Positions 1 to 60,000 of a stretch of DNA of 60,000 nt are shown here, in pieces. The stretch spans positions 77,378,001-77,438,000 of the forward strand of contig OZ076409.1 in NCBI GenBank assembly GCA_964187785.1, read 5' to 3'. Source of the stretch: Amphiscolops sp. MND2022 (taxonomy: Eukaryota). Both the position numbers and the translations under genes were made by a program. Under the pieces are notes generated by a model. The model made no database searches and had not been told where the DNA came from. It saw only the letters and a program-made list of their open reading frames with translations. The first letter of the stretch is position 1, and each line of letters opens with the position of its first letter.

Positions 1-2280
1 ATCTGTTTGCAGACAATAGACCTAACCACTATGAACAAAATTCTCAAGATTAACAAAATTTACATTTTAACACTAACAATTATACTGAAGATGATAACAC
101 CGATCAGGAAAATACAACCCAACAACAAAATCAACCTGAAAACTATAACGATAATGAGTTTACTACCCAAGAATCTACAATTTCAACACATAATCCATCA
201 CAAACAGGGACATCAACATCAGTACATACTCAATCTTTTAGAGTTCCCACTAGAGTTGTAAACCAAAGACAAACTACACATAGTCCTCAATCTCACTTAG
301 CTACATCTCCAAACCGTAATATAACTTTTAACCTTCCACATACAGATGACACACACGATGAAACCCATGATACATTACAGGATGATATTCTGACTACATC
401 TAGTGCTCAGAATACTTCTGTTAATGTTGCATCTCCAAAAAGAACTAATCCTGATTATACAAGATACATCACTCGACCTAGATATGATCCTCCATCAATT
501 CCCTCCGCCTTTCGCTCAAACAGATCGACCTCTTCCAACAACAATTTTAATGATAATCCCCAAACTTCCAATCGATATAACGATCCATTTAATTATAACT
601 TTATCCTCTATCAAATACAACTAACAATACAAATACCAACCAACATCACTCTCAAATTAATACAACTTCAACAACACAAAACCCCTTCATACAATTATCA
701 AATACCAATACTTCACAGAATATATATTCTCAAAATCAAGGAACCTCGTATACTTCCACTTCTTATTCTAATATCACACAGGATTCTCAAAGAAGACTTC
801 ATAATCCTCCACTTACACATATACCAACTGATCCTCTGTATCAAATGCATCCAAATCCAAATCCTAACCTTAATCCTAATCCATTACCACCAAATACAAT
901 CCAACATATACCTCCTCAACTCACACAACAATTAGCCCCTCCACCCCAATATTTACAAATGCCACAAGATACCTTTATACACATGTCCGCTTCAATACCA
1001 GAACCTATGAAACCTTTTGATGGTTTGGACCATTCTTATACCCCTGAAGAATATCTACAACAAGTCGAAGCAAGATTAACCTTCGCCATAGGTGAAGAAC
1101 CTCAAAATAATCCTATAAAAAACAAATCTAGGCATAACAGACGCATGGCTTACATACAATGTTCATTAACAGGAACAGCTCTCGATTGGTACACTAACCT
1201 CCATATATCATATAAACAACAATGGAATTCTTTTGTACAATTATTCAAAAAACAATTCTCATCTCAAACCACTGCTTACTACGCACAAGTAGAATCTATG
1301 TCACTCATGAAAAAGGATAATGAAACGGTTCGCCATTTCGCCTTTAGAGTACAACAATTAGTTAAAAAGGGATGGTGTTATGAAAATGCAGCTACCATAA
1401 ATCTCAAAATAATGAAATCTTTACAAAAGGGTTACCAAAAAAGTTAAAAGATTTTGCCCATAAACGACAAATTAAACATGTATCAACATTACTTGAACCT
1501 TCAATACCATTTCACACACTTGTTAGACATGTCGATTCTGAAGATATTGCTAATCAAAAAATTAGAACTAACGACTTAGCTCTAGAAATAAACAAAGTAT
1601 CGCTTGAAGATGATACTAACAAAAAAGAATTTGAACATGAAGATCAGATAATGGTTACTCAATCTGGAGACCCAAATAACAAAAGCAAACCAGCGTATAG
1701 AAAATATTGTTCCTATTGTCACAAAAATAATCATAGTATTTCAATTTGTTATCAAAAACAACGTGATGACGAATACCAGAAATACAATAACCAAAGATCA
1801 CGAACTCCTCAACAATCCTTTGTACAATATTTTCGCAGTAAACCTAATAATCCTCAAGAAAATCGAAATGACAATACAAATCCTTAATCCTCAGATAATG
1901 ATCGTAATAAATATAATCAAAATCACTATAATGATAGATACAGAAACAATGATAGATATCGTAGCAATAGTAGAGAATATTCGCAAAACAACTATAGATC
2001 AAACTCTCGACAAAGATATTATAATCGATCCCGAAGTCCGTATAGATCTCGATTTGATAATTATTATCAAAGAAGAACTCCATCTAGATCTCCATATAGA
2101 TCTCCATACAGAAATAACTCAAATTACAGATATAATTCTCGCTCAAGATACAGATCTCGTTCTCAATCACAAGGAAACTCCTTTAAACGATATAATTATC
2201 CATATAGATCTCCATCAAGACCTAGAGATTTTAGATCAAGATCTAGAACACCCTCAAGAAACAGACAACAAAACAGAATA
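1..2280 (+). pseudogene. gag: gag: long Q/N/T/P-rich N-terminus, capsid-like domain, CCHC zinc knuckle, RS/Y-rich basic tail
   Basis: MKPFDGLD...EEYLQQVE...SLTGTALDWY...WNSFVQLFKKQF (retrotransposon gag-like, ORF 845-1447). Frameshift ~1410 resumes as NEIFTKGLPKKLKDF. CSYCHKNNHSISIC (CX2CX4HX4C) at ~1708-1749. In-frame TAA 1885-1887, then RSRSPYRSR...RTPSRSPYRSPY in the same frame as pol. Confidence 0.88.
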
Positions 2281-5200
2281 AATCAAGTAGACGTTAAATC
2301 TGCAAAAGAAAATGATAGTACAAAATTTGAAATCCACACCTGTCAATTAACTGAAATAGCTAATACAATCACTACTTATAGTTGGTTTTATCCACTATAT
2401 ATTCACGCTTCTGAAACAAATGATAACATATTACCTTCAAAATTAGAAATCTTATTCCTCTTAGATACTGGAGCATCCATATCTGTTTTGAATTTACCAA
2501 CATTTCATGTAATTTCCAAACAATTAAACATCAATGTTCCAACTAACCTCCAAAACAAAAGAGCCAAAACTTTTACAGTTGCAAACCAAACTGAAGTACC
2601 AATAATACATTATATTTCGATGACCTGTTTCACTGTAGTAAATCACAAAACACGATCCTTCATTATCGATTTCGCCGTAGCAAATATCAAGTTCAACATT
2701 CTTGGAACACCCTTTTTCAAAAAACACATCCAAATTATTGATTTTCAACAAAATATTATGACGTACATAGAACAACATCCAAAGCTTCCAACAAAAACAA
2801 CATTTTCCACATTTACAGAAAAAGATTACCCATATATTTCTTACATTTATACTTATAAATGTAAGGAACCAAATCACTTTAAACCAAGGTCAGGAAAAAC
2901 CATACATTTCCCAATTAAAAACTATTCAAATCTACATTTTGAACTTGAAGATAATACAAAATTCGATCCAACCAACCCATATACATACTTCTTACAAAAA
3001 TTCAAAAATATCTTTCATTTCTTAGATATGATAGTCAATGAAAAAAGCAAAGACTCTTGTGCAACCATAATTCAAAACTTTACATCTTACCCAGCTACAT
3101 TACCACGAGGAATTATTGGATATATAGAAATACCTATTACTCAAACAACTCCTCCTCACTACAGAGTTAACGATGTAAATTCACTTATTCACTCTGTAAT
3201 ACATGCGTATCACCCTGATACCACAACTCCGATTAAACAAAATCCTTATGTAGATATGAACTTATGTACTAGGGTAACACCACAATCCCTATTAGAAATT
3301 AACAAGATAGAAATCAACGACAAAACACTTCAACTTCCTATACCTTCTGTTACTGGAAACCTTCGACCCTCAAATAAAATTCGAAAGGATTTCCCTCCAT
3401 TACCCTATTCTACAGAAAATCAACAATTCATAAAGAAGTTCAATTTTGAATACTCAGATTTAACCGATACAGAATATGTAAACCTCTGCAATATTCTGAT
3501 TGATAACCAAAATTGTTACGCCAAACATAAGAACGACGTAGGAAAGATTTCTACTCCCTTCCGAATTAGAATAAAAGATAATTGTAAACTTCACACACAA
3601 AGACCTTCTAAAGTACCTATTCACTATAGAGATAGACTAAATAAACTTTTATTAGAACTTGAAAAATACAACATCATAAAACAAATTGGTTCAACAACAG
3701 ATGAAAAACATACTATTGGAACAACATTTTTAAACCCTTTAATTATTATCCCAAAAGGAGACGCAATAAAAGTTGTCTTAGACGCAAGACATCTAAACTC
3801 AGACACTAACCAAGAACTTGAATCTTGGCCTATTGAACCTTTAGCTCCTCAATTAGCTAGAGCCAATAAAAAATACAAATCAACTATTGATCTAATGTAT
3901 GCATATGCTCATACACCATTAGACGAAGAAACAATTAAACTTACAGGATTTTCATCCGGTGACAAATTATACGCCTTTATCCGTGCATTTTATGGATTAA
4001 AGGAACTTCCAAACTTTTTTACAAAACAAATGTCAACTTTCTTTAGATCGCTTATAGACGAACGTTCTGCGTTAGTTTATATCGATGATATTTTATTACT
4101 CACAAACGAAAAACAAGAAATGTTTGAACTTATAAAAGAATTCCATACAATAGCATCTCGAGAAAATCTCAAACTTGCACCTGAAAAATCATTCTACATG
4201 TTACTCAAAGTAAAATTCCTTGGACATGAAATTGGTAACAACACAATTAAACCAATTCCATCCAAAATTGAAGCCATTAAAAGAATTCCATCACCAAAAG
4301 AAAAGAAAGATGTTATGCAATTTCTTGGCAGTGTTAACTATTATTCAAAATTCATTGAAAAACTTCATATAAACCTTAAACCATTGTATACATTACTACA
4401 TGATGATGTTAAATTTCAATGGACACCTGAATTAGAAAAAATATTTCAAAATGTTAAAAATACAATGACAGCAAACACTGAATTAACAATACCCAACACC
4501 ACGCATCCATTTTCATAACAGTAGATGCTTCGTTAGTAGGTTTAGGCGCAGTCTTGTTCCAAATGAACGAAGAAAATAAGATGAAAGTAATCTCCTATAA
4601 CTCCAGAATTCTTAACACACAAGAACAAAAACTTTCAACTTTAGATAGAGAACTTCTTGCAATAGTTTACGCATTGCAAATATATGAATTTTTGATCATT
4701 GGATCTCCTCATCCTATATACCTCTTCACAGATCACAAGCCTTTACTACATTGTTTCGCAAAGAAAGGAAATCTTAGTCCTAGATTCTATAGAGCACAAA
4801 TGCAACTAACCAAATTCTCCAAACTAAAAATCATTCATACCCTTGGAAAAAATTTAACTGTAGCAGATATGCTTTCACGAACCCTTACAAAAGAACAGCT
4901 ACAAGTACACCAATTACGACACCAACAATTACCACCTCAAATAGATTTCTCTATCATGAAAGATAATCAACTCAAACCAGTACATTATTTAGTAAAACAT
5001 GAAAAAATAAAATATAATCAAAAGAATGATTGTCATTCTATCCTTGCTGACTACGGAGACGACCAATTCTCTATCCGTATAAATAACAAAGGAGAAGAAA
5101 TACACATAAAGCCTTTAGATTCCTTCTCTTTTCAATCTATTGTTCCATTCGAATCAAAATATAAAAAGCCTACAAAAAACCAAGCAAAATCTCTTTTACA

Positions 5201-7223
5201 ACAATCGACAATTCTTAATGATACTGACATTCTTAGTGATGACGATGAAATAACTCAATCAAATAATATCCAACAACAAAACTCAGACATAGTAAAAGAA
5301 CACACCCTTGCTATACAATATCCTACCAAATCCGACTATTGTAAACAACAAGTTCCATTTTTTGATCCATCCTTTTTCAAATACAAACAATATTTTAATT
5401 ACTTCTTCCTACCAGGAGATACACAATTAACCATTGAAACAATAAAAGCTCAACCAAACCAAGATACTGTTTTACAAAAGGTTTACGAATGGATACTTAA
5501 TAATGAAAGACCCTTACAAATAGACCCAACAATTGCAGCTAATTCTTTCTTATTAGTATATTACAAAATCTTCAACCAATTATATATTAATCATGATACA
5601 AAAATTATCCACAAAGTTTATCCTAATCTTCACGATTCCAACCCGAATCAAAGAGACAAAATATGTCTACCATTTAAACTTTTCCACGCAGCTTTTAACA
5701 AACTTCATGCTCATGGACATTCAGGAATAAAATTATCCATCAAAGCTTTCAACCAATTTTACTTCATACCGTACTTGAATAAATGGATGTCAATATTCAT
5801 CCATGATTGCATTGAATGCCAACAAAATAAACATATTAACCAAAAATTACAAACTGCATCTATACAAACCTTCTCAGAAAATGCTTCATATTTTAATTAC
5901 CGAATATCAATGGATACAAAAGGACCTATAAACCCACCATCAAATCAAAATTCATACATTCATGTTATAGTAGACGCTTTTAGTCACTTTGTAGTAACAG
6001 TACCTATAAAACAAAATAATGCTCAAAACGCTGCTAACTCATTACTACATCATTGGATAACAAAACTTGGACCTCCTGTATATCTAGTTACCGACCGTGG
6101 AACAGAATACATTAATTCAGAATTTGCAAATCTTTGTACCACAATGGGAATTAGACATTCACCAAGAACTCCTTATGCACCATGGACAAATGGTTTAGTT
6201 GAAAATCAAAACAGAAATCTTGGAACTCATCTCAGACTTTTCTTACATAACACTCCAGAAAATTGGTCAACTCAAGTTCATATGTATGCTTATGCACATA
6301 ATTCACAACCACTTTCTGAATTAAACTTATCTCCATATGAAATAGTATTCCATACTATACCCAGAATTCCAATCAACTTTGAACTCAATCTCCAAAGAGA
6401 TACATATAGAAATTGTACTTCTCAATATTGTCAAGAATTACCACTTCATACACACTATGACAAATCAAATCTAAACCCTTTCTTTCATAAAGTTTTATCT
6501 AAACCAATTCCACAATGGATCTTAGCTACTGAAACTGCTATGATACAGATATACCATACAGTATATGAAAACACAAAAAGAAAGATTAATTCCTATGCTT
6601 ATTTTAACAAAACATATCACAATCCAAGACCCTTAGATATTGGTACATTTGTACTAAAAAGAAACTTTCTCCATGTTCATTTTTCCGATAAATTAAAACC
6701 TCTCAGAATTGGCCCATTCAAAGTTATTAACAAAATCTCCGACATAACATATGAAATTGTTAATCAAGATGGTTATACATCGCACATACATAGAAATCAT
6801 TTAATTCCTTATCATCCAAAAGAACCAGTTATTTTTCCTTTCCTACAACAATATAATCCTCATTTATTTAATGACTGTCATTCAAATATAAACGATTAAA
6901 TAATTAACTCTGATGAAGACAAATTTACTGACGAAGAACAAATTCCTTCCACAACATCTAATGAAGAAACGGATATACCATTCACGATTGACTTACAACC
7001 AGAATCATTTAGCCAATATTCTTCATTTCCATATAAACAAAAAGAACAAATTCCTCAAAATACCTACCTGGGTAACCAATCAGATATTCATGACTATTAT
7101 AATTTTAATAATCCACGAAGACACTCCTATAATAGATACAATTTCCGCCCACAACCAAGAAAAGACTACCGACTTTTCCTTGGTGAAAACGATATAATTT
7201 CACTTTCTCAAAAATCCTGCTGA
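2281..7223 (+). pseudogene. pol: pol: aspartic protease, reverse transcriptase, RNase H, integrase
   Basis: FLLDTGAS (DTG 2464-2472); RT YIDD 4078-4089 and KVKFLGH; frameshift ~4513, then TVDASLVGLGAVLFQ...RELLAIV...TDHKPL...ADMLSR (RH); HAHGH...CIEC, SMDTKGP, VDAFS, TDRGTEY, NGLVENQN, GPF (IN). After TAA 6897-6899 the same frame runs on to TGA 7221-7223. Confidence 0.95.
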
Positions 7224-7385
7224 AATACGGAATACAGAAAAAAGCACACCAAGAAAATTTGAAAGAAAAGCAAAAGTTTGAAGCTTACTGTGAAACTGAA
7301 TGAAAAATATTTCACAAGTGATAATAAACGAAAGAAATCGATATGAAACTATAACTATTTTATAAATTGAGACAAATAACCTTAA

Positions 7386-8855
7386 CACAAAGATTTCAAA
7401 ATTGATAGACATATTCACTCGCCATCATCAACCACAAATAACTCTTCTTCTAGTTCAACACATTCACTCCAAAGATTACCTGAATATACAGCATATTTAA
7501 ACTCAGATACAGACATACTGGATTCCTCATCCTCAAATCCCAGTCCATCCGCTCCATATACTCTTGATAGAGTACCAACAACACCCACCAATACACCTAT
7601 AACCCAAACTCAAACATTAATATTAACAACTCAATCACAACCTATTTCACGAAATCTAACATTTGTAAAAACAAATTCACCACTTTCTGACTCTAATGAT
7701 GAAACACCTACAATACCAAATACACAAGATACTTCAAATATTTTAAATAGACCTCCTCTTCCACCGATTACTACCACTCGTTCTATTCATATCCCTGATC
7801 CTAGCTCAGTCCTACAATACATAAATTCTTGTCCACATAAAGTACCAACCGCAACGAAAACAAAAAGAAAAACTCCTTTACCTACATTACCACAAAATCT
7901 TGATTTACCATCATCAAGTAATACTCCAATAACACTTTTACCAGAACCTTCATTGAAATCACCAACAAAGAAAACACAACAACACCCAACTCCTTCACCA
8001 TCTGAACTAAGTTCATTCATATTTTCTCAAATATATCCCAAGCTTGAATTAAAACGTGTACATTCAACCACCACCTCTTCTTTAACAGATTTATATCATA
8101 AAGATAAAGATTCTGACTCAACTGCTAGTACTAGAGTACCAAGACATAATTATAACCTTCGATCTCAACAACAAAGAAATTCTCAAGAATTACAATCTTT
8201 AACTAGTTCAAGTACAAACTCAAGACTACTTCGACAGCACGCCCAACCCAGATTGGAAACTTCTTCTCTTTCCTCATCTCAACCCACTATACCATCTTCT
8301 CTATCACTACCATTTCAAATCACATCAGGATTTGAAACAGCTTCTCTTCTTTCTGAAGAGCCAGTAACTATATCAGATAGCGCAGCCAATTTTTCACGAG
8401 TTTACTCACCTAGTTCAATAACATCAAACTCTTCCATACAATTACCTGAATATTTTTTAGAAGATTTCTCAATACCTCCATCACCAAATCCTCACGAATA
8501 TCCTATTCGTGTTAATTCAAAAATTGTTCGCACGCTTAACGAAGATCCTCGATACACGGTCTTACCTGCAAGATTTATAAACAACAGTTCACTCTCAACT
8601 CAAAGAAAACAAAGAGAACTACGAAGATTACAAGAACAACAACTCACATTAAAATTTGAAGTAGAAGTCACATTCAACTCGCTAGGACCTCATCCATTCT
8701 CTCTGTCAACAAGAGTAGCACACAAAACAACCCCATCACCATTCATAGTCACATCCATTTCTTACCTTTGTGACGCAGATTTACCTGAGATTAGAACAGG
8801 ACATATAAACTTTTTTAATCCCTACTCCGGACTCAATTATAGATCAATATTTTAA
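7386..8855 (+). CDS. ORF2 of the retroelement: Ser/Thr/Pro-rich protein of unknown function with a possibly globular C-terminal ~110 aa
   Basis: The frame of ORF 7953-8855 is open back to a TAA at 7383-7385 (~490 codons, start codon not evident). Contains PSAP (7545-7556), YPKL (8034-8045) and HNYNLRS. It stops 2 nt before the env ATG. Confidence 0.7.
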   Translation, partial: HKDFKIDRHIHSPSSTTNNSSSSSTHSLQRLPEYTAYLNSDTDILDSSSSNPSPSAPYTLDRVPTTPTNTPITQTQTLILTTQSQPISRNLTFVKTNSPLSDSNDETPTIPNTQDTSNILNRPPLPPITTTRSIHIPDPSSVLQYINSCPHKVPTATKTKRKTPLPTLPQNLDLPSSSNTPITLLPEPSLKSPTKKTQQHPTPSPSELSSFIFSQIYPKLELKRVHSTTTSSLTDLYHKDKDSDSTASTRVPRHNYNLRSQQQRNSQELQSLTSSSTNSRLLRQHAQPRLETSSLSSSQPTIPSSLSLPFQITSGFETASLLSEEPVTISDSAANFSRVYSPSSITSNSSIQLPEYFLEDFSIPPSPNPHEYPIRVNSKIVRTLNEDPRYTVLPARFINNSSLSTQRKQRELRRLQEQQLTLKFEVEVTFNSLGPHPFSLSTRVAHKTTPSPFIVTSISYLCDADLPEIRTGHINFFNPYSGLNYRSIF

Positions 8856-8857
8856 CC

Positions 8858-11429
8858 ATGAACCAAACCACCTTTACCCTATATTTAATATACACAATAC
8901 AAGTTGTTAAATACACATATATAATACACATAGTCCACTCTTTAGTTCACCCTTCAACTGTTCCTAAAGTTGACACCACCAATTCTGAAAATCATATTTC
9001 AAACCAAGATCCTAACATTTTAAACTTGATGGTATCTCATTATGATTGTGCAAAACAAAACAACTTAAGACAATTCAGTTTATTAAATGTAGAACCATGT
9101 AAACAAGCACCCTCAGATATACAACACACAAACACCCAAGCAACAGTTTATGTTAGAGCAAAAGCTAAAAGAATATAAGCCTTTAAATGCGAAGCATATA
9201 TAAAGACTGAGAAAGTCTGGTGTTCACAAACATTCACATCTAGTAGACGATATGATCGTTCACAATGGGGACAAAACACATTAGAACTTCCAAAATTATT
9301 GGACCCTATTGAATGCAAAAAATATGATCAGATATTTAAACGCGACTGATAGCGAAGAACTAAACAACTACAATATACAAAGCTCTTTCTCATTGTTCGA
9401 CGATAGTAATTATCAAAACACAATTGAACGAATTCAGACACCATTTAGAGTAAAAAAATTGAATACATGGCATATTGGAACCTTCGTATTTGATGAAAAT
9501 TATCCTGACTGGATAGTTAATGTTACACAAAATACATACTCCAGATGTCGATCAGACCGAGAACATTTAATTACCCGACAAAGTCGGAAACTTAGAATTG
9601 TTAACACCGCAATAGTATATGACGACAAAAACAATCAATTAATACATGACGGACACATATTACCATGTTATCATTCAGACGGATTTTGTAAACCAACGAC
9701 CAAAACTCCATATACATTAACATGGTTTGATGAAAAATTTTGCCTCATATTTCAACTTCAAGAATTCCTTGGTAGAATGACACGAATCAAAGATAGATAC
9801 TGGATAGAAACCGATACCTTCATTGAAACTTCAAACATCACACAAAAACTTAAACCGAAGGAATACAAGGAACAAGATATCCTAATGTAAAAACACAACA
9901 ATCAAAAGTAGGCAATCCAAGCCTTTCTCGATTTGAAATATACCCAATTGCACAAACCTTCTGTGGAAAACCTGAACCATTATTTTCAACACAATATGAT
10001 GACATCTTTGTTACATATTTAGATGGTTTTGATATGAACACAGGATTACCAAAACCACACTCAATAATTGACCAAACAATTAGTGGAAATATAAAATATG
10101 ATGATTCAAACAAAAGGTATATATTCCCTGCATTAAATATATCAATCAATTTCGCCACTTTAGATTATGATGCCCACATTAATACAAAATTTGATTTCAC
10201 AATAAATCATGTATTTAAATCCATGACAGTACAAGAACTAAACACTCTTCATACAATATGTGAACTGGAAAGAACTCAACTATAAACGATCTTACCTGTC
10301 AGTTAAAAATCCTCAATTAGCCGGTTTTCTTTTAATTGGAAATCGTAGTAACTTTCTCTACGTTGAAGGATCTACAGCATGGCTGTATGATTGCCCTCAT
10401 TTTATATCACCACTATACAAGGCAGACAAATGCTTTGATAGAATTCCTATACACTACAGAGAAACGATAATGTATGTTGACCCAATAACAAGACAAACTT
10501 TTAACTATGCAACACCAATTGAATGGGGAAATAACCCACAAAATATAATAGAATTAGATCCAGATTCTAACGGAGATTTTTATGTGTTAACACCAGAACC
10601 ACTTAAACGAGAAGCACCACAAATGTTTAAACCTACCCAAATTAAAACAACAATCACTCCTAATACATTTACCGCCCAAGATGCCGGTATATACTCAAAT
10701 GCAGAATTAGATCATTTCTGGAATAGAGTACTATTTGCTAAACATTCTGACACAACTCTCCTATTACTTGGAAAATCATTAAGCTATGATTTCATCTCAA
10801 TGCATAATGATAAACACTCATACTCAGGACATAATCCCTATAATCATTTAAGGATTGGAGTACATGACCACTTGTTAAACCTTTTACCACTTTTTAACCC
10901 TGACTGGTTCAGTCAATCATTCATTAATTTCTTTGGATATCCATGTTTTGTTTTAACTCAATGTGGAATTTATTTTTCAACATTTCTTTTCATTAGAGAA
11001 GTTTTAACATTTTTACTCAAATTCTACAGAACAATTAGCATAAAATATAATCTCCAAAGCAACATTTCCATTTTGAGTTCAATAGCCCATGGATTTTTAA
11101 ATATAGTTACATCGGAAATGGTAACCGATTTAAACAATACAGGAAAACGAAAACGGATATATACTAAACACAAAATTACAACAAGTGAAAATGATACTAT
11201 CCTATTGCCGGAAAAAGAACTAAACAATAAACGAAGACACTCTGATACTGACTTCCCTTATTTACCTCCTAAATATTCCAGTAAGAATTCAACATTTCAA
11301 TCACCGCAAAAGACACACCCAACTAATGTAAACGATATTAATTCTCAGGACTATGACCCAATAATGTCAAATGTAATAGCTGTACCGGAAAGTCCTGCTA
11401 AAGTCTTTACAAAATTCAATCCCTCCTAG
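8858..11429 (+). pseudogene. env: env: viral fusion glycoprotein resembling chuvirus G / herpesvirus gB-type (class III) proteins
   Basis: Hydrophobic N-terminus; HYDC...FSLLNVEPC; LHTICELERTQLLTILA...NPQLAGFLL; WLYDCP; CFDRIPIHY...YVDPITR...PIECG; AGIYSNAELD; C-terminal hydrophobic TM and basic tail. These motifs match my recollection of chuvirus-like glycoproteins. Disrupted by TAA 9176 and frameshifts ~9320, ~9850, ~10297. Confidence 0.8.
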
Positions 11430-11585
11430 CTGAAAAACAATAACTTAAAATACAAATTAACCTCAGAAAAAGTTCAAAAAATTATCAACTAAATTCTTCT
11501 CGGTATTAACTTTCATTCAAACCCAAATTCTCACTCGGACCGGTCTCTCCTTTTCAACTCAACAACAAATTCACTTGCCCACCAC

Positions 11586-13466
11586 CGCAATAGATTATGA
11601 CGACAAAAACAATCAATTAATACATGACGGACACATATTACCATGTTATCATTCAGACGGATTTTGTACCAACGACCAAAACTCCATATACATTAACATG
11701 GTTTGATGAAAAATTTTGCATTTTGTAACCAACGACCAAAACTCCATATACATTAACATGGTTTGATGAAAAATTTTGCCTCATATTTCAACTTCAAGAA
11801 TTCCTTGGTAGAATGACACGAATCAAAGATAGATACTGGATAGAAACCGATACCTTCATTGAAACTTCAAACATCACACAAAAACTTCAAACCGAAGGAA
11901 TACAAGGAACAAGATATCCTAATGTAAAAACACCACAATCAAAAGTAGGCAATCCAAGCCTTTCTCGATTTGAAATATACCCAATTGCACAAACCTTCTG
12001 TGGAAAACCTGAACCATTATTTTCAACACAATATGATGACATCTTTGTTACATATTTAGATGGTTTTGATATGAACACAGGATTACCAAAACCACACTCA
12101 ATAATTGACCAAACAATTAGTGGAAATATAAAATATGATGATTCAAACAAAAGGTATATATTCCCTGCATTAAATATATCAATCAATTTCGCCACTTTAG
12201 ATTATGATGCCCACATTAATACAAAATTTGATTTCACAATAAATCATGTATTTAAATCCATGACAGTACAAGAACTAAACACTCTTCATACAATATGTGA
12301 ACTGGAAAGAACTCAACTATTAACGATCTTAGCTGTCAGTTAAAAATCCTCAATTAGCCGGTTTTCTTTTAATTGGAAATCGTAGTAACTTTCTCTACGT
12401 TGAAGGATCTACAGCATGGCTGTATGATTGCCCTCATTTTATATCACCACTATACAAGGCAGACAAATGCTTTGATAGAATTCCTATACACTACAGAGAA
12501 ACGATAATGTATGTTGACCCAATAACAAGACAAACTTTTAACTATGCAACACCAATTGAATGGGGAAATAACCCACAAAATATAATAGAATTAGATCCAG
12601 ATTCTAACGGAGATTTTTATGTGTTAACACCAGAACCACTTAAACGAGAAGCACCACAAATGTTTAAACCTACCCAAATTAAAACAACAATCACTCCTAA
12701 TACATTCACCGCCCAAGATGCCGGTATATACTCAAATGCAGAATTAGATCATTTCTGGAATAGAGTACTATTTGCTAAACATTCTGACACAACTCTCCTA
12801 TTACTTGGAAAATCATTAAGCTATGATTTCATCTCAATGCATAATGATAAACACTCATACTCAGGACATAATCCCTATAATCATTTAAGGATTGGAGTAC
12901 ATGACCACTTGTTAAACCTTTTACCACTTTTTAACCCTGACTGGTTCAGTCAAGCATTCATTAATTTCTTTGGATATCCATGTTTTGTTTTAACTCAATG
13001 TGGAATTTATTTTTCAACATTTCTTTTCATTAGAGAAGTTTTAACATTTTTACTCAAATTCTACAGAACAATTAGCATAAAATATAATCTCCAAAGCAAC
13101 ATTTCCATTTTGAGTTCAATAGCCCATGGATTTTTAAATATAGTTACATCGGAAATGGTAACCGATTTAAACAATACAGGAAAACGAAAACGGATATATA
13201 CTAAACACAAAATTACAACAAGTGAAAACGATACTATCCTATTGCCGGAAAAAGAACTAAACAATAAACGAAGACACTCTGATACTGACTTCCCTTATTT
13301 ACCTCCTAAATATTCCAGTAAGAATTCAACATTTCAATCACCGCAAAAGACACACCCAACTAATGTAAACGATATTAATTCTCAGGACTATGACCCAATA
13401 ATGTCAAATGTAATAGCTGTACCGGAAAGTCCTGCTAAAGTCTTTACAAAATTCAATCCCTCCTAG
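11586..13466 (+). pseudogene. env: 5'-truncated env copy 2
   Basis: ORFs 11813-12343 and 12507-13466 repeat env copy 1; internal ~59-bp duplication at 11661-11779. Confidence 0.9.
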
Positions 13467-13622
13467 CTGAAAAACAATAACTTAAAATACAAATTAACCT
13501 CAGAAAAAGTTCAAAAAATTATCAACTAAATTCTTCTCGGTATTAACTTTCATTCAAACCCAAATTCTCACTCGGACCGGTCTCTCCTTTTCAACTCAAC
13601 AACAAATTCACTTGCCCACCAC

Positions 13623-15445
13623 CGCAATAGATTATGACGACAAAAACAATCAATTAATACATGACGGACACATATTACCATGTTATCATTCAGACGGATT
13701 TTGTAAACCAACGACCAAAACTCCATATACATTAACATGGTTTGATGAAAAATTTTGCCTCATATTTCAACTTCAAGAATTCATTGGTAGAATGACACGA
13801 ATCAAAGATAGATACTGGATAGAAACCGATACCTTCATTGAAACTTCAAACATCACACAAAAACTTCAAACCGAAGGAATACAAGGAACAAGATATCCTA
13901 ATGTAAAAACACCACAATCAAAAGTAGGCAATCCAAGCCTTTCTCGATTTGAAATATACCCAATTGCACAAACCTTCTGTGGAAAACCTGAACCATTATT
14001 TTCAACACAATATGATGACATCTTTGTTACATATTTAGATGGTTTTGATATGAACACAGGATTACCAAAACCACACTCAATAATTGACCAAACAATTAGT
14101 GGAAATATAAAATATGATGATTCAAACAAAAGGTATATATTCCCTGCATTGAATATATCAATCAATTTCGCCACTTTAGATTATGATGCCCACATTAATA
14201 CAAAATTTGATTTCACAATAAATCATGTATTTAAATCCATGACAGTACAAGAACTAAACACTCTTCATACAATATGTGAACTGGAAAGAACTCAACTATT
14301 AACGATCTTAGCTGTCAGTTAAAAATCCTCAATTAGCCGGTTTTCTTTTAATTGGAAATCGTAGTAACTTTCTCTACGTTGAAGGATCTACAGCATGGCT
14401 GTATGATTGCCCTCATTTTATATCACCACTATACAAGGCAGACAAATGCTTTGATAGAATTCCTATACACTACAGAGAAACGATAATGTATGTTGACCCA
14501 ATAACAAGACAAACTTTTAACTATGCAACACCAATTGAATGTGGAAATAACCCACAAAATATAATAGAATTAGATCCAGATTCTAACGGAGATTTTTATG
14601 TGTTAACACCAGAACCACTTAAACGAGAAGCACCACAAATGTTTAAACCTACCCAAATTAAAACAACAATCACTCCTAATACATTTACCGCCCAAGATGC
14701 CGGTTTTTACTCAAATGCAGAATTAGATCAATTCTGGAATAGAGTACTATTTGCTAAACATTCTGACACAACTCTCCTATTACTTGGAAAATCATTAAGC
14801 TATGATTTCATCTCAATGCATAATGATAAACACTCATACTCAGGACATAATCCCTATAATCATTTAAGGATTGGAGTACATGACCACTTGTTAAACCTTT
14901 TACCACTTTTTAACCCTGACTGGTTCAGTCAAGCATTCATTAATTTCTTTGGATATCCATGTTATGTTTTAACTCAATGTGGAATTTATTTTTCAACATT
15001 TCTTTTCATTAGAGAAGTTTTAACATTTTTACTCAAATTCTACAGAACAATTAGCATAAAATATAATCTCCAAAGCAACATTTCCATTTTGAGTTCAATA
15101 GCCCATGGATTTTTAAATATAGTTACATCGGAAATGGTAACCGATTTAAACAATACAGGAAAACGAAAACGGATATATACTAAACACAAAATTACAACAA
15201 GTGAAAATGATAATATCCTATTGCCGGAAAAAGAACTAAACAATAAACGAAGACACTCTGATACTGACTTCCCTTATTTACCTCCTAAATATTCCAGTAA
15301 GAATTCAACATTTCAATCACCGCAAAAGACACACCCAACTAATGTAAACGATATTAATTCTCAGGACTATGACCCAATAATGTCAAATGTAATAGCTGTA
15401 CCGGAAAGTCCTGCTAAAGTCTTTACAAAATTCAATCCCTCCTAG
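13623..15445 (+). pseudogene. env: 5'-truncated env copy 3
   Basis: ORFs 13612-14322 and 14486-15445 repeat env copy 1; retains PIECG cysteine. Confidence 0.9.
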
Positions 15446-15790
15446 CTGAAAAACAATAACTTAAAATACAAATTAACCTCAGAAAAAGTTCAAAAAATTA
15501 TCAACTAAATTCTTCTTGGTATTAACTTTCATTCAAACCCAAATTCTCACTCGGACCGGTCTCTCCTTTTCAACTCAACAACAAATTCACTTGCCCACCA
15601 CAACTCAACTCTCAACCAGAAGACTTCAACCGGATTTTCAGTCCATCTAAAAGACGGAAATCACAGAAGTTTCTATTCCTGGAATAGATGCCACTGTGAT
15701 TGTTGATGTTTTAAACCCATCATTGACTCAGTATTCCCATATTGTAAGTACAATTTAAACTTTAATTTTACCAAACAATTTAATGGATAA
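15380..15790 (+). pseudogene. Possible accessory ORF A, or extended env tail, with Cys/His cluster
   Basis: Env frame continues MSNVIAVPESP...PS*LKNN...HLKDGNHRSFYSWNRCHCDC*CFKP...YC to TAA 15788-15790, with three in-frame stops. Confidence 0.35.
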
Positions 15791-15886
15791 AAAAGATATA
15801 ACGAAATTTTTCCTTATTATTAGAAATAATATAATCAAACGTTATAATCATTATTTTAGCTCTACAAAAACACGCAAGTTTAAATA

Positions 15887-17178
15887 ATGGAATCCTTGCC
15901 CGAAATTGATGTAGTTAACTCTAATCCCTCTGAATTGCTTGCATCCCCTTTGAATATAACTATTCAACAAAATGTTAACGAAGATAATAACTCTTCCTCC
16001 AACTCTCAAGACCCCATAGAAACTATTCCTATTGAACAAGTAGATCATGTTAACGCAAGATCTCAAAAAAGAAAGTACCCAGATATAACTGCAGACAAAC
16101 CTTTTATGGAATCTGGCGCTTGCCCTCCTTTCATAAAACCAATTAAACAAGATGAAGATAGAGATTGTGAATTAGTTCCTATTCTCTCGTCAAAACACTT
16201 CACCTTTCAATCTCAGTTAACTTCGTTATACATGATTCCAACAAAATACAAATTCATCATCAGAGAATTTAAAAATGATTATCATACATCAATTGCATCA
16301 AAATTGATTTCCCCATATGATTGGTGGTTAAACAATAAAGTGAAAATTTTCTCACTCCAATAAAACTTCCTCAGACCATCTCCATATGATCTTCGAACCG
16401 AAGAAAATGATGCAATTTTTTTGCCATACCAAATCAAAAAGGCTCACCACATGACTTATCAAAAGTTTCTTCAAAATAAAGAGCCCGATAATTATATATT
16501 CTTCAACTCCAAATATACATCGTCATTTACTTTCAACTCAGAATATTTAATAGATCATACCAAAACAAAAGGAAAAATTAGAAATTATGACCCGCTGAAA
16601 CAAAGTTTTCTCTTCCTTCCAAATGATAACCCAAAAAGACCAATCATTGTACCACAAGAATACCTCTTTCTGAACGACGATTCGTTACTACAAGAAGATA
16701 TACCTCAACATATATCTGATCCTCTTCCTCCACTTCAACATATAGCCTCTCAACCTTTGAGACTGTGAAAAATCTTATTTTCACGCAATGACCAAAAAGG
16801 GATATTCGAATAAGGAATTAATTTTCATTATTTCGCATCTGCTTTCACTTCTTACAAATGGAAATCACAAAGAATATAAAAAAGGCAAAACAAGAATCGC
16901 CTAAGAAAACCAAAAATGATATCCCCAACCACAAAGTTTTCGCCCAACAGACGAATTACAGAAATATACAGAAATTCTGAATATCATAAAACCGTATCAT
17001 TATCCGAACCGAGATATTCTTATAACAATCGCTGAAATCGTAAATACCCTTGAACAAGCTCGAAGCATAATACAAAATATCGTATTTGATACGACAAGAA
17101 TTAGCCAATCAGATTTGTGCATTCGCACATCTTTAGACGAATTCAACTACACTATTGAAAAAATGCATCGATCTTAAC
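15887..17178 (+). pseudogene. Accessory ORF B of the retroelement, unknown function
   Basis: ORFs 15887-16363 and 16421-16768 are in the same frame, separated by one TAA. Coding-like sequence continues with lesions to roughly 17180; 3' end approximate. Confidence 0.6.
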
Positions 17179-17509
17179 TGGTAATTATGGGATAATCACT
17201 CTAAAATTGTTAACACTTACCACTTAATCTCTTAACAACCTGTCAAAATTGATTGAGTCTACACGTATATGCCTGGTATGAACAATTATAATACATGCTT
17301 GATGTTAAAATACTCTTTTAAAATAAAATAACAACAAATTTCAATCGCGACATAAAAATTTTCAACAAAATTGCTCCTCCTTTTAATGGACCGATTTCAA
17401 CAAATAAGTACTTATATGAAAGATATTTAAATACCCTTCAAGCTTCCAAAATACAACAACTTAATACTTAAAATTAAAAAGTTATAACATCACAAAATTC
17501 AATAAAAAA

Positions 17510-18163
17510 ATGTCAACTACGAAATTCTATTTTCAAAGGAACTTTATTGTAAACAAACTAATCTATTGTAGGTGAATATCGTCACAACTGCTTCTTCAGC
17601 ATTCCTTCCTTCTCTCAGGTCACCCATTCAAGAAGAATTCCGAAGTATCCTCTACAGCTTTCAACGAAATTTTCTCATTCTTCAATATGACAACTATCCA
17701 CTCTGGCGACATTGACTGCCCGATAGCTCCTTTCCTTTCAATCTCTTCAGCTCGATTGCGATCCTTGATCCTGAAAAAGCATTTAACGACATTAAATGCG
17801 CAGCTTCGAACAGAAAAAAAGGCTGACCCACATCTTACAAGGATGATATTGCTTAATATGTTCCAATTATTCCAAATAACAAGAATAAATTTCGACCAAT
17901 ATCTCCATATTCATAAACATCCTGACACTTATTCAACTCAAAAGGATGCCACTACCCAAACGGAACATACTACAATCAAACCCAAACGTTTACTACGAAC
18001 CCTATCCAATAGAATGCGTTCCGAAATGGAAAAACTACGTCTAAATTCATATTGGCCCTCAGATGACAATGATGACACTGACGAAGACCTTCAAAAAGAT
18101 CCCCCAGAAGCACTTTTAGACGATAACTACCCACACAAAACATATACTTACGTTTCCTTCTAA
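17510..18163 (+). pseudogene. Accessory ORF C of the retroelement, unknown function, acidic C-terminus
   Basis: ORF 17687-18163 extends in frame to ATG 17510 across one TGA; ends SDDNDDTDEDL...YVSF. Confidence 0.6.
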
Positions 18164-18709
18164 CATCCACAGACGCCACCAACAGCACCCGTCAACTCCC
18201 ATCTTCGAAATCCACATCTTCAACGAGCAACAGATCAGCACCCATCTTCAACTTCATCGCCGCCCAACAGTTGCCCATCTTCATTCATCTGCTGACCCTT
18301 CTTCATCCATCTTCCAATCTTCAATCGTCACCCATCCAATTCTCAGCCGAAGATGATCGATAATTAATAATAAAGAAAACTCAAAGAAAATACATTGTGC
18401 ATGATAACATTTCGAAAAGTTTCAAACTCATCTAATATTTAAAGAATTCAAACTCTTATCGAAAATATTCACTATGTAGTTATTATTTCAAATTTCATTC
18501 CCACCCACACTTATTTGCCCAAAAATCCTTTATTCACACCCGTACCGATATTTATTTGCTTTATTTTTAAAGAATAATTAGTAATAATTATTATTTTTCT
18601 GTGCTATCCCATCCAAAAAATTAACAAATATTATCAACAAATCTTTTCAAATTTCAACAAAACCAGCTCAAAATTAAATCCAGCACATTGTTCAAATCTA
18701 ATTCGAATA

Positions 18710-19129
18710 ATGACAAACCCAAATTCTCGACGTTTTCAACATTTGTTACATAACAAACCCGCCAAAGTTAATCACAACTTGAAATCTTTTCAGACAAATT
18801 TCACGCTCGATGGAAAAATTTTCTCTTCTCAACGATATTATTTCAATGACTCTTTGACCTTTAACTCGTATGATGTTTGCTCACGTTTGTTCAATGCGAA
18901 GTTCTTTCAAAAACTTTAACAGAAGCATAAAATTGAGCATCTACCAGTTCAAAAAACAAGCCGACGAAAGCATAGTGAAAAAGAACACTTTGACGCTTTT
19001 TGAACTGTAGTCGCACCTACGAGGTGTCAATCAAAATTTTGACAATTCGAGGTACACCAATGAGTCGAACTTACACCACTCTTAACGAGACTTATGCCAA
19101 TCATCCATCTAATGAAAAATGTTAACTAG
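18710..19129 (+). pseudogene. Possible accessory ORF D of the retroelement
   Basis: ORF 18710-18919 continues in frame to TAG 19127-19129 through TAA 18917 and TGA 19001, 19040, 19061. Confidence 0.4.
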
Positions 19130-19208
19130 CCGAAACGCTAAGAACATTTAAACAAAAAATTTTTCTTCATTTCAATTAATGATGCTACTTTAAAATTTTA
19201 TTTTATTT

Positions 19209-19223
19209 AAAAACCGGGATGGA
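19209..19223 (+). promoter_or_regulatory. Polypurine tract (imperfect) of the giant element
   Basis: AAAAACCGGGATGGA directly abuts the TGT start of the LTR. Confidence 0.6.
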
Positions 19224-19492
19224 TGTACTGACCTACATTAATAACCAATAGTATTTAGATGTTTATAGAATGTTCTAGAATGTACATTTATTTGTTATTG
19301 AATGATTGTAAATCTCTACTCCCTCAGAGAGAGAAAACTAACAATCAGTATTCAGTTGACTTCCTTTTTGTTCTGCTTCTAACACCTCGAACTAGTTGTA
19401 ATAAAGTAAGCTAGCTAGCCTGTCTCTCCGCCGCTTTTAGTAGTTGTGAATAAGACCATCCAAAGAAGTAACCAACCATTAAAAGCAGCACA
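19224..19492 (+). repeat. 3' LTR of the giant element (~269 bp)
   Basis: Starts TGTACTG and ends CAGCACA (6/7 inverted match); AATAAA at 19400-19405; base composition changes here. The 5' LTR is not available for confirmation. Confidence 0.75.
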
Positions 19493-19840
19493 CTACCCGG
19501 GTCGTTAAAGTAACCCTGTTTGAGATGACCTTTAAAACCAGACCATTAAAACAGATGTTATTCAATAAGACACAAAATTGAACGAATGTTACCGTCTTGA
19601 ACGAATTTTTAGTCAAAATTACACATCTCATTTTTTGTAAGAATTTTTTACGGGAAAATGCAAGTTTTGAAGAAATTCTATCAGAATCTTTTCGACATTG
19701 TAAGAAATGTTCGACATCGTAACAAGATTGCAAAATTTGCGATTCTTGTACGTACTTGTAAGATTCTTGTAAGAAATGCAAAGTTGGCAAGAAATTCGGA
19801 AGAATTTTGCAAGATTTGTGACTCTTGTAACCTAGGGAGC
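19493..19840. repeat. MITE-like repeat with internal (TTGC/TTGT)AAGA(A)TT motifs
   Basis: Reiterated ttgtaaga/ttgcaaga/ttcttg motifs at 19635-19830; weakly complementary ends CTACCCGGG...CCTAGGGAG. Confidence 0.35.
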
Positions 19841-20198
19841 CAAACTTACCCTCCAATATCAATATGATCGAAAGCGGAACTGCACCCGACTCTACCACGT
19901 TTTCGCGTTAACCGAATGACTTTATTTTTTTGCCTGAAAATATCAAGCATTTCTGTCCTCGCTAATTTGCTCAGGCGTATGCGCCATTTTGAGGGACTTC
20001 TCAAGTCCTGTGGGTCTTTCTCACGACACTTTTTTACTTGAGAATTCCCTTTTAAAATTCATGCATTCAGTCCAGAGAATCAGTGTAATGATATTTGTAC
20101 AGGTTTGGTCGATGGTAGAATGGTTTCGAATAATCAGCGTTGATTGGCCTTTAAAATCTATTGCTTATGAAATTTACAAAATTCATGCATTGATCGTT

Positions 20199-20773
20199 TT
20201 AATCGTTCAACTTCTTGTATCTTCCTAGAATGCTCTTTCTAACTTGATGACAGCCAAGAGTGTACTGCTTCGGTCCGAGAAAATGGCTACATGACTTTTT
20301 CTCCCCATTCATTGAGCATTTCTTCTTGGATTTATTAGGGAAGAATACCTGCACGTCTTCCACTGGTTTTTTGGCTCTACAGGTGGTTCCAAAGCACTTG
20401 CAAAAGCAGCAGCAAAAATTTTGTTTCATCTTTCTTCGAAACATGCGTTTTAGTTCAATTTGGATAATCATGCAGTCTGCGTTTTCTTCAATCGATCGAA
20501 CATCGCCGATGGCCAAACCAACAAGCAGGTTCATTAGAATGAGAGTGGTTAATGTACTTGTGATAAACCATTGAAAAACATAGCCAAAAAGTACTTCTGA
20601 GTCCTCAGTTAGTGGTTTTCCATCTGCAGTCAAGCGGGATGTGTCGATGTATCCATACATTGCACTTAGGACATAGAAAACGCTCGTGAAGAAACGATTC
20701 ATCTGCTCCCATCCAATGTTTCCTCGAAGCGGAGACCAAGTCAAACACTTTTCTTTCAATTCAGAAGAGTCAT
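20199..20773 (-). CDS. TRPA-like cation channel, last coding exon (pore loop, S6, C-terminus)
   Basis: ILMNLLVGLAIGDVRSIEENA is the TRPA-type S6/TRP-like helix. Acceptor TTTTTAG|AT at 20773 is phase-compatible with the upstream donor; stop at 20199. Confidence 0.85.
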
Positions 20774-22228
20774 CTAAAAACATTTTTTAACGTAATTACG
20801 AAATTTTTCTACATCTTATTGAAAACTGCCGAATTTAGATTTTTTCGACCATTTAGGTGTAATTTTGAGGCTCTTTTCTAACGTGAAACTGCAATTGACC
20901 TTCAAAAAAAGCCTGCTGCATACCGCTTTTGTTTGCTGTTGAAAGTGTTCATACGTCTAACTAGGGAAGCATTTCAAAAAAGTGCATCAAAACGTGAAAA
21001 TGGGATTTTTTTCAATTCCGATTCATCAGGGTCATTTTGAAGTATCTTGAAGCGAAACACCGCCACTCTCTCACAAGAAACGCATACTGCATAAATAATT
21101 TGTTCGTTTTTGAAAGTTTTAAACTTTCTTATCCATTAAATCTACACAAATTGCATGAAAAATGAAAAACGACATGAATTGAAAAGTTTTGAGATTTCGA
21201 GTGAAATTGAAGCATATTTCTAATAGAAAACTAGCATTTTTTTTCCTACATTTTCATCAAAAAGTTCCTTTTATCTCTTCAAAAGCTAACTGGACATCAA
21301 ATTCGAAAGTTGATGAGAAGGTGTGAAGTCTCGATTCATGAAAACGTTCCACATTTTACAAAATTTTAGCTACAAAAATCAGAAATTGTAAAATTATTTG
21401 TTTTTTTCACTACTTTGGGATGATTTTGAGACTTGTTTTGCAAAATGAAACAGCATTTGACTTTCAAAAGGGCTACTCTATCACGCGTTCGTTTGATGTT
21501 GAGTTTTTTCAATCTTCTAACGAACGAATTTTTCTGAAACTTGCAAAAATCATTTTTCGGAAAAGTTTTGGATTTTGACACTTTTGAGACTTTCTGAGAT
21601 TTAATTCTGCCTACAAAGCTACAAAGTTGTCCTTTAGAAAACGTACTCGGCTTTTTCCGGGGCAACTTGAAATTTTTCTTGAAAACGCTTCAAAAATCTC
21701 ACAATTTGCACAAAAACGTTTAAACAGTTAAATTTTTCTATTTTCCGACTCATTTGGGTCATTTTGTTTTGTTGATGCAAAACACTATACTGTCCTTTCC
21801 AAAGAGTATACTACATTGCTACTTTGTTCATCTTTCAACGTTTTAAAATTCGATGCCCACCAAATATTTTCGGTGTTAAGTTGGGACATAACTCTGTCAA
21901 AAGTAACTTTTATCTTCTCAATAAGCCTTCAGGACAAAAGTTCATTTGTTCTTGAAAGGTGTCAAAGTTGAAATCCACGAAAACGTTAGAAGTTTTTCGT
22001 ATATTGCTTTGAAGAATTAAGTTCAAAGAACTTTTGTCTTTTTAGTCAGCGCCTTTTTCCTCAAGGAAAAAAGCCCGACTATTACAGTGGGTAATTTTTG
22101 TTCAGCTGACAATCTCACTTTGAACGGTCCAATTTTCTTACAATTCTTTCAATATTACAATTTCTTACAATTCTTACTTAGCTTACGAAGTAGAATTTTT
22201 ACATCATAGAATTACATAAGAAACTGAA

Positions 22229-22520
22229 CCGGGGCGAAGGGTACCCCCTTTGAATGTTTGCGGCTCTGTGAGAATTTTTTTCCGAAAAATAGGTTTTCAC
22301 AGAAGGGTCCCCTTCAATTTTTTAAATTTTCCGACAGAATGGTTGTTGAAAAAGCCCAAAAGTGTCCCCCTTTCAGTTTTTTTCCGGCCTTATGAGACTT
22401 TGTTTTCAGTTTTTTTTTCATAAAAGGATCCCCAATTCACAAATACTTTCACATTTTGAAGTCTTTATGAGATTTTTGAGCCTCAGATTTGGCGCCTACT
22501 TGGGCCCTTCCCGGCTTGTT
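22229..22520 (+). repeat. Short interspersed non-autonomous repeat in TRP intron (possibly Helitron/Helentron-derived)
   Basis: Four ~60-bp-spaced AGGGT(A)CCCC...TTT motifs and a GC-rich 3' end GGCGCC...GGGCCCTTCCCGGCTTGTT. Confidence 0.35.
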
Positions 22521-25034
22521 GATTGTTTTGGTGTCATTGTGTTCAACCGTTTATAACAAAACTGTCTCCTCGAAATTTGTCTCCCCGAAAAACCCTGTTG
22601 CACAAGGAACTTTTTCGTTATTGAACGTGTTTAAATGTCTAATCCAAATGCGTTCGGGAAATGTTCGAAGCATTTTTCTATGGAAAAACTGCCTTCATCT
22701 CTTCCCAAAAACCTACTGCATAACTATTATCTTCCTTGTCGAGCGTTTTAAGCATTGTAAGTCACGAAATCTATCCATTCTTTGACGCAAAGTGGAAAAC
22801 AACTTTTAGAAATGTACTTTCGGAGTTTCAAGTTGTTGTTTTGGGAGCATTTTGGGCCTTTTTGGGGTCTAAGGGTCAAACTGAAAATTCCCTGAAATCT
22901 CTACAAAGTCATGTCGCTCGGAAGTAAAGTTGCGTTGTTGAACTTTTTGCGTGAAACTGTTTTATTCAGTTATAAATATGGAACATGGCAAAGTTAGGAA
23001 AACAACGCAGCTGATTCAAAGATTTTTCGTTTCCATAAGGAAAATGGGCGGAGGATAACAAACTTGACAGCAGAAATCCATTCAACTACAGTTCGATATC
23101 CAAAACAAAAGTTGCTATTCAGTAGTATATATATACCCTAGTTGACACTGCTGGAACATTTTTACATGCTGCAGGCCTGCATGCAGGGTAATTTTTTTAA
23201 TAAAACCTAGAATATTCAGTAAGGATCCAGTGGTAAATCTTGTAGAATTACACAGCAGTTTCCACTACTGCAATTAAATTTGAAAATGTTTCCTACTTCT
23301 TTTACGGACCCGATCACGTTGTATTCACACATTGATTTCTCAAATACTCATCTGATTTAATCACCGCTTCTCAAATAGGACGCTGAAGATGACGCTAGTT
23401 TGCTGTTTACATTGTGAATGAAGTTAATTTGTATTAAAATGGCGGCAAAAATGTTGACGTCTCAGCTGCATTCAAAATTAGAAGTGATGCATATTGAAAC
23501 TTGCAGAACTTCGCGGCTTGAAATTGCCGCCAAAACTTTGACGACTCTTTAAAGCAGCTTGATAAAAGTTGGCGACAACAGGGAAATATTTACGCATTAG
23601 AGTATCCGTAAGATATTTAGAAAAGCATAATAAAGTTGCTGGCAACATTAAAGTACATGTAAAAAATTCGAGCATGTTCAACAAGGGTTTATATTACTGA
23701 AGTATGTAAGTTATGTATATTACTGCATATTACTGTAAGTTTGTAAGTTACCCTCCCGAAAATTATCCAATAGAACAAGTATGCTCTTATTACAGCGGCT
23801 GCTAAAATGAAAGATTCCCACCTAATATAAATAAAACCCAATTGAATACCTTCGTCTATTTCAAAAGTGTAGAAGCAACTACCTATTCAGATCTTATGTG
23901 CATCTGTCGAAATCTTTGTTTTTGTTTTTCTCCCGGAATAAATTTGCTTGGAATCTTAGATACTTTGTTTTTGAGGCTCCGAGGTTATCAAGAAGTTTCA
24001 ATAGTTCACTTCTACTACCATTTGGGTTTTTGTTTTTGTTTTCACGTGACATAACTTCTGCATTTGTGAAGTTTAGACCTTTTTTTTCTAGAAATCTTTT
24101 CTTCCGAGACCATTCAAATTTCTGCAAGTTCTGCAATTGAACGCTCTTTTGCAGTAAATCAAACTTTTTGCACGACTTTTTGCCTGTGCGGTTTTTTAGC
24201 TTCGGAAATATTTAGTGTTTTCGGCAACTTTCCTTATTTTCTCTACCAACAAAAATTGAAACTAGCCCAAAAGAGATACAAAGCGACGCGTGGTATTGCG
24301 TACATTTATGAGAATTTCGTTAAAATACAAAGTTTGCAATAGGAGATTGCAATAGGCGTACTTAATTTTCAAACTTGTCAGGCAATTTTCTCGAAACCGA
24401 GAATAGTTATGATACAATGTTTTCGTTAAAAGTTGCGCAAGATCGATCTCATATTTCTCAGAACTTAGACCATATACGGAGTCCCTCGTTTCCTAACTTG
24501 AACAATAGTTTCGTAGGCTACATTTTAGTCTAACTCTGCCGTCAAAAATGTTTCTAATTCTGTTTTTTTTTGGGCAAAAAAGTATGGAAAATTTGTCTGA
24601 TTTTTTTTCAATTTGTAGCTCACTAATTCTCAGAACTGAAATAAGATGCGGAGACCATTCTCTCTTAGAACGTACGGTAGGCATGTACGCTATTCGTTTG
24701 AGAATCGAAGTTCCTGATATGACGCTTTGGTTTTTGCCAGAAATAATTGAAAAAGTTTTTGTCTCTCAAAAATGTTCGATATGAGCCAGAAACATTCCTA
24801 TTGGTTCCAGGCCAGTATCTGCAACGTTTTCTAGCATGTTCTGTGCCCTTTTCCTTTTTAAAACGTTTCTACTCGAAGCCAAGCGTGACATTTTGTTGCG
24901 CCTTTGTTTTTTCCAGTTGCCCTTTTTCATTCAATGTGAACTTTTAAGAATTATGATACAATGTTTTTTTGGTTCACGTAGCAAAAGTTTCTCAGTCCCG
25001 TTCTCTGGCATCACAATCAAGCTTGATAACTAAC

Positions 25035-25573
25035 CAGCAAGGATTTCAACGTTTGAAGATGTAATCTCTTTCTGTCTCAGAGCCAAACCATTTGCCGCTA
25101 GGGCGAGAATCAGCAGTACCACTGGAAGTGTAGTCTTCATCAAAGTTTTGAGGACTGCTGTTGCAAGGAGAATGTATTTTCCACAGTACATATTACTGGA
25201 CAACGATTCAAGTAAATTTAAAAGAAGAGCTAGCATCAAATTGGACATGGCGACCCCTTCTTCATCAAAGAATGATCCAGTGATCCAGTGAAAGACAAAA
25301 CTTCCGACAACAAATAATTGCAGCCAAAACTCTTTGACATGATTTTTGTACAGACAAAGCATCTTCGGCAACTCCAGAACCGAATGAATCAAAAAGAGTA
25401 GAAGAAAATAGAATAATGCGATTCCGAAATCCTGCTGCCAAGGTGCGTCGGCTTCGATAAAAGTAACTACGCCGTTACACATCACTGTAACTTCTCCGTT
25501 GAATACTCCTGATATTTGAAGCACTAGACTGGCAATCATCAGAAGAAGTTTCAACAAAGCCATTTTCCAATTT
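25035..25573 (-). CDS. TRPA-like channel exon (transmembrane segments S1-S5)
   Basis: Five hydrophobic stretches including GKYILLATAVLKTLMK...LLILALA. Acceptor TTTTTTAG|A at 25573 and donor G|GTTAGT at 25035; phases fit both neighbours. Confidence 0.85.
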
Positions 25574-26050
25574 CTAAAAAAGATATTTCACAAGCAGCAT
25601 TGGGGCAATTGCTGAGTCTAAACTGCCTAAAGTGCCACCGTATTCCCTTACAAGATTTTCATACTTGGGCTCCGACTAGTAACTTTTATTGTCTCTCGAA
25701 ACTGTGATGGATCCCAAATTAACAACAACATAGATGCAGTTTTTGTGACTCTGCAAGATGGTTAACAATGTTCATGTAATCATTGCGCAAGCTCTCTGAA
25801 AGTACCGTGATGCTTTGAGACCCTTTTTTTGGTTGGGAATTTTCACGCATGAATTATATTTTTGCCTCATTTTTTGTTAAATTGACGTCAAATTGACGAT
25901 GCTGTCTTTGGAGTATCACATTAATATTGGAGGAAGCTAACAAAACACCCTCTGAGAGACAAAAAACTATTTTGAACTAAGATACGGGGTCGGTGCACCG
26001 TTTTAATCGAATATACTATCAAAAAATGGTATGAAGTTTGAACAACTTAC

Positions 26051-26252
26051 GACTGTGAGTATATATGTAGGTATGATAGCAGAAGTGGATGTAATAAAAT
26101 TTGCTTCGATTTTGGCTCTGTGACATCAAGCTCAGATAAGTCAATGAACAACTCGGGTTTCAGTAAAGTGCAGCGTTCACCATCATTCATCCCATTTTCA
26201 AATAGTGTAAAATCCATTCTTGCTTGAAGGTTGGGGTCTTCTTCCGAGAATC
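26051..26252 (-). CDS. TRPA-like channel exon (pre-S1 linker)
   Basis: MDFTLF...ILLHPLLLSYL (TRPA LLxHPL motif); acceptor TCACAG|GA at 26252; donor TC|GTAAGT at 26051. Confidence 0.85.
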
Positions 26253-26807
26253 CTGTGACACAAACCATTCAGTGAAAACTGGGGGGGTTCAAAAAAGAGA
26301 CGCAGTGGCACGGTTTTTCGTTTTTCATATGTTCATAAAATAACACATAAGTCCATATATGCCTTTAGTGAGAATGACCCCCAGCCTTGATAAAGTAGTT
26401 ATGTAAGTTAAACGTTTCTACAGAAATATGGTTCCAAGGGGCAATTTTTTTCAAAAAGTGCAACTTTAGTCCGTTTTTGCAAAGAGCTCAGACTTGTTGC
26501 TGTGGAAACAGCAAATAACGTTTTGAAATCTCAGTTTCAAATATAAATGTGTGAAAACCGGAAAAAAAGTACAAACTTTTGTTTCTCAATAACTTCAACT
26601 CGAACTGAAATGCAATGTGTTGCTTTTTATATAATTAATTCAAGATTCATTTCTTGCCTCTAACTTTTCATGATTTTCATGAGCATAATAATTTTACGGT
26701 GAGTGTAATGTGTCTGTCAACTTTGGTCAAATATTATCAACTAGCTTTTATGAAGATTTTTGAAGCTACTTATTTGAGTAATTTGTTTGATCGTGTACGA
26801 AACTTAC

Positions 26808-27231
26808 CTTCATATTGTACTTGACTGTCGAGAATCTTCAAAACTGTCGATGGGAAGTTCTCTAAAATAGTGGGGAAAACTTTTTTGATGGTCTGCATTG
26901 AGATGCCAGGCTTTTCATCCAACTTCTTATCAGAGCAAGGTATGTTTCCGGGACAATGTGAATTGGAAGCACTTTGAGACGAAACGTCGACTGTAGGGAC
27001 GGTATTGTTGTGTTCCGGTAGATCGTTGAGTAACAGCAGGGTTTCCACCATAACCGAAGTTCCTGCTTTTTTAATTAATTCAGGGTTACTGAGAAGACAT
27101 CTAGGATTTGATGCCACAATTTCAGCTACTTTTCCGACGTTATTGGTCGAGATTAGATCATCTAAGCTGACCTCAGATGATGCTAGGGTGTTGTAGGTTT
27201 CAAGCAAAGAAACTGTTTTCTGAAACAAAAT
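26808..27231 (-). CDS. TRPA-like channel exon (post-ankyrin linker)
   Basis: ILENFPSTVLKILDSQV resembles the TRPA linker. Donor G|GTAAGT at 26808 is in phase with the next exon. Acceptor at 27231 or 27219 (ambiguous). Confidence 0.75.
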
Positions 27232-29144
27232 CTATGAAAAACTAATTTTACCGATGTTTCCAGACACAACACCCAAATGCAAATTTTTAAACAATTTTGA
27301 TTATGTATCATACATGTAGTGATAAGAACCAATGAGAACCACAGTACCTTCTGTCAAATCAACGCATGATCATGAAAAAGTGAAAAAGACTAGGAACTTT
27401 GAAATGTATCGATGAGTTTTACTGCAATGTTATTGTTCCATTCGAAGCGTTTAAAGACTTTTCTCAGACACAACCGATTATCACTGACATCATTCGATGA
27501 TATCGTTGTCAAAGAAAGTGATTCAACGGTACGAAAAATTCAACCAAGTCAACGATTCTGATATCAATTCTGATTTCAATTGGTAAGTGCGGAACCTGTA
27601 CTTTCTAATGACAGGTATCCCTTAAAAAGATAGTTTGCCATGTACGAGAAACATTCTCCTTGTTGCAAAACGTTGCCATACAAACAAGAAAACCTTCAAA
27701 AATCCACAAGTTTCATTGACAGGACCATGTTTCTCATCCAGCATCCAGGGGAGACGTGATATTTTGCAAAATGATTTGAACTAGCAAATATTTCCAGTCT
27801 AACACTTTTCAACCATGACTACTTTCACTTCCGGTTTTATCTTCTGATATTTCATACTAATCTAAACACCAAAACAGAGACAAACTCCAAAATGAAATAA
27901 GTTCTTCCTTTCTCCACTCTAAAATGAAACATTAAAAACAACAGTTAACCCAGCGATCCCAACGGAGTTCATACAATCTAAAATGAAATGAACATACAGA
28001 ATGGTATAGTGGATTCTTTTCGAGCACTTAAGTAGATGTCAAAAATCACTTAAATTACAGTCAAGCAATTTAATAAAATACTCACAACGTTATGACAAAG
28101 CTAAGCTTGTAATTGGTATTTCTATTTTTACCGACCAATAGCGTTGTCCCTTGGCCAAGCTATTTGCACTCAGTCCAATGAGAATGATTTTGATGTGACG
28201 TCATCAGCTGAAAGAACAAGAACGGGCGCCTACGCTCTCCGCAATGTCTCTGTTGGCCGCCGTTCAACTATGCCTAACCTTAATACGTACGGAGACGTTA
28301 CAGAGCAAGTTTTAAAATTGTAACTGTAAAACTGATGCTCAAGTAGGATTTGAAAAGAATTTCCCTAGGAAATGACGCGTTGTAAAGGATCTGAGGGTAA
28401 GTTTAATTGGTGGAAAGTGTACTGTAAGGAAGAATTGTGAGACTGTGTTTGTTATAATGTGTTAGTTTGCACTATGACACCAATCATGAATTTACGTTTA
28501 CCTTACGTTACAAATAGTTTTCCTTCAAAAGATTGCAGTCGAATATTCCAAGGGAACCATGAACCACAGTTTAGTATTCAGTCCTAAAACGTAACCTAAA
28601 GTCATCGTCACCAAATGTACAAAACGTGGTACTATTAATGGAAACATGTCATAGTTTTCCATTTTTTGTGTTATGTATTCGTACTCATGTGGTGGTGCTA
28701 ATTTTCATTTGTGTTCAAGTTAAGCTACATAATTCTCATGTAAGTCTTGTTTTTTAATAACTTGTTCTCGTAAAGAACGTGTTATGTCCGGATTTGTGTT
28801 GGGTTTCTAGTACCTTCGTACAATTTATGCAATTTGACAATGTTAGGCATCTTATGTTTTAGATGCCACAATTTTCAGTAACCTGTTAGTTATTACTTAT
28901 AATGTCCGTAATTTGTTATTCCAGCATCATTTGTTCCTTTTCATCAACATTCAGATTTTTCTCCGCTCCCAAACTTATTTGATTCGTTTCAGCAGCGTTG
29001 CCATTTTTGCGTGTCAGACTTTTGGCTTAATCGTCAAAACTCTCAACTTGGAAATTGAACTGAACTCTAGATCACGCCGGCGTGCCTTCGTCAATGAAAA
29101 CACTGAGCTGACCTTCATTTTGCCACCATTTCAAGTCCGAACAG

Positions 29145-29820
29145 CATTACGATACATGAGCCGCATCGAACTAGCGAGATCTTTGTCTAGATTCGTCACA
29201 GAATTGAAAGTGGTAAATTATTCAGATGTGTAAAACAATCATAATCAATGAAATTTTCACACGAAAATTAGCTGTAAATAATATTTGTTTTTATCTCTAT
29301 TTGTCGGATAGTTCCTCTTCACAGGTTCACAAACAGTTGCCTTGATGATATTTTTTGATCATTAAAAACGTTGAAAGTTCTCAAAACGTATATCAATCAA
29401 GTTCGTATATCATTTAAGTTAAGCAGCGTGAAACAGTCAAAGTTGTTACAGAGTGAATTCAAATTTGAAGCGTCAGCAAGAAATTGTCTAGTATTAATGA
29501 ATTAGTGTAAAGTAGTCAAACTTTGACTACTATCCACTTTTTAAGGAGATTACTTTCTAAATTCGTCAAAAAGTGAATTCTAGTTAAAGTTTGACTAATT
29601 TACAATCGACACAATTTCTTGACTGGAATACACTCTTTACGAATTACACCTAATGACTGAAATTCGTGAATCTGCATTTCACTGCTTGACTGAAATACGC
29701 AATAAAATAGCTAATACACGTTACACTCCTTGACTAATATACCGTTCGTGATTATTTTACACCGAAAAGATACTGCACCTGATGATAAAAGTTCACTTTT
29801 GCGGCTCGTGTATCGTAATG
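29145..29820. mobile_element. Putative non-autonomous TIR element (~676 bp)
   Basis: CATTACGATACATGAGCCGC (29145-29164) is a 19/20 inverted match to GCGGCTCGTGTATCGTAATG (29801-29820); internal AGTCAA/TTGACT reiterations; no clear TSD. Confidence 0.5.
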
Positions 29821-29900
29821 AGGAAATGCATTGGTGTGAACAAAAATGCTTTCAACAAATGACACAGAAAGACGACGCATCTAGGAATTTTGATACCTGA

Positions 29901-30525
29901 TATTACGACGCCGGACTGAAATGATTGAGAATATTAGGGATTCTTAGTGACCAAACCCGAGTTTTATGATACCTATGATTTTTTAGGTCAGAAGCAAATG
30001 ATGCAGGAAAAATATATATAGATGTAGCTAACATGTAAGTTTTAGTTAGTTCTATTGCTGTTTCATGATCAAGCTTTCGTTGCTATAACAAAACATTTCT
30101 TTTTTTCACGAATTCATAAATTCCAAGGGTCTCATCTTTTCAACTAGAAAAATGGCCACCAGAAGCCAGAAACGGAACGCAGTAGCTGAGCTAGTATCGG
30201 GAAAGTTTGAAGCCTATTCAGCTGACAATGATCAAACTGAGAACTGCGTACCCGGTTGGAGTAAATCACCTAAAATTCAATCTGAGAAACTTGACGAGAT
30301 TAAAACGTCCCTAAGAAAAGATCCCATGTCTGATCTAAGATTTCAGCTGAGAACGAGAAATACATGTTAAAACTATTAGTCCCTGCTGTTAAAAAACCAA
30401 TAACTCTTCAAAATCTGTAAAAGTCTCTGATTCTGAACCTGAAAAAGTCTTTCCAAATACAACTTCAACACCAATAAAAACAAAAGCGACTACTTCTAAA
30501 ATTACCCCGATAACGAGTCGTATCA
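29901..30525 (+). mobile_element. Degenerate solo LTR containing the start of a gag-like ORF (MATRSQKR...)
   Basis: Ends TATTACGAC...GTCGTATCA (each one mismatch from TGTTACGAC...GTCGTAACA). ORF from 30152 is homologous to the one at 50303-49908. No TSD seen. Confidence 0.5.
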
Positions 30526-31941
30526 TTTGTTTGACAGTGTTAAGTTTCCTATATTTCCTATACGACAGCAAATTTCTATTGTGGCTGGCGATTTGGGGCA
30601 ACAGTATCATAAATGCCGGGTCTTTTTTGCTGGAAGTGTCAAACAAGCGTAGAGAAAATCTTTTAGTTTTTTAACCAAATTAAACTCTTATATGAGCGCA
30701 GGCCTGTTCAATAATTAATTATGGGTAAGAATATTTATGATCAATAATTCAAAGTGATTTATTTTTACTCTCAAATGAATAAAAATAGGTATTTTTGAAC
30801 CTTTTAAAATTAAAATAATTCTTCTTGAGATAACTAAAACTACGAGCGTTTAATTTAACATGTCGTCAGCCAATTAAGTTCGAGAATTGTTTGCCATATT
30901 GAAAAAACTCAGCCCAGTGATCTTTGAGTCCCATTTTTTTGATGGCTCACTGTGATGTTCAGAGCATAATTCATGTTTTTGTTGATAACCGTTTTCGCTG
31001 AGAATAAAAAGAATTATTTTAGCAAAAAAAGTAAATTACTCATTCTTCACCCTGAAAGTAAAATAATTCGTTTTTAGGCAATAATAACATTCGAATAAAA
31101 TATTGATCACCCCTGTATTAGTGCAAGTGTGTTTTCGTGATGAGGAAATACGAAACGAAGTGTACCTGGGAGGAATGAGAAACATGGTCTCATTGATGTT
31201 CAAAAGACTTTCATTGGTTTGTTTAGTCATGTACTGACTGCAAACTGTGGACATTTGCTTGCTCACAGGCGCGCTAACTTTTTTGTGCAAAGATTCCGTA
31301 TCAATGCCTGGTTTTGTTACCTTCGCAGTTTTTTGTGGCTTATAACAAAAAACTCAACACAAGGCCCAAATGGCCCCTTGGCCCAAATGGCCATAACACA
31401 AGGCCCAAATATGGTTGACACCGTGGCTGTCAGAAGTATGAGGGTTCCCGCCCCAAAAAAATATGCATCTTTACGTCATTTAATATTGTGAAAAATATGC
31501 AAATTCATGGTTTCCAAAATGACTAACATCATAACATTTCTTGTTAGAAATAAAGTTAATATGGTTTTAAAACGTGTCAATTTATCAAGATCACAATCAA
31601 CTGAATAAAAGTGTTTTTGTTGGCTTGCATTGCTTAGGTGATAGAATGAAGTGTGAAAAAACAAGCTGTACCGATGACAAAAACCGTTCATGAAACAAAG
31701 CAAGGTTTGAACTACAATTTGTTTCGAAAATTAGAGTCAACTTTTGAGAAAAACGCAGTTGAAACTTCAATTTTAGGCATCCATTTGAATTTCTCCGAAA
31801 CATGCAGTTGCATATGCGGAATATCAAAGGCTAAAAACATGCAAGAATATGCAAAAATACGTGTCGCATATTCCTGACAGTTATGGTTGACACGCACTGG
31901 TAACGCCTTGAAGACTTGAAAAGATACTTTTATTTCATGCT

Positions 31942-32245
31942 TGTAGTTTCATCTGTATTATTTACTGAGTAGTACCTTGTTTATTGAGTAGTAGAATATA
32001 GTAGAAAATATTCAAGTTCTTGAAAAATACTCAAAGACTTCCTTTCGAAGTTCTGTTGTAGATGCCAGGACAAAAAAGTTAATATGAAGGAAAGTTTCTG
32101 TGGCAGGGCTGCAAATAGAAAATACGAAGCAATACAAACAATAGTTTCGCCGCATGGTCTCGTTAAAAATAGATTTTTGCTTCGCTCTTCTTTCCTAAAC
32201 GGAGCTATCGTAATGTTTACACAAAGGTGTAAAAAAAATCCAACA
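31942..32245 (+). repeat. 5' LTR of the decayed Gypsy element
   Basis: TG...CA termini immediately followed by TGG primer-binding site. Confidence 0.65.
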
Positions 32246-34769
32246 TGGCGCTGCGTGTCGAACCTACGGGGGATCATAATCAGCAATTACCGGCCAACTT
32301 AGTTATTGGGCAGATGCAGCGAAACCACCACATCTTGATTGGGAAAAATGTTCAAATCTCTTTGAGGTCGCTCCTATGGCAAAAAACAATATCGCTATAC
32401 CCGAGTTGACCAATACTACGGAGACGAAAGATGAAAGCTTAATGGACAATATTGAAGAAATACGAGCGACGAAAAAAGCGATCAGTGTACTGTACCTGGC
32501 CCTGGGAACAGCACCTCGAAAAAAATTGCAGATAAATTTCTAACAAGCAATGTCGCGACGGCAAGTCTAACTGACTTCAAAAAAATGCAAGGATTGTTTC
32601 GGAAAGCCGAAGAATGAACCATTGAACACATTCAGCTTCCTCAGTCGTGAACAAAAAAAGGAGAAACCTTACGCCAAGTCTGGAATGAGTTGAAGGGATT
32701 GGCGGAAAATGCAATTTTGGCTGAATAACTGAAAGTCTTGCGAAAGGTGTTTTCATTGTGAACATGATGAACAAAGAAGTTCAGCAAAAGGTGTGTACTG
32801 AATCAGAAGAAACACAGGCAGAAACAATCCAATTCGCAAAAGCGTATGAAGAAGGCACAATCAGACAACAATCTTTTGACAAGATGGAGAAGCGCAACAT
32901 TAAAACAAAAATAAATGAGATGAACCACATTAACCAAGGAGGAAAACGTTGGGGTTCAAACGATGGGGTTTTAGATGTGAAGCAAAGTTTCGCCTCAGAA
33001 CATTTTATAGCATGTAAAGCCATCGGGTATCATGCATGAAATGTCGGCAAAAGGGACATTTTGCAAAGTGTTGCCAAACAAGAGGAGCAGGAAACTTTGC
33101 AAAAAGCAGAACATTAGCCACACCACCACAACGAAGCCAGAGAATTGACTAGCGGGATGAAAGCAGCAAGGATAATGAATCTGTGGTCGACGAGGACAAG
33201 AAAGTTCTGACAATTGGAGGAGACGAAAATGTGAAAAGTACGACGTCTTGAAAAATAAACGGAAGTCCGTTTAAAACAATGGTCGACTCCGGGTCACCCG
33301 TATCAAAATTCGAAACTGATGAGATAAAGGAGATAATGAAACGAAAGACGGTATTTATCCTATAATTGCCCAACGACGAAAAATATGTCAATTCCAACGA
33401 AAGTAAACTCAACTTATTGGGATAATTATTCTGTCAACTAGAAGTAGGCGAGAGATAGCTTCATAAGGCACGGATTTTAAATTCGGAGAGAGGGTCGAAT
33501 CACTAATTGGACGAGATTGGCCCAATGCTCTCAATTACAAAATCGTCTCACTCAATCAAAAACAAGAAAACCACGCTGTATATAGAATTACTACGTAATA
33601 TGAGCGACCAGCAAAATCAGGCAAACCAAGTGAAGCAGCAAAAGCAAGTAAAGTGGAAATTCAGGTTGATATTATTGAACCAGATGAACTGAAAGAACAA
33701 TAAAGACGTGTTCTAACAACAAGGACGTTTAATTGGCCACGAAATGAAAAATGAACTCAAACCAAATGCAAAGTATTGCAACAAAGGTTAGAAGAATACC
33801 CATACAGTTGCAGGAAGCAGTCCCAGAAGAATTCGAGAAATTAGTAGAAGAAGGACATCTAAAGAGCGTTACGGAAGTAATTGATAAAGAATTTATACAG
33901 CGAGAAGTGATGTTGGTAAAAAAAGATGAAAGTGTGAAGTTTCACTTGACGCACGGGCACTAGATAACAAACTAGTGATAGATAAAAATCAGATGCCGAA
34001 CAAAGAAGATTTATTTGATATGATGACAGAGCAACTCGATAACCAAAACAAAGGGACAGCCTGGTATTCATCATTAGATATGCGTTAGGCATATGGACAG
34101 ATGCCAATCCATAAAGAAACAGGAAAATATTGCATTTTCAGGTAATAGGAGGCAAAGCAACAGGAACATAGATTATAAGATTTCAGACAAGGGTTTTGCG
34201 GGCCAACCATAATGCCAACTGATTTTCAGAAAGCAATAGATAACAAGCAATCCGACCTCCAGAATACTTAAGTAATCTTAGACGCTATACTAATCGTGTC
34301 AAACAGAACTAAAGAAAACCGTTGCGATGCTGTGAAACACGTACTAGGAAAATGAATGAAGCGAATATCAGACTGAAATTGGAAAACTGTAACTTTGCAC
34401 AAAGCGGGAAAAAGGCCAATAACCACAAAGATACTAGCAAAAACATACATACTAAAGCAAAAAAGTTCCTGAAAAAGGAATTTCAGGTCAAATTGGGGAG
34501 CGGTAAACCAAATGAGTATATTCATACCTTGTACTGACCAATAGTGCTATGAACTCCGATCACTCCTAAAAAAGGACCAACCATGGAAATGGGAAGAAAA
34601 GTACAATAAAGCATTCGAGGAAATAAACAAACAAGAAAAAAACGAACAACAAAAAGTAGAAGAAGTCGTAAATTTCAAGACAAGCTGTCCAATACAATTT
34701 TTTTGTGACGCAGGCTTAGAAACGGTATTACAACAGCAAGACGAAATTGGATGGAGACCAGGTTCTTAA

Positions 34770-35490
34770 CGCCACAAGAAGATCAAGACGTCCGCTAAGC
34801 AGCGGAAAATTTTCCGCGACACGTTTATTACAAAAAACGTCTGGCAAAGGAGAGGTTCAAACTCACGACCCACTGGCTGGTCAACAAAAAAATCAAGCAC
34901 CAACCCTGGTTCGAACTCAGAACCTACAACCTGACTGAGCACCCATAATTTAAGTAACTCAGTTGTAACTATCGCTGGTAAACTAGTGAAATAGTCAAAT
35001 AACTAAAAATAGCCACCAAGTAACTAAGTGACTCTCCATGGAGTGGAGATGAAGTGGAGTTTTGGTAGACTTTTTAGAAAAAAACGCTTCACAGATCATG
35101 ATTTTTGTGGGCGGTAAAACCTTTCGAAAAACGAACTCGAATTACATGAGGTAGTCTGAGCAGAGGAACACTTTAAAATTTTCCTAGATTGAAAAAAGGA
35201 AATAAACGCAACAAGACGCCCGCTACGCACCGAGATATTTTACGCTCTGTTCGCCTTCACCGACAGAGCCATAGCTATTTTGGGAGGGGGAGAAAGGGAT
35301 TTAATGAATAACATCTAAAATATAGTGATTGTAGATCTTATTCCGTTTAGATCTTATTCCCGCCCTGAAACTTTAGATATTAATCTCTTTTTGACTTCAA
35401 ATATTATTCTCGCTGAATGCTTTTTTATTGACTTGACTATTTTAGTTACTAGTAGCTATATAAATTAGTCAAGTAATCAAAAGGTGGAGA
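34770..35490 (+). mobile_element. 3' fragment (PPT + LTR-like) of another LTR element interrupting RNase H
   Basis: RH coding breaks off ~34770 and resumes ~35490. Strong PPT GGGAGGGGGAGAAAGGGA at 35282-35299 followed by AT-rich LTR-like sequence. Boundaries approximate. Confidence 0.5.
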
Positions 35491-38238
35491 TTGTGGAACG
35501 TTGGCAGTACTTGGAACACTAACGCGTCACAGATCATGATGTTCCTCCTCCATTTATAAAATGTGGGTTCGGAAAACAACTAATTATACTGTAAACGATT
35601 AACTCACTGGGTAGATCGCCTACTACCACTTGACTGTGAAAGTTTTCATACAAACGGAAGAGCAATGGGTATTGCTGATTGTTTCTCGAGACACCCACCA
35701 CAAACAGAAGGAGAAATCTAAATTATGGAGCATTTGGTTTACGGTGAAACATGTAAATAAAGTAAATAGCGCTACAGTGGACCAATGAGAGACCAGCTGT
35801 GGATAAAACTGAGACGAAGCGACGAAAGAAGCCAAAGCGTACAAGCCTACAATTCGTGCAATTCACGTGAGCAAACAAAAACCGATTGCCAAGTCAAAAT
35901 GTGCCAAAGCAGCTCAACAAACCAATTGATAGGTAACAAAGTTTCCAAGAAGTTTGAGCCAAAATTAAACCTACTGTATAAAATCGGAGAAAATTTGCTT
36001 GTTGAAAATCAAAGAGATTAATATTTCATGCGAAGTTAATCAAAATCGCGAAGAATCGATCAAACGCCAAAATAAAAGCACCCAACAGTCCATGGAGAGA
36101 ACGATTTGTTTCAATTTAACTAGATGATGCAGACCTACTGTACATAGATGATCGACTCAATATACGAAGGATATAACAAACGCTGAGACAAGTTACTGAT
36201 ATTTGGTGGCCTAAAATTCTTAGACATATTACTCTACTTACTAAAACAAGTCAAGAGTGCCAAGATGCAGGTAAGTAAGTTGATCGTATCATTCCTAAGA
36301 TAAAATCAATACGGTAAATATCCAACTCCAAAAACAATAAAATAGGAAGTAGCAATTGATTTTGCAGGTTCTTTCAAAGTAGCAAGAAGTTTTAAAAATC
36401 TTAATTGTATTCTTAGAAGGTGAGACCAGCTGGCCGTACGCGAAATTTTTAGAAGCATCCACATTAACAAAGTGCTAGAATTTCTTGAAAGATACATAGC
36501 AGACAATAAAATTTCCAGAAAAATTCGTACCGACCTAGAAACGGTATTCAATAGTAAAAACTCGAAGCGTTTTGCCAAAAAAATTTCATTCAGCACATCA
36601 AATGTCCGATACGTGACCCAAAAGGATACGGGATTGCAGAAGGGTAGTGAGAACGGCGAAGAAAGGCTGAGAAGTAATAAACATATCGTACTGGACAAAG
36701 ACAATACTGGATTGTCAAAACTACTTTACGCTTCAAGAAACAATTTAAAAAGTAAGAACATTTCTCCGGCAGAACTACAAATACAAACTTAACAACAGTA
36801 AAGGTCTATAGACTGCAATACCAACAAAAAACCTACAACGTTTCGGAGATTGACAACAATTTCGAGTTGGACATGAGTGAATTCCTCTAGGACCAGGACT
36901 CCGAAGTATCGGCCAGCGAAAGAGCGCATGGCACAAAACTGGAAAGCACATAGAAACGTAAGAAAGGCAAAATCATAAAAGAGACGACGCGCACAATGAC
37001 AATGAAAGAAAGTGAAAATCCAGAAACAAGGACGTACAGCAAAAGAGGTATAGCGCATGCACAAAAGAATGCGGCTAAGCCTATCGGTCAATCAGAAAAC
37101 AGAAGCAGCAACGAACCAACAAAATTGACTAAACCAAGAAAAAGCCCCGGACCAGGAAAAAAGAGGAGAAAGTACTACCAGAACAATTCAAAAGATTGGC
37201 AAATTGTCAAATTGGCAAAAAGTAATGACCGACTCAGATGAAGAACAAGAAGAAGTCGTCAGGAAGAGACGAACGAGAAGTGTACCCGTTCCAGCAACAC
37301 TGAATTGGGAGAAAACAACAAAAGAACCCGACAGCGAGAACGAACAAGGAAGTTCACCTAGCGAAAGGACAAGAAGAAACCGGAATGCGCCCGGATAATA
37401 CGGGATTCCAATCATGATTTGCGGAGTCGATGCAAATGCAGAAAAAGAAATCATCATAATCTCGACTGACGAAGAGACAAACATCTCACCAACATGTCAT
37501 AAGAATAGAAAAAATATTTAATAACACAAAACAACAATAGTTTTGCTTAGTTAGTACTGCTGTGGTGAGTTGGTAATTCGGAGAGCCGGTGCGAAGATTA
37601 GAAACCCACACTGTGATGAAGCTCCACAACATAATATTATGACACATCGAGCACTTGCCTTCAACTATCTTTCCAATCCCAACATTCTATTTTCAACGGC
37701 TTTTCGCCAATACAGATACACCCGAATCAAATACAAAACTTTCAATGAAAAAAGATCAAAAATGCAAGGAGGTGCAGTTGTAAAGCCAAAGTAATGAAGT
37801 CTTGACATTTTTTATCTTTTTTCATTGAATGTTTTGTATTTGATTCGGGTGTATCTGTATTGACAGTTTTTTTTCTTAGCAAACAAGCATACATCGTATC
37901 TATGACTACTTAAATTGAAAGTATAAAAGCAGGGATGGCAGATATATATCATTGATTTATATCATGATTTATATCATGATATTATTTCAATTATTATCAG
38001 ATTTTGAAATTTTTGATATTTTCCAGGTATAGAGATGGCACCTGGTCGTAATTCGGCCGATCTTTGGGAAAAGTTTGCAAAATCAATGAAAAGACGGAAA
38101 TTCTGGATGATGGGCTGTGCGCAGCAAGTGCAATCCAGGGTTGCAGGGTATTCCGGAATCCGGAACGATTGAAAAAGCATGTTGAACTTTGTGAAAGGGA
38201 CACTCTGGAAAGAGTCCCAAACTAGCTGTTACAATAAC

Positions 38239-39783
38239 GGTTACATGTTATTTCGTCCTACGCAATTTCAACCTATGCAATTTCAACCGCTGTCATTTCA
38301 ACCTATAACACTTTCAACCGCTTGCAATTTCAACCGCATGCAATTTCAACCGCTCGCCATTTCAACCTATTCTAATTAGTTCACGGTCGTTGCGTTCTTT
38401 GCGAAAATCCTAAAGCTAATTGAACATAATCGAAGCGCGGCAAAATAAAAGCACACACACTGTCAAGACGCATAATATTGAACGCATTGAAAACTTTCGT
38501 TGGACTAAAATTTGCGATGTACGAAAAGGACAGATTGATGTAATCGTATGACACAATTTGAAAAAGCATTCAACAACCTGCTATTCGTTATCAAAAACTT
38601 ATCATCGATGTCGAAAGTGTGAAAGTGAAGTGACTGAACATTTGTGATTAGAAACTTTTTGGTTAAACGCTATTAAAATTCCTCATTTTAAAAAAACATT
38701 CAGTTACAAATAACAACTTAGACAAGTGCTACTTCTTTAAAAGGTTGGTCTGATTCCTCTGTCACGCTCTTGTGGTTTCACGGCATGGTTCTAATGTGGC
38801 TACATCAAAGAGCAGTTACGGAGAATACTGCGCCATATTTGGGTGCCCGGGGGAGGGCGCAACCGGGTCCCAGTTAATTGTAACTGAATGAAAATTATTC
38901 ACATTGTAAGAATTGATTTGAGCAAATCGCGAATTTTAAATACACACTAACAAAAATGAATCATATCAAAAAAAAACAAATCAATGCAGCATGTCATCTT
39001 TTCCGCTGTCTTTCAGAGGAAAGGTTTTGATTTCTTCGGGAATGTCAATTCTATTCTCTCTTTGTCGCTTGCGGCAAGCTGTTCTGATTAAATTTTCTTT
39101 TTTCGGCAATGAAAGCTGGATTGCATAATCGTCAGAGATTACCGAAATTTCACTTGGTATGGCCACCGTTGGTGTCAATGACTCTGACTCCTGTTTAATT
39201 TGATGAACAACTTCTTTCGCTTTACACTCGGAAGGGTTGCTTTCGTGAGTGTGACTGTTTTTCAAACTAATGACCACGTTCTGGTTTGTCTTCAAAACGG
39301 CAGGGCATTTAATTGAATAGTGTTTCGTGCATCTCCAATGAATGCAACTTGAAGTGACTTGCTTTTGATTGTAACAGTAACTGTTGTGTACTGGAATATT
39401 GCCCCCTCTATTTGATTTTATGATTTGAATTAACATTTTGAGCTTTGAGATTCAAAATTATTGGACTTGTTGTGTGGACTAGTTACAATTCAGTTGACTT
39501 AGCTATTTATACTACTAAAACGTTGCAAGTATTTATCACATTTCTTAGTTTGAAAGTTTTTCGTTAGTTGCTGGACTCGTTTTATAGCTTTCTAATTACC
39601 ATGAAGGCTTTCATAATTAGCACGGTTTGAGAGCAATTAGGTGGAAGTGTGATAGGTCGAAATTGCCGTAGGTTGAAATTGCAAAAGTTGAAACTGTGAA
39701 CAAATGAAAGTGCAACCGGTTGAAATTGTGAACAGCTGAAATTGCAAGTGTTGAAATTGCACAGGACGAAATGTCCTGACATC
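38239..39783 (-). mobile_element. Non-autonomous Mutator-like (FLYWCH) element nested in hAT, copy A
   Basis: Imperfect TIRs GGTTACATGTTATTTCGTCC.../...GGACGAAATGTCCTGACATC with subterminal TTTCAAC/GTTGAAA repeats; TSD ACAATAAC/ACAATGAC; FLYWCH-like ORF 38981-39436. Confidence 0.85.
38981..39436 (-). pseudogene. Truncated transposase N-terminus with FLYWCH zinc finger (copies also at 40687-41094, 42343-42750, 44783-45235)
   Basis: KSNRGG...YCY...HWRCTKHYSIKCPAVL...HTH fits the FLYWCH/WRKY-like finger of MULE transposases; no catalytic domain follows. Confidence 0.8.
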
Positions 39784-40260
39784 ACAATGACCAGTCCAAA
39801 ATGCTGCTTTGTAATTTACATCAGAAATTGGTTCCCGATTGCTTAATATAGCTGCTCACTTTCGGGCGCAATCAGAGCCTTTCCTGAAGCCACTGTACGA
39901 AGCTGCAAAAACAAAATAGGAATAGAAAAAATGTTTAATTACACATAGTTTTGCTTAGTGCTGCTGTGGTGAGTTGGTAATTCGGAGAGCCGGTGCGAAG
40001 ATTAGAAACCCACCCTGTGATGAAGCTCCACAACATAATACTATGACACATCGAGCACTTGCCTTCAACTATCTTTCCAATCCCAACATTCTATTTTCAA
40101 CCGGCTTTTCGCCAATACAGATACACCCGAATCAAATACAAAACTTTCAATGAAAAAAGATAAAAAATGCAAGGAGGTGCAGTTTTAAAGCCAAAGTAAT
40201 GAAGTCTTGACATGATCATGAAAAGGAGTTGGAGCCTTGAAGTCTTAGGTTATCACTTTG

Positions 40261-41441
40261 AACATTTGTGATTAGAAACTTTTTGGTTAAACGCTATTAA
40301 AATTCCTCATTTTTTAAAAACATTCAGTTACAATTAACAACCTAGGCAAGTGCTACTTCTTTAAAAGGTTGGTTTGATTCATCTGTCACGCTCTTGTGGT
40401 TTCACGGGCATGGTTCTGATGTGGCTACATCAAAGAGCAGTTACGGGGAATAGTGCGCCATATTTGAGTGCTCGGGGGAGGCCGCAACCGGGTCCCAGTT
40501 AATTGTAACTGAATAAAAATTATTCACATTGTAAGAATTGATTTGAGCAAATCGCGAATTTTAAATACACACTAACAAAAATGAATCATATCAAAAAAAA
40601 AATAAAAAATCAATGCAGCATGTCATCTTTTCCGCTGTCTTTCAGAAGAAAGGTTTTGAATTCTTCGGGAATGTCAATATGGCGATCTATCGGGGTGGGG
40701 AGTCAATTCTATTCTCTCTTTGTCGCTTGCGGCAAGCTGTTCTGATTAAATTTTCTTTTTTCGGCAATAAATGCTGGATTGCATAATCGTCAGAAATTAA
40801 TGAAATTTCACTTGGTATGGCCACTGTTGGTGTCAATGACTCTGACTTCTGTTTAATTTGGTTAACAACTTCTTTTGCTTTACACTCGGAAGGGTTGCTT
40901 TCGTGAGTGTGACTGTTTTTCAAACTAATGACCACGTTCTGGTTTGTCTTCAAAACGGCAGGGCACTTAATTGAATAGTGTTTTGTGCATCTCCAATGAA
41001 TGCAACTTGAAGTGACTTGCTTTTGATTGTAACAGTAACTGTTGTGTACTTTAATATTGCCCCCTCTATTTGATTTTATGATTTGAATTAACATTTTGAG
41101 CTTTGAGATTCAAAATTATTGGACTTGTTGTGTGGACTAGTTACAATTCAGTTGACTTAGCTATTTATACTACTAAAACGTTGCAAGTATTTATCACATT
41201 TCTTAGTTTGAAAGTTTATCGTTAGTTGCTGGACTCGTTTTATAGCTTTCTAATTACCATAAAGGCTTCCATAATTAGCACGGTTTGAGAGCAATTAGGT
41301 GGAAGTGTGATAGGTCGAAATTGCCGTAGGTTGAAATTGCAAAAGTTGAAACTGTGAACAAATGAAAGTGCAACCGGTTGAAATTGTGAACGGTTGAAAT
41401 TGCAAGTGTTGAAATTGCATAGGACGAAATGTCCTGACACC
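40261..41441 (-). mobile_element. One-ended copy B of the FLYWCH element (copy C at ~41919-43097)
   Basis: Left TIR removed by the shared deletion; right TIR and ACAATAAC flank retained. Confidence 0.8.
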
Positions 41442-44016
41442 ACAATAACCACTCCAAAATGCTGCTTTGGAATTTACATCAGAAATTGGTTCCCGATTGC
41501 TTAATATAGCTGCTCACTTTCGGGCGCAATCAGAGCCTTTCCTGAAGCCACTGTACGAAGCTGCAAAAACAAAATAGGAATAGAAAAAATGTTTAATTAC
41601 ACATAGTTTTGCTTAGTGCTGCTGTGGTGAGTTGGTAATTCGGAGAGCCGGTGCGAAGATTAGAAACCCACCCTGTGATGAAGCTCCACAACATAATACT
41701 ATGACACATCGAGCACTTGCCTTCAACTATCTTTCCAATCCCAACATTCTATTTTCAACCGGCTTTTCGCCAATACAGATACACCCGAATCAAATACAAA
41801 ACTTTCAATGAAAAAAGATAAAAAATGCAAGGAGGTGCAGTTTTAAAGCCAAAGTAATGAAGTCTTGACATGATCATGAAAAGGAGTTGGAGCCTTGAAG
41901 TCTTAGGTTATCACTTTGAACATTTGTGATTAGAAACTTTTTGGTTAAACGCTATTAAAATTCCTCATTTTTTAAAAACATTCAGTTACAATTAACAACC
42001 TAGGCAAGTGCTACTTCTTTAAAAGGTTGGTTTGATTCATCTGTCACGCTCTTGTGGTTTCACGGGCATGGTTCTGATGTGGCTACATCAAAGAGCAGTT
42101 ACGGGGAATAGTGCGCCATATTTGAGTGCTCGGGGGAGGCCGCAACCGGGTCCCAGTTAATTGTAACTGAATAAAAATTATTCACATTGTAAGAATTGAT
42201 TTGAGCAAATCGCGAATTTTAAATACACACTAACAAAAATGAATCATATCAAAAAAAATAAAAAATCAATGCAGCATGTCATCTTTTCCGCTGTCTTTCA
42301 GAAGAAAGGTTTTGAATTCTTCGGGAATGTCAATATGGCGATCTATCGGGGTGGGGAGTCAATTCTATTCTCTCTTTGTCGCTTGCGGCAAGCTGTTCTG
42401 ATTAAATTTTCTTTTTTCGGCAATAAATGCTGGATTGCATAATCGTCAGAAATTAATGAAATTTCACTTGGTATGGCCACTGTTGGTGTCAATGACTCTG
42501 ACTTCTGTTTAATTTGGTTAACAACTTCTTTTGCTTTACACTCGGAAGGGTTGCTTTCGTGAGTGTGACTGTTTTTCAAACTAATGACCACGTTCTGGTT
42601 TGTCTTCAAAACGGCAGGGCACTTAATTGAATAGTGTTTTGTGCATCTCCAATGAATGCAACTTGAAGTGACTTGTTTTTGATTGTAACAGTAACTGTTG
42701 TGTACTTTAATATTGCCCCCTCTATTTGATTTTATGATTTGAATTAACATTTTGAGCTTTGAGATTCAAAATTATTGGACTTGTTGTGTGGACTAGTTAC
42801 AATTCAGTTGACTTAGCTATTTATACTACTAAAACGTTACAAGTATTTATCACATTTCTTAGTTTGAAAGATTATCGTTAGTTGCTGGACTCGTTTTATA
42901 GCTTTCTAATTACCATAAAGGCTTCCATAATTAGCACGGTTTGAGAGCAATTAGGTGGAAGTGTGATAGGTCGAAATTGCCGTAGGTTGAAATTGCAAAA
43001 GTTGAAACTGTGAACAAATGAAAGTGCAACCGGTTGAAATTGTGAACGGTTGAAATTGCAAGTGTTGAAATTGCATAGGACGAAATGTCCTGACACCACA
43101 ATAACCACTCCAAAATGCTGCTTTGGAATTTACATCAGAAATTGGTTCCCGATTGCTTAATATAGCTGCTCACTTTCGGGCGCAATCAGAGCCTTTCCTG
43201 AAGCCACTGTACGAAGCTGCAAAAACAAAATAAGAGTAGAAAAATTGTTTAATAACACAAAACAACAATAGTTTTGCTTAGTGCTGCTGTGGTGAGTTGG
43301 TAATTCGCAGAGCCGGTGGAAGATTAGAAACCCACCCTGTGATGAAGCTCCACAAGATAATACTATGACACATCGAGCACTTGCCTTCAACTATCTTTCC
43401 AATCCCAACATTGTTTTTTCAACGGCTTTACGCCAATACAGATACACCCGAATCAAATACAAAACTTTCAATGAAAAAAGATCAAAAATGCAAGGAGGTG
43501 CAGTTTTAAAGCCAAAGTAATGAAGTCTTGACATGATCATGAAAAGGAGTTGGAGTCTTGAAGTCTTGGGTTATCGCTTTGAGGCAAATTCATCAAAAAG
43601 CGCATTTTGGAAAATTGGTTGAGTTATTGACAATTGATTAAATTTTGTTCTGTTTTTTTTCTTAGCAAACAAGCATACATCGTATCTATGACTACTTAAA
43701 TTGAAGGTCTAAAAGCAGGGATGGCAGATATATATCATTGATTTATACCAGCATTTATATCATGATATTATTTCAATTAATATCAGATTTTGATATTTTT
43801 GATATTTTCCAGGTATAGACATGGCACCTGGTCGTAATTCGGCCGATCTTTGGGAAAAGTTTGCAAAATCAATGAAAAGACGGAAATTCTGGATGATGGG
43901 CTGTGTGCAGGAAGTGCAATGCAGGGATGCAGGGTATTCCGGAACGATTGAAAAAGCATGTTGAACTTTGTGAAAGAACACTCTGGAAAAAATCCCAAAC
44001 TAGCTGTTACAATTAC

Positions 44017-45582
44017 GGTTACATGTCATTTCGTCCTACGCAATTTCAACCTACGCAATTTCAACTGCTGTCATTTCAACCTATTACACTTTGAACCGCT
44101 TGCAATTTCAACCGCTCGCCATTTCAACCTATTTTAATTAGTTCACGGTCGTTGCCTTCTTTGCGAAAACCCTAAAACTAATTGAAGATAATCGAAGCGC
44201 GGCAAATTAAAAGCACACACACTGTCAAGACGCATAATATTGAACGCATTGAAAACTTTCGTTCCACTAAAATTTGCGATGTACAAAAAGGACAATTGAT
44301 GTAATCGTATGACACAATTTGAAAAAGCATTCAACAACCTGCTATTCGTTATCAAAAACTTATCATCGATGACGTCTAATTGGAAGTGTGAAAGTGAAGT
44401 GACTGAACATTTGTGATTAGAAACTTTTTGGTTAAACGCTATTAAAATTCCTCATTTTTTAAAAACATTCAGTTACAATTAACAACTTAGGCAAGTGCTA
44501 CTTCTTTAAAAGGTTGGTCTGATTCATCTGTCACGCTCTTGTGGTTTCACGGGCATGGTTCTAATGTGGCTACATCAAAGAGCAGTTACGGGGAATAGTG
44601 CGCCATAGTTGGGTGCTCGGGGGAGGCCGCAACCGGGTCCCAGTTAATTGTAACTGAATAAAAATTATTCACATTGTAAGAATTGATTTGAGCAAATCGC
44701 GAATTTTAAATACACACTCACAAAAATGAATCATATCAAAAAACAACAAATCAATGCAGCATGTCATCTTTTCCGCTGTCTTTCAGAGGAAAGGTTTTGA
44801 TTTCTTCGGGAATGTCAATATGGCGATCAATCGGGGTGGGGCGTCAATTCTATTCTCTCTTTGTCGCTTGCGGCAAGCTGTTCTGATTAAATTTTCTTTT
44901 TTCGGCAATGAAAGCTGGATTGCATAATCGTCAGAGATTACCGAAATTTCACTTGGTATGGCCACCGTTGGTGTCAATGACTCTGACTCCTGTTTAATTT
45001 GGTGAACAACTTCTTTCGCTTTACACTCGGAAGGGTTGCTTTCGTGAGTGTGACTGTTTTTCAAACTAATGACCACGTTCTGGTTTGTCTTCAAAACGGC
45101 AGGGCATTTAATTGAATAGTGTTTCGTGCATCTCCAATGAATGCAACTTGAAGTGACTTGCTTTTGATTGTAACAGTGACTGTTGTGTACTGGAATATTG
45201 CCCCCTCTATTTGATTTTCTGATTTGAATTAACATTTTGAGCTTTGAGATTCAAAATTATTGGACTTGTTGTGTGGACTCTTTACAATTCAGTTGACTTC
45301 GCTATTTATACTGCTAAAACGTTGCAAGTATTTATCACATTTCTTAGGTTGAAAGTTTATCGTTAGTTGCTGGACTCGTTTTATAGCTTTCTAATTACCA
45401 TAAAGGCTTTCATAATTAGCACGGTTTGAGAGCAATTAGGTGGAAGTGTGATAGGTCGAAATTGCCGTAGGTTGAATTTGCAAAAGTTGAAACTGTGAAC
45501 AAATGAAAGTGCAACCGGTTGAAATTGTGAACGGTTGAAATTGCAAGTGTTGAAATTGCATAGGACGAAATGTCCTGACACC
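44017..45582 (-). mobile_element. Mutator-like FLYWCH element, copy D
   Basis: TIR GGTTACATGTCATTTCGTCC vs GGTGTCAGGACATTTCGTCC (16/20); TSD ACAATTAC/ACAATAAC. Confidence 0.85.
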
Positions 45583-47077
45583 ACAATAACCAGTCCAAAA
45601 TGCTGCTTTGGAATTTACATCAGAAATTGGTTCCCGGTTGCTTAATATAGCCGCTCACTTTCGGGCGCAATCAGGGCCTTTCCTGAAGACACTGTACGAA
45701 GCTGCAAAAACATTGCCTCCTAAAGAGTGTTGATATTGACAGTGATTCGAAACTGAAGCTACAGTCTGCTATCCTGCTCACCAATTACTGCGCCTCTTGA
45801 AAGACTTTTCTCGACTTTCGGATGGATTCACGATGAACAACGGAACCGTCTGGGCAACAAAAAGGCTGCAAAACTTTGTTTCGTTTCGAGATATCAAATA
45901 AAAATGTTGATTGAAACATTTGTAAGAAATGAATATAATTCAATTTTAGAAACAAACCGTTTTTCTAAAATATAAAAAATATCATTAATATCAAAAATAT
46001 CGGGCGAAAAATTAATAATATCGTATATTATTGATTTTGTTTCAAAATATGGGATATTCTACCATCCCTGTATAAAAGTGCAGAGCACTAACCATTCCGA
46101 CTTCGTCTTGTTGCGAACTTCAGGCAAATAGTAAATTTTGTAAAACAATTCTGTAATCAATTAGTTTTAAGGCAATAATGTACCATAAACGAAAAGTTAG
46201 CTGGGGAAACAGCTTTACGTGTAAATAGAGTGAATTTTGTTATTCTTCCTTCTTCAAGACAATTTATTGATCGTTGCGGTATCCGTAATTAGAAGTGAAA
46301 GCTGTAAATAAATGGCGTGAAAAGTTTGTGAACGTTTCTGCAACAGCGAAGAAAGGTTCGACATCAAGCAGAGCTTTAATTTAATGATCAATTCAGCGAA
46401 ATAGATACTGGAAGTCTCCAAAGGTTTTATGAGTTCATGTCAACAAGGTTAAATATATATCCATTTTTTGAAAAGTATCCGTTGATGTACATTAACATTA
46501 ATGTTAAGATTCACATGAAAAGAAACATACTTTTACCTCAATTTATTTGAAATGCATTACGAAGGGACTCAATTGCTGAATCGTTTGTGTAGTTCATAAA
46601 TTTTTAATAATCAACACCTCAACGAATGACTTGAAGATTGGAAAATATTGTCTTTCTATTGACTATTCACTTTGTGAATATCTTTATTAATGCAACTTTT
46701 TTCTTTCTGGCAGTTGTACTTTAGAAAAACTACAGTAGAATTTGAGGTGCAATATACAGAGGTGTTGTTAGCAGCATTCTTTGTTCAGTCCCATGCCTGT
46801 CAAATATCACCTTGACAGAGCATATTTTTGCATGTGTTTACAGTAATTGTTTAACTACACCTGGTATATTTTTGAAACGTCTCCAAATTCTGACTGCAAT
46901 TCCAATTAAACAATACAAGGATTTCAGTAAATAAAAGCTTACTAATCCTAATTTGTCATTATAGCATCAGAATTTGAAATCAAAAAATCAAACTTCCTTC
47001 ACCAATGTTTAATCAAGCTGCATTTTCAAGATTATTGCAAAAATTGTGTAAACTTCTAACTACAAAAATAACATACG

Positions 47078-48000
47078 CAGTGGTAGGGAAAAAATAATTG
47101 CAATAATTGCAAATATTTTTTCTCTTTGCAACCAATTAATTACGAAACAGTATCCTTTGCAATCAAATATGCAATTAAGTGCTCTATTGAAAAAAGATCG
47201 GAAACAACGATTGAATTTCAATTACAAATTGAATTCACCAATACTTCGTTCCAAAAACGATGATTGAAATTCAAAAATAGTTGCATTTCCAAATTGATTG
47301 ACAAAAATTTAGCCCTCAAATCGTCGGCTGTGAACTCAGCTGAGCTGAAAAATCGTTCGACAAGATTGGAGGTTGGCAGGATAAACCAGCAATCCATGTA
47401 AATGAGAGCCTTCAAAAAATCGCAGGGCGAAGTCACGTTCGAATGATAAAATCAGCGTTTAGAAGTGTCGGGCAATTATTTTGTACGCCTATGGTCCAGT
47501 TTTATTCTGCAAGGTATTTAATCAGGCAATCAAAATGGTGGATCAAAAAAATCTGCGTCGATTGATATATCATGTCTGGAACTCAGGTATGACTGATTCA
47601 CTTTGCCAATAAAATTCGTTTCGGAGTCAATTTTTACGACAAGGATCTGAAAACTTGTGCAATCGACACACTATGAACGCTCAACTGATTCTCGTTTCAA
47701 GTTTTGTTTTCAAACAAATTTAGTTTTCTCTGATGCAAATTGAATTTCAAGCATCATCCTTTCAAATTATACTGTATATAATTTGTATAATTTGCTGTAT
47801 AATTTAGTGTAACAAATGTATAATTTGCTGCCCATAATTTAGCTACCTGAAGCGAATTCATTTATAACAAATAATTGAAACTAACTGCAGAACTTGCAAT
47901 CAATTAATTGTAATTGCAAACTCTGTACAATCAATTAACTGAACCTAATTAACTGCAATTAATTGCAAATAATTGCAATTCAATTTTTTCCCAGCCCCTG
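47078..48000 (-). mobile_element. Second non-autonomous hAT element (923 bp)
   Basis: Ends CAGTGGTAGGGAAAAAA / TTTTTTCCCAGCCCCTG; perfect 8-bp TSD AACATACG; subterminal AATTGCAA repeats; hATC remnant PTSNLVERFFSSA...LEMQLFL (47218-47436, minus). Confidence 0.92.
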
Positions 48001-49907
48001 AACATACGTTCTAGTTGGTCTTTCTAATAAATAAAGAAACTCATGTTCGTACAAGTGAAGGAGTCTATATATGCCAATCTATGGTGTCGTAGCGTGAAAG
48101 TTGATGGTAATGCCAGAAAGTATGTTAGGTGCTTCCAAGATCATTGCCACTGTAATTTCTCATAGCCATCATGGGAATGGCAAAACTCCCGCATAAGAAG
48201 TGAGTCATTTCTAAGGAATGCCGAAAAACGAATACCTCGTAACTTTTATGAAGTCATCCAAACCCGGATCCTGATTCATGAGACTTGCATGTAATTACCT
48301 GCATGCAACCGTATAATCGGTTGAATTCCATGTGATTCCAACCATGGAATCGTAACATTCTTGCTTTCCATATCTGGTCTTGCTTTCCATATCTGTTTTT
48401 CGCCTAATTAAAGGCTCTAGTGTTTGGTTTTCTGTTTGTTGGTAATTTTGTCGGTTTTCCGTTAACGTTGAAACGAAAAAACATTGACAGTTATTACGTT
48501 GTTGTTGTTTATGTTGCTATTACATTCGAATATTCCAGATTATAGTGGACCAACAGGGCACTTCCGTTATTTTCCGTTTCAATTTGTATTCTATCGTGTG
48601 TTTTTAGGTCCAGATCCATTCATTATTTTTCAAAAATTGTCTCTAGCTGTCCCTTTGGGCTGACGTTTTTGATATTTTTGGATGAGTATTGGATTGCCTC
48701 CAAAAAAGATTTCATATCCAATACCTTTCGTTGATTTCTTGCGTTTTTTCTTTGCAGTTAATTTATCCAGAAGCGGTCTGATACCTTAAAATTTTTTTGT
48801 TGCTGATCCCTTCGAAATATGTTTTGAAGAATTCGGACTTCTTTTCGCTCAGTCTATAAAGGGCTTTCTCTAGTATTGAAAACACATCCGCTAATTTCTT
48901 AAAATGATTTTCTTTTGGGCCCTTTATCACCACCATAATTTGTCAAGCCACGCTGGGTGTGTTTTCGGGTATTTGATCAACTTGTCCATGGAATGTTGCT
49001 GGGATGTCAGCATCGGATGTTTTTAAAAATAGACCAGCCTTTTCTTTTCCTTTCCTTTATCTACTGAAGTTTGTAAAATATTAGAAATTGGTCAACCTTT
49101 TTGTCGAATCAAAATCGCCCCTTCTTCCAATTCGATGTCCACTTCGATGCCCTCTATGGTATGGTGTTTATAAAACTATTTGTGAGAGTTATTCCCAAGT
49201 CTTTCATATAATCTAGGCCTTAGAATGAAATTGGTTCGTCGTAATTGAAATTTGTGGCCGGTTTTTCTTACGTCCATCTCAGCCTTAGAGTTACCTTCAA
49301 ACTGTATGTGGCTATGATTTACGTCTCGATATTCTATTTTCAGCAGTTTTATTAGTGTTAAGTTACAGAATTTTGATTTTGGAAATATAGTGACATGTGA
49401 GTCGTTGTTTACAAGAAATTTGTTTGCCGGGTAATGTTCGATGGAATGATAGGATAGACGGTCATCCTTTTTGTTCTACGTTCTAGTTGAATTCTCTGTT
49501 GAGTTGAAAAGATTACGCCTGCTGTCAAGTCGTAGTCCTTCGCACTCTCTGTTTATTCTTCTATAACTTTGTTTAGCTTACCGCCAATTTAGCAAAATTG
49601 TCGGGTTTGATTTATTCTGCACATTTTCTTCCTTTTGCCAGATAGTCATGTTGTTCTCTCCAGTTAGGTGCGCTATATCTGTTGCAGTTTACCTTTCTCA
49701 ATTAGGATTGACGCTGTCCTAGGTAGTCTTTGTTTTCTTCTATTTCCGTGTCTGATTCTTCCCTCTTCTTCTGTTTTCTGTCAGTCGTTAAATTTGTTCA
49801 TACATGTTTTCGTCTATTGCGTCAATTTTGGCTTCTACTGACATGCTGTTTTGCGACTTTCCTATTCAGGACTTTTTGCCTGTTGATTTTCTAATCAAAG
49901 AAAAGAT
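48001..49907 (-). mobile_element. Internally deleted, decayed Gypsy element with 3' LTR starting at 48357
   Basis: Minus strand: pol remnant HHTIEGIEVDIELEEGAILIRQKG (~49095-49170); purine-rich GGAAAGCAAGAA then TGTTACGA at 48357. The LTR is interrupted by the hAT at 48000 and may end near 47045. Confidence 0.55.
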
Positions 49908-50734
49908 TGTTACGACATGTTATCGAGTCGTTTTGAGTTGAACTTATTCTCACTGATTTTGTAGGGGTATAGAAGTTTCTAGTCTCCTCTTCTACTTCTT
50001 CCTCGGTATTTTCCCTAATGGTTCCCCTTGTTTCAGGTTTCAAGAGTTTCAACATTTCCTTCTGAGATTTGATAAGAAGATTCTTAATCTCTGATGTTAT
50101 TTCCTCTTTCAAGGAAGCTCTTAAACTTTCTAAGAGACTATTCTCAATCCGGGGGGATTTTGGTTTAGAAGGCCCCGCTACCTCGTCGTCCTGATTCAAA
50201 GAACAAGGATTTCCTACTACTATGGGTGAAATCAAGCCTTCACTTACGTTCTCACTGGTGCTTTGCTGATCGTTCCTTCTTTTTTGGCTTCTTGTTGTTG
50301 ACATTTTGTAGAAAAGTTTGAACTTGAAGAATTGAGTTTCTTTCAAAGATTTTTCTGACAAAGTAGAACAAGGCGAGAATGAAATTGAAAATTCAACTGA
50401 ATTGTACAATTGCAAAGGACTGAGTCCCTTAGTTAGCTAAAATCATCGTATATATACCCTCCTAGCATCATTTGATCACGAGTTAAGTCCTAATTTCCTT
50501 CGAATAATTAGTCATTTCCTGTATTTTCGGTGCAAAAATCATTTTGTTCCCAATTTTGCGTTGACATTCCGTCAAATTTTAAGACACGGCAAATCTAATC
50601 TAGCATTAGTCATCAACCGTAATCATATTATTTCAGCTCGGCGTCCTTTTGTTTCCTCCCAAGCAGGAAGTAGATATTACTTCAGTCTGTCAAACCGGAA
50701 ATATTTCCCTGTTTTGCTGCTTTGGTTCGTAAGA
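49908..50734 (-). mobile_element. LTR (probably solo) containing gag-like ORF MSTTRSQKRR...
   Basis: ORF from 50303 runs to GTCGTAACA at 49908 (LTR-type end), with no PBS after it. Other end uncertain (CGTAAGA ~50734). Confidence 0.55.
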
Positions 50735-53700
50735 AACTGACGCTGAGGTGACGCCGGCATGAACAACTAATGCCTGAATTTTGATATTTCGCTCGGAAAA
50801 ATGCTATGACTAATGTTTTCAGCTCTGTAATTTCCAATGATGCTAGGAAGGAAAATGAAATTAAGATTAAAGAATTAGCAACAACCTCAAATTAGTTTCA
50901 AATTAAATGATTAACGATTAACAAAATAAAACAACGACACATTGACGCTTGGTGGATTGATGGACTAAATTGTCTAATTCTGACTTTTGTCCCAATTTAT
51001 TAATACTTCACTTACAAATACCATCTTTAGCGTCCATTTGATGAATATACATAATACTCTGTCAACAGATTTTAACTTGTACATAAAATAGTAATCTCGA
51101 ACAAAAACGTCTGACGACGTGAGGACGGCACTTCATGGATTTTCTGAACAAACGAGAGTTCAAGACCTTCTACCACCAGATTCCAATCATTACAGAATGT
51201 ACAATAGCAACACAAACATTTACTCTGAATTTATGCACATTGGGGTTAAAACAATGAACATTCTGATTAGGGGGTGACGACGTACCGGCGTCCAATTAAA
51301 CACAACAAGGTAATAGCACACACTTTATGTAGTACAAAATACAAACGTATGAAAATATGTTTCCAATACGAAAATACCATCGATTTACTTTCGTCATGCC
51401 CATAAACTGTGACTTTCACCTACATTATACGGGGATTTCCATTTCAACTTAAGTTTTAGAGCAGAATTAATCCGGCAAAGGAAATATTCGACGAAAACGT
51501 GGCGTAGGTCTTCAAATTCCCTACTAATTGTCTTGTTAAATCACCAAACACTTTAAACGTATTCCTAGCACTAATTAGTTTGATTGATATTCATCATAAT
51601 TTTTGGATGGATTAAAACAACTTGTCTTGATGGAATTTGGACGTACCGTGGACGTACGTATTAGTATTAGGCCTGGTCCAGCATATTGGACGTAACGCGG
51701 ACGTAAATTTGAAGTAAGAATTAGTCCGCACCGAGAAGACAACACCGTGACGTCACTATGGCGGAAAATTGGAATGATTTTAAGTAGTGTCACTAATATA
51801 GGCGGTAAATTGGAATGGTTCTCTAGTGAGCGTGGACGGAACGGTGACGTCACGCTATATACTTTCAAGTCTGCTTCTTACCGTCATCTAATATACATGT
51901 ATTCTTTATTTTGTTTACTTAGCGCAGTGCCGACGTCCTAATCCGCACTAATTGCTGTTCAAAGTGCAATTAAGCTGCCTTTCTTAGAAAAGGAGTGAAT
52001 ATCTCAGTGTGTCATCTCAATGTAGTTTCTATTTTAGATTCAGATAATGTCCTTTTTTCCAATGGTGATTTTGGATATATTTCCATTTAAATCGGTTTAT
52101 GGTCTTTATTTCACGACGTGTTTTAATTTTAGTTTTCAGGTGGCGAATGTTTCTATTTTAGCGCACTAAGGACGTCCTACCGGATGTGCGTGAAATCATC
52201 CTATTTCAATTTTTATTTCAGTTCTCATTTTTGTTTAAATTTTTCGTAAGTTGGGCGTTCGTTTTCGTATTCTTAGTCACAGTTTATTCCAAAGATAAGG
52301 TTTTAAAGTTACCAGTTAAAATAAGATTTGGGGAATCTCAGATTGCCTCCGTGACCTCTCCCGATCTTCAGTCGTCTGCAACCACAAGCCAGACCGGGAG
52401 CGGGCTGTGACAAAGATTTCTGAGGCTAGCAATTCTGCAGTACTAATTGCTTCGAATGTGCAGTTTCTGTCGATTTCTGAGATACGTTTCCACGCATCTG
52501 AGGCTAACACGCTGTTCCTCTTCTCAGCGCGAAATCATATGCTATTCTGTCTTGTACGTTCGTTTTGGCTTCAAAATGTAATCAGGATACTGTGTATATT
52601 TTGAAAAACGGCACGCAAATTGGTTCTCTTTTTCTGATCGTTTTTGTTATGTTTGAGAAGGTGTCTTGGACAGTTGCCTAGTGGAAGATTATTTTCAGTG
52701 ATATTTCCAGCTGTTCGCGGTATTGTGGCAGTATTTCTCTTTTGTTCGTAATTGATGAAAGATCGATGTCTTCTGTCGTCTTCACGTACTGTCGAGCTGT
52801 ACGAACTTCTGCCACCACATGTTGGCATTAAAACTGTCATGCGTTTTTGAGCTGGGATCGATATGTTCCGCGTGCAAGTACAGTCACACGTACTTCTCAT
52901 CGTATCATTTGGTAGTTTTTGGCTGCTATTTCTGTTTAACGTCAGTTGTGGTGATTAGGCTAATATATGGAAGTTTCTGCTCTTTGCTAACAATATATTA
53001 GCCTGATTGCGGCATGTTGTAATCTGATCTCTCCGTAAAAGACATTTTTCTAAGTTTATCTTGTTTGTTGTTCAGAGTTTAATGTTCAACCAAATGTAAT
53101 GTAAAATGAAAGTCAAACGGTGACAGGTACTTCAGACATTGTGTATGAATAAATACAAACGTAGTTTAAGCCTGTACTCTAATGCCATTTCAAGTAGACA
53201 CTTTGAACACTATTAAATTCAAGCTCCAGTAGAAAAACCATTCTTTTCACAAATTTCAAGTCCCAAAACTAGTATCTGGGATCACGAAAATAATTATTCA
53301 GAAACAGGAGCACCTTGAATTATACCGTAACTCTCTCTCATGCATTTTTGTTTCAACAAGTCCATGAACAGAAGTCCAGAAACTACTTCCAACTGCACAT
53401 CTCATGGGATTTGAAGAAAATTGAGATTCGAAGAGAGTCTTAACCACCGGTTTTTTGAAAAAAAAAACGCCCAATGTACACCGAGAATGCTTTACTGTCC
53501 AGAATTAATTTGGGACAAAATAATTTTTTGGGCTCGAGGACAGCCAAAGAACTAGCAAAATTGCTCCGAAAAAGTAAAAAAATGTTTGGCGGGCCTTAAC
53601 AAACCAGCGGTCATTAACAAAAACGATTCCATTGAACTAAAATGTCCTTTTACTAATTAGTAAACTGTTTTAGATTGTTGCTTTCATTTAATATGTGAAC

Positions 53701-53984
53701 TGTTAGGTATGCTTATTGTCTTCATGTAATAATTTAATACGGACACTAGACACCAAACGCACAAGTAAAAAGAAAACGTGTTCAAATGCCTTTTCACTCT
53801 GGCGCGGCGGACTAAGTGTCCAAATTGCTGTCAGTCAATCACAGTGCAGTATTATTAAAATCAAAAATTTTGGTTTAAACTGCCAGCGTGGCTGCTTGAG
53901 TCTATGCGCCGTACCCGTCCTAATTATATGAAATAGATGTTTAATTAAGGACATGTCATCCTACCAGAAATTGAGTGCCTTTAC

Positions 53985-55103
53985 TGTAACTTTCTCTTAG
54001 TTCAGATGCTTAATTGTTCTCTGACTAGGTGTTCAGTATGAAAAAGAAGCACCTGTGTTTTGGAAGTTTTGTGAAAAATTATCAAATGTAGAGACACAGT
54101 GTGTTGATTTGTACATGTATGGCCCTTTTGGCCGTATTTCTTCATGAAACATACAAATACATGTGAACTTACGTTCAGGTTAGTTTTCATGTAGAACATC
54201 ATGCAAAGTGAGTGCAGTTACACTATGCGTCCTGAAAGACGTCGTTAGCAGTACATCCGGTCTTTGGTCTTAAGAGGGTGATGCGGTGTTACGTTAATTT
54301 GGAGTTATTTCATTAACATGACGTCGCTATGATTAGAAACATCTGGGGCTATTTATAGCAAAATCTTTATCTATTTACAACTCGATGATCATGGAATTAA
54401 TGAGTGTCACGTTGGCTTGGGTTTTTATACCCGAGACACGAAGGCCTCGGGACAATTGAAAAACAACTACCTGAAAAACAGTTTGAACATACCACGTTAC
54501 ACGAACAACTAATTTTTTTCCTCTTGTATAATCTCTCATGCTTTCCACTAGGAGACAAAAAGCGAAAGCTAGAAAATCAAGGGAAATGGCATTGTTGTCT
54601 GACCTTGAAAGCATGGATGTGATCCTAGCTGTCGGAAATTCAAACCCATTGGAACGAGAATTGGCAACTACTAATTGTGGGTCTGCTAGCAGAAATGACA
54701 CTGAGGCCTCCTTTAACAAAATGCGAAACTCGTCACAGGAAAGTGAAATCAGAGATTATAATACTGAGAATGTAATTCCCAGAATGGATTTATTTGCAGA
54801 TTCTATGGAAACTTTCTCAAAAGGAATAAATATGAGTCTTTCTCAGGAAATTGATTCCTTAATGACCGTGATGCATTCTCAAATCAACAGGGCCATTAGC
54901 TCTGCAGTCAGTGACAGAGTTATCCCGGAGATACAAAACATCATGGGAACGTTGTCTTCAGGACATCAGGACACTGAGTCCGGTTCGTCTAATAACAATC
55001 AGGTTGGCAATGAAGCAAAAAGTGGGTTTTAAAACAAGAAATACAAAGAAGGACTCTAGGTCTGCATTTGACTTGAGTGACATTGAGGATATTAGTCCTT
55101 ACA
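53985..55103 (+). mobile_element. Solo LTR (~1.1 kb) containing ORF MLSTRRQKAKARKSRE...
   Basis: TGTAA...TTACA termini; 5-bp flanks TTTAC/TTTAG (4/5 TSD); ORF 54538-55032 with a frameshifted continuation reaching the terminus. Confidence 0.65.
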
Positions 55104-55829
55104 TTTAGGTCGTTTCTCACATTTAGAGCACCTTTTTATTCAGAAAACTCGAGATGTCTGTTTTTTTTTTAAAGTAGTATAAGTCGCTCATTTCTTTTAT
55201 GTTGGTTTCCGGGATTGGGCATACCCACAAAAATCTTAATGAAACTTACATAAAACTATTGACCGTAAAAGATTTTGCTTTTTAGCGGGTCTGTTTAGGG
55301 AACAAAAAACTTCAGAGTTCTGTCTAAAAAACGTATGTTAAGTAGCCATTTGTTTTGTCGTTATTTAACTTTGTGGAAATTCCTTTAATAATGTTTTAGG
55401 TACTTACGAGACGTTCAAAAACTGTACAAAGGTATCACGAAATTGTCAAATTTTTGCAAGTTGGCTTTTTCGGCTATTGGAGCACAAATATTATTTTATC
55501 ACATTTTAAAACATCTTCCCATCTAAAGTTAGGATGACAGAATTTTTTGGAAATCTTTCATATTTTGGGTATGAACTTGAAACATGCTAAAATTAGTTTC
55601 TAAAAAAATTGCATGGAGATTTATGGATAGCTAATAAGAACTGTGATCGTGTAAAATACAATCATTCAAACGACGGCTGTAAACTTTTCTAATGTTGAAA
55701 ATGATATAATAAACGCAGTCTTTGTTGCAATAAACAAAATGAAATCAAAACAGCTAAACCATCTGAGGTGATGTATTCTGAAAATCAATTGGCCCAATTT
55801 CCGTGGCAAAAATAATGACAGAATTATGT

Positions 55830-56170
55830 CGCCGAGGTTTGTTCTTCACGGAAGCCCAAATGAAATTCAAATGAGTTGGGTTTCCCCTGAGTGCAACAAG
55901 AAAAAAAGGTAGACAGATTTTTGGTCATACGAGAGTTGTTACTGTAAAATGCATATATGTCTGAATAATAATTATCTATATTATCACCATATTTGGTAGG
56001 TTTTCCCATTTCATCCATAATTGACATGGAACAGGAGCCCAATTATCCAAAAAATGGATATTGCGCGGACAACAAAATAGCTCGGTGGACAACCCAAGGT
56101 AACTCATCGGTGGCCAACCTGTTTCCATTCACAACCACACTGGTGGCAACTACAGTGGTCTTGACACATT
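55830..56170 (-). pseudogene. Possible degenerate trypsin-like serine protease N-terminal fragment
   Basis: VVNG...DELPWVV...CSMSIMDE...CCTQGKPNSFEFHLG echoes IVNG/PW/CGGSII/HC...LG, but has an in-frame stop and no catalytic His. Confidence 0.3.
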
Positions 56171-56857
56171 TTGCAGTTGATGTAGGTCGATCGCAAGTGG
56201 TCTTAGAAGTTAAAGAAATAAAAGTACTGCTCAAAAGTCGAAATACCGTAACAAAAACCTACGCTTTATACGATTCATGTTGTAACTAATTGAAAGATTT
56301 TTTTTTCTCTAGAAGACTTTCTCAGATTTTTCGCCAAAGATCCGGAATATAACCAATACGACCACAAGATACACTCGAGTATTTCTTAGTTTTTCCGTAT
56401 TCTCGGAACTATATGCGACTGAAGGGTCCCGCTTTGGGTTTTTCGACACTGTGTAAAGGCACCGTCTGATGTATTGCGAAGCATGTTGATCGCGATGAAG
56501 AAACTCGGAAAACTGTCAAAATATCTATTTCAACTTTTGACGTCCCATGTTGAGCTTTCCTTGAGAATCTGTACAGCTCTGTGAGCCTTTTTTTCTTGAG
56601 GATCTGTAAAGATCGTGCCACTGCTACGTAAGGACAACTGCAGATCTGCAAGGATCTTTAAGGTTGTTCAAGGATTTTCTGTACAGATTTCTCAGGAATT
56701 TTTTTTTCTTCAAAGCCTTTAGCGGAACAATGTACTGATTTCTGCAACTACTTTACCAAGTATCTTAGCAATTTCAGAACAGTGTACTCAAAAACTTATA
56801 AATCGCTTGACATCATTGGCGGAGACCTAAACAAAATTTGACTATGGAACAATGAAT

Positions 56858-57790
56858 ATAACATATCAAAAGATTAAAAAACAAATTCATTGAAATTGAA
56901 GCACAGCAAAGGCAAAAACCTTGATTGAAACTGCATTTCATGACATCAGCGATATGCCACGTCTGGGGCCAACGTATTTAAAAAAAATACAACAGTTTTA
57001 TTTCAAAACACAAATTGAACTTTCGATCTTCGCAACAAATATTGAAATGATTTCTTTTCGCACTTATAATTCTGGCAATGAATCCTGATTGCAGGAGACT
57101 AATTGTCGCACAATCATTTAGGCTTCAAAATGCAGTGAATCCTGTTTGGAGGAGACCTTACTGCGTGAGTCCCAACAAAAAAGATAGCGGGTTTCGACTT
57201 TGGCAGTGAATCCCGTTTGCACACCTAACATCTATAGCTGAAAGAGGAGGCAAAACATTTGTACTAGGCAAATATGATTCAACAAGGAACAATGATTAAA
57301 CAATTTGAATATAAGAGCGATTCACTTATCACAACTGTCATTCTAAAAGTCTTTTGACATTATTGGTGGTTATTTCAGAAAGTTTCGAAAAACATTCTGC
57401 AAATTCATTTGCAACTAAGTCTTTAATTTTGGGTTCTACACAATGATGACAAAGATCACATCGGTGAGTGCCCTGCATGAGAAAAATACACAAAACTATC
57501 AGTTTCAAACTGTTTTGATGACTCTAATAGAAACCATTGAAGTTGTACTAGATGATGGGTGCGCAAAATTGCAAAGAAAAATATATCAGCTCAGAATGAA
57601 TGATCAGATTAGCCAAATTGGTTCTCCGTTTTCATTTTTGCTAAGATCTCCCAGCGGCAATTTAACTAACGAACAAGGAGTATAATACATCAAAAGATGA
57701 AGAAAACAAATTCATTGAAAATTAAGCACAGCAAAGATTTTATTTCGTCAAAACCCTTGACTGAAACTGCTTTTCATGGCATCAGCGATG
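56858..57790 (+). repeat. Dispersed ~100-bp direct repeat (56858-56953 and 57681-57790) flanking short GCAGTGAATCC repeats
   Basis: ATCAAAAGAT...AAATTCATTGAAA...AAGCACAGCAAAG...GAAACTGC.TTTCATG.CATCAGCGAT occurs twice. Confidence 0.65.
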
Positions 57791-58099
57791 GACGACATTT
57801 GGGTACACTCTGGCAACGATGATATTCACTGTTGTGTACGTGGTTGCGGTGTCCCCGCGCATGTTCCACACTTTTTCTCCCGACTAGGATGGGGCTTTCT
57901 TGGATGTTACTTCAATGGAAAAGCGGTAAAAGTATCTGTAATTTTTCTGTGCAGTCTGTGCGACTCGTTCTGTAATGATCTGTACATATTCGCACAAAAA
58001 CGGTTTTCCAGAACTCCAATTAGTAGGCCTTGTAGATTTAGTTTGTCTTGTAGAGCACTTTTCATCAACTTATTTCATTTTCAAAGCAGTGTTGACGTC

Positions 58100-58490
58100 C
58101 TCTTAATTTTTGGACGATTTCTGGAATTTCTGTTAGGATCTGTACAGATCTGTACAGATTCGCACAGAAACATTTTTCCAAAACTTCAATTAGGTGACGT
58201 GTTGAACTTTTTTCAGCAACTTTCAACAACTATTTTCAATTTCAAGACTCTAGTTACGACTAATTTATTTTCGATAAATCCTTAAAAATCTGTCAAGATC
58301 TGTGAAGATCTGTACAGATTCGCATAGAAACTTTTTCCAAAACTTCAATTAATTGACGTGTTTACCTTTTGTAGCACTTTTTAACAACTAATTTCGATTT
58401 CAAAACTGTTTTTACGACTATTTAATTTTTGATGAATCCTGGAATATCTGCTAGGATCTTTACAGATCTGTACAGATTCGCAGGGAGGGC
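58100..58490 (+). repeat. ~160-bp degenerate tandem repeat (~2.3 units) with GATCTGTACAGATC palindromic core; related motifs at 56560-56700
   Basis: GATCTGTACAGATTCGCA at ~58147, ~58307, ~58465 with conserved intervening sequence. Confidence 0.75.
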
Positions 58491-59259
58491 TCAACATGGG
58501 GTGGCATTGGACATGTGATTGCTCATCCATTTCGGATCTAGGACGAAGCCAGGACAGAAAAGCAGACAGGATTACATCCTTGTAAAAAAGTCTTTTTTCC
58601 TAATCAATAAATATGTGTCAGTGTCAGTGATCACAACAATTTGCATTTCAATAGAAAGTATAACCACCACTAGCTCTCGAGTGATAAGAATCTTTTCCTG
58701 AAGCAGATGAAAATAATCATGTTACAGATACTATTGCTTTTTGTTTAGTGTAAAACTACCTCAGTCTTTTTTCAACTATATAAATTGCAATCGAAACTTC
58801 ACACGAATCAAACTTTTTAAAACCTTAGAGGTACCCGAATTAAAACGTCCCAGCAGCATGTTGCTTTTCAGGTGGAAAAATCAAATATTTGTAATAGTAT
58901 CCTCACTAAGTTTCCAAGACAAGTTCAATCTATATTTCAAAAATTTCTTATGTACCTCTGGTTTTCCTAATTGTACTTTTTCACCAGAGTTTTTCCGATA
59001 AGTTTTCATGTCTTTCCATATGAAGTTTTTGGAACCCGTTACTGTTTGAAAAAGGGTGAAATTTACTAGAAACCACGTGACAGGACTCTCGACTAGAAGG
59101 TACCTTCCGTAGAGTTCCCAGTTGAAGTCTCGAAACAAAACAAAAACGTCTCAATTAAGGACTCTTGCTCATTGTTTACCAGCCAACTGAAAACTAGTCG
59201 TCAATGATGGAGTTAAAAACCGGAGCAATGAAAAGCTCACAATCATTTTCCCCATTAGA

Positions 59260-59600
59260 TCTCATTAGGATAACAAGGAAATTTGGAACGGTTTCGAGGT
59301 CCCATAAAAAACGTTTCAAGGTCTCGTTTAAACGCTTTTGCCCGGTGTCTACAAGCCTGTCTGGAAACCTGTCGACACTGACGGGGCTACTAGAACAGTA
59401 ACAAAAAGAATCACAATGAGCATGTTTAATAATAATAACAAGACAAACACAAGAATGGTTTCGAGGTCCAGTCGAAAAAACGACAAGATTTCATAAGTGA
59501 TATTTTGGTCAATGTATACCGGCCAAATGGAAAGCAATCTACACTGATGGAGCTACTAAAACAAATAATTGTTGGAATAGATTCGAGGTAAACATTGTTA
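59260..59600 (+). repeat. Degenerate ~170-bp tandem repeat
   Basis: GGTTTCGAGGTCC...AAAAAACG and ACACTGA.GG.GCTACTA.AACA each recur at ~165-170 bp spacing. Confidence 0.55.
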
Positions 59601-60000
59601 GCTTTGTGGAGTAAAATCCAAAATCACTGTAATCTTCTAGTGAAAAAATACTGTAGTTCAGTTGAATTAGTTGAAAAATCACTCTGACTTGGTGGAACAA
59701 ACTTAAAAATTTATCATGGTGGAGGATAAAAACTGAGAAATCATCATTTTTGTGGAATAAGATTCGCAATCAGACTACGATGATTGTAGATTTAATTCCA
59801 CCAACATGAAACAGTGATTGGTATCTTTTTCAGCTATTTACTCGCAACTTTCTTGACAAAATGTTCAATATCGATATAAGTTGAAAAAGAATCTAAATCA
59901 TTATTTTGGTGAGAAAAGATCTCAAAGCAGCCGATACATTTCCGGAATTTTTGAAAATTACAAAAGTTATACCGTTCTACAGAAAAAGAGAAAAGGATAA

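Follow-up and report, generated by a model that had tools for sequence, protein, structure and literature searches.

Organization of the element and its copies

The window, a 60,000-nucleotide stretch of the Amphiscolops sp. MND2022 genome, includes one sense-strand LTR element that starts upstream of the window and has its 3' end at position 19492 (Table 1); a C-over-G skew marks the element and ends at 19.5 kb. The first-pass annotation had proposed a search of the upstream flank for a matching 5' LTR, PBS and TSD, and all three were found, the LTR lying 2,884 bases upstream of the first base of the window. The LTRs are 98.9% identical (3/269 mismatches), end in TG..CA and are flanked by a 4-bp TSD, CTAC. 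The PBS of the window family matches the 3' end of the host tRNA-Met over 9 contiguous nucleotides and at 12 of 18 positions, making tRNA-Met a candidate primer; in family F, the match is 18/18.

Table 1. Features of the element, in positions of the window or of locus L011
Feature	Position	Strand	Remarks
5' LTR	L011:6617-6885		269 bp; TSD CTAC directly before
PBS	from L011:6889		starts TGG
Leader	upstream of window, L011		1.8 kb, AUG-poor
gag-pol	1-7223	+	starts 804 bases before window; ~2,670 aa, one ORF in family
YNFR, IN C-tail	7137-7148	+	
ORF2	7518-8855	+	445 aa from invariant CTG; open in window copy
PSAP in ORF2	7545-7556	+	
IYPKL (LYPxL-type) in ORF2	8031-8045	+	
YNLRS in ORF2	8151-8165	+	
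env	8858-11429	+	class III (gB/chuvirus-type) fusion glycoprotein, 856 aa in family
PPxY, env cytoplasmic tail	11265-11276	+	
Tandem triplication	9605-15601	+	env 3' part plus ~160 nt
Triplication units	9605-11585, 11583-13622, 13620-15601	+	
Candidate 3' splice site upstream of ORF4	ends at 15859	+	
ORF4	15887-17177	+	430 aa in family; broken in window copy
Candidate 3' splice site upstream of ORF5	ends at 17618	+	
ORF5	17687-18163	+	158 aa from Met; open in window copy
Polypurine tract (PPT)	19209-19223	+	
3' LTR	19224-19492	+	then TSD CTAC at 19493-19496

The window copy is 22,376 bp long; without the 4.0-kb env amplification, the standard length is about 18.4 kb, so the earlier estimate of more than 15 kb holds. 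All 9 other fetched copies of the same family (family A) are largely collinear with it, 3 of them carrying internal duplications or insertions of their own. Both LTRs are visible in the stretches taken for 6 of the 9, with a 4-bp TSD in 6/6; two of these six share flanks, leaving 5 insertions. A first look yielded 2,301 candidates for the 3' end of the family and 8,872-12,552 for env (candidates, not copy counts). Nested insertions and rearrangements are frequent in the fetched copies. The window element is a decayed member of a large clade of Ty3/Gypsy LTR retrotransposons, 18 kb in size, in which the LTR/PBS/PPT/TSD anatomy and one gag-pol ORF are combined with a class III env and with three accessory ORFs that purifying selection maintains across families.

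Gag-pol and classification

The gag-pol product consists of a long low-complexity N-terminus, the capsid, one CCHC knuckle, an RS-rich tract, PR, RT, RNase H and IN (H2C2, core, SH3-like and C-tail parts); in the window copy, the ORF is broken by frame changes and stops. The order PR-RT-RH-IN was recovered with Pfam in the window frames and in a single frame that is naturally open in sister family H; the protease models remained below the cut-off and the DTG motif is present. Among solved relatives, the RT is closest to Ty3 Gag-Pol (1.8e-25, versus 2.8e-15 for foamy Pol), the top matching structure being 4ol8 (1.8e-26), which we take to be the Ty3 RT; the IN region likewise matches Ty3 at 3.8e-25 and the next relative at 1.8e-14, and RNase H has Pfam matches to Gypsy-type models only. 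By these sequence comparisons, pol belongs to Ty3/Gypsy (Metaviridae), in agreement with the first-pass annotation. Membership in Retroviridae, including foamy viruses, was rejected because Ty3 is closer in RT and IN than foamy virus, MLV or HTLV, and a BEL/Pao pol is ruled out by the Gypsy-type Pfam set and the best match to Ty3. Troyka elements differ in having CG..CG ends and a 3-bp TSD, against TG..CA and 4 bp here. In a tree of 47 rows (thinned from 128 candidates, 110 of them long enough) built without named reference elements, the element falls in an unnamed 33-row clade with 100/100 support. Of 30 other Pol proteins, 8 have YxLR-like tails resembling that of the integrase, so the motif is not special to this clade.

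The env gene and its triplication

The env product, broken in the window copy, was assigned to Pfam PF24664 (Monjiviricetes_fusion) and has a gB-like class III fold, as the first-pass annotation had proposed, although the structure model is of low confidence (pLDDT 51). The chuvirus-derived env of Anakin elements presumably belongs to the same group. The three units of the triplication are about 97-99% alike (0.8-2.4% differences), with CACC microhomology at the joints, and the triplication is private to the window copy; very probably, it is a neutral accident in an already broken copy. The additional env frames are fragments and repeats of a single 856-aa env and were discarded as genes.

Accessory genes and selection

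Comparison with sister families identifies four post-pol genes under purifying selection, ORF2, env, ORF4 and ORF5, in place of the five to seven ORFs originally counted after IN; the others are fragments or non-coding. The frames at 15884-16363, 16364-16768 and ~16755-17177 are all fragments of the single ORF4. The 113-aa frame at 18578-18919 was rejected as a gene given its in-frame pN/pS of 0.60-1.67 (4/4 measurable comparisons) and frameshifting indels. ORF4 has a conserved core (approximately aa 60-325), a small predicted beta-barrel (229-260) and a helical C-terminus. ORF5, open in 8 of 9 other copies, evolves fast yet under purifying selection. The gene set is common to six related families or subfamilies in the same genome besides that of the window, and sister families whose ORF4 identity is as low as 34-41% keep the same gene order. 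The accessory set is therefore not a chance mosaic; the earlier suggestion that the element owns such a set stands, with three accessory genes rather than up to five. Judging from sequence alone, candidate acceptors without a shared donor precede the accessory ORFs, and ORF4 and ORF5 probably have 3' mRNAs of their own. By analogy to CERV only (see below), both would most likely be nuclear, as expression, RNA-export or anti-silencing factors, an assignment that we offer tentatively.

ORF2 contains no Met anywhere and begins at an invariant CTG in a strong context; a disordered S/T/P-rich part is followed by a conserved C-terminal domain of about 120 aa. AUG depletion, including out-of-frame AUGs, runs through ORF2 up to env, although taken family by family it is weak in B (p 0.14), D (p 0.20) and C (p 0.43), and the 10 rows compared are related, representing about 5 independent lineages. 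The CTG start and the AUG depletion fit translation of ORF2 and env from one mRNA by leaky scanning, and it is likely that this would be a subgenomic mRNA starting after pol. The PSAP, LYPxL and YNLR motifs are retained in ORF2, except that PSAP is absent from family C, and the PPxY of the env tail is kept in 4/4 families. Given these motifs, the best reading of ORF2 is an adaptor of p6/p12 type for budding and nucleosome tethering; the region is proline-rich, so that PSAP-like motifs arise easily, and the chances seem evenly balanced that ORF2 is the separate-gene equivalent of retroviral p6/p12 or matrix. YNLR probably binds the H2A-H2B acidic patch; for the model of this complex, peptides and disordered partners lie beyond the calibration of the complex test.

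Comparison with known retroelements

Gypsy elements with a gB-type env ("ancient errantiviruses") are widespread in invertebrates (Chary and Hayashi, PMC13524379), so the premise of the first-pass annotation that only insect errantiviruses add an env is outdated. With its Ty3/Gypsy pol and gB-type env, the present element is an errantivirus in the sense of that work and shares with the HSV/gB-type group the multicopy state, the LTR and the PBS. However, the ancient errantiviruses are described there with gag, pol and env only, whereas here ORF2 and two post-env genes are added. The filters used there, which capped the pol-env gap at 1 kb and the region at 10 kb, would miss elements like the 18.4-kb one described here, in which the pol-env gap is 1.6 kb (pol stop 7223, env start 8858) and contains ORF2; the word "accessory" is absent from the main text of PMC13524379 and the window-family PBS from its element table. 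The three-ORF errantivirus layout, in which no more than 1 kb separates pol and env, does not apply, since ORF2 intervenes and two ORFs follow env. Insect errantiviruses (gypsy, ZAM) carry a baculovirus F-type class I env, in contrast to the class III env here, and Anakin elements combine a chuvirus glycoprotein env with a BEL/Pao rather than a Ty3/Gypsy pol (PMC7642597, PMC12440569, PMC13524379).

Burro/GYPSM1 of planarians is likewise a giant invertebrate Gypsy with env-like homology and accessory ORFs, present in thousands of copies, and its MATH/TRAF domain recurs in family F; however, as described in PMC6431247, it exceeds 30 kb and its ~4,900-aa polyprotein holds env and extra domains in frame between gag and pol, whereas our element is 18.4 kb, with a 269-bp LTR and separate env and accessory ORFs after pol. 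Cer1 of C. elegans, another invertebrate LTR retrotransposon, encodes CERV, a single dedicated regulatory protein made from a subgenomic mRNA spliced from gag exons (PMC10309623). The env-bearing Tor elements of the tunicate Oikopleura, placed among Ty3/gypsy (PMC13524379), express env in some groups under an internal promoter that lies within or after pol, and the passages on them in PMC4402516 describe neither accessory ORFs nor a non-AUG upstream ORF. Rice tungro bacilliform virus, in which a non-AUG start and AUG-free ORFs over ~900 nt allow leaky scanning to the gene that follows (PMC5902531), is similar in mode of operation only, being a plant caulimovirid that uses pregenomic RNA and an AUU start and has no env. 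Retroviral p6/p12 carry PSAP, YPXnL and PPxY late domains, and the foamy Gag CBS and lamin A YNLRS place a YNLR arginine anchor on the H2A-H2B acidic patch (PMC12789967, PMC12125541, PMC6042332, PMC12527912); in the retroviruses described there, late domains and anchor are kept within Gag, whereas here they are on a separate, env-adjacent protein and the Env tail.

Earlier publications thus already describe a gB-type env in Gypsy, giant Gypsy elements that carry accessory ORFs (Burro) and a regulator encoded by a Gypsy element (Cer1 CERV); what is new is the Met-less ORF2 starting at an invariant CTG, the AUG-depleted stretch up to env, and the budding-type and tethering-type motifs.

A proposed life cycle and its alternatives

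We consider the following scheme probably the best overall explanation of the complex 18-kb element. A subgenomic ORF2/env mRNA would start downstream of pol; a minority of ribosomes would initiate at the conserved CUG and make ORF2, and the remainder would pass along the AUG-poor ORF2 until they reach the AUG of env. The PSAP of ORF2 would recruit TSG101 and its LYPxL would recruit ALIX, with PPxY supplied by the Env tail, such that capsids would bud with Env only while this mRNA is on. YNLR would grip the acidic patch and tether incoming cores to chromatin, with the related motif of the integrase tail as a backup. Two modes would then be available to the element, intracellular retrotransposition by gag-pol alone and Env-mediated cell-to-cell spread to germline or stem cells, a cycle toward which we lean slightly; both the infectivity and the subgenomic RNAs are inferred.

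Under one alternative, which we regard as unlikely, an upstream AUG exon is spliced to ORF2 as the final exon of a regulator whose action, on chromatin or on RNA export, is confined to the nucleus, the late-domain motifs being incidental. CERV, which shares gag exons, is a precedent; in families A, G and H, no stop interrupts the 44 codons upstream of the CTG, and their amino-acid sequence looks conserved, in keeping with either an upstream start or a spliced exon; YAG acceptor-like sites precede ORF2 in A, G, C and C3, and both YNLR and the complex model are compatible with a nuclear role. However, an exon leaves unexplained the invariant, rare CTG in a strong context, the complete lack of internal Met and the out-of-frame AUG depletion; moreover, no strong splice donor is common to the leaders of B, C and D, and pyrimidine-rich acceptors before ORF2 are listed in just 5 of 9 rows. 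Still less likely is a purely intracellular element whose env and accessory proteins serve assembly, suppression of host defence or host benefit. The result of a simple scan, with no furin-like site and only weak hydrophobic segments, would suit such an element, as would the statement in PMC13524379 that transmission is unknown outside Drosophila, but env evolves at dN/dS of 0.07-0.19 in a high-copy selfish element, its cysteines, membrane segment and tail PPxY are conserved, and 49/50 and 48/50 of the best env matches in families B and D, respectively, are stop-free (a biased set, being best-scoring).

It is extremely improbable that the element is a mosaic formed by chance, a nested insertion or an artefact of assembly. 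The private triplication and the commonness of nested insertions and rearrangements in the fetched copies could point in this direction, but the units differ from one another by 0.8-2.4%, and as an explanation of the overall layout, a mosaic is already refuted by the matching LTRs with a TSD, the collinear family-A copies, the shared order in divergent sister families and the purifying selection on the ORFs. Examination of other copies for post-pol ORFs and of selection on each ORF, both proposed in the first-pass annotation, speaks against a mosaic. That this is an env-bearing Ty3/Gypsy lineage stands, too. An LTR retrotransposon clade that is expanding at present is a better reading of it than a virus endogenised once.

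Implications

Returning to the two-mode scheme, a joint reading, which we put forward as speculative, is that of undescribed, still-spreading "complex metaviruses" with a CUG-initiated adaptor gene, an mRNA switch, new regulators (ORF4 and ORF5) and host-gene swaps. An enveloped lineage would account for a large share of the host animal's genome; the budding and chromatin-tethering functions of Gag would have moved to a separate CUG-initiated gene; the leaky-scanned ORF2/env mRNA would turn intracellular copying of the element into infectious spread; and sister lineages would take up genes of the host, for example a RING-less TRAF.

The way in which gB-type-env Gypsy elements exit and enter cells is called unknown in PMC13524379. 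The clade offers a testable list of parts: a fusogen, a nucleosome anchor of the foamy/lamin type, and a co-translated adaptor that carries two classic types of late domain, a third type being present on the Env tail. The lineage is, by the candidate counts, a major component of the host genome and would mean that complex-retrovirus organisation arose independently outside Retroviridae.

Structure and copies of the element

An element of more than 15 kb with its 5' end upstream of the window had been proposed in the first-pass annotation, and the upstream flank indeed contains the matching 5' LTR, giving a copy of 22,376 bp from LTR to LTR in a host genome of 1.07 Gb, of which the window covers C1:77378001-77438000. 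The LTRs end in TG..CA, the TSD is CTAC, the PBS begins 3 nt past the 5' LTR, and a PPT is present. Nine copies, fetched from the 40 scored copies of this family (family A), are all largely collinear with the window element (94-98%, about 18.4 kb), with internal duplications or insertions of their own in three; all six in which both LTRs are visible have a 4-bp TSD. The copies L012/L013 and L014/L015, 230 kb apart in opposite orientation, have the same flanks and TSD and thus represent a segmental duplication of a single insertion.

The env triplication of the window copy is absent from all nine fetched copies; another, different rearrangement of the env-ORF4 region was found in copy L028/L029. 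The triplicated units are joined at 4-nt microhomologies and all carry the same single frame break, suggesting that the triplication arose in an already broken gene.

Features of the window, its flank and related loci
Feature	Location	Strand	Remarks
LTR element	window 1-19492	+	one element, sense strand; strong C-over-G skew stops at 19.5 kb
5' LTR	L011 (upstream of window):6617-6885		269 bp; 2,884 bases upstream of window base 1
3' LTR	window 19224-19492	+	3 mismatches to 5' LTR
Candidate ORF2 start CTG	window 7518	+	10/10 rows
env triplication units	window 9605-11585, 11583-13622, 13620-15601	+	97-99% alike
Probable host membrane-channel gene exons	window 20199-20786, 25030-25587, 26770-27231	-	no Pfam match per exon
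Tandem array	window 37500-45600		four copies, about 1.66 kb; FLYWCH zinc-finger frame (PF04500)
Frame starting MSTTRSQKRR	window 49891-50436	-	no Pfam above cut-off
Frame starting MLSTRRQKAK	window 54532-55032	+	no Pfam above cut-off
Family F, env-bearing relative	L061:5916-7067, L064:6035-7081		coiled-coil and TRAF/MATH ORF after env
Family E	L054-L059		12.2-kb simpler relative; gag and pol in separate frames

Four genes after pol

Gene models were taken from natural open frames in other copies. A single ORF of about 2,670 aa encodes gag-pol (capsid, CCHC, PR, RT, RH and IN); in intact copies, the products are 856-858 aa (env), 430 aa (ORF4) and, from its Met, 158 aa (ORF5). Among the nine fetched copies, ORF2 is open in three (one copy has no match within the scanned stretch), env in two, ORF4 in four and ORF5 in eight. 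The window copy retains open ORF2 and ORF5. Its gag-pol, env and ORF4 contain interruptions, and these explain why five to seven post-pol ORFs were initially counted; selection tests support four. The end of Gag (window about 1700-2290) contains a single CCHC knuckle and, after it, an RS-dipeptide tract with 24-28 RS/SR in 6/6 frames, which we take to resemble SR proteins or hepadnavirus core tails.

A genome search with env homologues (about 98, 83-87, 64, 54 and 28% identity) yielded families B, C, C3, D, G and H, all with the identical gene order, so the post-pol genes are not a chance mosaic missing from other copies, as well as two remoter families, E and F. Elements of B, C and D with both LTRs visible span 17.7-18.8 kb; LTR pairs are 99.4-100% identical in B, C, D and E among the best-scoring copies listed, a choice that skews these values to young copies. 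Between A and B/C/D, identity is 34-40% for ORF2 and 34-41% for ORF4; the ORF5 alignment is marginal for A against B/D (E 0.06) and none was found for A against C, so the slot is retained while its content turns over.

The four post-pol genes are real. Across families, all evolve under purifying selection, with dN/dS ratios (B/D and C/C3, respectively) of 0.12 and 0.07 for env and 0.15 and 0.06 for ORF4, next to 0.12 and 0.09 for IN; the ratio is 0.19 for ORF2 (B/D only) and 0.28 for ORF5 (C/C3, with B/D saturated). In comparisons with five copies of G and H, pN/pS in the coding frame ranges over 0.21-0.40 (ORF2), 0.12-0.24 (env), 0.11-0.24 (ORF4) and 0.18-0.46 (ORF5, counted from its Met), compared to 0.9-3.7 in other frames. 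A 113-aa frame, ORF6 (window 18578-18919), was rejected as a gene given its pN/pS of 0.60-1.67 and frameshifting indels.

No assignable relatives of ORF4 or ORF5 were found. ORF4 combines a small predicted beta-barrel (229-260), a KRKY basic patch and a helical tail; our best guess, by analogy with CERV, the regulatory protein of C. elegans Cer1, is that both proteins could have a nuclear regulatory role.

Expression of ORF2 and env

Met is absent from ORF2 in all eight open frames, and the conserved part opens in all ten aligned rows with a CTG that is in frame and flanked by A at -3 and G at +4. CTG accounts for 1-2 of the about 40-60 ORF2 Leu codons in nine rows (the tenth is frameshifted), and across A, G, B, D and C this CTG is the sole identical codon among ten invariant Leu columns, with identical codons in only 2 of the 53 invariant 4/6-fold columns. 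The stretch from this CTG to the env AUG contains 0-3 AUGs (6.5-11.5 expected), and out-of-frame AUGs total 18 compared to 38.2 under synonymous shuffling; the depletion is not significant in the single families B, D and C (p 0.14-0.43), and shuffling detects none in env, ORF4 or pol. This AUG-poor, non-AUG-start pattern matches the leaky-scanning signature described for rice tungro bacilliform virus (PMC5902531). Judging from these sequence features, the env AUG would be reached by leaky scanning through a CTG-started ORF2. A start upstream of the CTG is the competing possibility, given that about 44 codons 5' of it are open and look conserved in A, G and H, to be set against the codon identity and context that single out the CTG in all rows.

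An internal promoter, like that of the Oikopleura Tor elements (PMC4402516), could drive the mRNA for ORF2 and env; splicing is the other possible source. Before ORF4, acceptor-like sites hold their position in A/G/H; before ORF5, they do so in B/D and C/C3. No strong splice donor common to the families was found. The long 5' leaders are also AUG-poor in A (7 vs 24), H (8 vs 26), B (4 vs 12), D (4 vs 13) and E (2 vs 11.5), but not in C (8 vs 8.8).

Motifs and predicted role of ORF2

In the ORF2 motif region, 41 of 310 positions are invariant. (L/I)YPxL and YNLR are kept in all ten rows and PSAP in eight, being missing in family C. PSAP and YPxnL are absent from the four Gag regions tested, two of which contain PPxY; PPxY also occurs in the env tails of A, B, C and D (4/4) and not in those of E and F (0/2). 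In retroviral budding, PT/SAP binds TSG101 and YPXnL binds ALIX (PMC12789967). The YNLRS motif of lamin A binds the H2A-H2B acidic patch (PMC12527912), and the foamy virus Gag chromatin-binding peptide starts with GGYNLRPR (PMC12125541, PMC6042332).

When window ORF2 residues 196-230 were modelled in complex with H2A/H2B from the host genome, the score was 0.75 (run agreement 71% or more, partner pLDDT 55 or more), with 0.21 for the best control, on a scale whose mark is reached by 51/78 solved and 2/108 mismatched pairs and whose calibration does not cover peptides. In this model YNLRS lies on those residues of the acidic patch that are named for lamin A; the result is a likeness to solved complexes rather than a demonstration of binding. 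Most likely, ORF2 would work like a retroviral p6/p12 or matrix protein that has been separated from Gag and whose production is tied to that of Env.

Integrase C-tails also end in a YNLR/YNFR-type motif (window 7137-7148 and the pol ends of B, C and D), and YxLR occurs within the last 200 aa of 8 of 30 other Pol proteins. Such a tail may represent a general, so far unrecognised means by which Gypsy integrases are tethered to nucleosomes; a literature search by title or abstract start found no paper on such a tether.

Genomic surroundings

The element lies about 700 bp past the last exon of the probable channel gene, presumably TRP-like. The FLYWCH tandem copies contain inverted 16-bp subrepeats, and we assume that the array is probably a MULE-type DNA transposon remnant. 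The two frames without Pfam matches are possibly, at a guess, Gag N-termini of other retroelements. Elsewhere in the genome, copies resembling tRNA-Lys(TTT) and copies of tRNA-Arg(TCT), many with altered anticodons, form large tandem arrays in stretches L086-L115.

Related elements and comparison with known systems

In family E, env directly follows pol, then comes a 524-aa coiled-coil ORF, and there is no ORF2. The TRAF/MATH ORF of family F (PF21355, E 9e-23), in which no RING or zinc-finger domain was detected, has the appearance of a host signalling gene taken up by the element and could be dominant negative. Planarian giant Gypsy elements (Burro) likewise combine env with accessory domains including MATH/TRAF; the review that describes them also mentions ORFs captured now and then, either downstream of env or in the pol-env interval (PMC6431247). 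In rotifer elements, the captured third ORFs are of various kinds (PMC5408684), and Cer1 carries a spliced regulator (PMC10309623).

The nine PBS compared among the families have TGGTGCGAC in common and differ after it. Given that GGTCGCA ends both host tRNA-Met(CAT) and a tRNA-Val(TAC) (L117, L121), the families may have switched primers.

The gB-type env is already known to be widespread on Ty3/Gypsy elements (PMC13524379). That survey was filtered for pol-env gaps of at most 1 kb and regions of at most 10 kb; the window family's PBS is absent from its element table, and the word 'accessory' from its main text. In the openly accessible literature that was searched, no description turned up of the five-ORF order, of an LTR retrotransposon with a CUG-initiated ORF ahead of env, or of an ORF of this kind with late domains.

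Related env proteins occur outside this genome (P0072, at best about 50% identical to host-genome sequences, and P0076), as do Pol matches from other sources, so the wider lineage extends beyond this host. The element belongs to Ty3/Gypsy and falls outside the retroviruses, Burro, Troyka and Anakin; operationally it is a gB-type errantivirus that, we infer, would work like a complex retrovirus.

Follow-up and report, generated by a model that had tools for sequence, protein, structure and literature searches.

In negative-strand RNA viruses, the M gene is placed directly before the glycoprotein gene, and the M protein of rhabdoviruses combines a disordered arm bearing late motifs with an alpha/beta core. 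Sendai C-ALIX offers a precedent for a viral protein that engages ALIX, and EIAV Tat for a start at CUG. A GAU codon following a non-AUG start codon benefits initiation.

Late motifs are defined as P(S/T)AP and YPxL (PMC8402826). ORF3 of hepatitis E virus is an AUG-started protein of 114 aa with hydrophobic domains, in which PSAP serves the contact with TSG101 (PMC3630916). In rice tungro bacilliform virus, an AUU start is followed by an AUG-free stretch of ~895 nt that is scanned, with entry by shunting, and the combination of non-AUG initiation with AUG depletion up to the downstream gene is a recognised signature of leaky scanning (PMC3542737). Env-carrying Ty3/gypsy elements (errantiviruses sensu lato) were surveyed by Chary and Hayashi (PMC13524379) within a region of 10 kb and with a pol-env gap of up to 1,000 bases; the main text of that survey mentions no accessory, matrix, late-domain or leaky-scanning feature. 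The element described here shares with the class III/gB-type env group of that survey the LTRs, gag, a PR-RT-RH-IN pol followed by a fusion glycoprotein, and the presence of many near-identical young copies. It also carries an additional gene between pol and env, here called ORF2, which is the subject of this work.

The Host Element of ORF2

The window analyzed is a stretch of 60,000 nucleotides from Amphiscolops sp. MND2022 (assembly GCA_964187785.1, contig OZ076409.1, positions 77,378,001 to 77,438,000 of the forward strand). ORF2 lies in an LTR element of ~18.5 kb with the order gag-pol, ORF2, env and two further ORFs, all on the plus strand. The gag-pol gene (54-7223) begins upstream of the window and is broken in this copy; its Pfam matches follow the order capsid, protease, RT, RNase H and integrase, the protease match being weak (E 0.18) with the D-T-G motif present. 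The env gene (8858-15445), also broken here, encodes a class III fusion glycoprotein that matches PF24664 with 48-96 bits against a cut-off of 27. Two accessory frames, ORF4 and ORF5, come after env (15884-18163; ORF4 is broken), and the 3′ LTR is found at 19224-19492. The 5′ LTR is located ~2.6-2.9 kb upstream of the window. The two LTRs of 269 bp are 98.9% alike, with TG...CA ends, a PBS starting with TGG and a target duplication of 4 bp. The element is thus assigned by its structure to the env-carrying Ty3/gypsy LTR retrotransposons. A Troyka element, defined by CG...CG termini and a 3-bp target duplication (PMC12440569), was considered and rejected on account of the TG...CA ends and the 4 bp found here.

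A first look at the genome (1.07 Gb) gave 5,177 candidates for the ORF2 domain, and the 150 that were scored are 98-100% identical.

Several further traits of the element and of the window were recorded. The 3′ two-thirds of env are present three times in tandem (9605-15445), in units of ~2 kb that are 98-99% alike. ORF4 (15884-17100 in the window; 430-500 aa) is conserved across families and has no Pfam match, and ORF5 varies by lineage. The Gag protein begins with ~270 conserved and apparently folded residues that match nothing in Pfam, followed by a disordered linker and the capsid; it also includes a long RS-rich tract. Between the 5′ LTR and gag, the leader of families B-E (see below) contains two to three small ATG-started hydrophobic ORFs of 37-79 aa, and one such ORF was also seen in a further copy; judged by eye, they are predicted to encode membrane peptides. 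Outside the element, exon-like frames on the minus strand (20199-27231) resemble a membrane ion-channel gene, near-identical frames at 38981-39451 and 44783-45250 (minus) resemble a zinc-finger protein of DNA transposons, and frames at 49891-50436 (minus) and 54532-55032 (plus) resemble the starts of other retroelements, all by eye.

The ORF2 Frame and Its Conservation

The stop-to-stop frame of ORF2 spans 7386-8855 on the plus strand and comprises 489 codons, close to the ~490 open codons of the preliminary description. Position 7386 is the first codon past a stop and not a start codon. The other features read earlier from the window were also recovered: PSAP at 7545-7556, YPKL at 8034-8045, richness in S, T and P (194 of the 489 residues), and an end 2 nt before the ATG of env at 8858. 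The complete absence of ATG from the frame had been overlooked. The same 489-codon frame was found in 17 of 30 fetched copies, 16 of which have no Met.

Relatives of env at 53-63% identity led to five sister families in the same genome, B-F, each of which was sampled by two natural copies. Together with the family of the window copy (A), they form three deep lineages, that is, A, B/C and D/E/F. Between lineages the RT is 77-81% alike and ORF2 35-45%. In all 10 copies of B-F, ORF2 is located between pol and env, with 418-478 codons and no Met.

Synonymous sites are near saturation between lineages and dN/dS was taken within them. The values for ORF2 are 0.10 (D/E), 0.16 (B/C) and 0.17 (E/F), and those for its C-terminal domain 0.05-0.09. 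This purifying selection excludes a neutrally evolving frame. ORF2 is neither a tail of pol nor a fused leader of env in any of the six families, because env starts at an ATG of its own and the stop of pol, whose phase relative to ORF2 varies, lies 60-350 bases upstream of the frame. It is near certain that ORF2 is a real gene. A search for fused forms of ORF2 of 602-2000 aa gave none, which is weak evidence, and scanning viral and metagenome contigs gave no match. With the queries used, some at very strict thresholds, the distant domain relatives P0185, P0306, P0299, P0252 and P0222 were not detected in this genome.

A Candidate CUG Start

One candidate start is common to the six families. 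In the window it is a CTG at 7518 that is preceded by A at −3 and followed by GAT (7515-7523, plus strand), and it would give a product of 445 residues. The arrangement A-x-x-CTG-GAT is in frame near the 5′ end of ORF2 in all families. The site is covered in 119 of the 120 copies that were examined; CTG is found in 118 of these and A at −3 in all 119. Among the Leu codons of gag-pol in these families, 0-2.2% are CTG. Family C has no other near-cognate codon from the upstream stop to PSAP. The conserved near-cognate codon is flanked by a purine at −3 and by G at +4, as expected for non-AUG initiation. A hairpin ~14 nt after the CTG, which is an enhancer and not obligatory, was sought over 80 nt; no shared structure was found (best −0.4 to −5.7 kcal/mol).

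Family A has a second candidate start, an ATT at 7401 in the same A-x-x/GAT context (7398-7406, plus strand), which would add 39 residues. It is present in 29/29 young and 26/29 older copies. The third-position bias of 7401-7460 shows a coding-like pattern, and the 44 codons upstream of the CTG look coding. Since the ATT-GAT is conserved and followed by such a pattern, family A may also make a longer form of ORF2.

A TATA-like ATAAAA, a possible internal promoter, precedes the candidate start by 40-60 bases in copies of A-C; it is farther away or missing in D-F, and altered in the window copy (7340-7360).

The lack of ATG would also be expected if ORF2 were not independently initiated, but joined to a message as its 3′ exon by splicing, or appended to Pol by read-through or frameshift. 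In family A, such an origin has in its favor the AG dinucleotides located behind pyrimidine runs within 130 bases of the beginning of the frame, as well as the 44 coding-like codons before the CTG; that extension, however, has a start context of its own in the ATT-GAT. In families B and C, the stretch from the upstream stop to PSAP is free of AG; in D-F, conserved sequence comes first and an AG appears only 50-100 bases past the CTG. Between pol and ORF2 there are several stops, and the frame of one relative to the other varies. In addition, the codons of PSAP have changed synonymously in two of the three lineages while the motif persisted; it is therefore likely translated, which argues against splicing. 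The avoidance of out-of-frame ATGs described below is likewise unexplained by splicing. A spliced or fused ORF2 is very improbable.

Depletion of ATG up to env

From the CTG to the stop, 0-4 ATGs are present in all frames together, versus 6.8-12.5 in dinucleotide shuffles (P ≤ 0.01 in 8/8 copies; the counts for B and C include env's own ATG). Similarly, 74 copies that are open from the CTG to the end contain 0-4 ATGs, whereas a 1,200-base stretch of env has median counts of 23-32. The choice between T and C at silent sites, where T would create an out-of-frame ATG, is a measure independent of composition. The ATG-creating T is used at 9/29 sites in ORF2 versus 284/387 in gag-pol (p 6e-6), 139/166 in env and 23/29 in Gag, which is equally S/T/P-rich (p 5e-4 versus ORF2); both pooled p-values are optimistic, because B and C are related and share sites, and only three deep lineages exist.

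The depletion is total in E and F and partial in A-C. Between the CTG and env, the window copy has just two ATGs, which are adjacent and out of frame and open a frame of 16 codons (7696-7746, plus strand). The two to three out-of-frame ATGs retained in families A-C, some with a purine at −3, count against leaky scanning. On the whole, the conserved start context and the depletion make a CUG start with leaky scanning to env quite probable.

Under this arrangement, a minority of the scanning ribosomes would start at the CUG of ORF2, and the remaining ones would scan 1.2-1.4 kb further to the AUG of env. Leaky scanning would fix a low ORF2:Env ratio and couple both products in time. The ORF2-env message itself may be made by an internal promoter or by splicing of a non-coding exon.

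Late Motifs

The TSG101-type motif PSAP (7545-7556, plus strand) occupies codons 10-13 after the CTG, and the ALIX-type motif (I/L)YPxL is found at 8031-8045 (plus strand). In 20,000 composition shuffles of ORF2, P(S/T)AP appeared in 3.8%, YPxL in 14.5% and both in 0.5%; the pair in one sequence is only suggestive, because shuffling yields both at that rate. The Y, P and L of YPxL are invariant across the six families, x is K, P or R, and the preceding residue is L or I (IYPKL in the window copy, LYPPL in B/C, LYPRL in D/E/F). A hydrophobic residue followed by YPxL arises in 1-4% of shuffles per family. The motif is present in 67 of the 76 database proteins that span the site, which mostly belong to family A and its older subfamily; the other nine are about one residue off. 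LYPRL is also carried by the diverged relative P0198. In the more distant relatives P0252 and P0296, the 140-170 residues before the domain contain no YPxL, PSAP or YNLR, and these sequences are possibly incomplete.

PSAP is found 9-10 codons after the CTG in 27/29 copies of A, 20/20 of B and 20/20 of C, written with different codons, and PSAP or PTAP in 26/30 older copies of A. It is absent from families D, E and F. Therefore, of the two motifs pointed out in the preliminary description, YPxL is conserved in all three lineages, and PSAP in A and B/C only.

Neither P(S/T)AP nor YPxL was found in the Gag of the five families searched. Late motifs other than those of ORF2 do exist in these elements, since PPxY is present in the Gag of B and C and in every env tail. 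In detail, the cytoplasmic tails of env (window 15323-15442, and families B-F) have PPxY and, at their end, a common [ST]P-x-[KR]-[VI]-[YF] motif, and represent a candidate docking site for ORF2. The host genome encodes genes of the ALIX V-domain family.

The segment with YPxL is disordered, as judged from composition alone. In the proposed mechanism, this disordered arm of ORF2 would present the late motifs, and the C-terminal domain would dock, putatively, on Gag or on the Env tail. The proposal that ORF2 is a dedicated budding factor is partly supported, by a separate gene under selection with an invariant YPxL, and weakened by the absence of PSAP from one lineage.

The C-Terminal Domain

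The conserved domain at the C-terminus of ORF2 (8460-8852, plus strand; 131 aa) is predicted to consist of a helix followed by five long strands. The more hydrophobic, beta-like end of ~110 aa pointed out in the preliminary description is modeled as an alpha/beta domain made by the last 131 residues. The alignment-based model reached a pLDDT of 81; a fold from the single sequence was poor (pLDDT 50) and was set aside. There are 130 relatives of the domain at 28-94% identity. The tree, calculated from the 61 of 97 aligned rows with at least 105 of the 131 columns, includes clades beyond the six families.

Nothing meaningful was obtained with Pfam for ORF2 and 97 domain sequences, and a sequence search of the PDB gave no match for the domain profile and likewise none for env. 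The confident model found no counterpart at E ≤ 0.001 among viral models or the PDB. The best fold-comparison score was Z 3.1 among 48,161 chains, with no M protein among the matches listed. The ESM Atlas returned different, low-recognition matches for two family members and was dropped. As no family, structure or viral model was matched, these searches speak neither for nor against a kinship of the domain with viral M proteins, and they do not establish a new fold.

The suggestions that ORF2 is matrix-like and that it was captured together with the glycoprotein thus gained no support, given that no viral protein matched in sequence or fold. They can be put as a single alternative, in which ORF2 is a true matrix protein derived from the M gene of a negative-strand RNA virus, captured as an M-G block and forming a lattice under the envelope. 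This would be in line with the position of ORF2 immediately upstream of a PF24664 glycoprotein gene in each of the six families, with a disordered late-motif arm joined to an alpha/beta core, as in rhabdovirus M, and with several database relatives that continue from the domain into env sequence. On the other hand, the ORF2 product (410-446 aa) is much longer than a typical M, the N-terminal domain of ~270 residues in Gag could itself serve as a matrix, and the searches gave no positive link of sequence or fold. A captured matrix protein is considered quite unlikely.

Other Conserved Motifs and the Role of ORF2

YPxL is only one among several short motifs that are invariant in ORF2. YNLR (8151-8162, plus strand), which is invariant in the six families, matches the Y-x-L-R core of the chromatin-binding site of foamy-virus Gag, and LxRxHAQ and TSG are found at 8223-8330 (plus strand). 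These motifs could indicate a different main role for ORF2; their conservation, as read from the alignments, is a sign of function and does not say which function. The search for a hydrophobic segment in ORF2 was negative (best mean over 19 residues ≤1.02), and the start codon is followed by Asp instead of Gly, which counts against membrane anchoring.

A CUG-started ORF2 could be mainly nuclear, acting through YNLR as a nucleosome tether or transcription regulator, with the late motifs being secondary or used otherwise. The agreement of the invariant YNLR with Y537-x-L539-R540 of foamy Gag (PMC9040877) speaks for such a role, as do the basic clusters of ORF2, the lack of a membrane anchor, and the example of MLV p12, where a late motif is combined with chromatin binding (PMC8402826, PMC9040877). 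Nevertheless, the Pol tail already has a motif of the Y-x-L-R type in most families, coupling to env would suit egress better than an early nuclear function, and the conservation of LYPxL and PSAP would be left unexplained. A mainly nuclear ORF2 is, in our view, fairly unlikely. The Pol motif is a terminal Y-x-(L/F)-R, similar to that of ORF2, and is located at the C-terminus of Pol (window ~7137-7170; also B, C, E and F).

Alternatively, ORF2 may be an accessory protein with some other job, for example in countering host silencing or in RNA export, and its late-like motifs may not be used in budding. Several invariant motifs with no assigned role, a PSAP that was lost or never present in one lineage, and a domain with no known fold match would all fit. 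Yet invariance falls precisely on the three positions that define an ALIX motif, and these are preceded by L or I, in a combination that is rare in the shuffled sequences. Such a different job is considered distinctly improbable.

The explanation preferred here is that ORF2 is a conserved ATG-less accessory gene, likely started at CUG on an inferred ORF2-env message, and likely a stand-alone adaptor for ALIX, and in three families for TSG101 as well. This reading as a whole is judged slightly more probable than not, and an ESCRT adaptor as the main role of ORF2 is an evenly balanced proposition.

In evolutionary terms, a lineage of env-carrying LTR retrotransposons may have transferred its budding signals from Gag to a separate CUG-initiated gene that has a new fold and is translated along with env through leaky scanning over a long distance, a scenario advanced tentatively and at somewhat less than an even chance. 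If true, particle release would be turned on only when the fusogen is made as well, and ORF2 would represent the first gene of a Ty3/gypsy element that is dedicated to acting as an ESCRT adaptor or matrix analogue. In the openly available literature searched, no description of such an ATG-less budding gene of a retrotransposon was found. The placement of late motifs in a gene tied to env offers a testable answer on how the particles of env-carrying invertebrate retrotransposons are wrapped and released. Furthermore, annotation based on ATG and filters on the pol-env gap can conceal a whole accessory gene as well as a class of complex elements of ~18 kb, for which a single genome yields candidate copies in the thousands.

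Comparison with Known Systems

Compared with the env-carrying Ty3/gypsy elements of the survey (PMC13524379), the present ones differ in the extra gene between pol and env, in the two genes after env, in the small hydrophobic ORFs of the leader and in their size of ~18.5 kb. Their pol-env gap is 1.27-1.74 kb, beyond the limits of that survey.

The translational arrangement is similar to that of vpu and env in HIV-1, where a weakly initiated accessory gene likewise precedes env, which is reached by leaky scanning (PMC2657110). There is no homology, and vpu is short with a weak AUG, whereas ORF2 has a CUG and 1.2-1.4 kb to be scanned. ORFs I-III of rice tungro bacilliform virus also belong to a reverse-transcribing genome, with a non-AUG first ORF and an AUG-free stretch; this is a plant pararetrovirus with no envelope, and it shows no homology to ORF2 (PMC3542737).

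In HIV p6, EIAV p9, MLV MA/p12 and foamy Gag, a disordered segment combines P(S/T)AP and YPxL motifs, as in ORF2, and p12 and foamy Gag add a chromatin-binding motif, comparable to YNLR (PMC8402826, PMC9040877). The retroviral motifs are located inside Gag, whereas here they are found in a separate gene and neither P(S/T)AP nor YPxL is present in the Gag of the families searched.

The M gene of negative-strand RNA viruses resembles ORF2 in its place directly before the glycoprotein and in the late motifs of its disordered arm. ORF2 is about twice the size of M, and the searches gave no link in sequence or fold.

ORF3 of hepatitis E virus is also a dedicated late-domain protein outside the capsid, and the bicistronic message for it carries a structural gene as well (PMC3630916). 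ORF2 differs in its length of 410-446 aa, in having LYPxL as the constant motif and in its folded domain, and the two are not homologous. By analogy, ORF2 would work like ORF3 of hepatitis E virus or like a late-domain segment freed from Gag, while being a member of neither group.

Follow-up and report, generated by a model that had tools for sequence, protein, structure and literature searches.

A predicted class III, gB-type envelope gene on a Ty3/gypsy element of Amphiscolops sp. MND2022

Envelope genes of the HSV/gB type can be found on Ty3/gypsy elements across many phyla, where they are described as being as common as F-type envelope genes (Chary and Hayashi, eLife 2026; PMC13524379, in the sections available). 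The same sections list 114 gypsy elements with a chuvirus-like glycoprotein. The first filter of that survey was set at 1 kb for the interval between pol and env and at 10 kb in total, and later steps took in 3-5 kb beyond pol. The available sections also recount that Drosophila gypsy spreads from somatic cells to the germ line.

A second group of mobile elements with such a glycoprotein is Anakin, which consists of mosquito BEL/Pao elements with a chuvirus-derived glycoprotein (Dezordi et al. 2020; PMC7642597, available in part). A follow-up from 2023 describes Gypsy fragments beside chuvirus-like glycoproteins and, in the sections available, no clear capture (PMC10084718).

The locus described here lies in a stretch of 60,000 nucleotides (G000:C1:77378001-77438000), referred to below as the window. 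It carries an LTR element with an env gene of this type downstream of pol.

Anatomy of the element and its env copy

The carrier of env is a Ty3/gypsy element and not a BEL/Pao element. By Pfam, its pol has gypsy-type domains in the order PR-RT-RNaseH-IN of a Ty3/gypsy LTR retrotransposon, and among named PDB sequences its RT matches Ty3 Gag-Pol best (E 2e-25). Peptidase_A17 and DUF1759, which we take to be the BEL-specific Pfam domains, were found neither in the gag and pol of the window nor in any of the six pol stretches scanned next to other env families. The pol frame of the window copy is broken near 4500 and 6900.

The window copy begins about 2.9 kb upstream of the window, with its 5' LTR at L013:7117-7385. 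The two LTRs differ at 3 of 269 bp, and an identical 4-mer stands beside both as a target-site duplication (19493-19496 on the 3' side). Two other copies of the element measure 18,460 and 18,488 bp and have LTRs that are 100% and 99.3% identical, again with 4-bp duplications. LTRs of 269 bp that start with TG and end with CA, flanked by 4-bp duplications, are therefore present in 3/3 copies checked, and the LTR pairs of these three are 98.9-100% identical. As in other Ty3/gypsy elements, a PBS-like site starts with TGG and a purine tract lies at the 3' LTR. A pattern search for the primer tRNA gave 3 matches, against 5 in the control, and none of them was a tRNA.

Table 1. Features of the element in the window, and of related loci in the same genome
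Feature	Position	Strand	Basis or remark
3' part of the long gag region, broken in the window copy	54..1887	+	Retrotrans_gag E 4e-7
pol, Ty3/gypsy type: protease, RT, RNase H, integrase with SH3-type tail	1888..7223	+	Pfam RVT_1, RT_RNaseH, rve, Integrase_H2C2, SH3_Tf2-1
Ser/Pro/Thr-rich accessory ORF between pol and env, 489 codons	7386..8855	+	no known family
env, gene of a predicted class III (gB / chuvirus-G-type) glycoprotein	8858..11429	+	3 frame breaks; open natural copy with 96% DNA identity
Second env tandem copy, 5'-truncated (from about codon 254), broken	11583..13466	+	
Third env tandem copy, 5'-truncated; one break common to the other two units	13620..15445	+	
Post-env accessory ORF, in pieces in the window; about 430 codons in other copies	15884..17177	+	no known family
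Last accessory ORF, 195 codons stop to stop	17576..18163	+	no known family
3' LTR, 269 bp, TG...CA, preceded by a short purine-rich tract	19224..19492	+	LTR pair comparison
TRAF-like ORFs with C-terminal MATH	L050:2236-3006, L052:2218-3264, L054:2081-2899, L058:2398-3420		after env, in three sister gypsy families

The gag frame is very long. About 560 low-complexity residues rich in Asn, Thr and Gln come before the Retrotrans_gag domain (L016:77-3691, minus strand; 54-935 in the window), and a second env-bearing family of the genome, family B, has a similar long gag frame. At the junction of gag and pol, an overlapping frame of 209 codons (window 1652-2281) is open in the window and in three other copies. 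Its dN/dS is above 2, so it is likely to be a shadow of the Arg/Ser-rich main frame. One copy of the element is inserted in a tandem satellite array with a repeat of about 248 bp (L017/L019, G000:C3, about 13.33-13.35 Mb).

The original prediction described env by a set of short motifs, which are present on the + strand. YDC (9041), FSLLNVEPC (9074), CELER (10259) and NPQLAG (10308) are followed by CFDRIPIHY (10431), VDPITR (10476), AGIYS (10683) and ELD (10704). Together they are distributed, in differing frames, over four open stretches in 8858-11429. One further motif was misread: the predicted IEC after VDPITR is IEW (10518) in this copy, and IEC occupies that place in the third tandem unit alone (14534). 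After AGIYS..ELD, where a membrane-spanning segment had been predicted, comes a stretch of only moderate hydrophobicity (about 10940-11020; best Kyte-Doolittle mean over 19 residues, 1.59), and the putative signal peptide is likewise only moderately hydrophobic (1.31). The predicted frameshifts could be located as well. Compared with an open natural copy (L006) that encodes 858 residues, three breaks interrupt the frame, near 9320, 9850 and 10300.

The window copy is thus unable to encode a full Env. Its piece at 10242-11426 alone matches Pfam PF24664 (E 2e-11, above the curated cut-off), so the env signal is not due to chance; for the three N-terminal pieces no Pfam family was matched.

Two other regions of the window stand apart from the element. 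Between 37500 and 45600 there are four copies of a unit of about 1.66 kb with inverted repeats and a minus-strand ORF of 140-156 codons. This ORF looks FLYWCH-like, by our assumption, and the array is probably derived from a DNA transposon. On the minus strand at 20199-27231 lie exon-like frames of a host membrane protein, presumably resembling a TRP channel; three pieces of these frames gave no Pfam match at E<=0.1.

Fold class, selection and possible role of Env

The natural open Env of 858 residues matches PF24664 (Monjiviricetes_fusion) at E 9e-25. This is the sole Pfam family at E<=10, and no F-type (baculovirus F) family was found at that threshold. A profile search with Env gave 2,840 relatives at E<=0.001. 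Sequence and profile searches of the PDB with env gave 0 matches at E<=10, the ESM Atlas gave no usable match, and a pattern scan of IMG/VR gave 56 matches, none of which was confirmed.

An AlphaFold2 model of residues 79-695, based on 97 natural sequences, has a pLDDT of 77 and a pTM of 0.61 (md8c65cd8576a). It is beta-rich: long beta hairpins and a small beta domain are joined by a central helix of 46 residues, within which CELER lies, and by helices at the C-terminal end. The hallmarks of class III fusogens, namely PH-like domains, a long central helix and a beta crown, can be recognized in the model, at low global TM-scores. All 12 cysteines of the modelled ectodomain are conserved: where the long rows (45 of the 97) cover them, 93-100% of these rows retain each one.

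Foldseek found 99 matches to the model in the PDB at E<=0.001, and all 32 that were listed are herpesvirus gB, the best at 8e-10. BFVD yielded 163 matches at the same threshold, and the best-ranked named entries are G proteins of a chu-like virus, Tacheng tick virus 4, Drosophila unispina virus 1, a xinmovirus and a rhabdo-like virus, with E 4e-21 to 3e-19 and 12-14% identity; herpesvirus gB appears at rank 48. Global TM-scores are 0.16-0.23 to gB in the PDB and at most 0.41 in BFVD, with an rmsd of about 20 A. Because these scores are low, the class III match rests on local structure and on the sequence profile, and not on superposition of the whole chain. The blank sequence searches of the PDB and the only moderate hydrophobicity of the anchor and signal segments also weigh against the assignment.

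VIA-align, an independent aligner, was applied only to a first, weak model, built from 28 close sequences (pLDDT 43). It gave Chandipura G (Z 7.4), HCMV gB (7.0) and HSV gB (6.0), the best of these scores being within the range that the tool calls common. The top nine were class III fusogens, including rabies G and other gB chains, and PH domains came next.

The original prediction had placed Env with gB and chuvirus G rather than with baculovirus F, and PF24664 together with Foldseek of the PDB and BFVD upholds this placement. It had also named class I or II fusogens or non-viral proteins as the best structural hits to be expected if it were wrong. Neither fusogen class came near the top in Foldseek or in VIA-align, and the three methods agree on class III. 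Judged by the model, Env very probably belongs to the class III fusogens in its fold.

The 1.07 Gb genome was searched with the C-terminal part of env. From 8,747 first-look candidates 109 were scored, all 96-100% identical, and in 42/109 the reading frame stays open, free of stops, over at least 860 codons. Because the 109 are the best-scoring matches, this fraction overstates intactness, and matches are not equal to copy numbers. Uninterrupted env ORFs are thus present in multiple copies of the family and absent from the window copy. The element family is young and very abundant, with many open env copies.

Comparison with a sister subfamily gives dN/dS of 0.065-0.097 for env (dS 0.32-0.34), similar to 0.07-0.09 for pol. 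In two other pairs of families the env value is about 0.02-0.03 (dN 0.03-0.04, dS 0.9-1.7). These ratios show purifying selection on env. Among copies that are nearly identical, pN/pS comes to about 0.3-0.6, from few changes, as expected if copies decay after insertion.

The proteins gB, VSV G and gp64 are trimers that refold and insert the loops of domain I into the target membrane. By analogy with them, Env would span the membrane in type I orientation and act as a trimer. It would refold around its long central helix, and its domain I loops would enter the target membrane. The intact Env of the family is, on the evidence of the model, probably a gB-like class III fusion protein that coats particles and allows entry into other cells, and the window holds a frame-broken, partly triplicated env. 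If Drosophila gypsy is a guide, particles produced in the soma would reach germ-line or stem cells by infection, and new copies would arise in this way.

Accessory ORFs, sister families and alternative readings

Three accessory ORFs accompany env. The Ser/Pro/Thr-rich ORF upstream of it has dN/dS of 0.04-0.14 against the sister subfamily and a weak match upstream of env in family B. The ORF of about 430 codons downstream has dN/dS of 0.09-0.13, and an ORF that is 41% identical follows env in family B. The 195-codon ORF is 82-85% identical in the sister subfamily. None of the three has a Pfam match, and the 430-codon ORF has no usable match in the ESM Atlas. All three are orphans, and for two of them the measured dN/dS indicates purifying selection.

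The genome holds further env families, which are 54% and 25-30% identical to the family of the window. At least five gB-type env lineages (25-60% identical; open frames of 712-952 codons) were observed at loci L023-L046, each lineage group being present in many near-identical copies and lying beside gypsy-type pol where this was checked. A family C env element (L047-L048) has 509-bp LTRs that are 99.2% identical, and a coiled-coil-like ORF without a Pfam match after env.

A TRAF-type MATH ORF comes after env in the sister families D, E and F. The domain was recognized in D and E by Pfam (E 8e-22) and in F by similarity, and the best PDB match of the ORF is TRAF5 (E 2e-14). It is present at 14/14 of the examined env loci of the D and E types. 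No match to the RING family was found in these TRAF-like ORFs. It is possible that they act as decoys of TNF/Toll signalling. A broader and more tentative reading is that the genome hosts a radiation of still-infectious complex gypsy "retroviruses" with a class III env and accessory genes, in which the RING-less TRAF-like proteins of the sister clade may serve as immune-signalling decoys. If true, this would be a parallel, in an invertebrate-type retroelement, to the accessory genes of lentiviruses and foamy viruses.

The state of the window copy, the use of Env and its origin can each be read in another way. Along with a spacer, the 3' 70% of env is present twice more in tandem (11583-15601), which brings the window copy to 22.4 kb compared with about 18.5 kb in the two other copies; the original prediction makes no mention of this repeat. 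That the breaks and the triplication are assembly or read errors in an ordinary single-copy locus is unlikely. The breaks are small indels, and some are present in many genomic copies, as this reading would allow; however, the three units differ mutually by 6-13 substitutions in 1.84 kb, have one frame break in common, and are joined at a microhomology of 3 bases (CAC). Since the break is common to all units, the tandem repeat arose after it, likely by template slippage or unequal crossing-over at the microhomology. A programmed frameshift at the shared break was also considered and rejected, since other copies read through in one frame. Assembly errors would in any case concern the window copy alone, and not the identity of env. 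As for what the protein does, selection indicates no more than that Env is used. It might be kept for cell-cell fusion, for junctions that pass unenveloped capsids, or for blocking the receptors of rival elements. The transmission route of gB-type elements is called unknown in the available sections of PMC13524379, and a furin site of the form R-x-K/R-R was not found in Env. On the other hand, such sites are not always retained in gB-type Env according to the same sections, and the gag-pol-env order, full ectodomain, putative membrane anchor and tail form the usual layout of an enveloped retroelement. A role outside particles is therefore considered improbable, and entry by enveloped particles remains the preferred reading.

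The original prediction further inferred that a Ty3/Gypsy lineage had captured a class III fusogen. A gypsy carrier with a class III env was indeed found; a distinct capture from chuviruses is not supported, because the G families tie, and the combination is no surprise after PMC13524379. A recent, lineage-specific capture of a chuvirus (Jingchuvirales) G by this gypsy family, in the manner of Anakin, would fit the chu-like G among the top BFVD matches and a cysteine spacing in domains I-II that resembles mosquito BEL rows by eye. Yet the xinmo-like and rhabdo-like G score equally at the same 12-14% identity, so that no single donor or direction of transfer is indicated. Gypsy-type pol adjoins the env families in all six pol stretches scanned, including those only 25-30% identical in env, and trees of env and of pol for eight families have a common split, {A, A2, B} versus {C, D, D2, E, F}, with support of 100/100 (the env tree has no internal resolution and carries a long-branch warning). 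In a 34-row FastTree, which has long-branch warnings and an unsupported root, the env families of the genome fall into three separate groups among unnamed outside proteins. The trees took in no named viral sequence. The 2023 study cited above, in its own data as far as available, likewise describes no clear capture by Gypsy. Recent capture from a chuvirus is accordingly given very little credence. As judged from these trees, the pattern fits an old and mostly vertical co-inheritance of env and pol.

Comparison with described systems

The element can be assigned to the HSV/gB-type errantiviruses, an operational term of PMC13524379 (available in part), since it combines gypsy pol with an env whose predicted ectodomain is gB-like. 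It shares with them the Ty3/gypsy pol, the gag-pol-env order, LTRs, many near-identical copies and conserved cysteines. It differs in its size of about 18.5 kb with 269-bp LTRs, in an ORF under selection between pol and env, and in two ORFs after env. The spacing of eight cysteines in domains I-II is similar, by eye, to the C1a planarian and mosquito BEL rows of the supplement. A search of the eLife supplements for four env motifs found none of them; the alignments consulted there cover only domains I-II, so this is uninformative. Acoel names were not found in the available text or in seven supplements, and a new host phylum is not claimed.

Anakin has the same type of glycoprotein and a cysteine spacing that is similar by eye. 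In contrast, the present env sits on a Ty3/gypsy element, and the material compared showed no close link to any named chuvirus. The G proteins of Monjiviricetes (chu-, xinmo-, nyami- and rhabdo-like) and herpesvirus gB are alike in that PF24664 scores above its cut-off and they supply the best fold matches. They stand at 9-14% identity to Env, which is encoded by a retroelement, and no gH/gL-like partner was identified here.

The Env of the Drosophila gypsy and ZAM errantiviruses also follows pol and has a presumed role in cell entry. It is of class I (baculovirus F-type), whereas no F-type family or fold is among the Pfam or top fold matches of Env here. Finally, planarian Burro is a large gypsy element with env and accessory domains, including MATH/TRAF-C, which recalls the sister families (PMC6431247, in the sections available). 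It exceeds 30 kb, and its env lies in frame between gag and pol and is described there as gypsy-Env-like. The env described here is a separate ORF after pol and is predicted to be of class III. Because Burro is a precedent for MATH/TRAF-C, the TRAF/MATH ORFs are not claimed as unprecedented.

Since gypsy elements with a gB- or chuvirus-type fusogen have been published before, the present locus sets out no new principle and adds one more family. That family can be a useful case, as it is young and abundant, with strong selection on env and at least five env lineages in one genome. It is suited to questions such as how gB-type elements get into cells in the absence of gH/gL, and in which direction class III fusogens moved between retroelements and RNA viruses. 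Compared with the systems above, the less ordinary features are the size of the element, its conserved accessory ORFs and the TRAF-like ORFs present in sister families.
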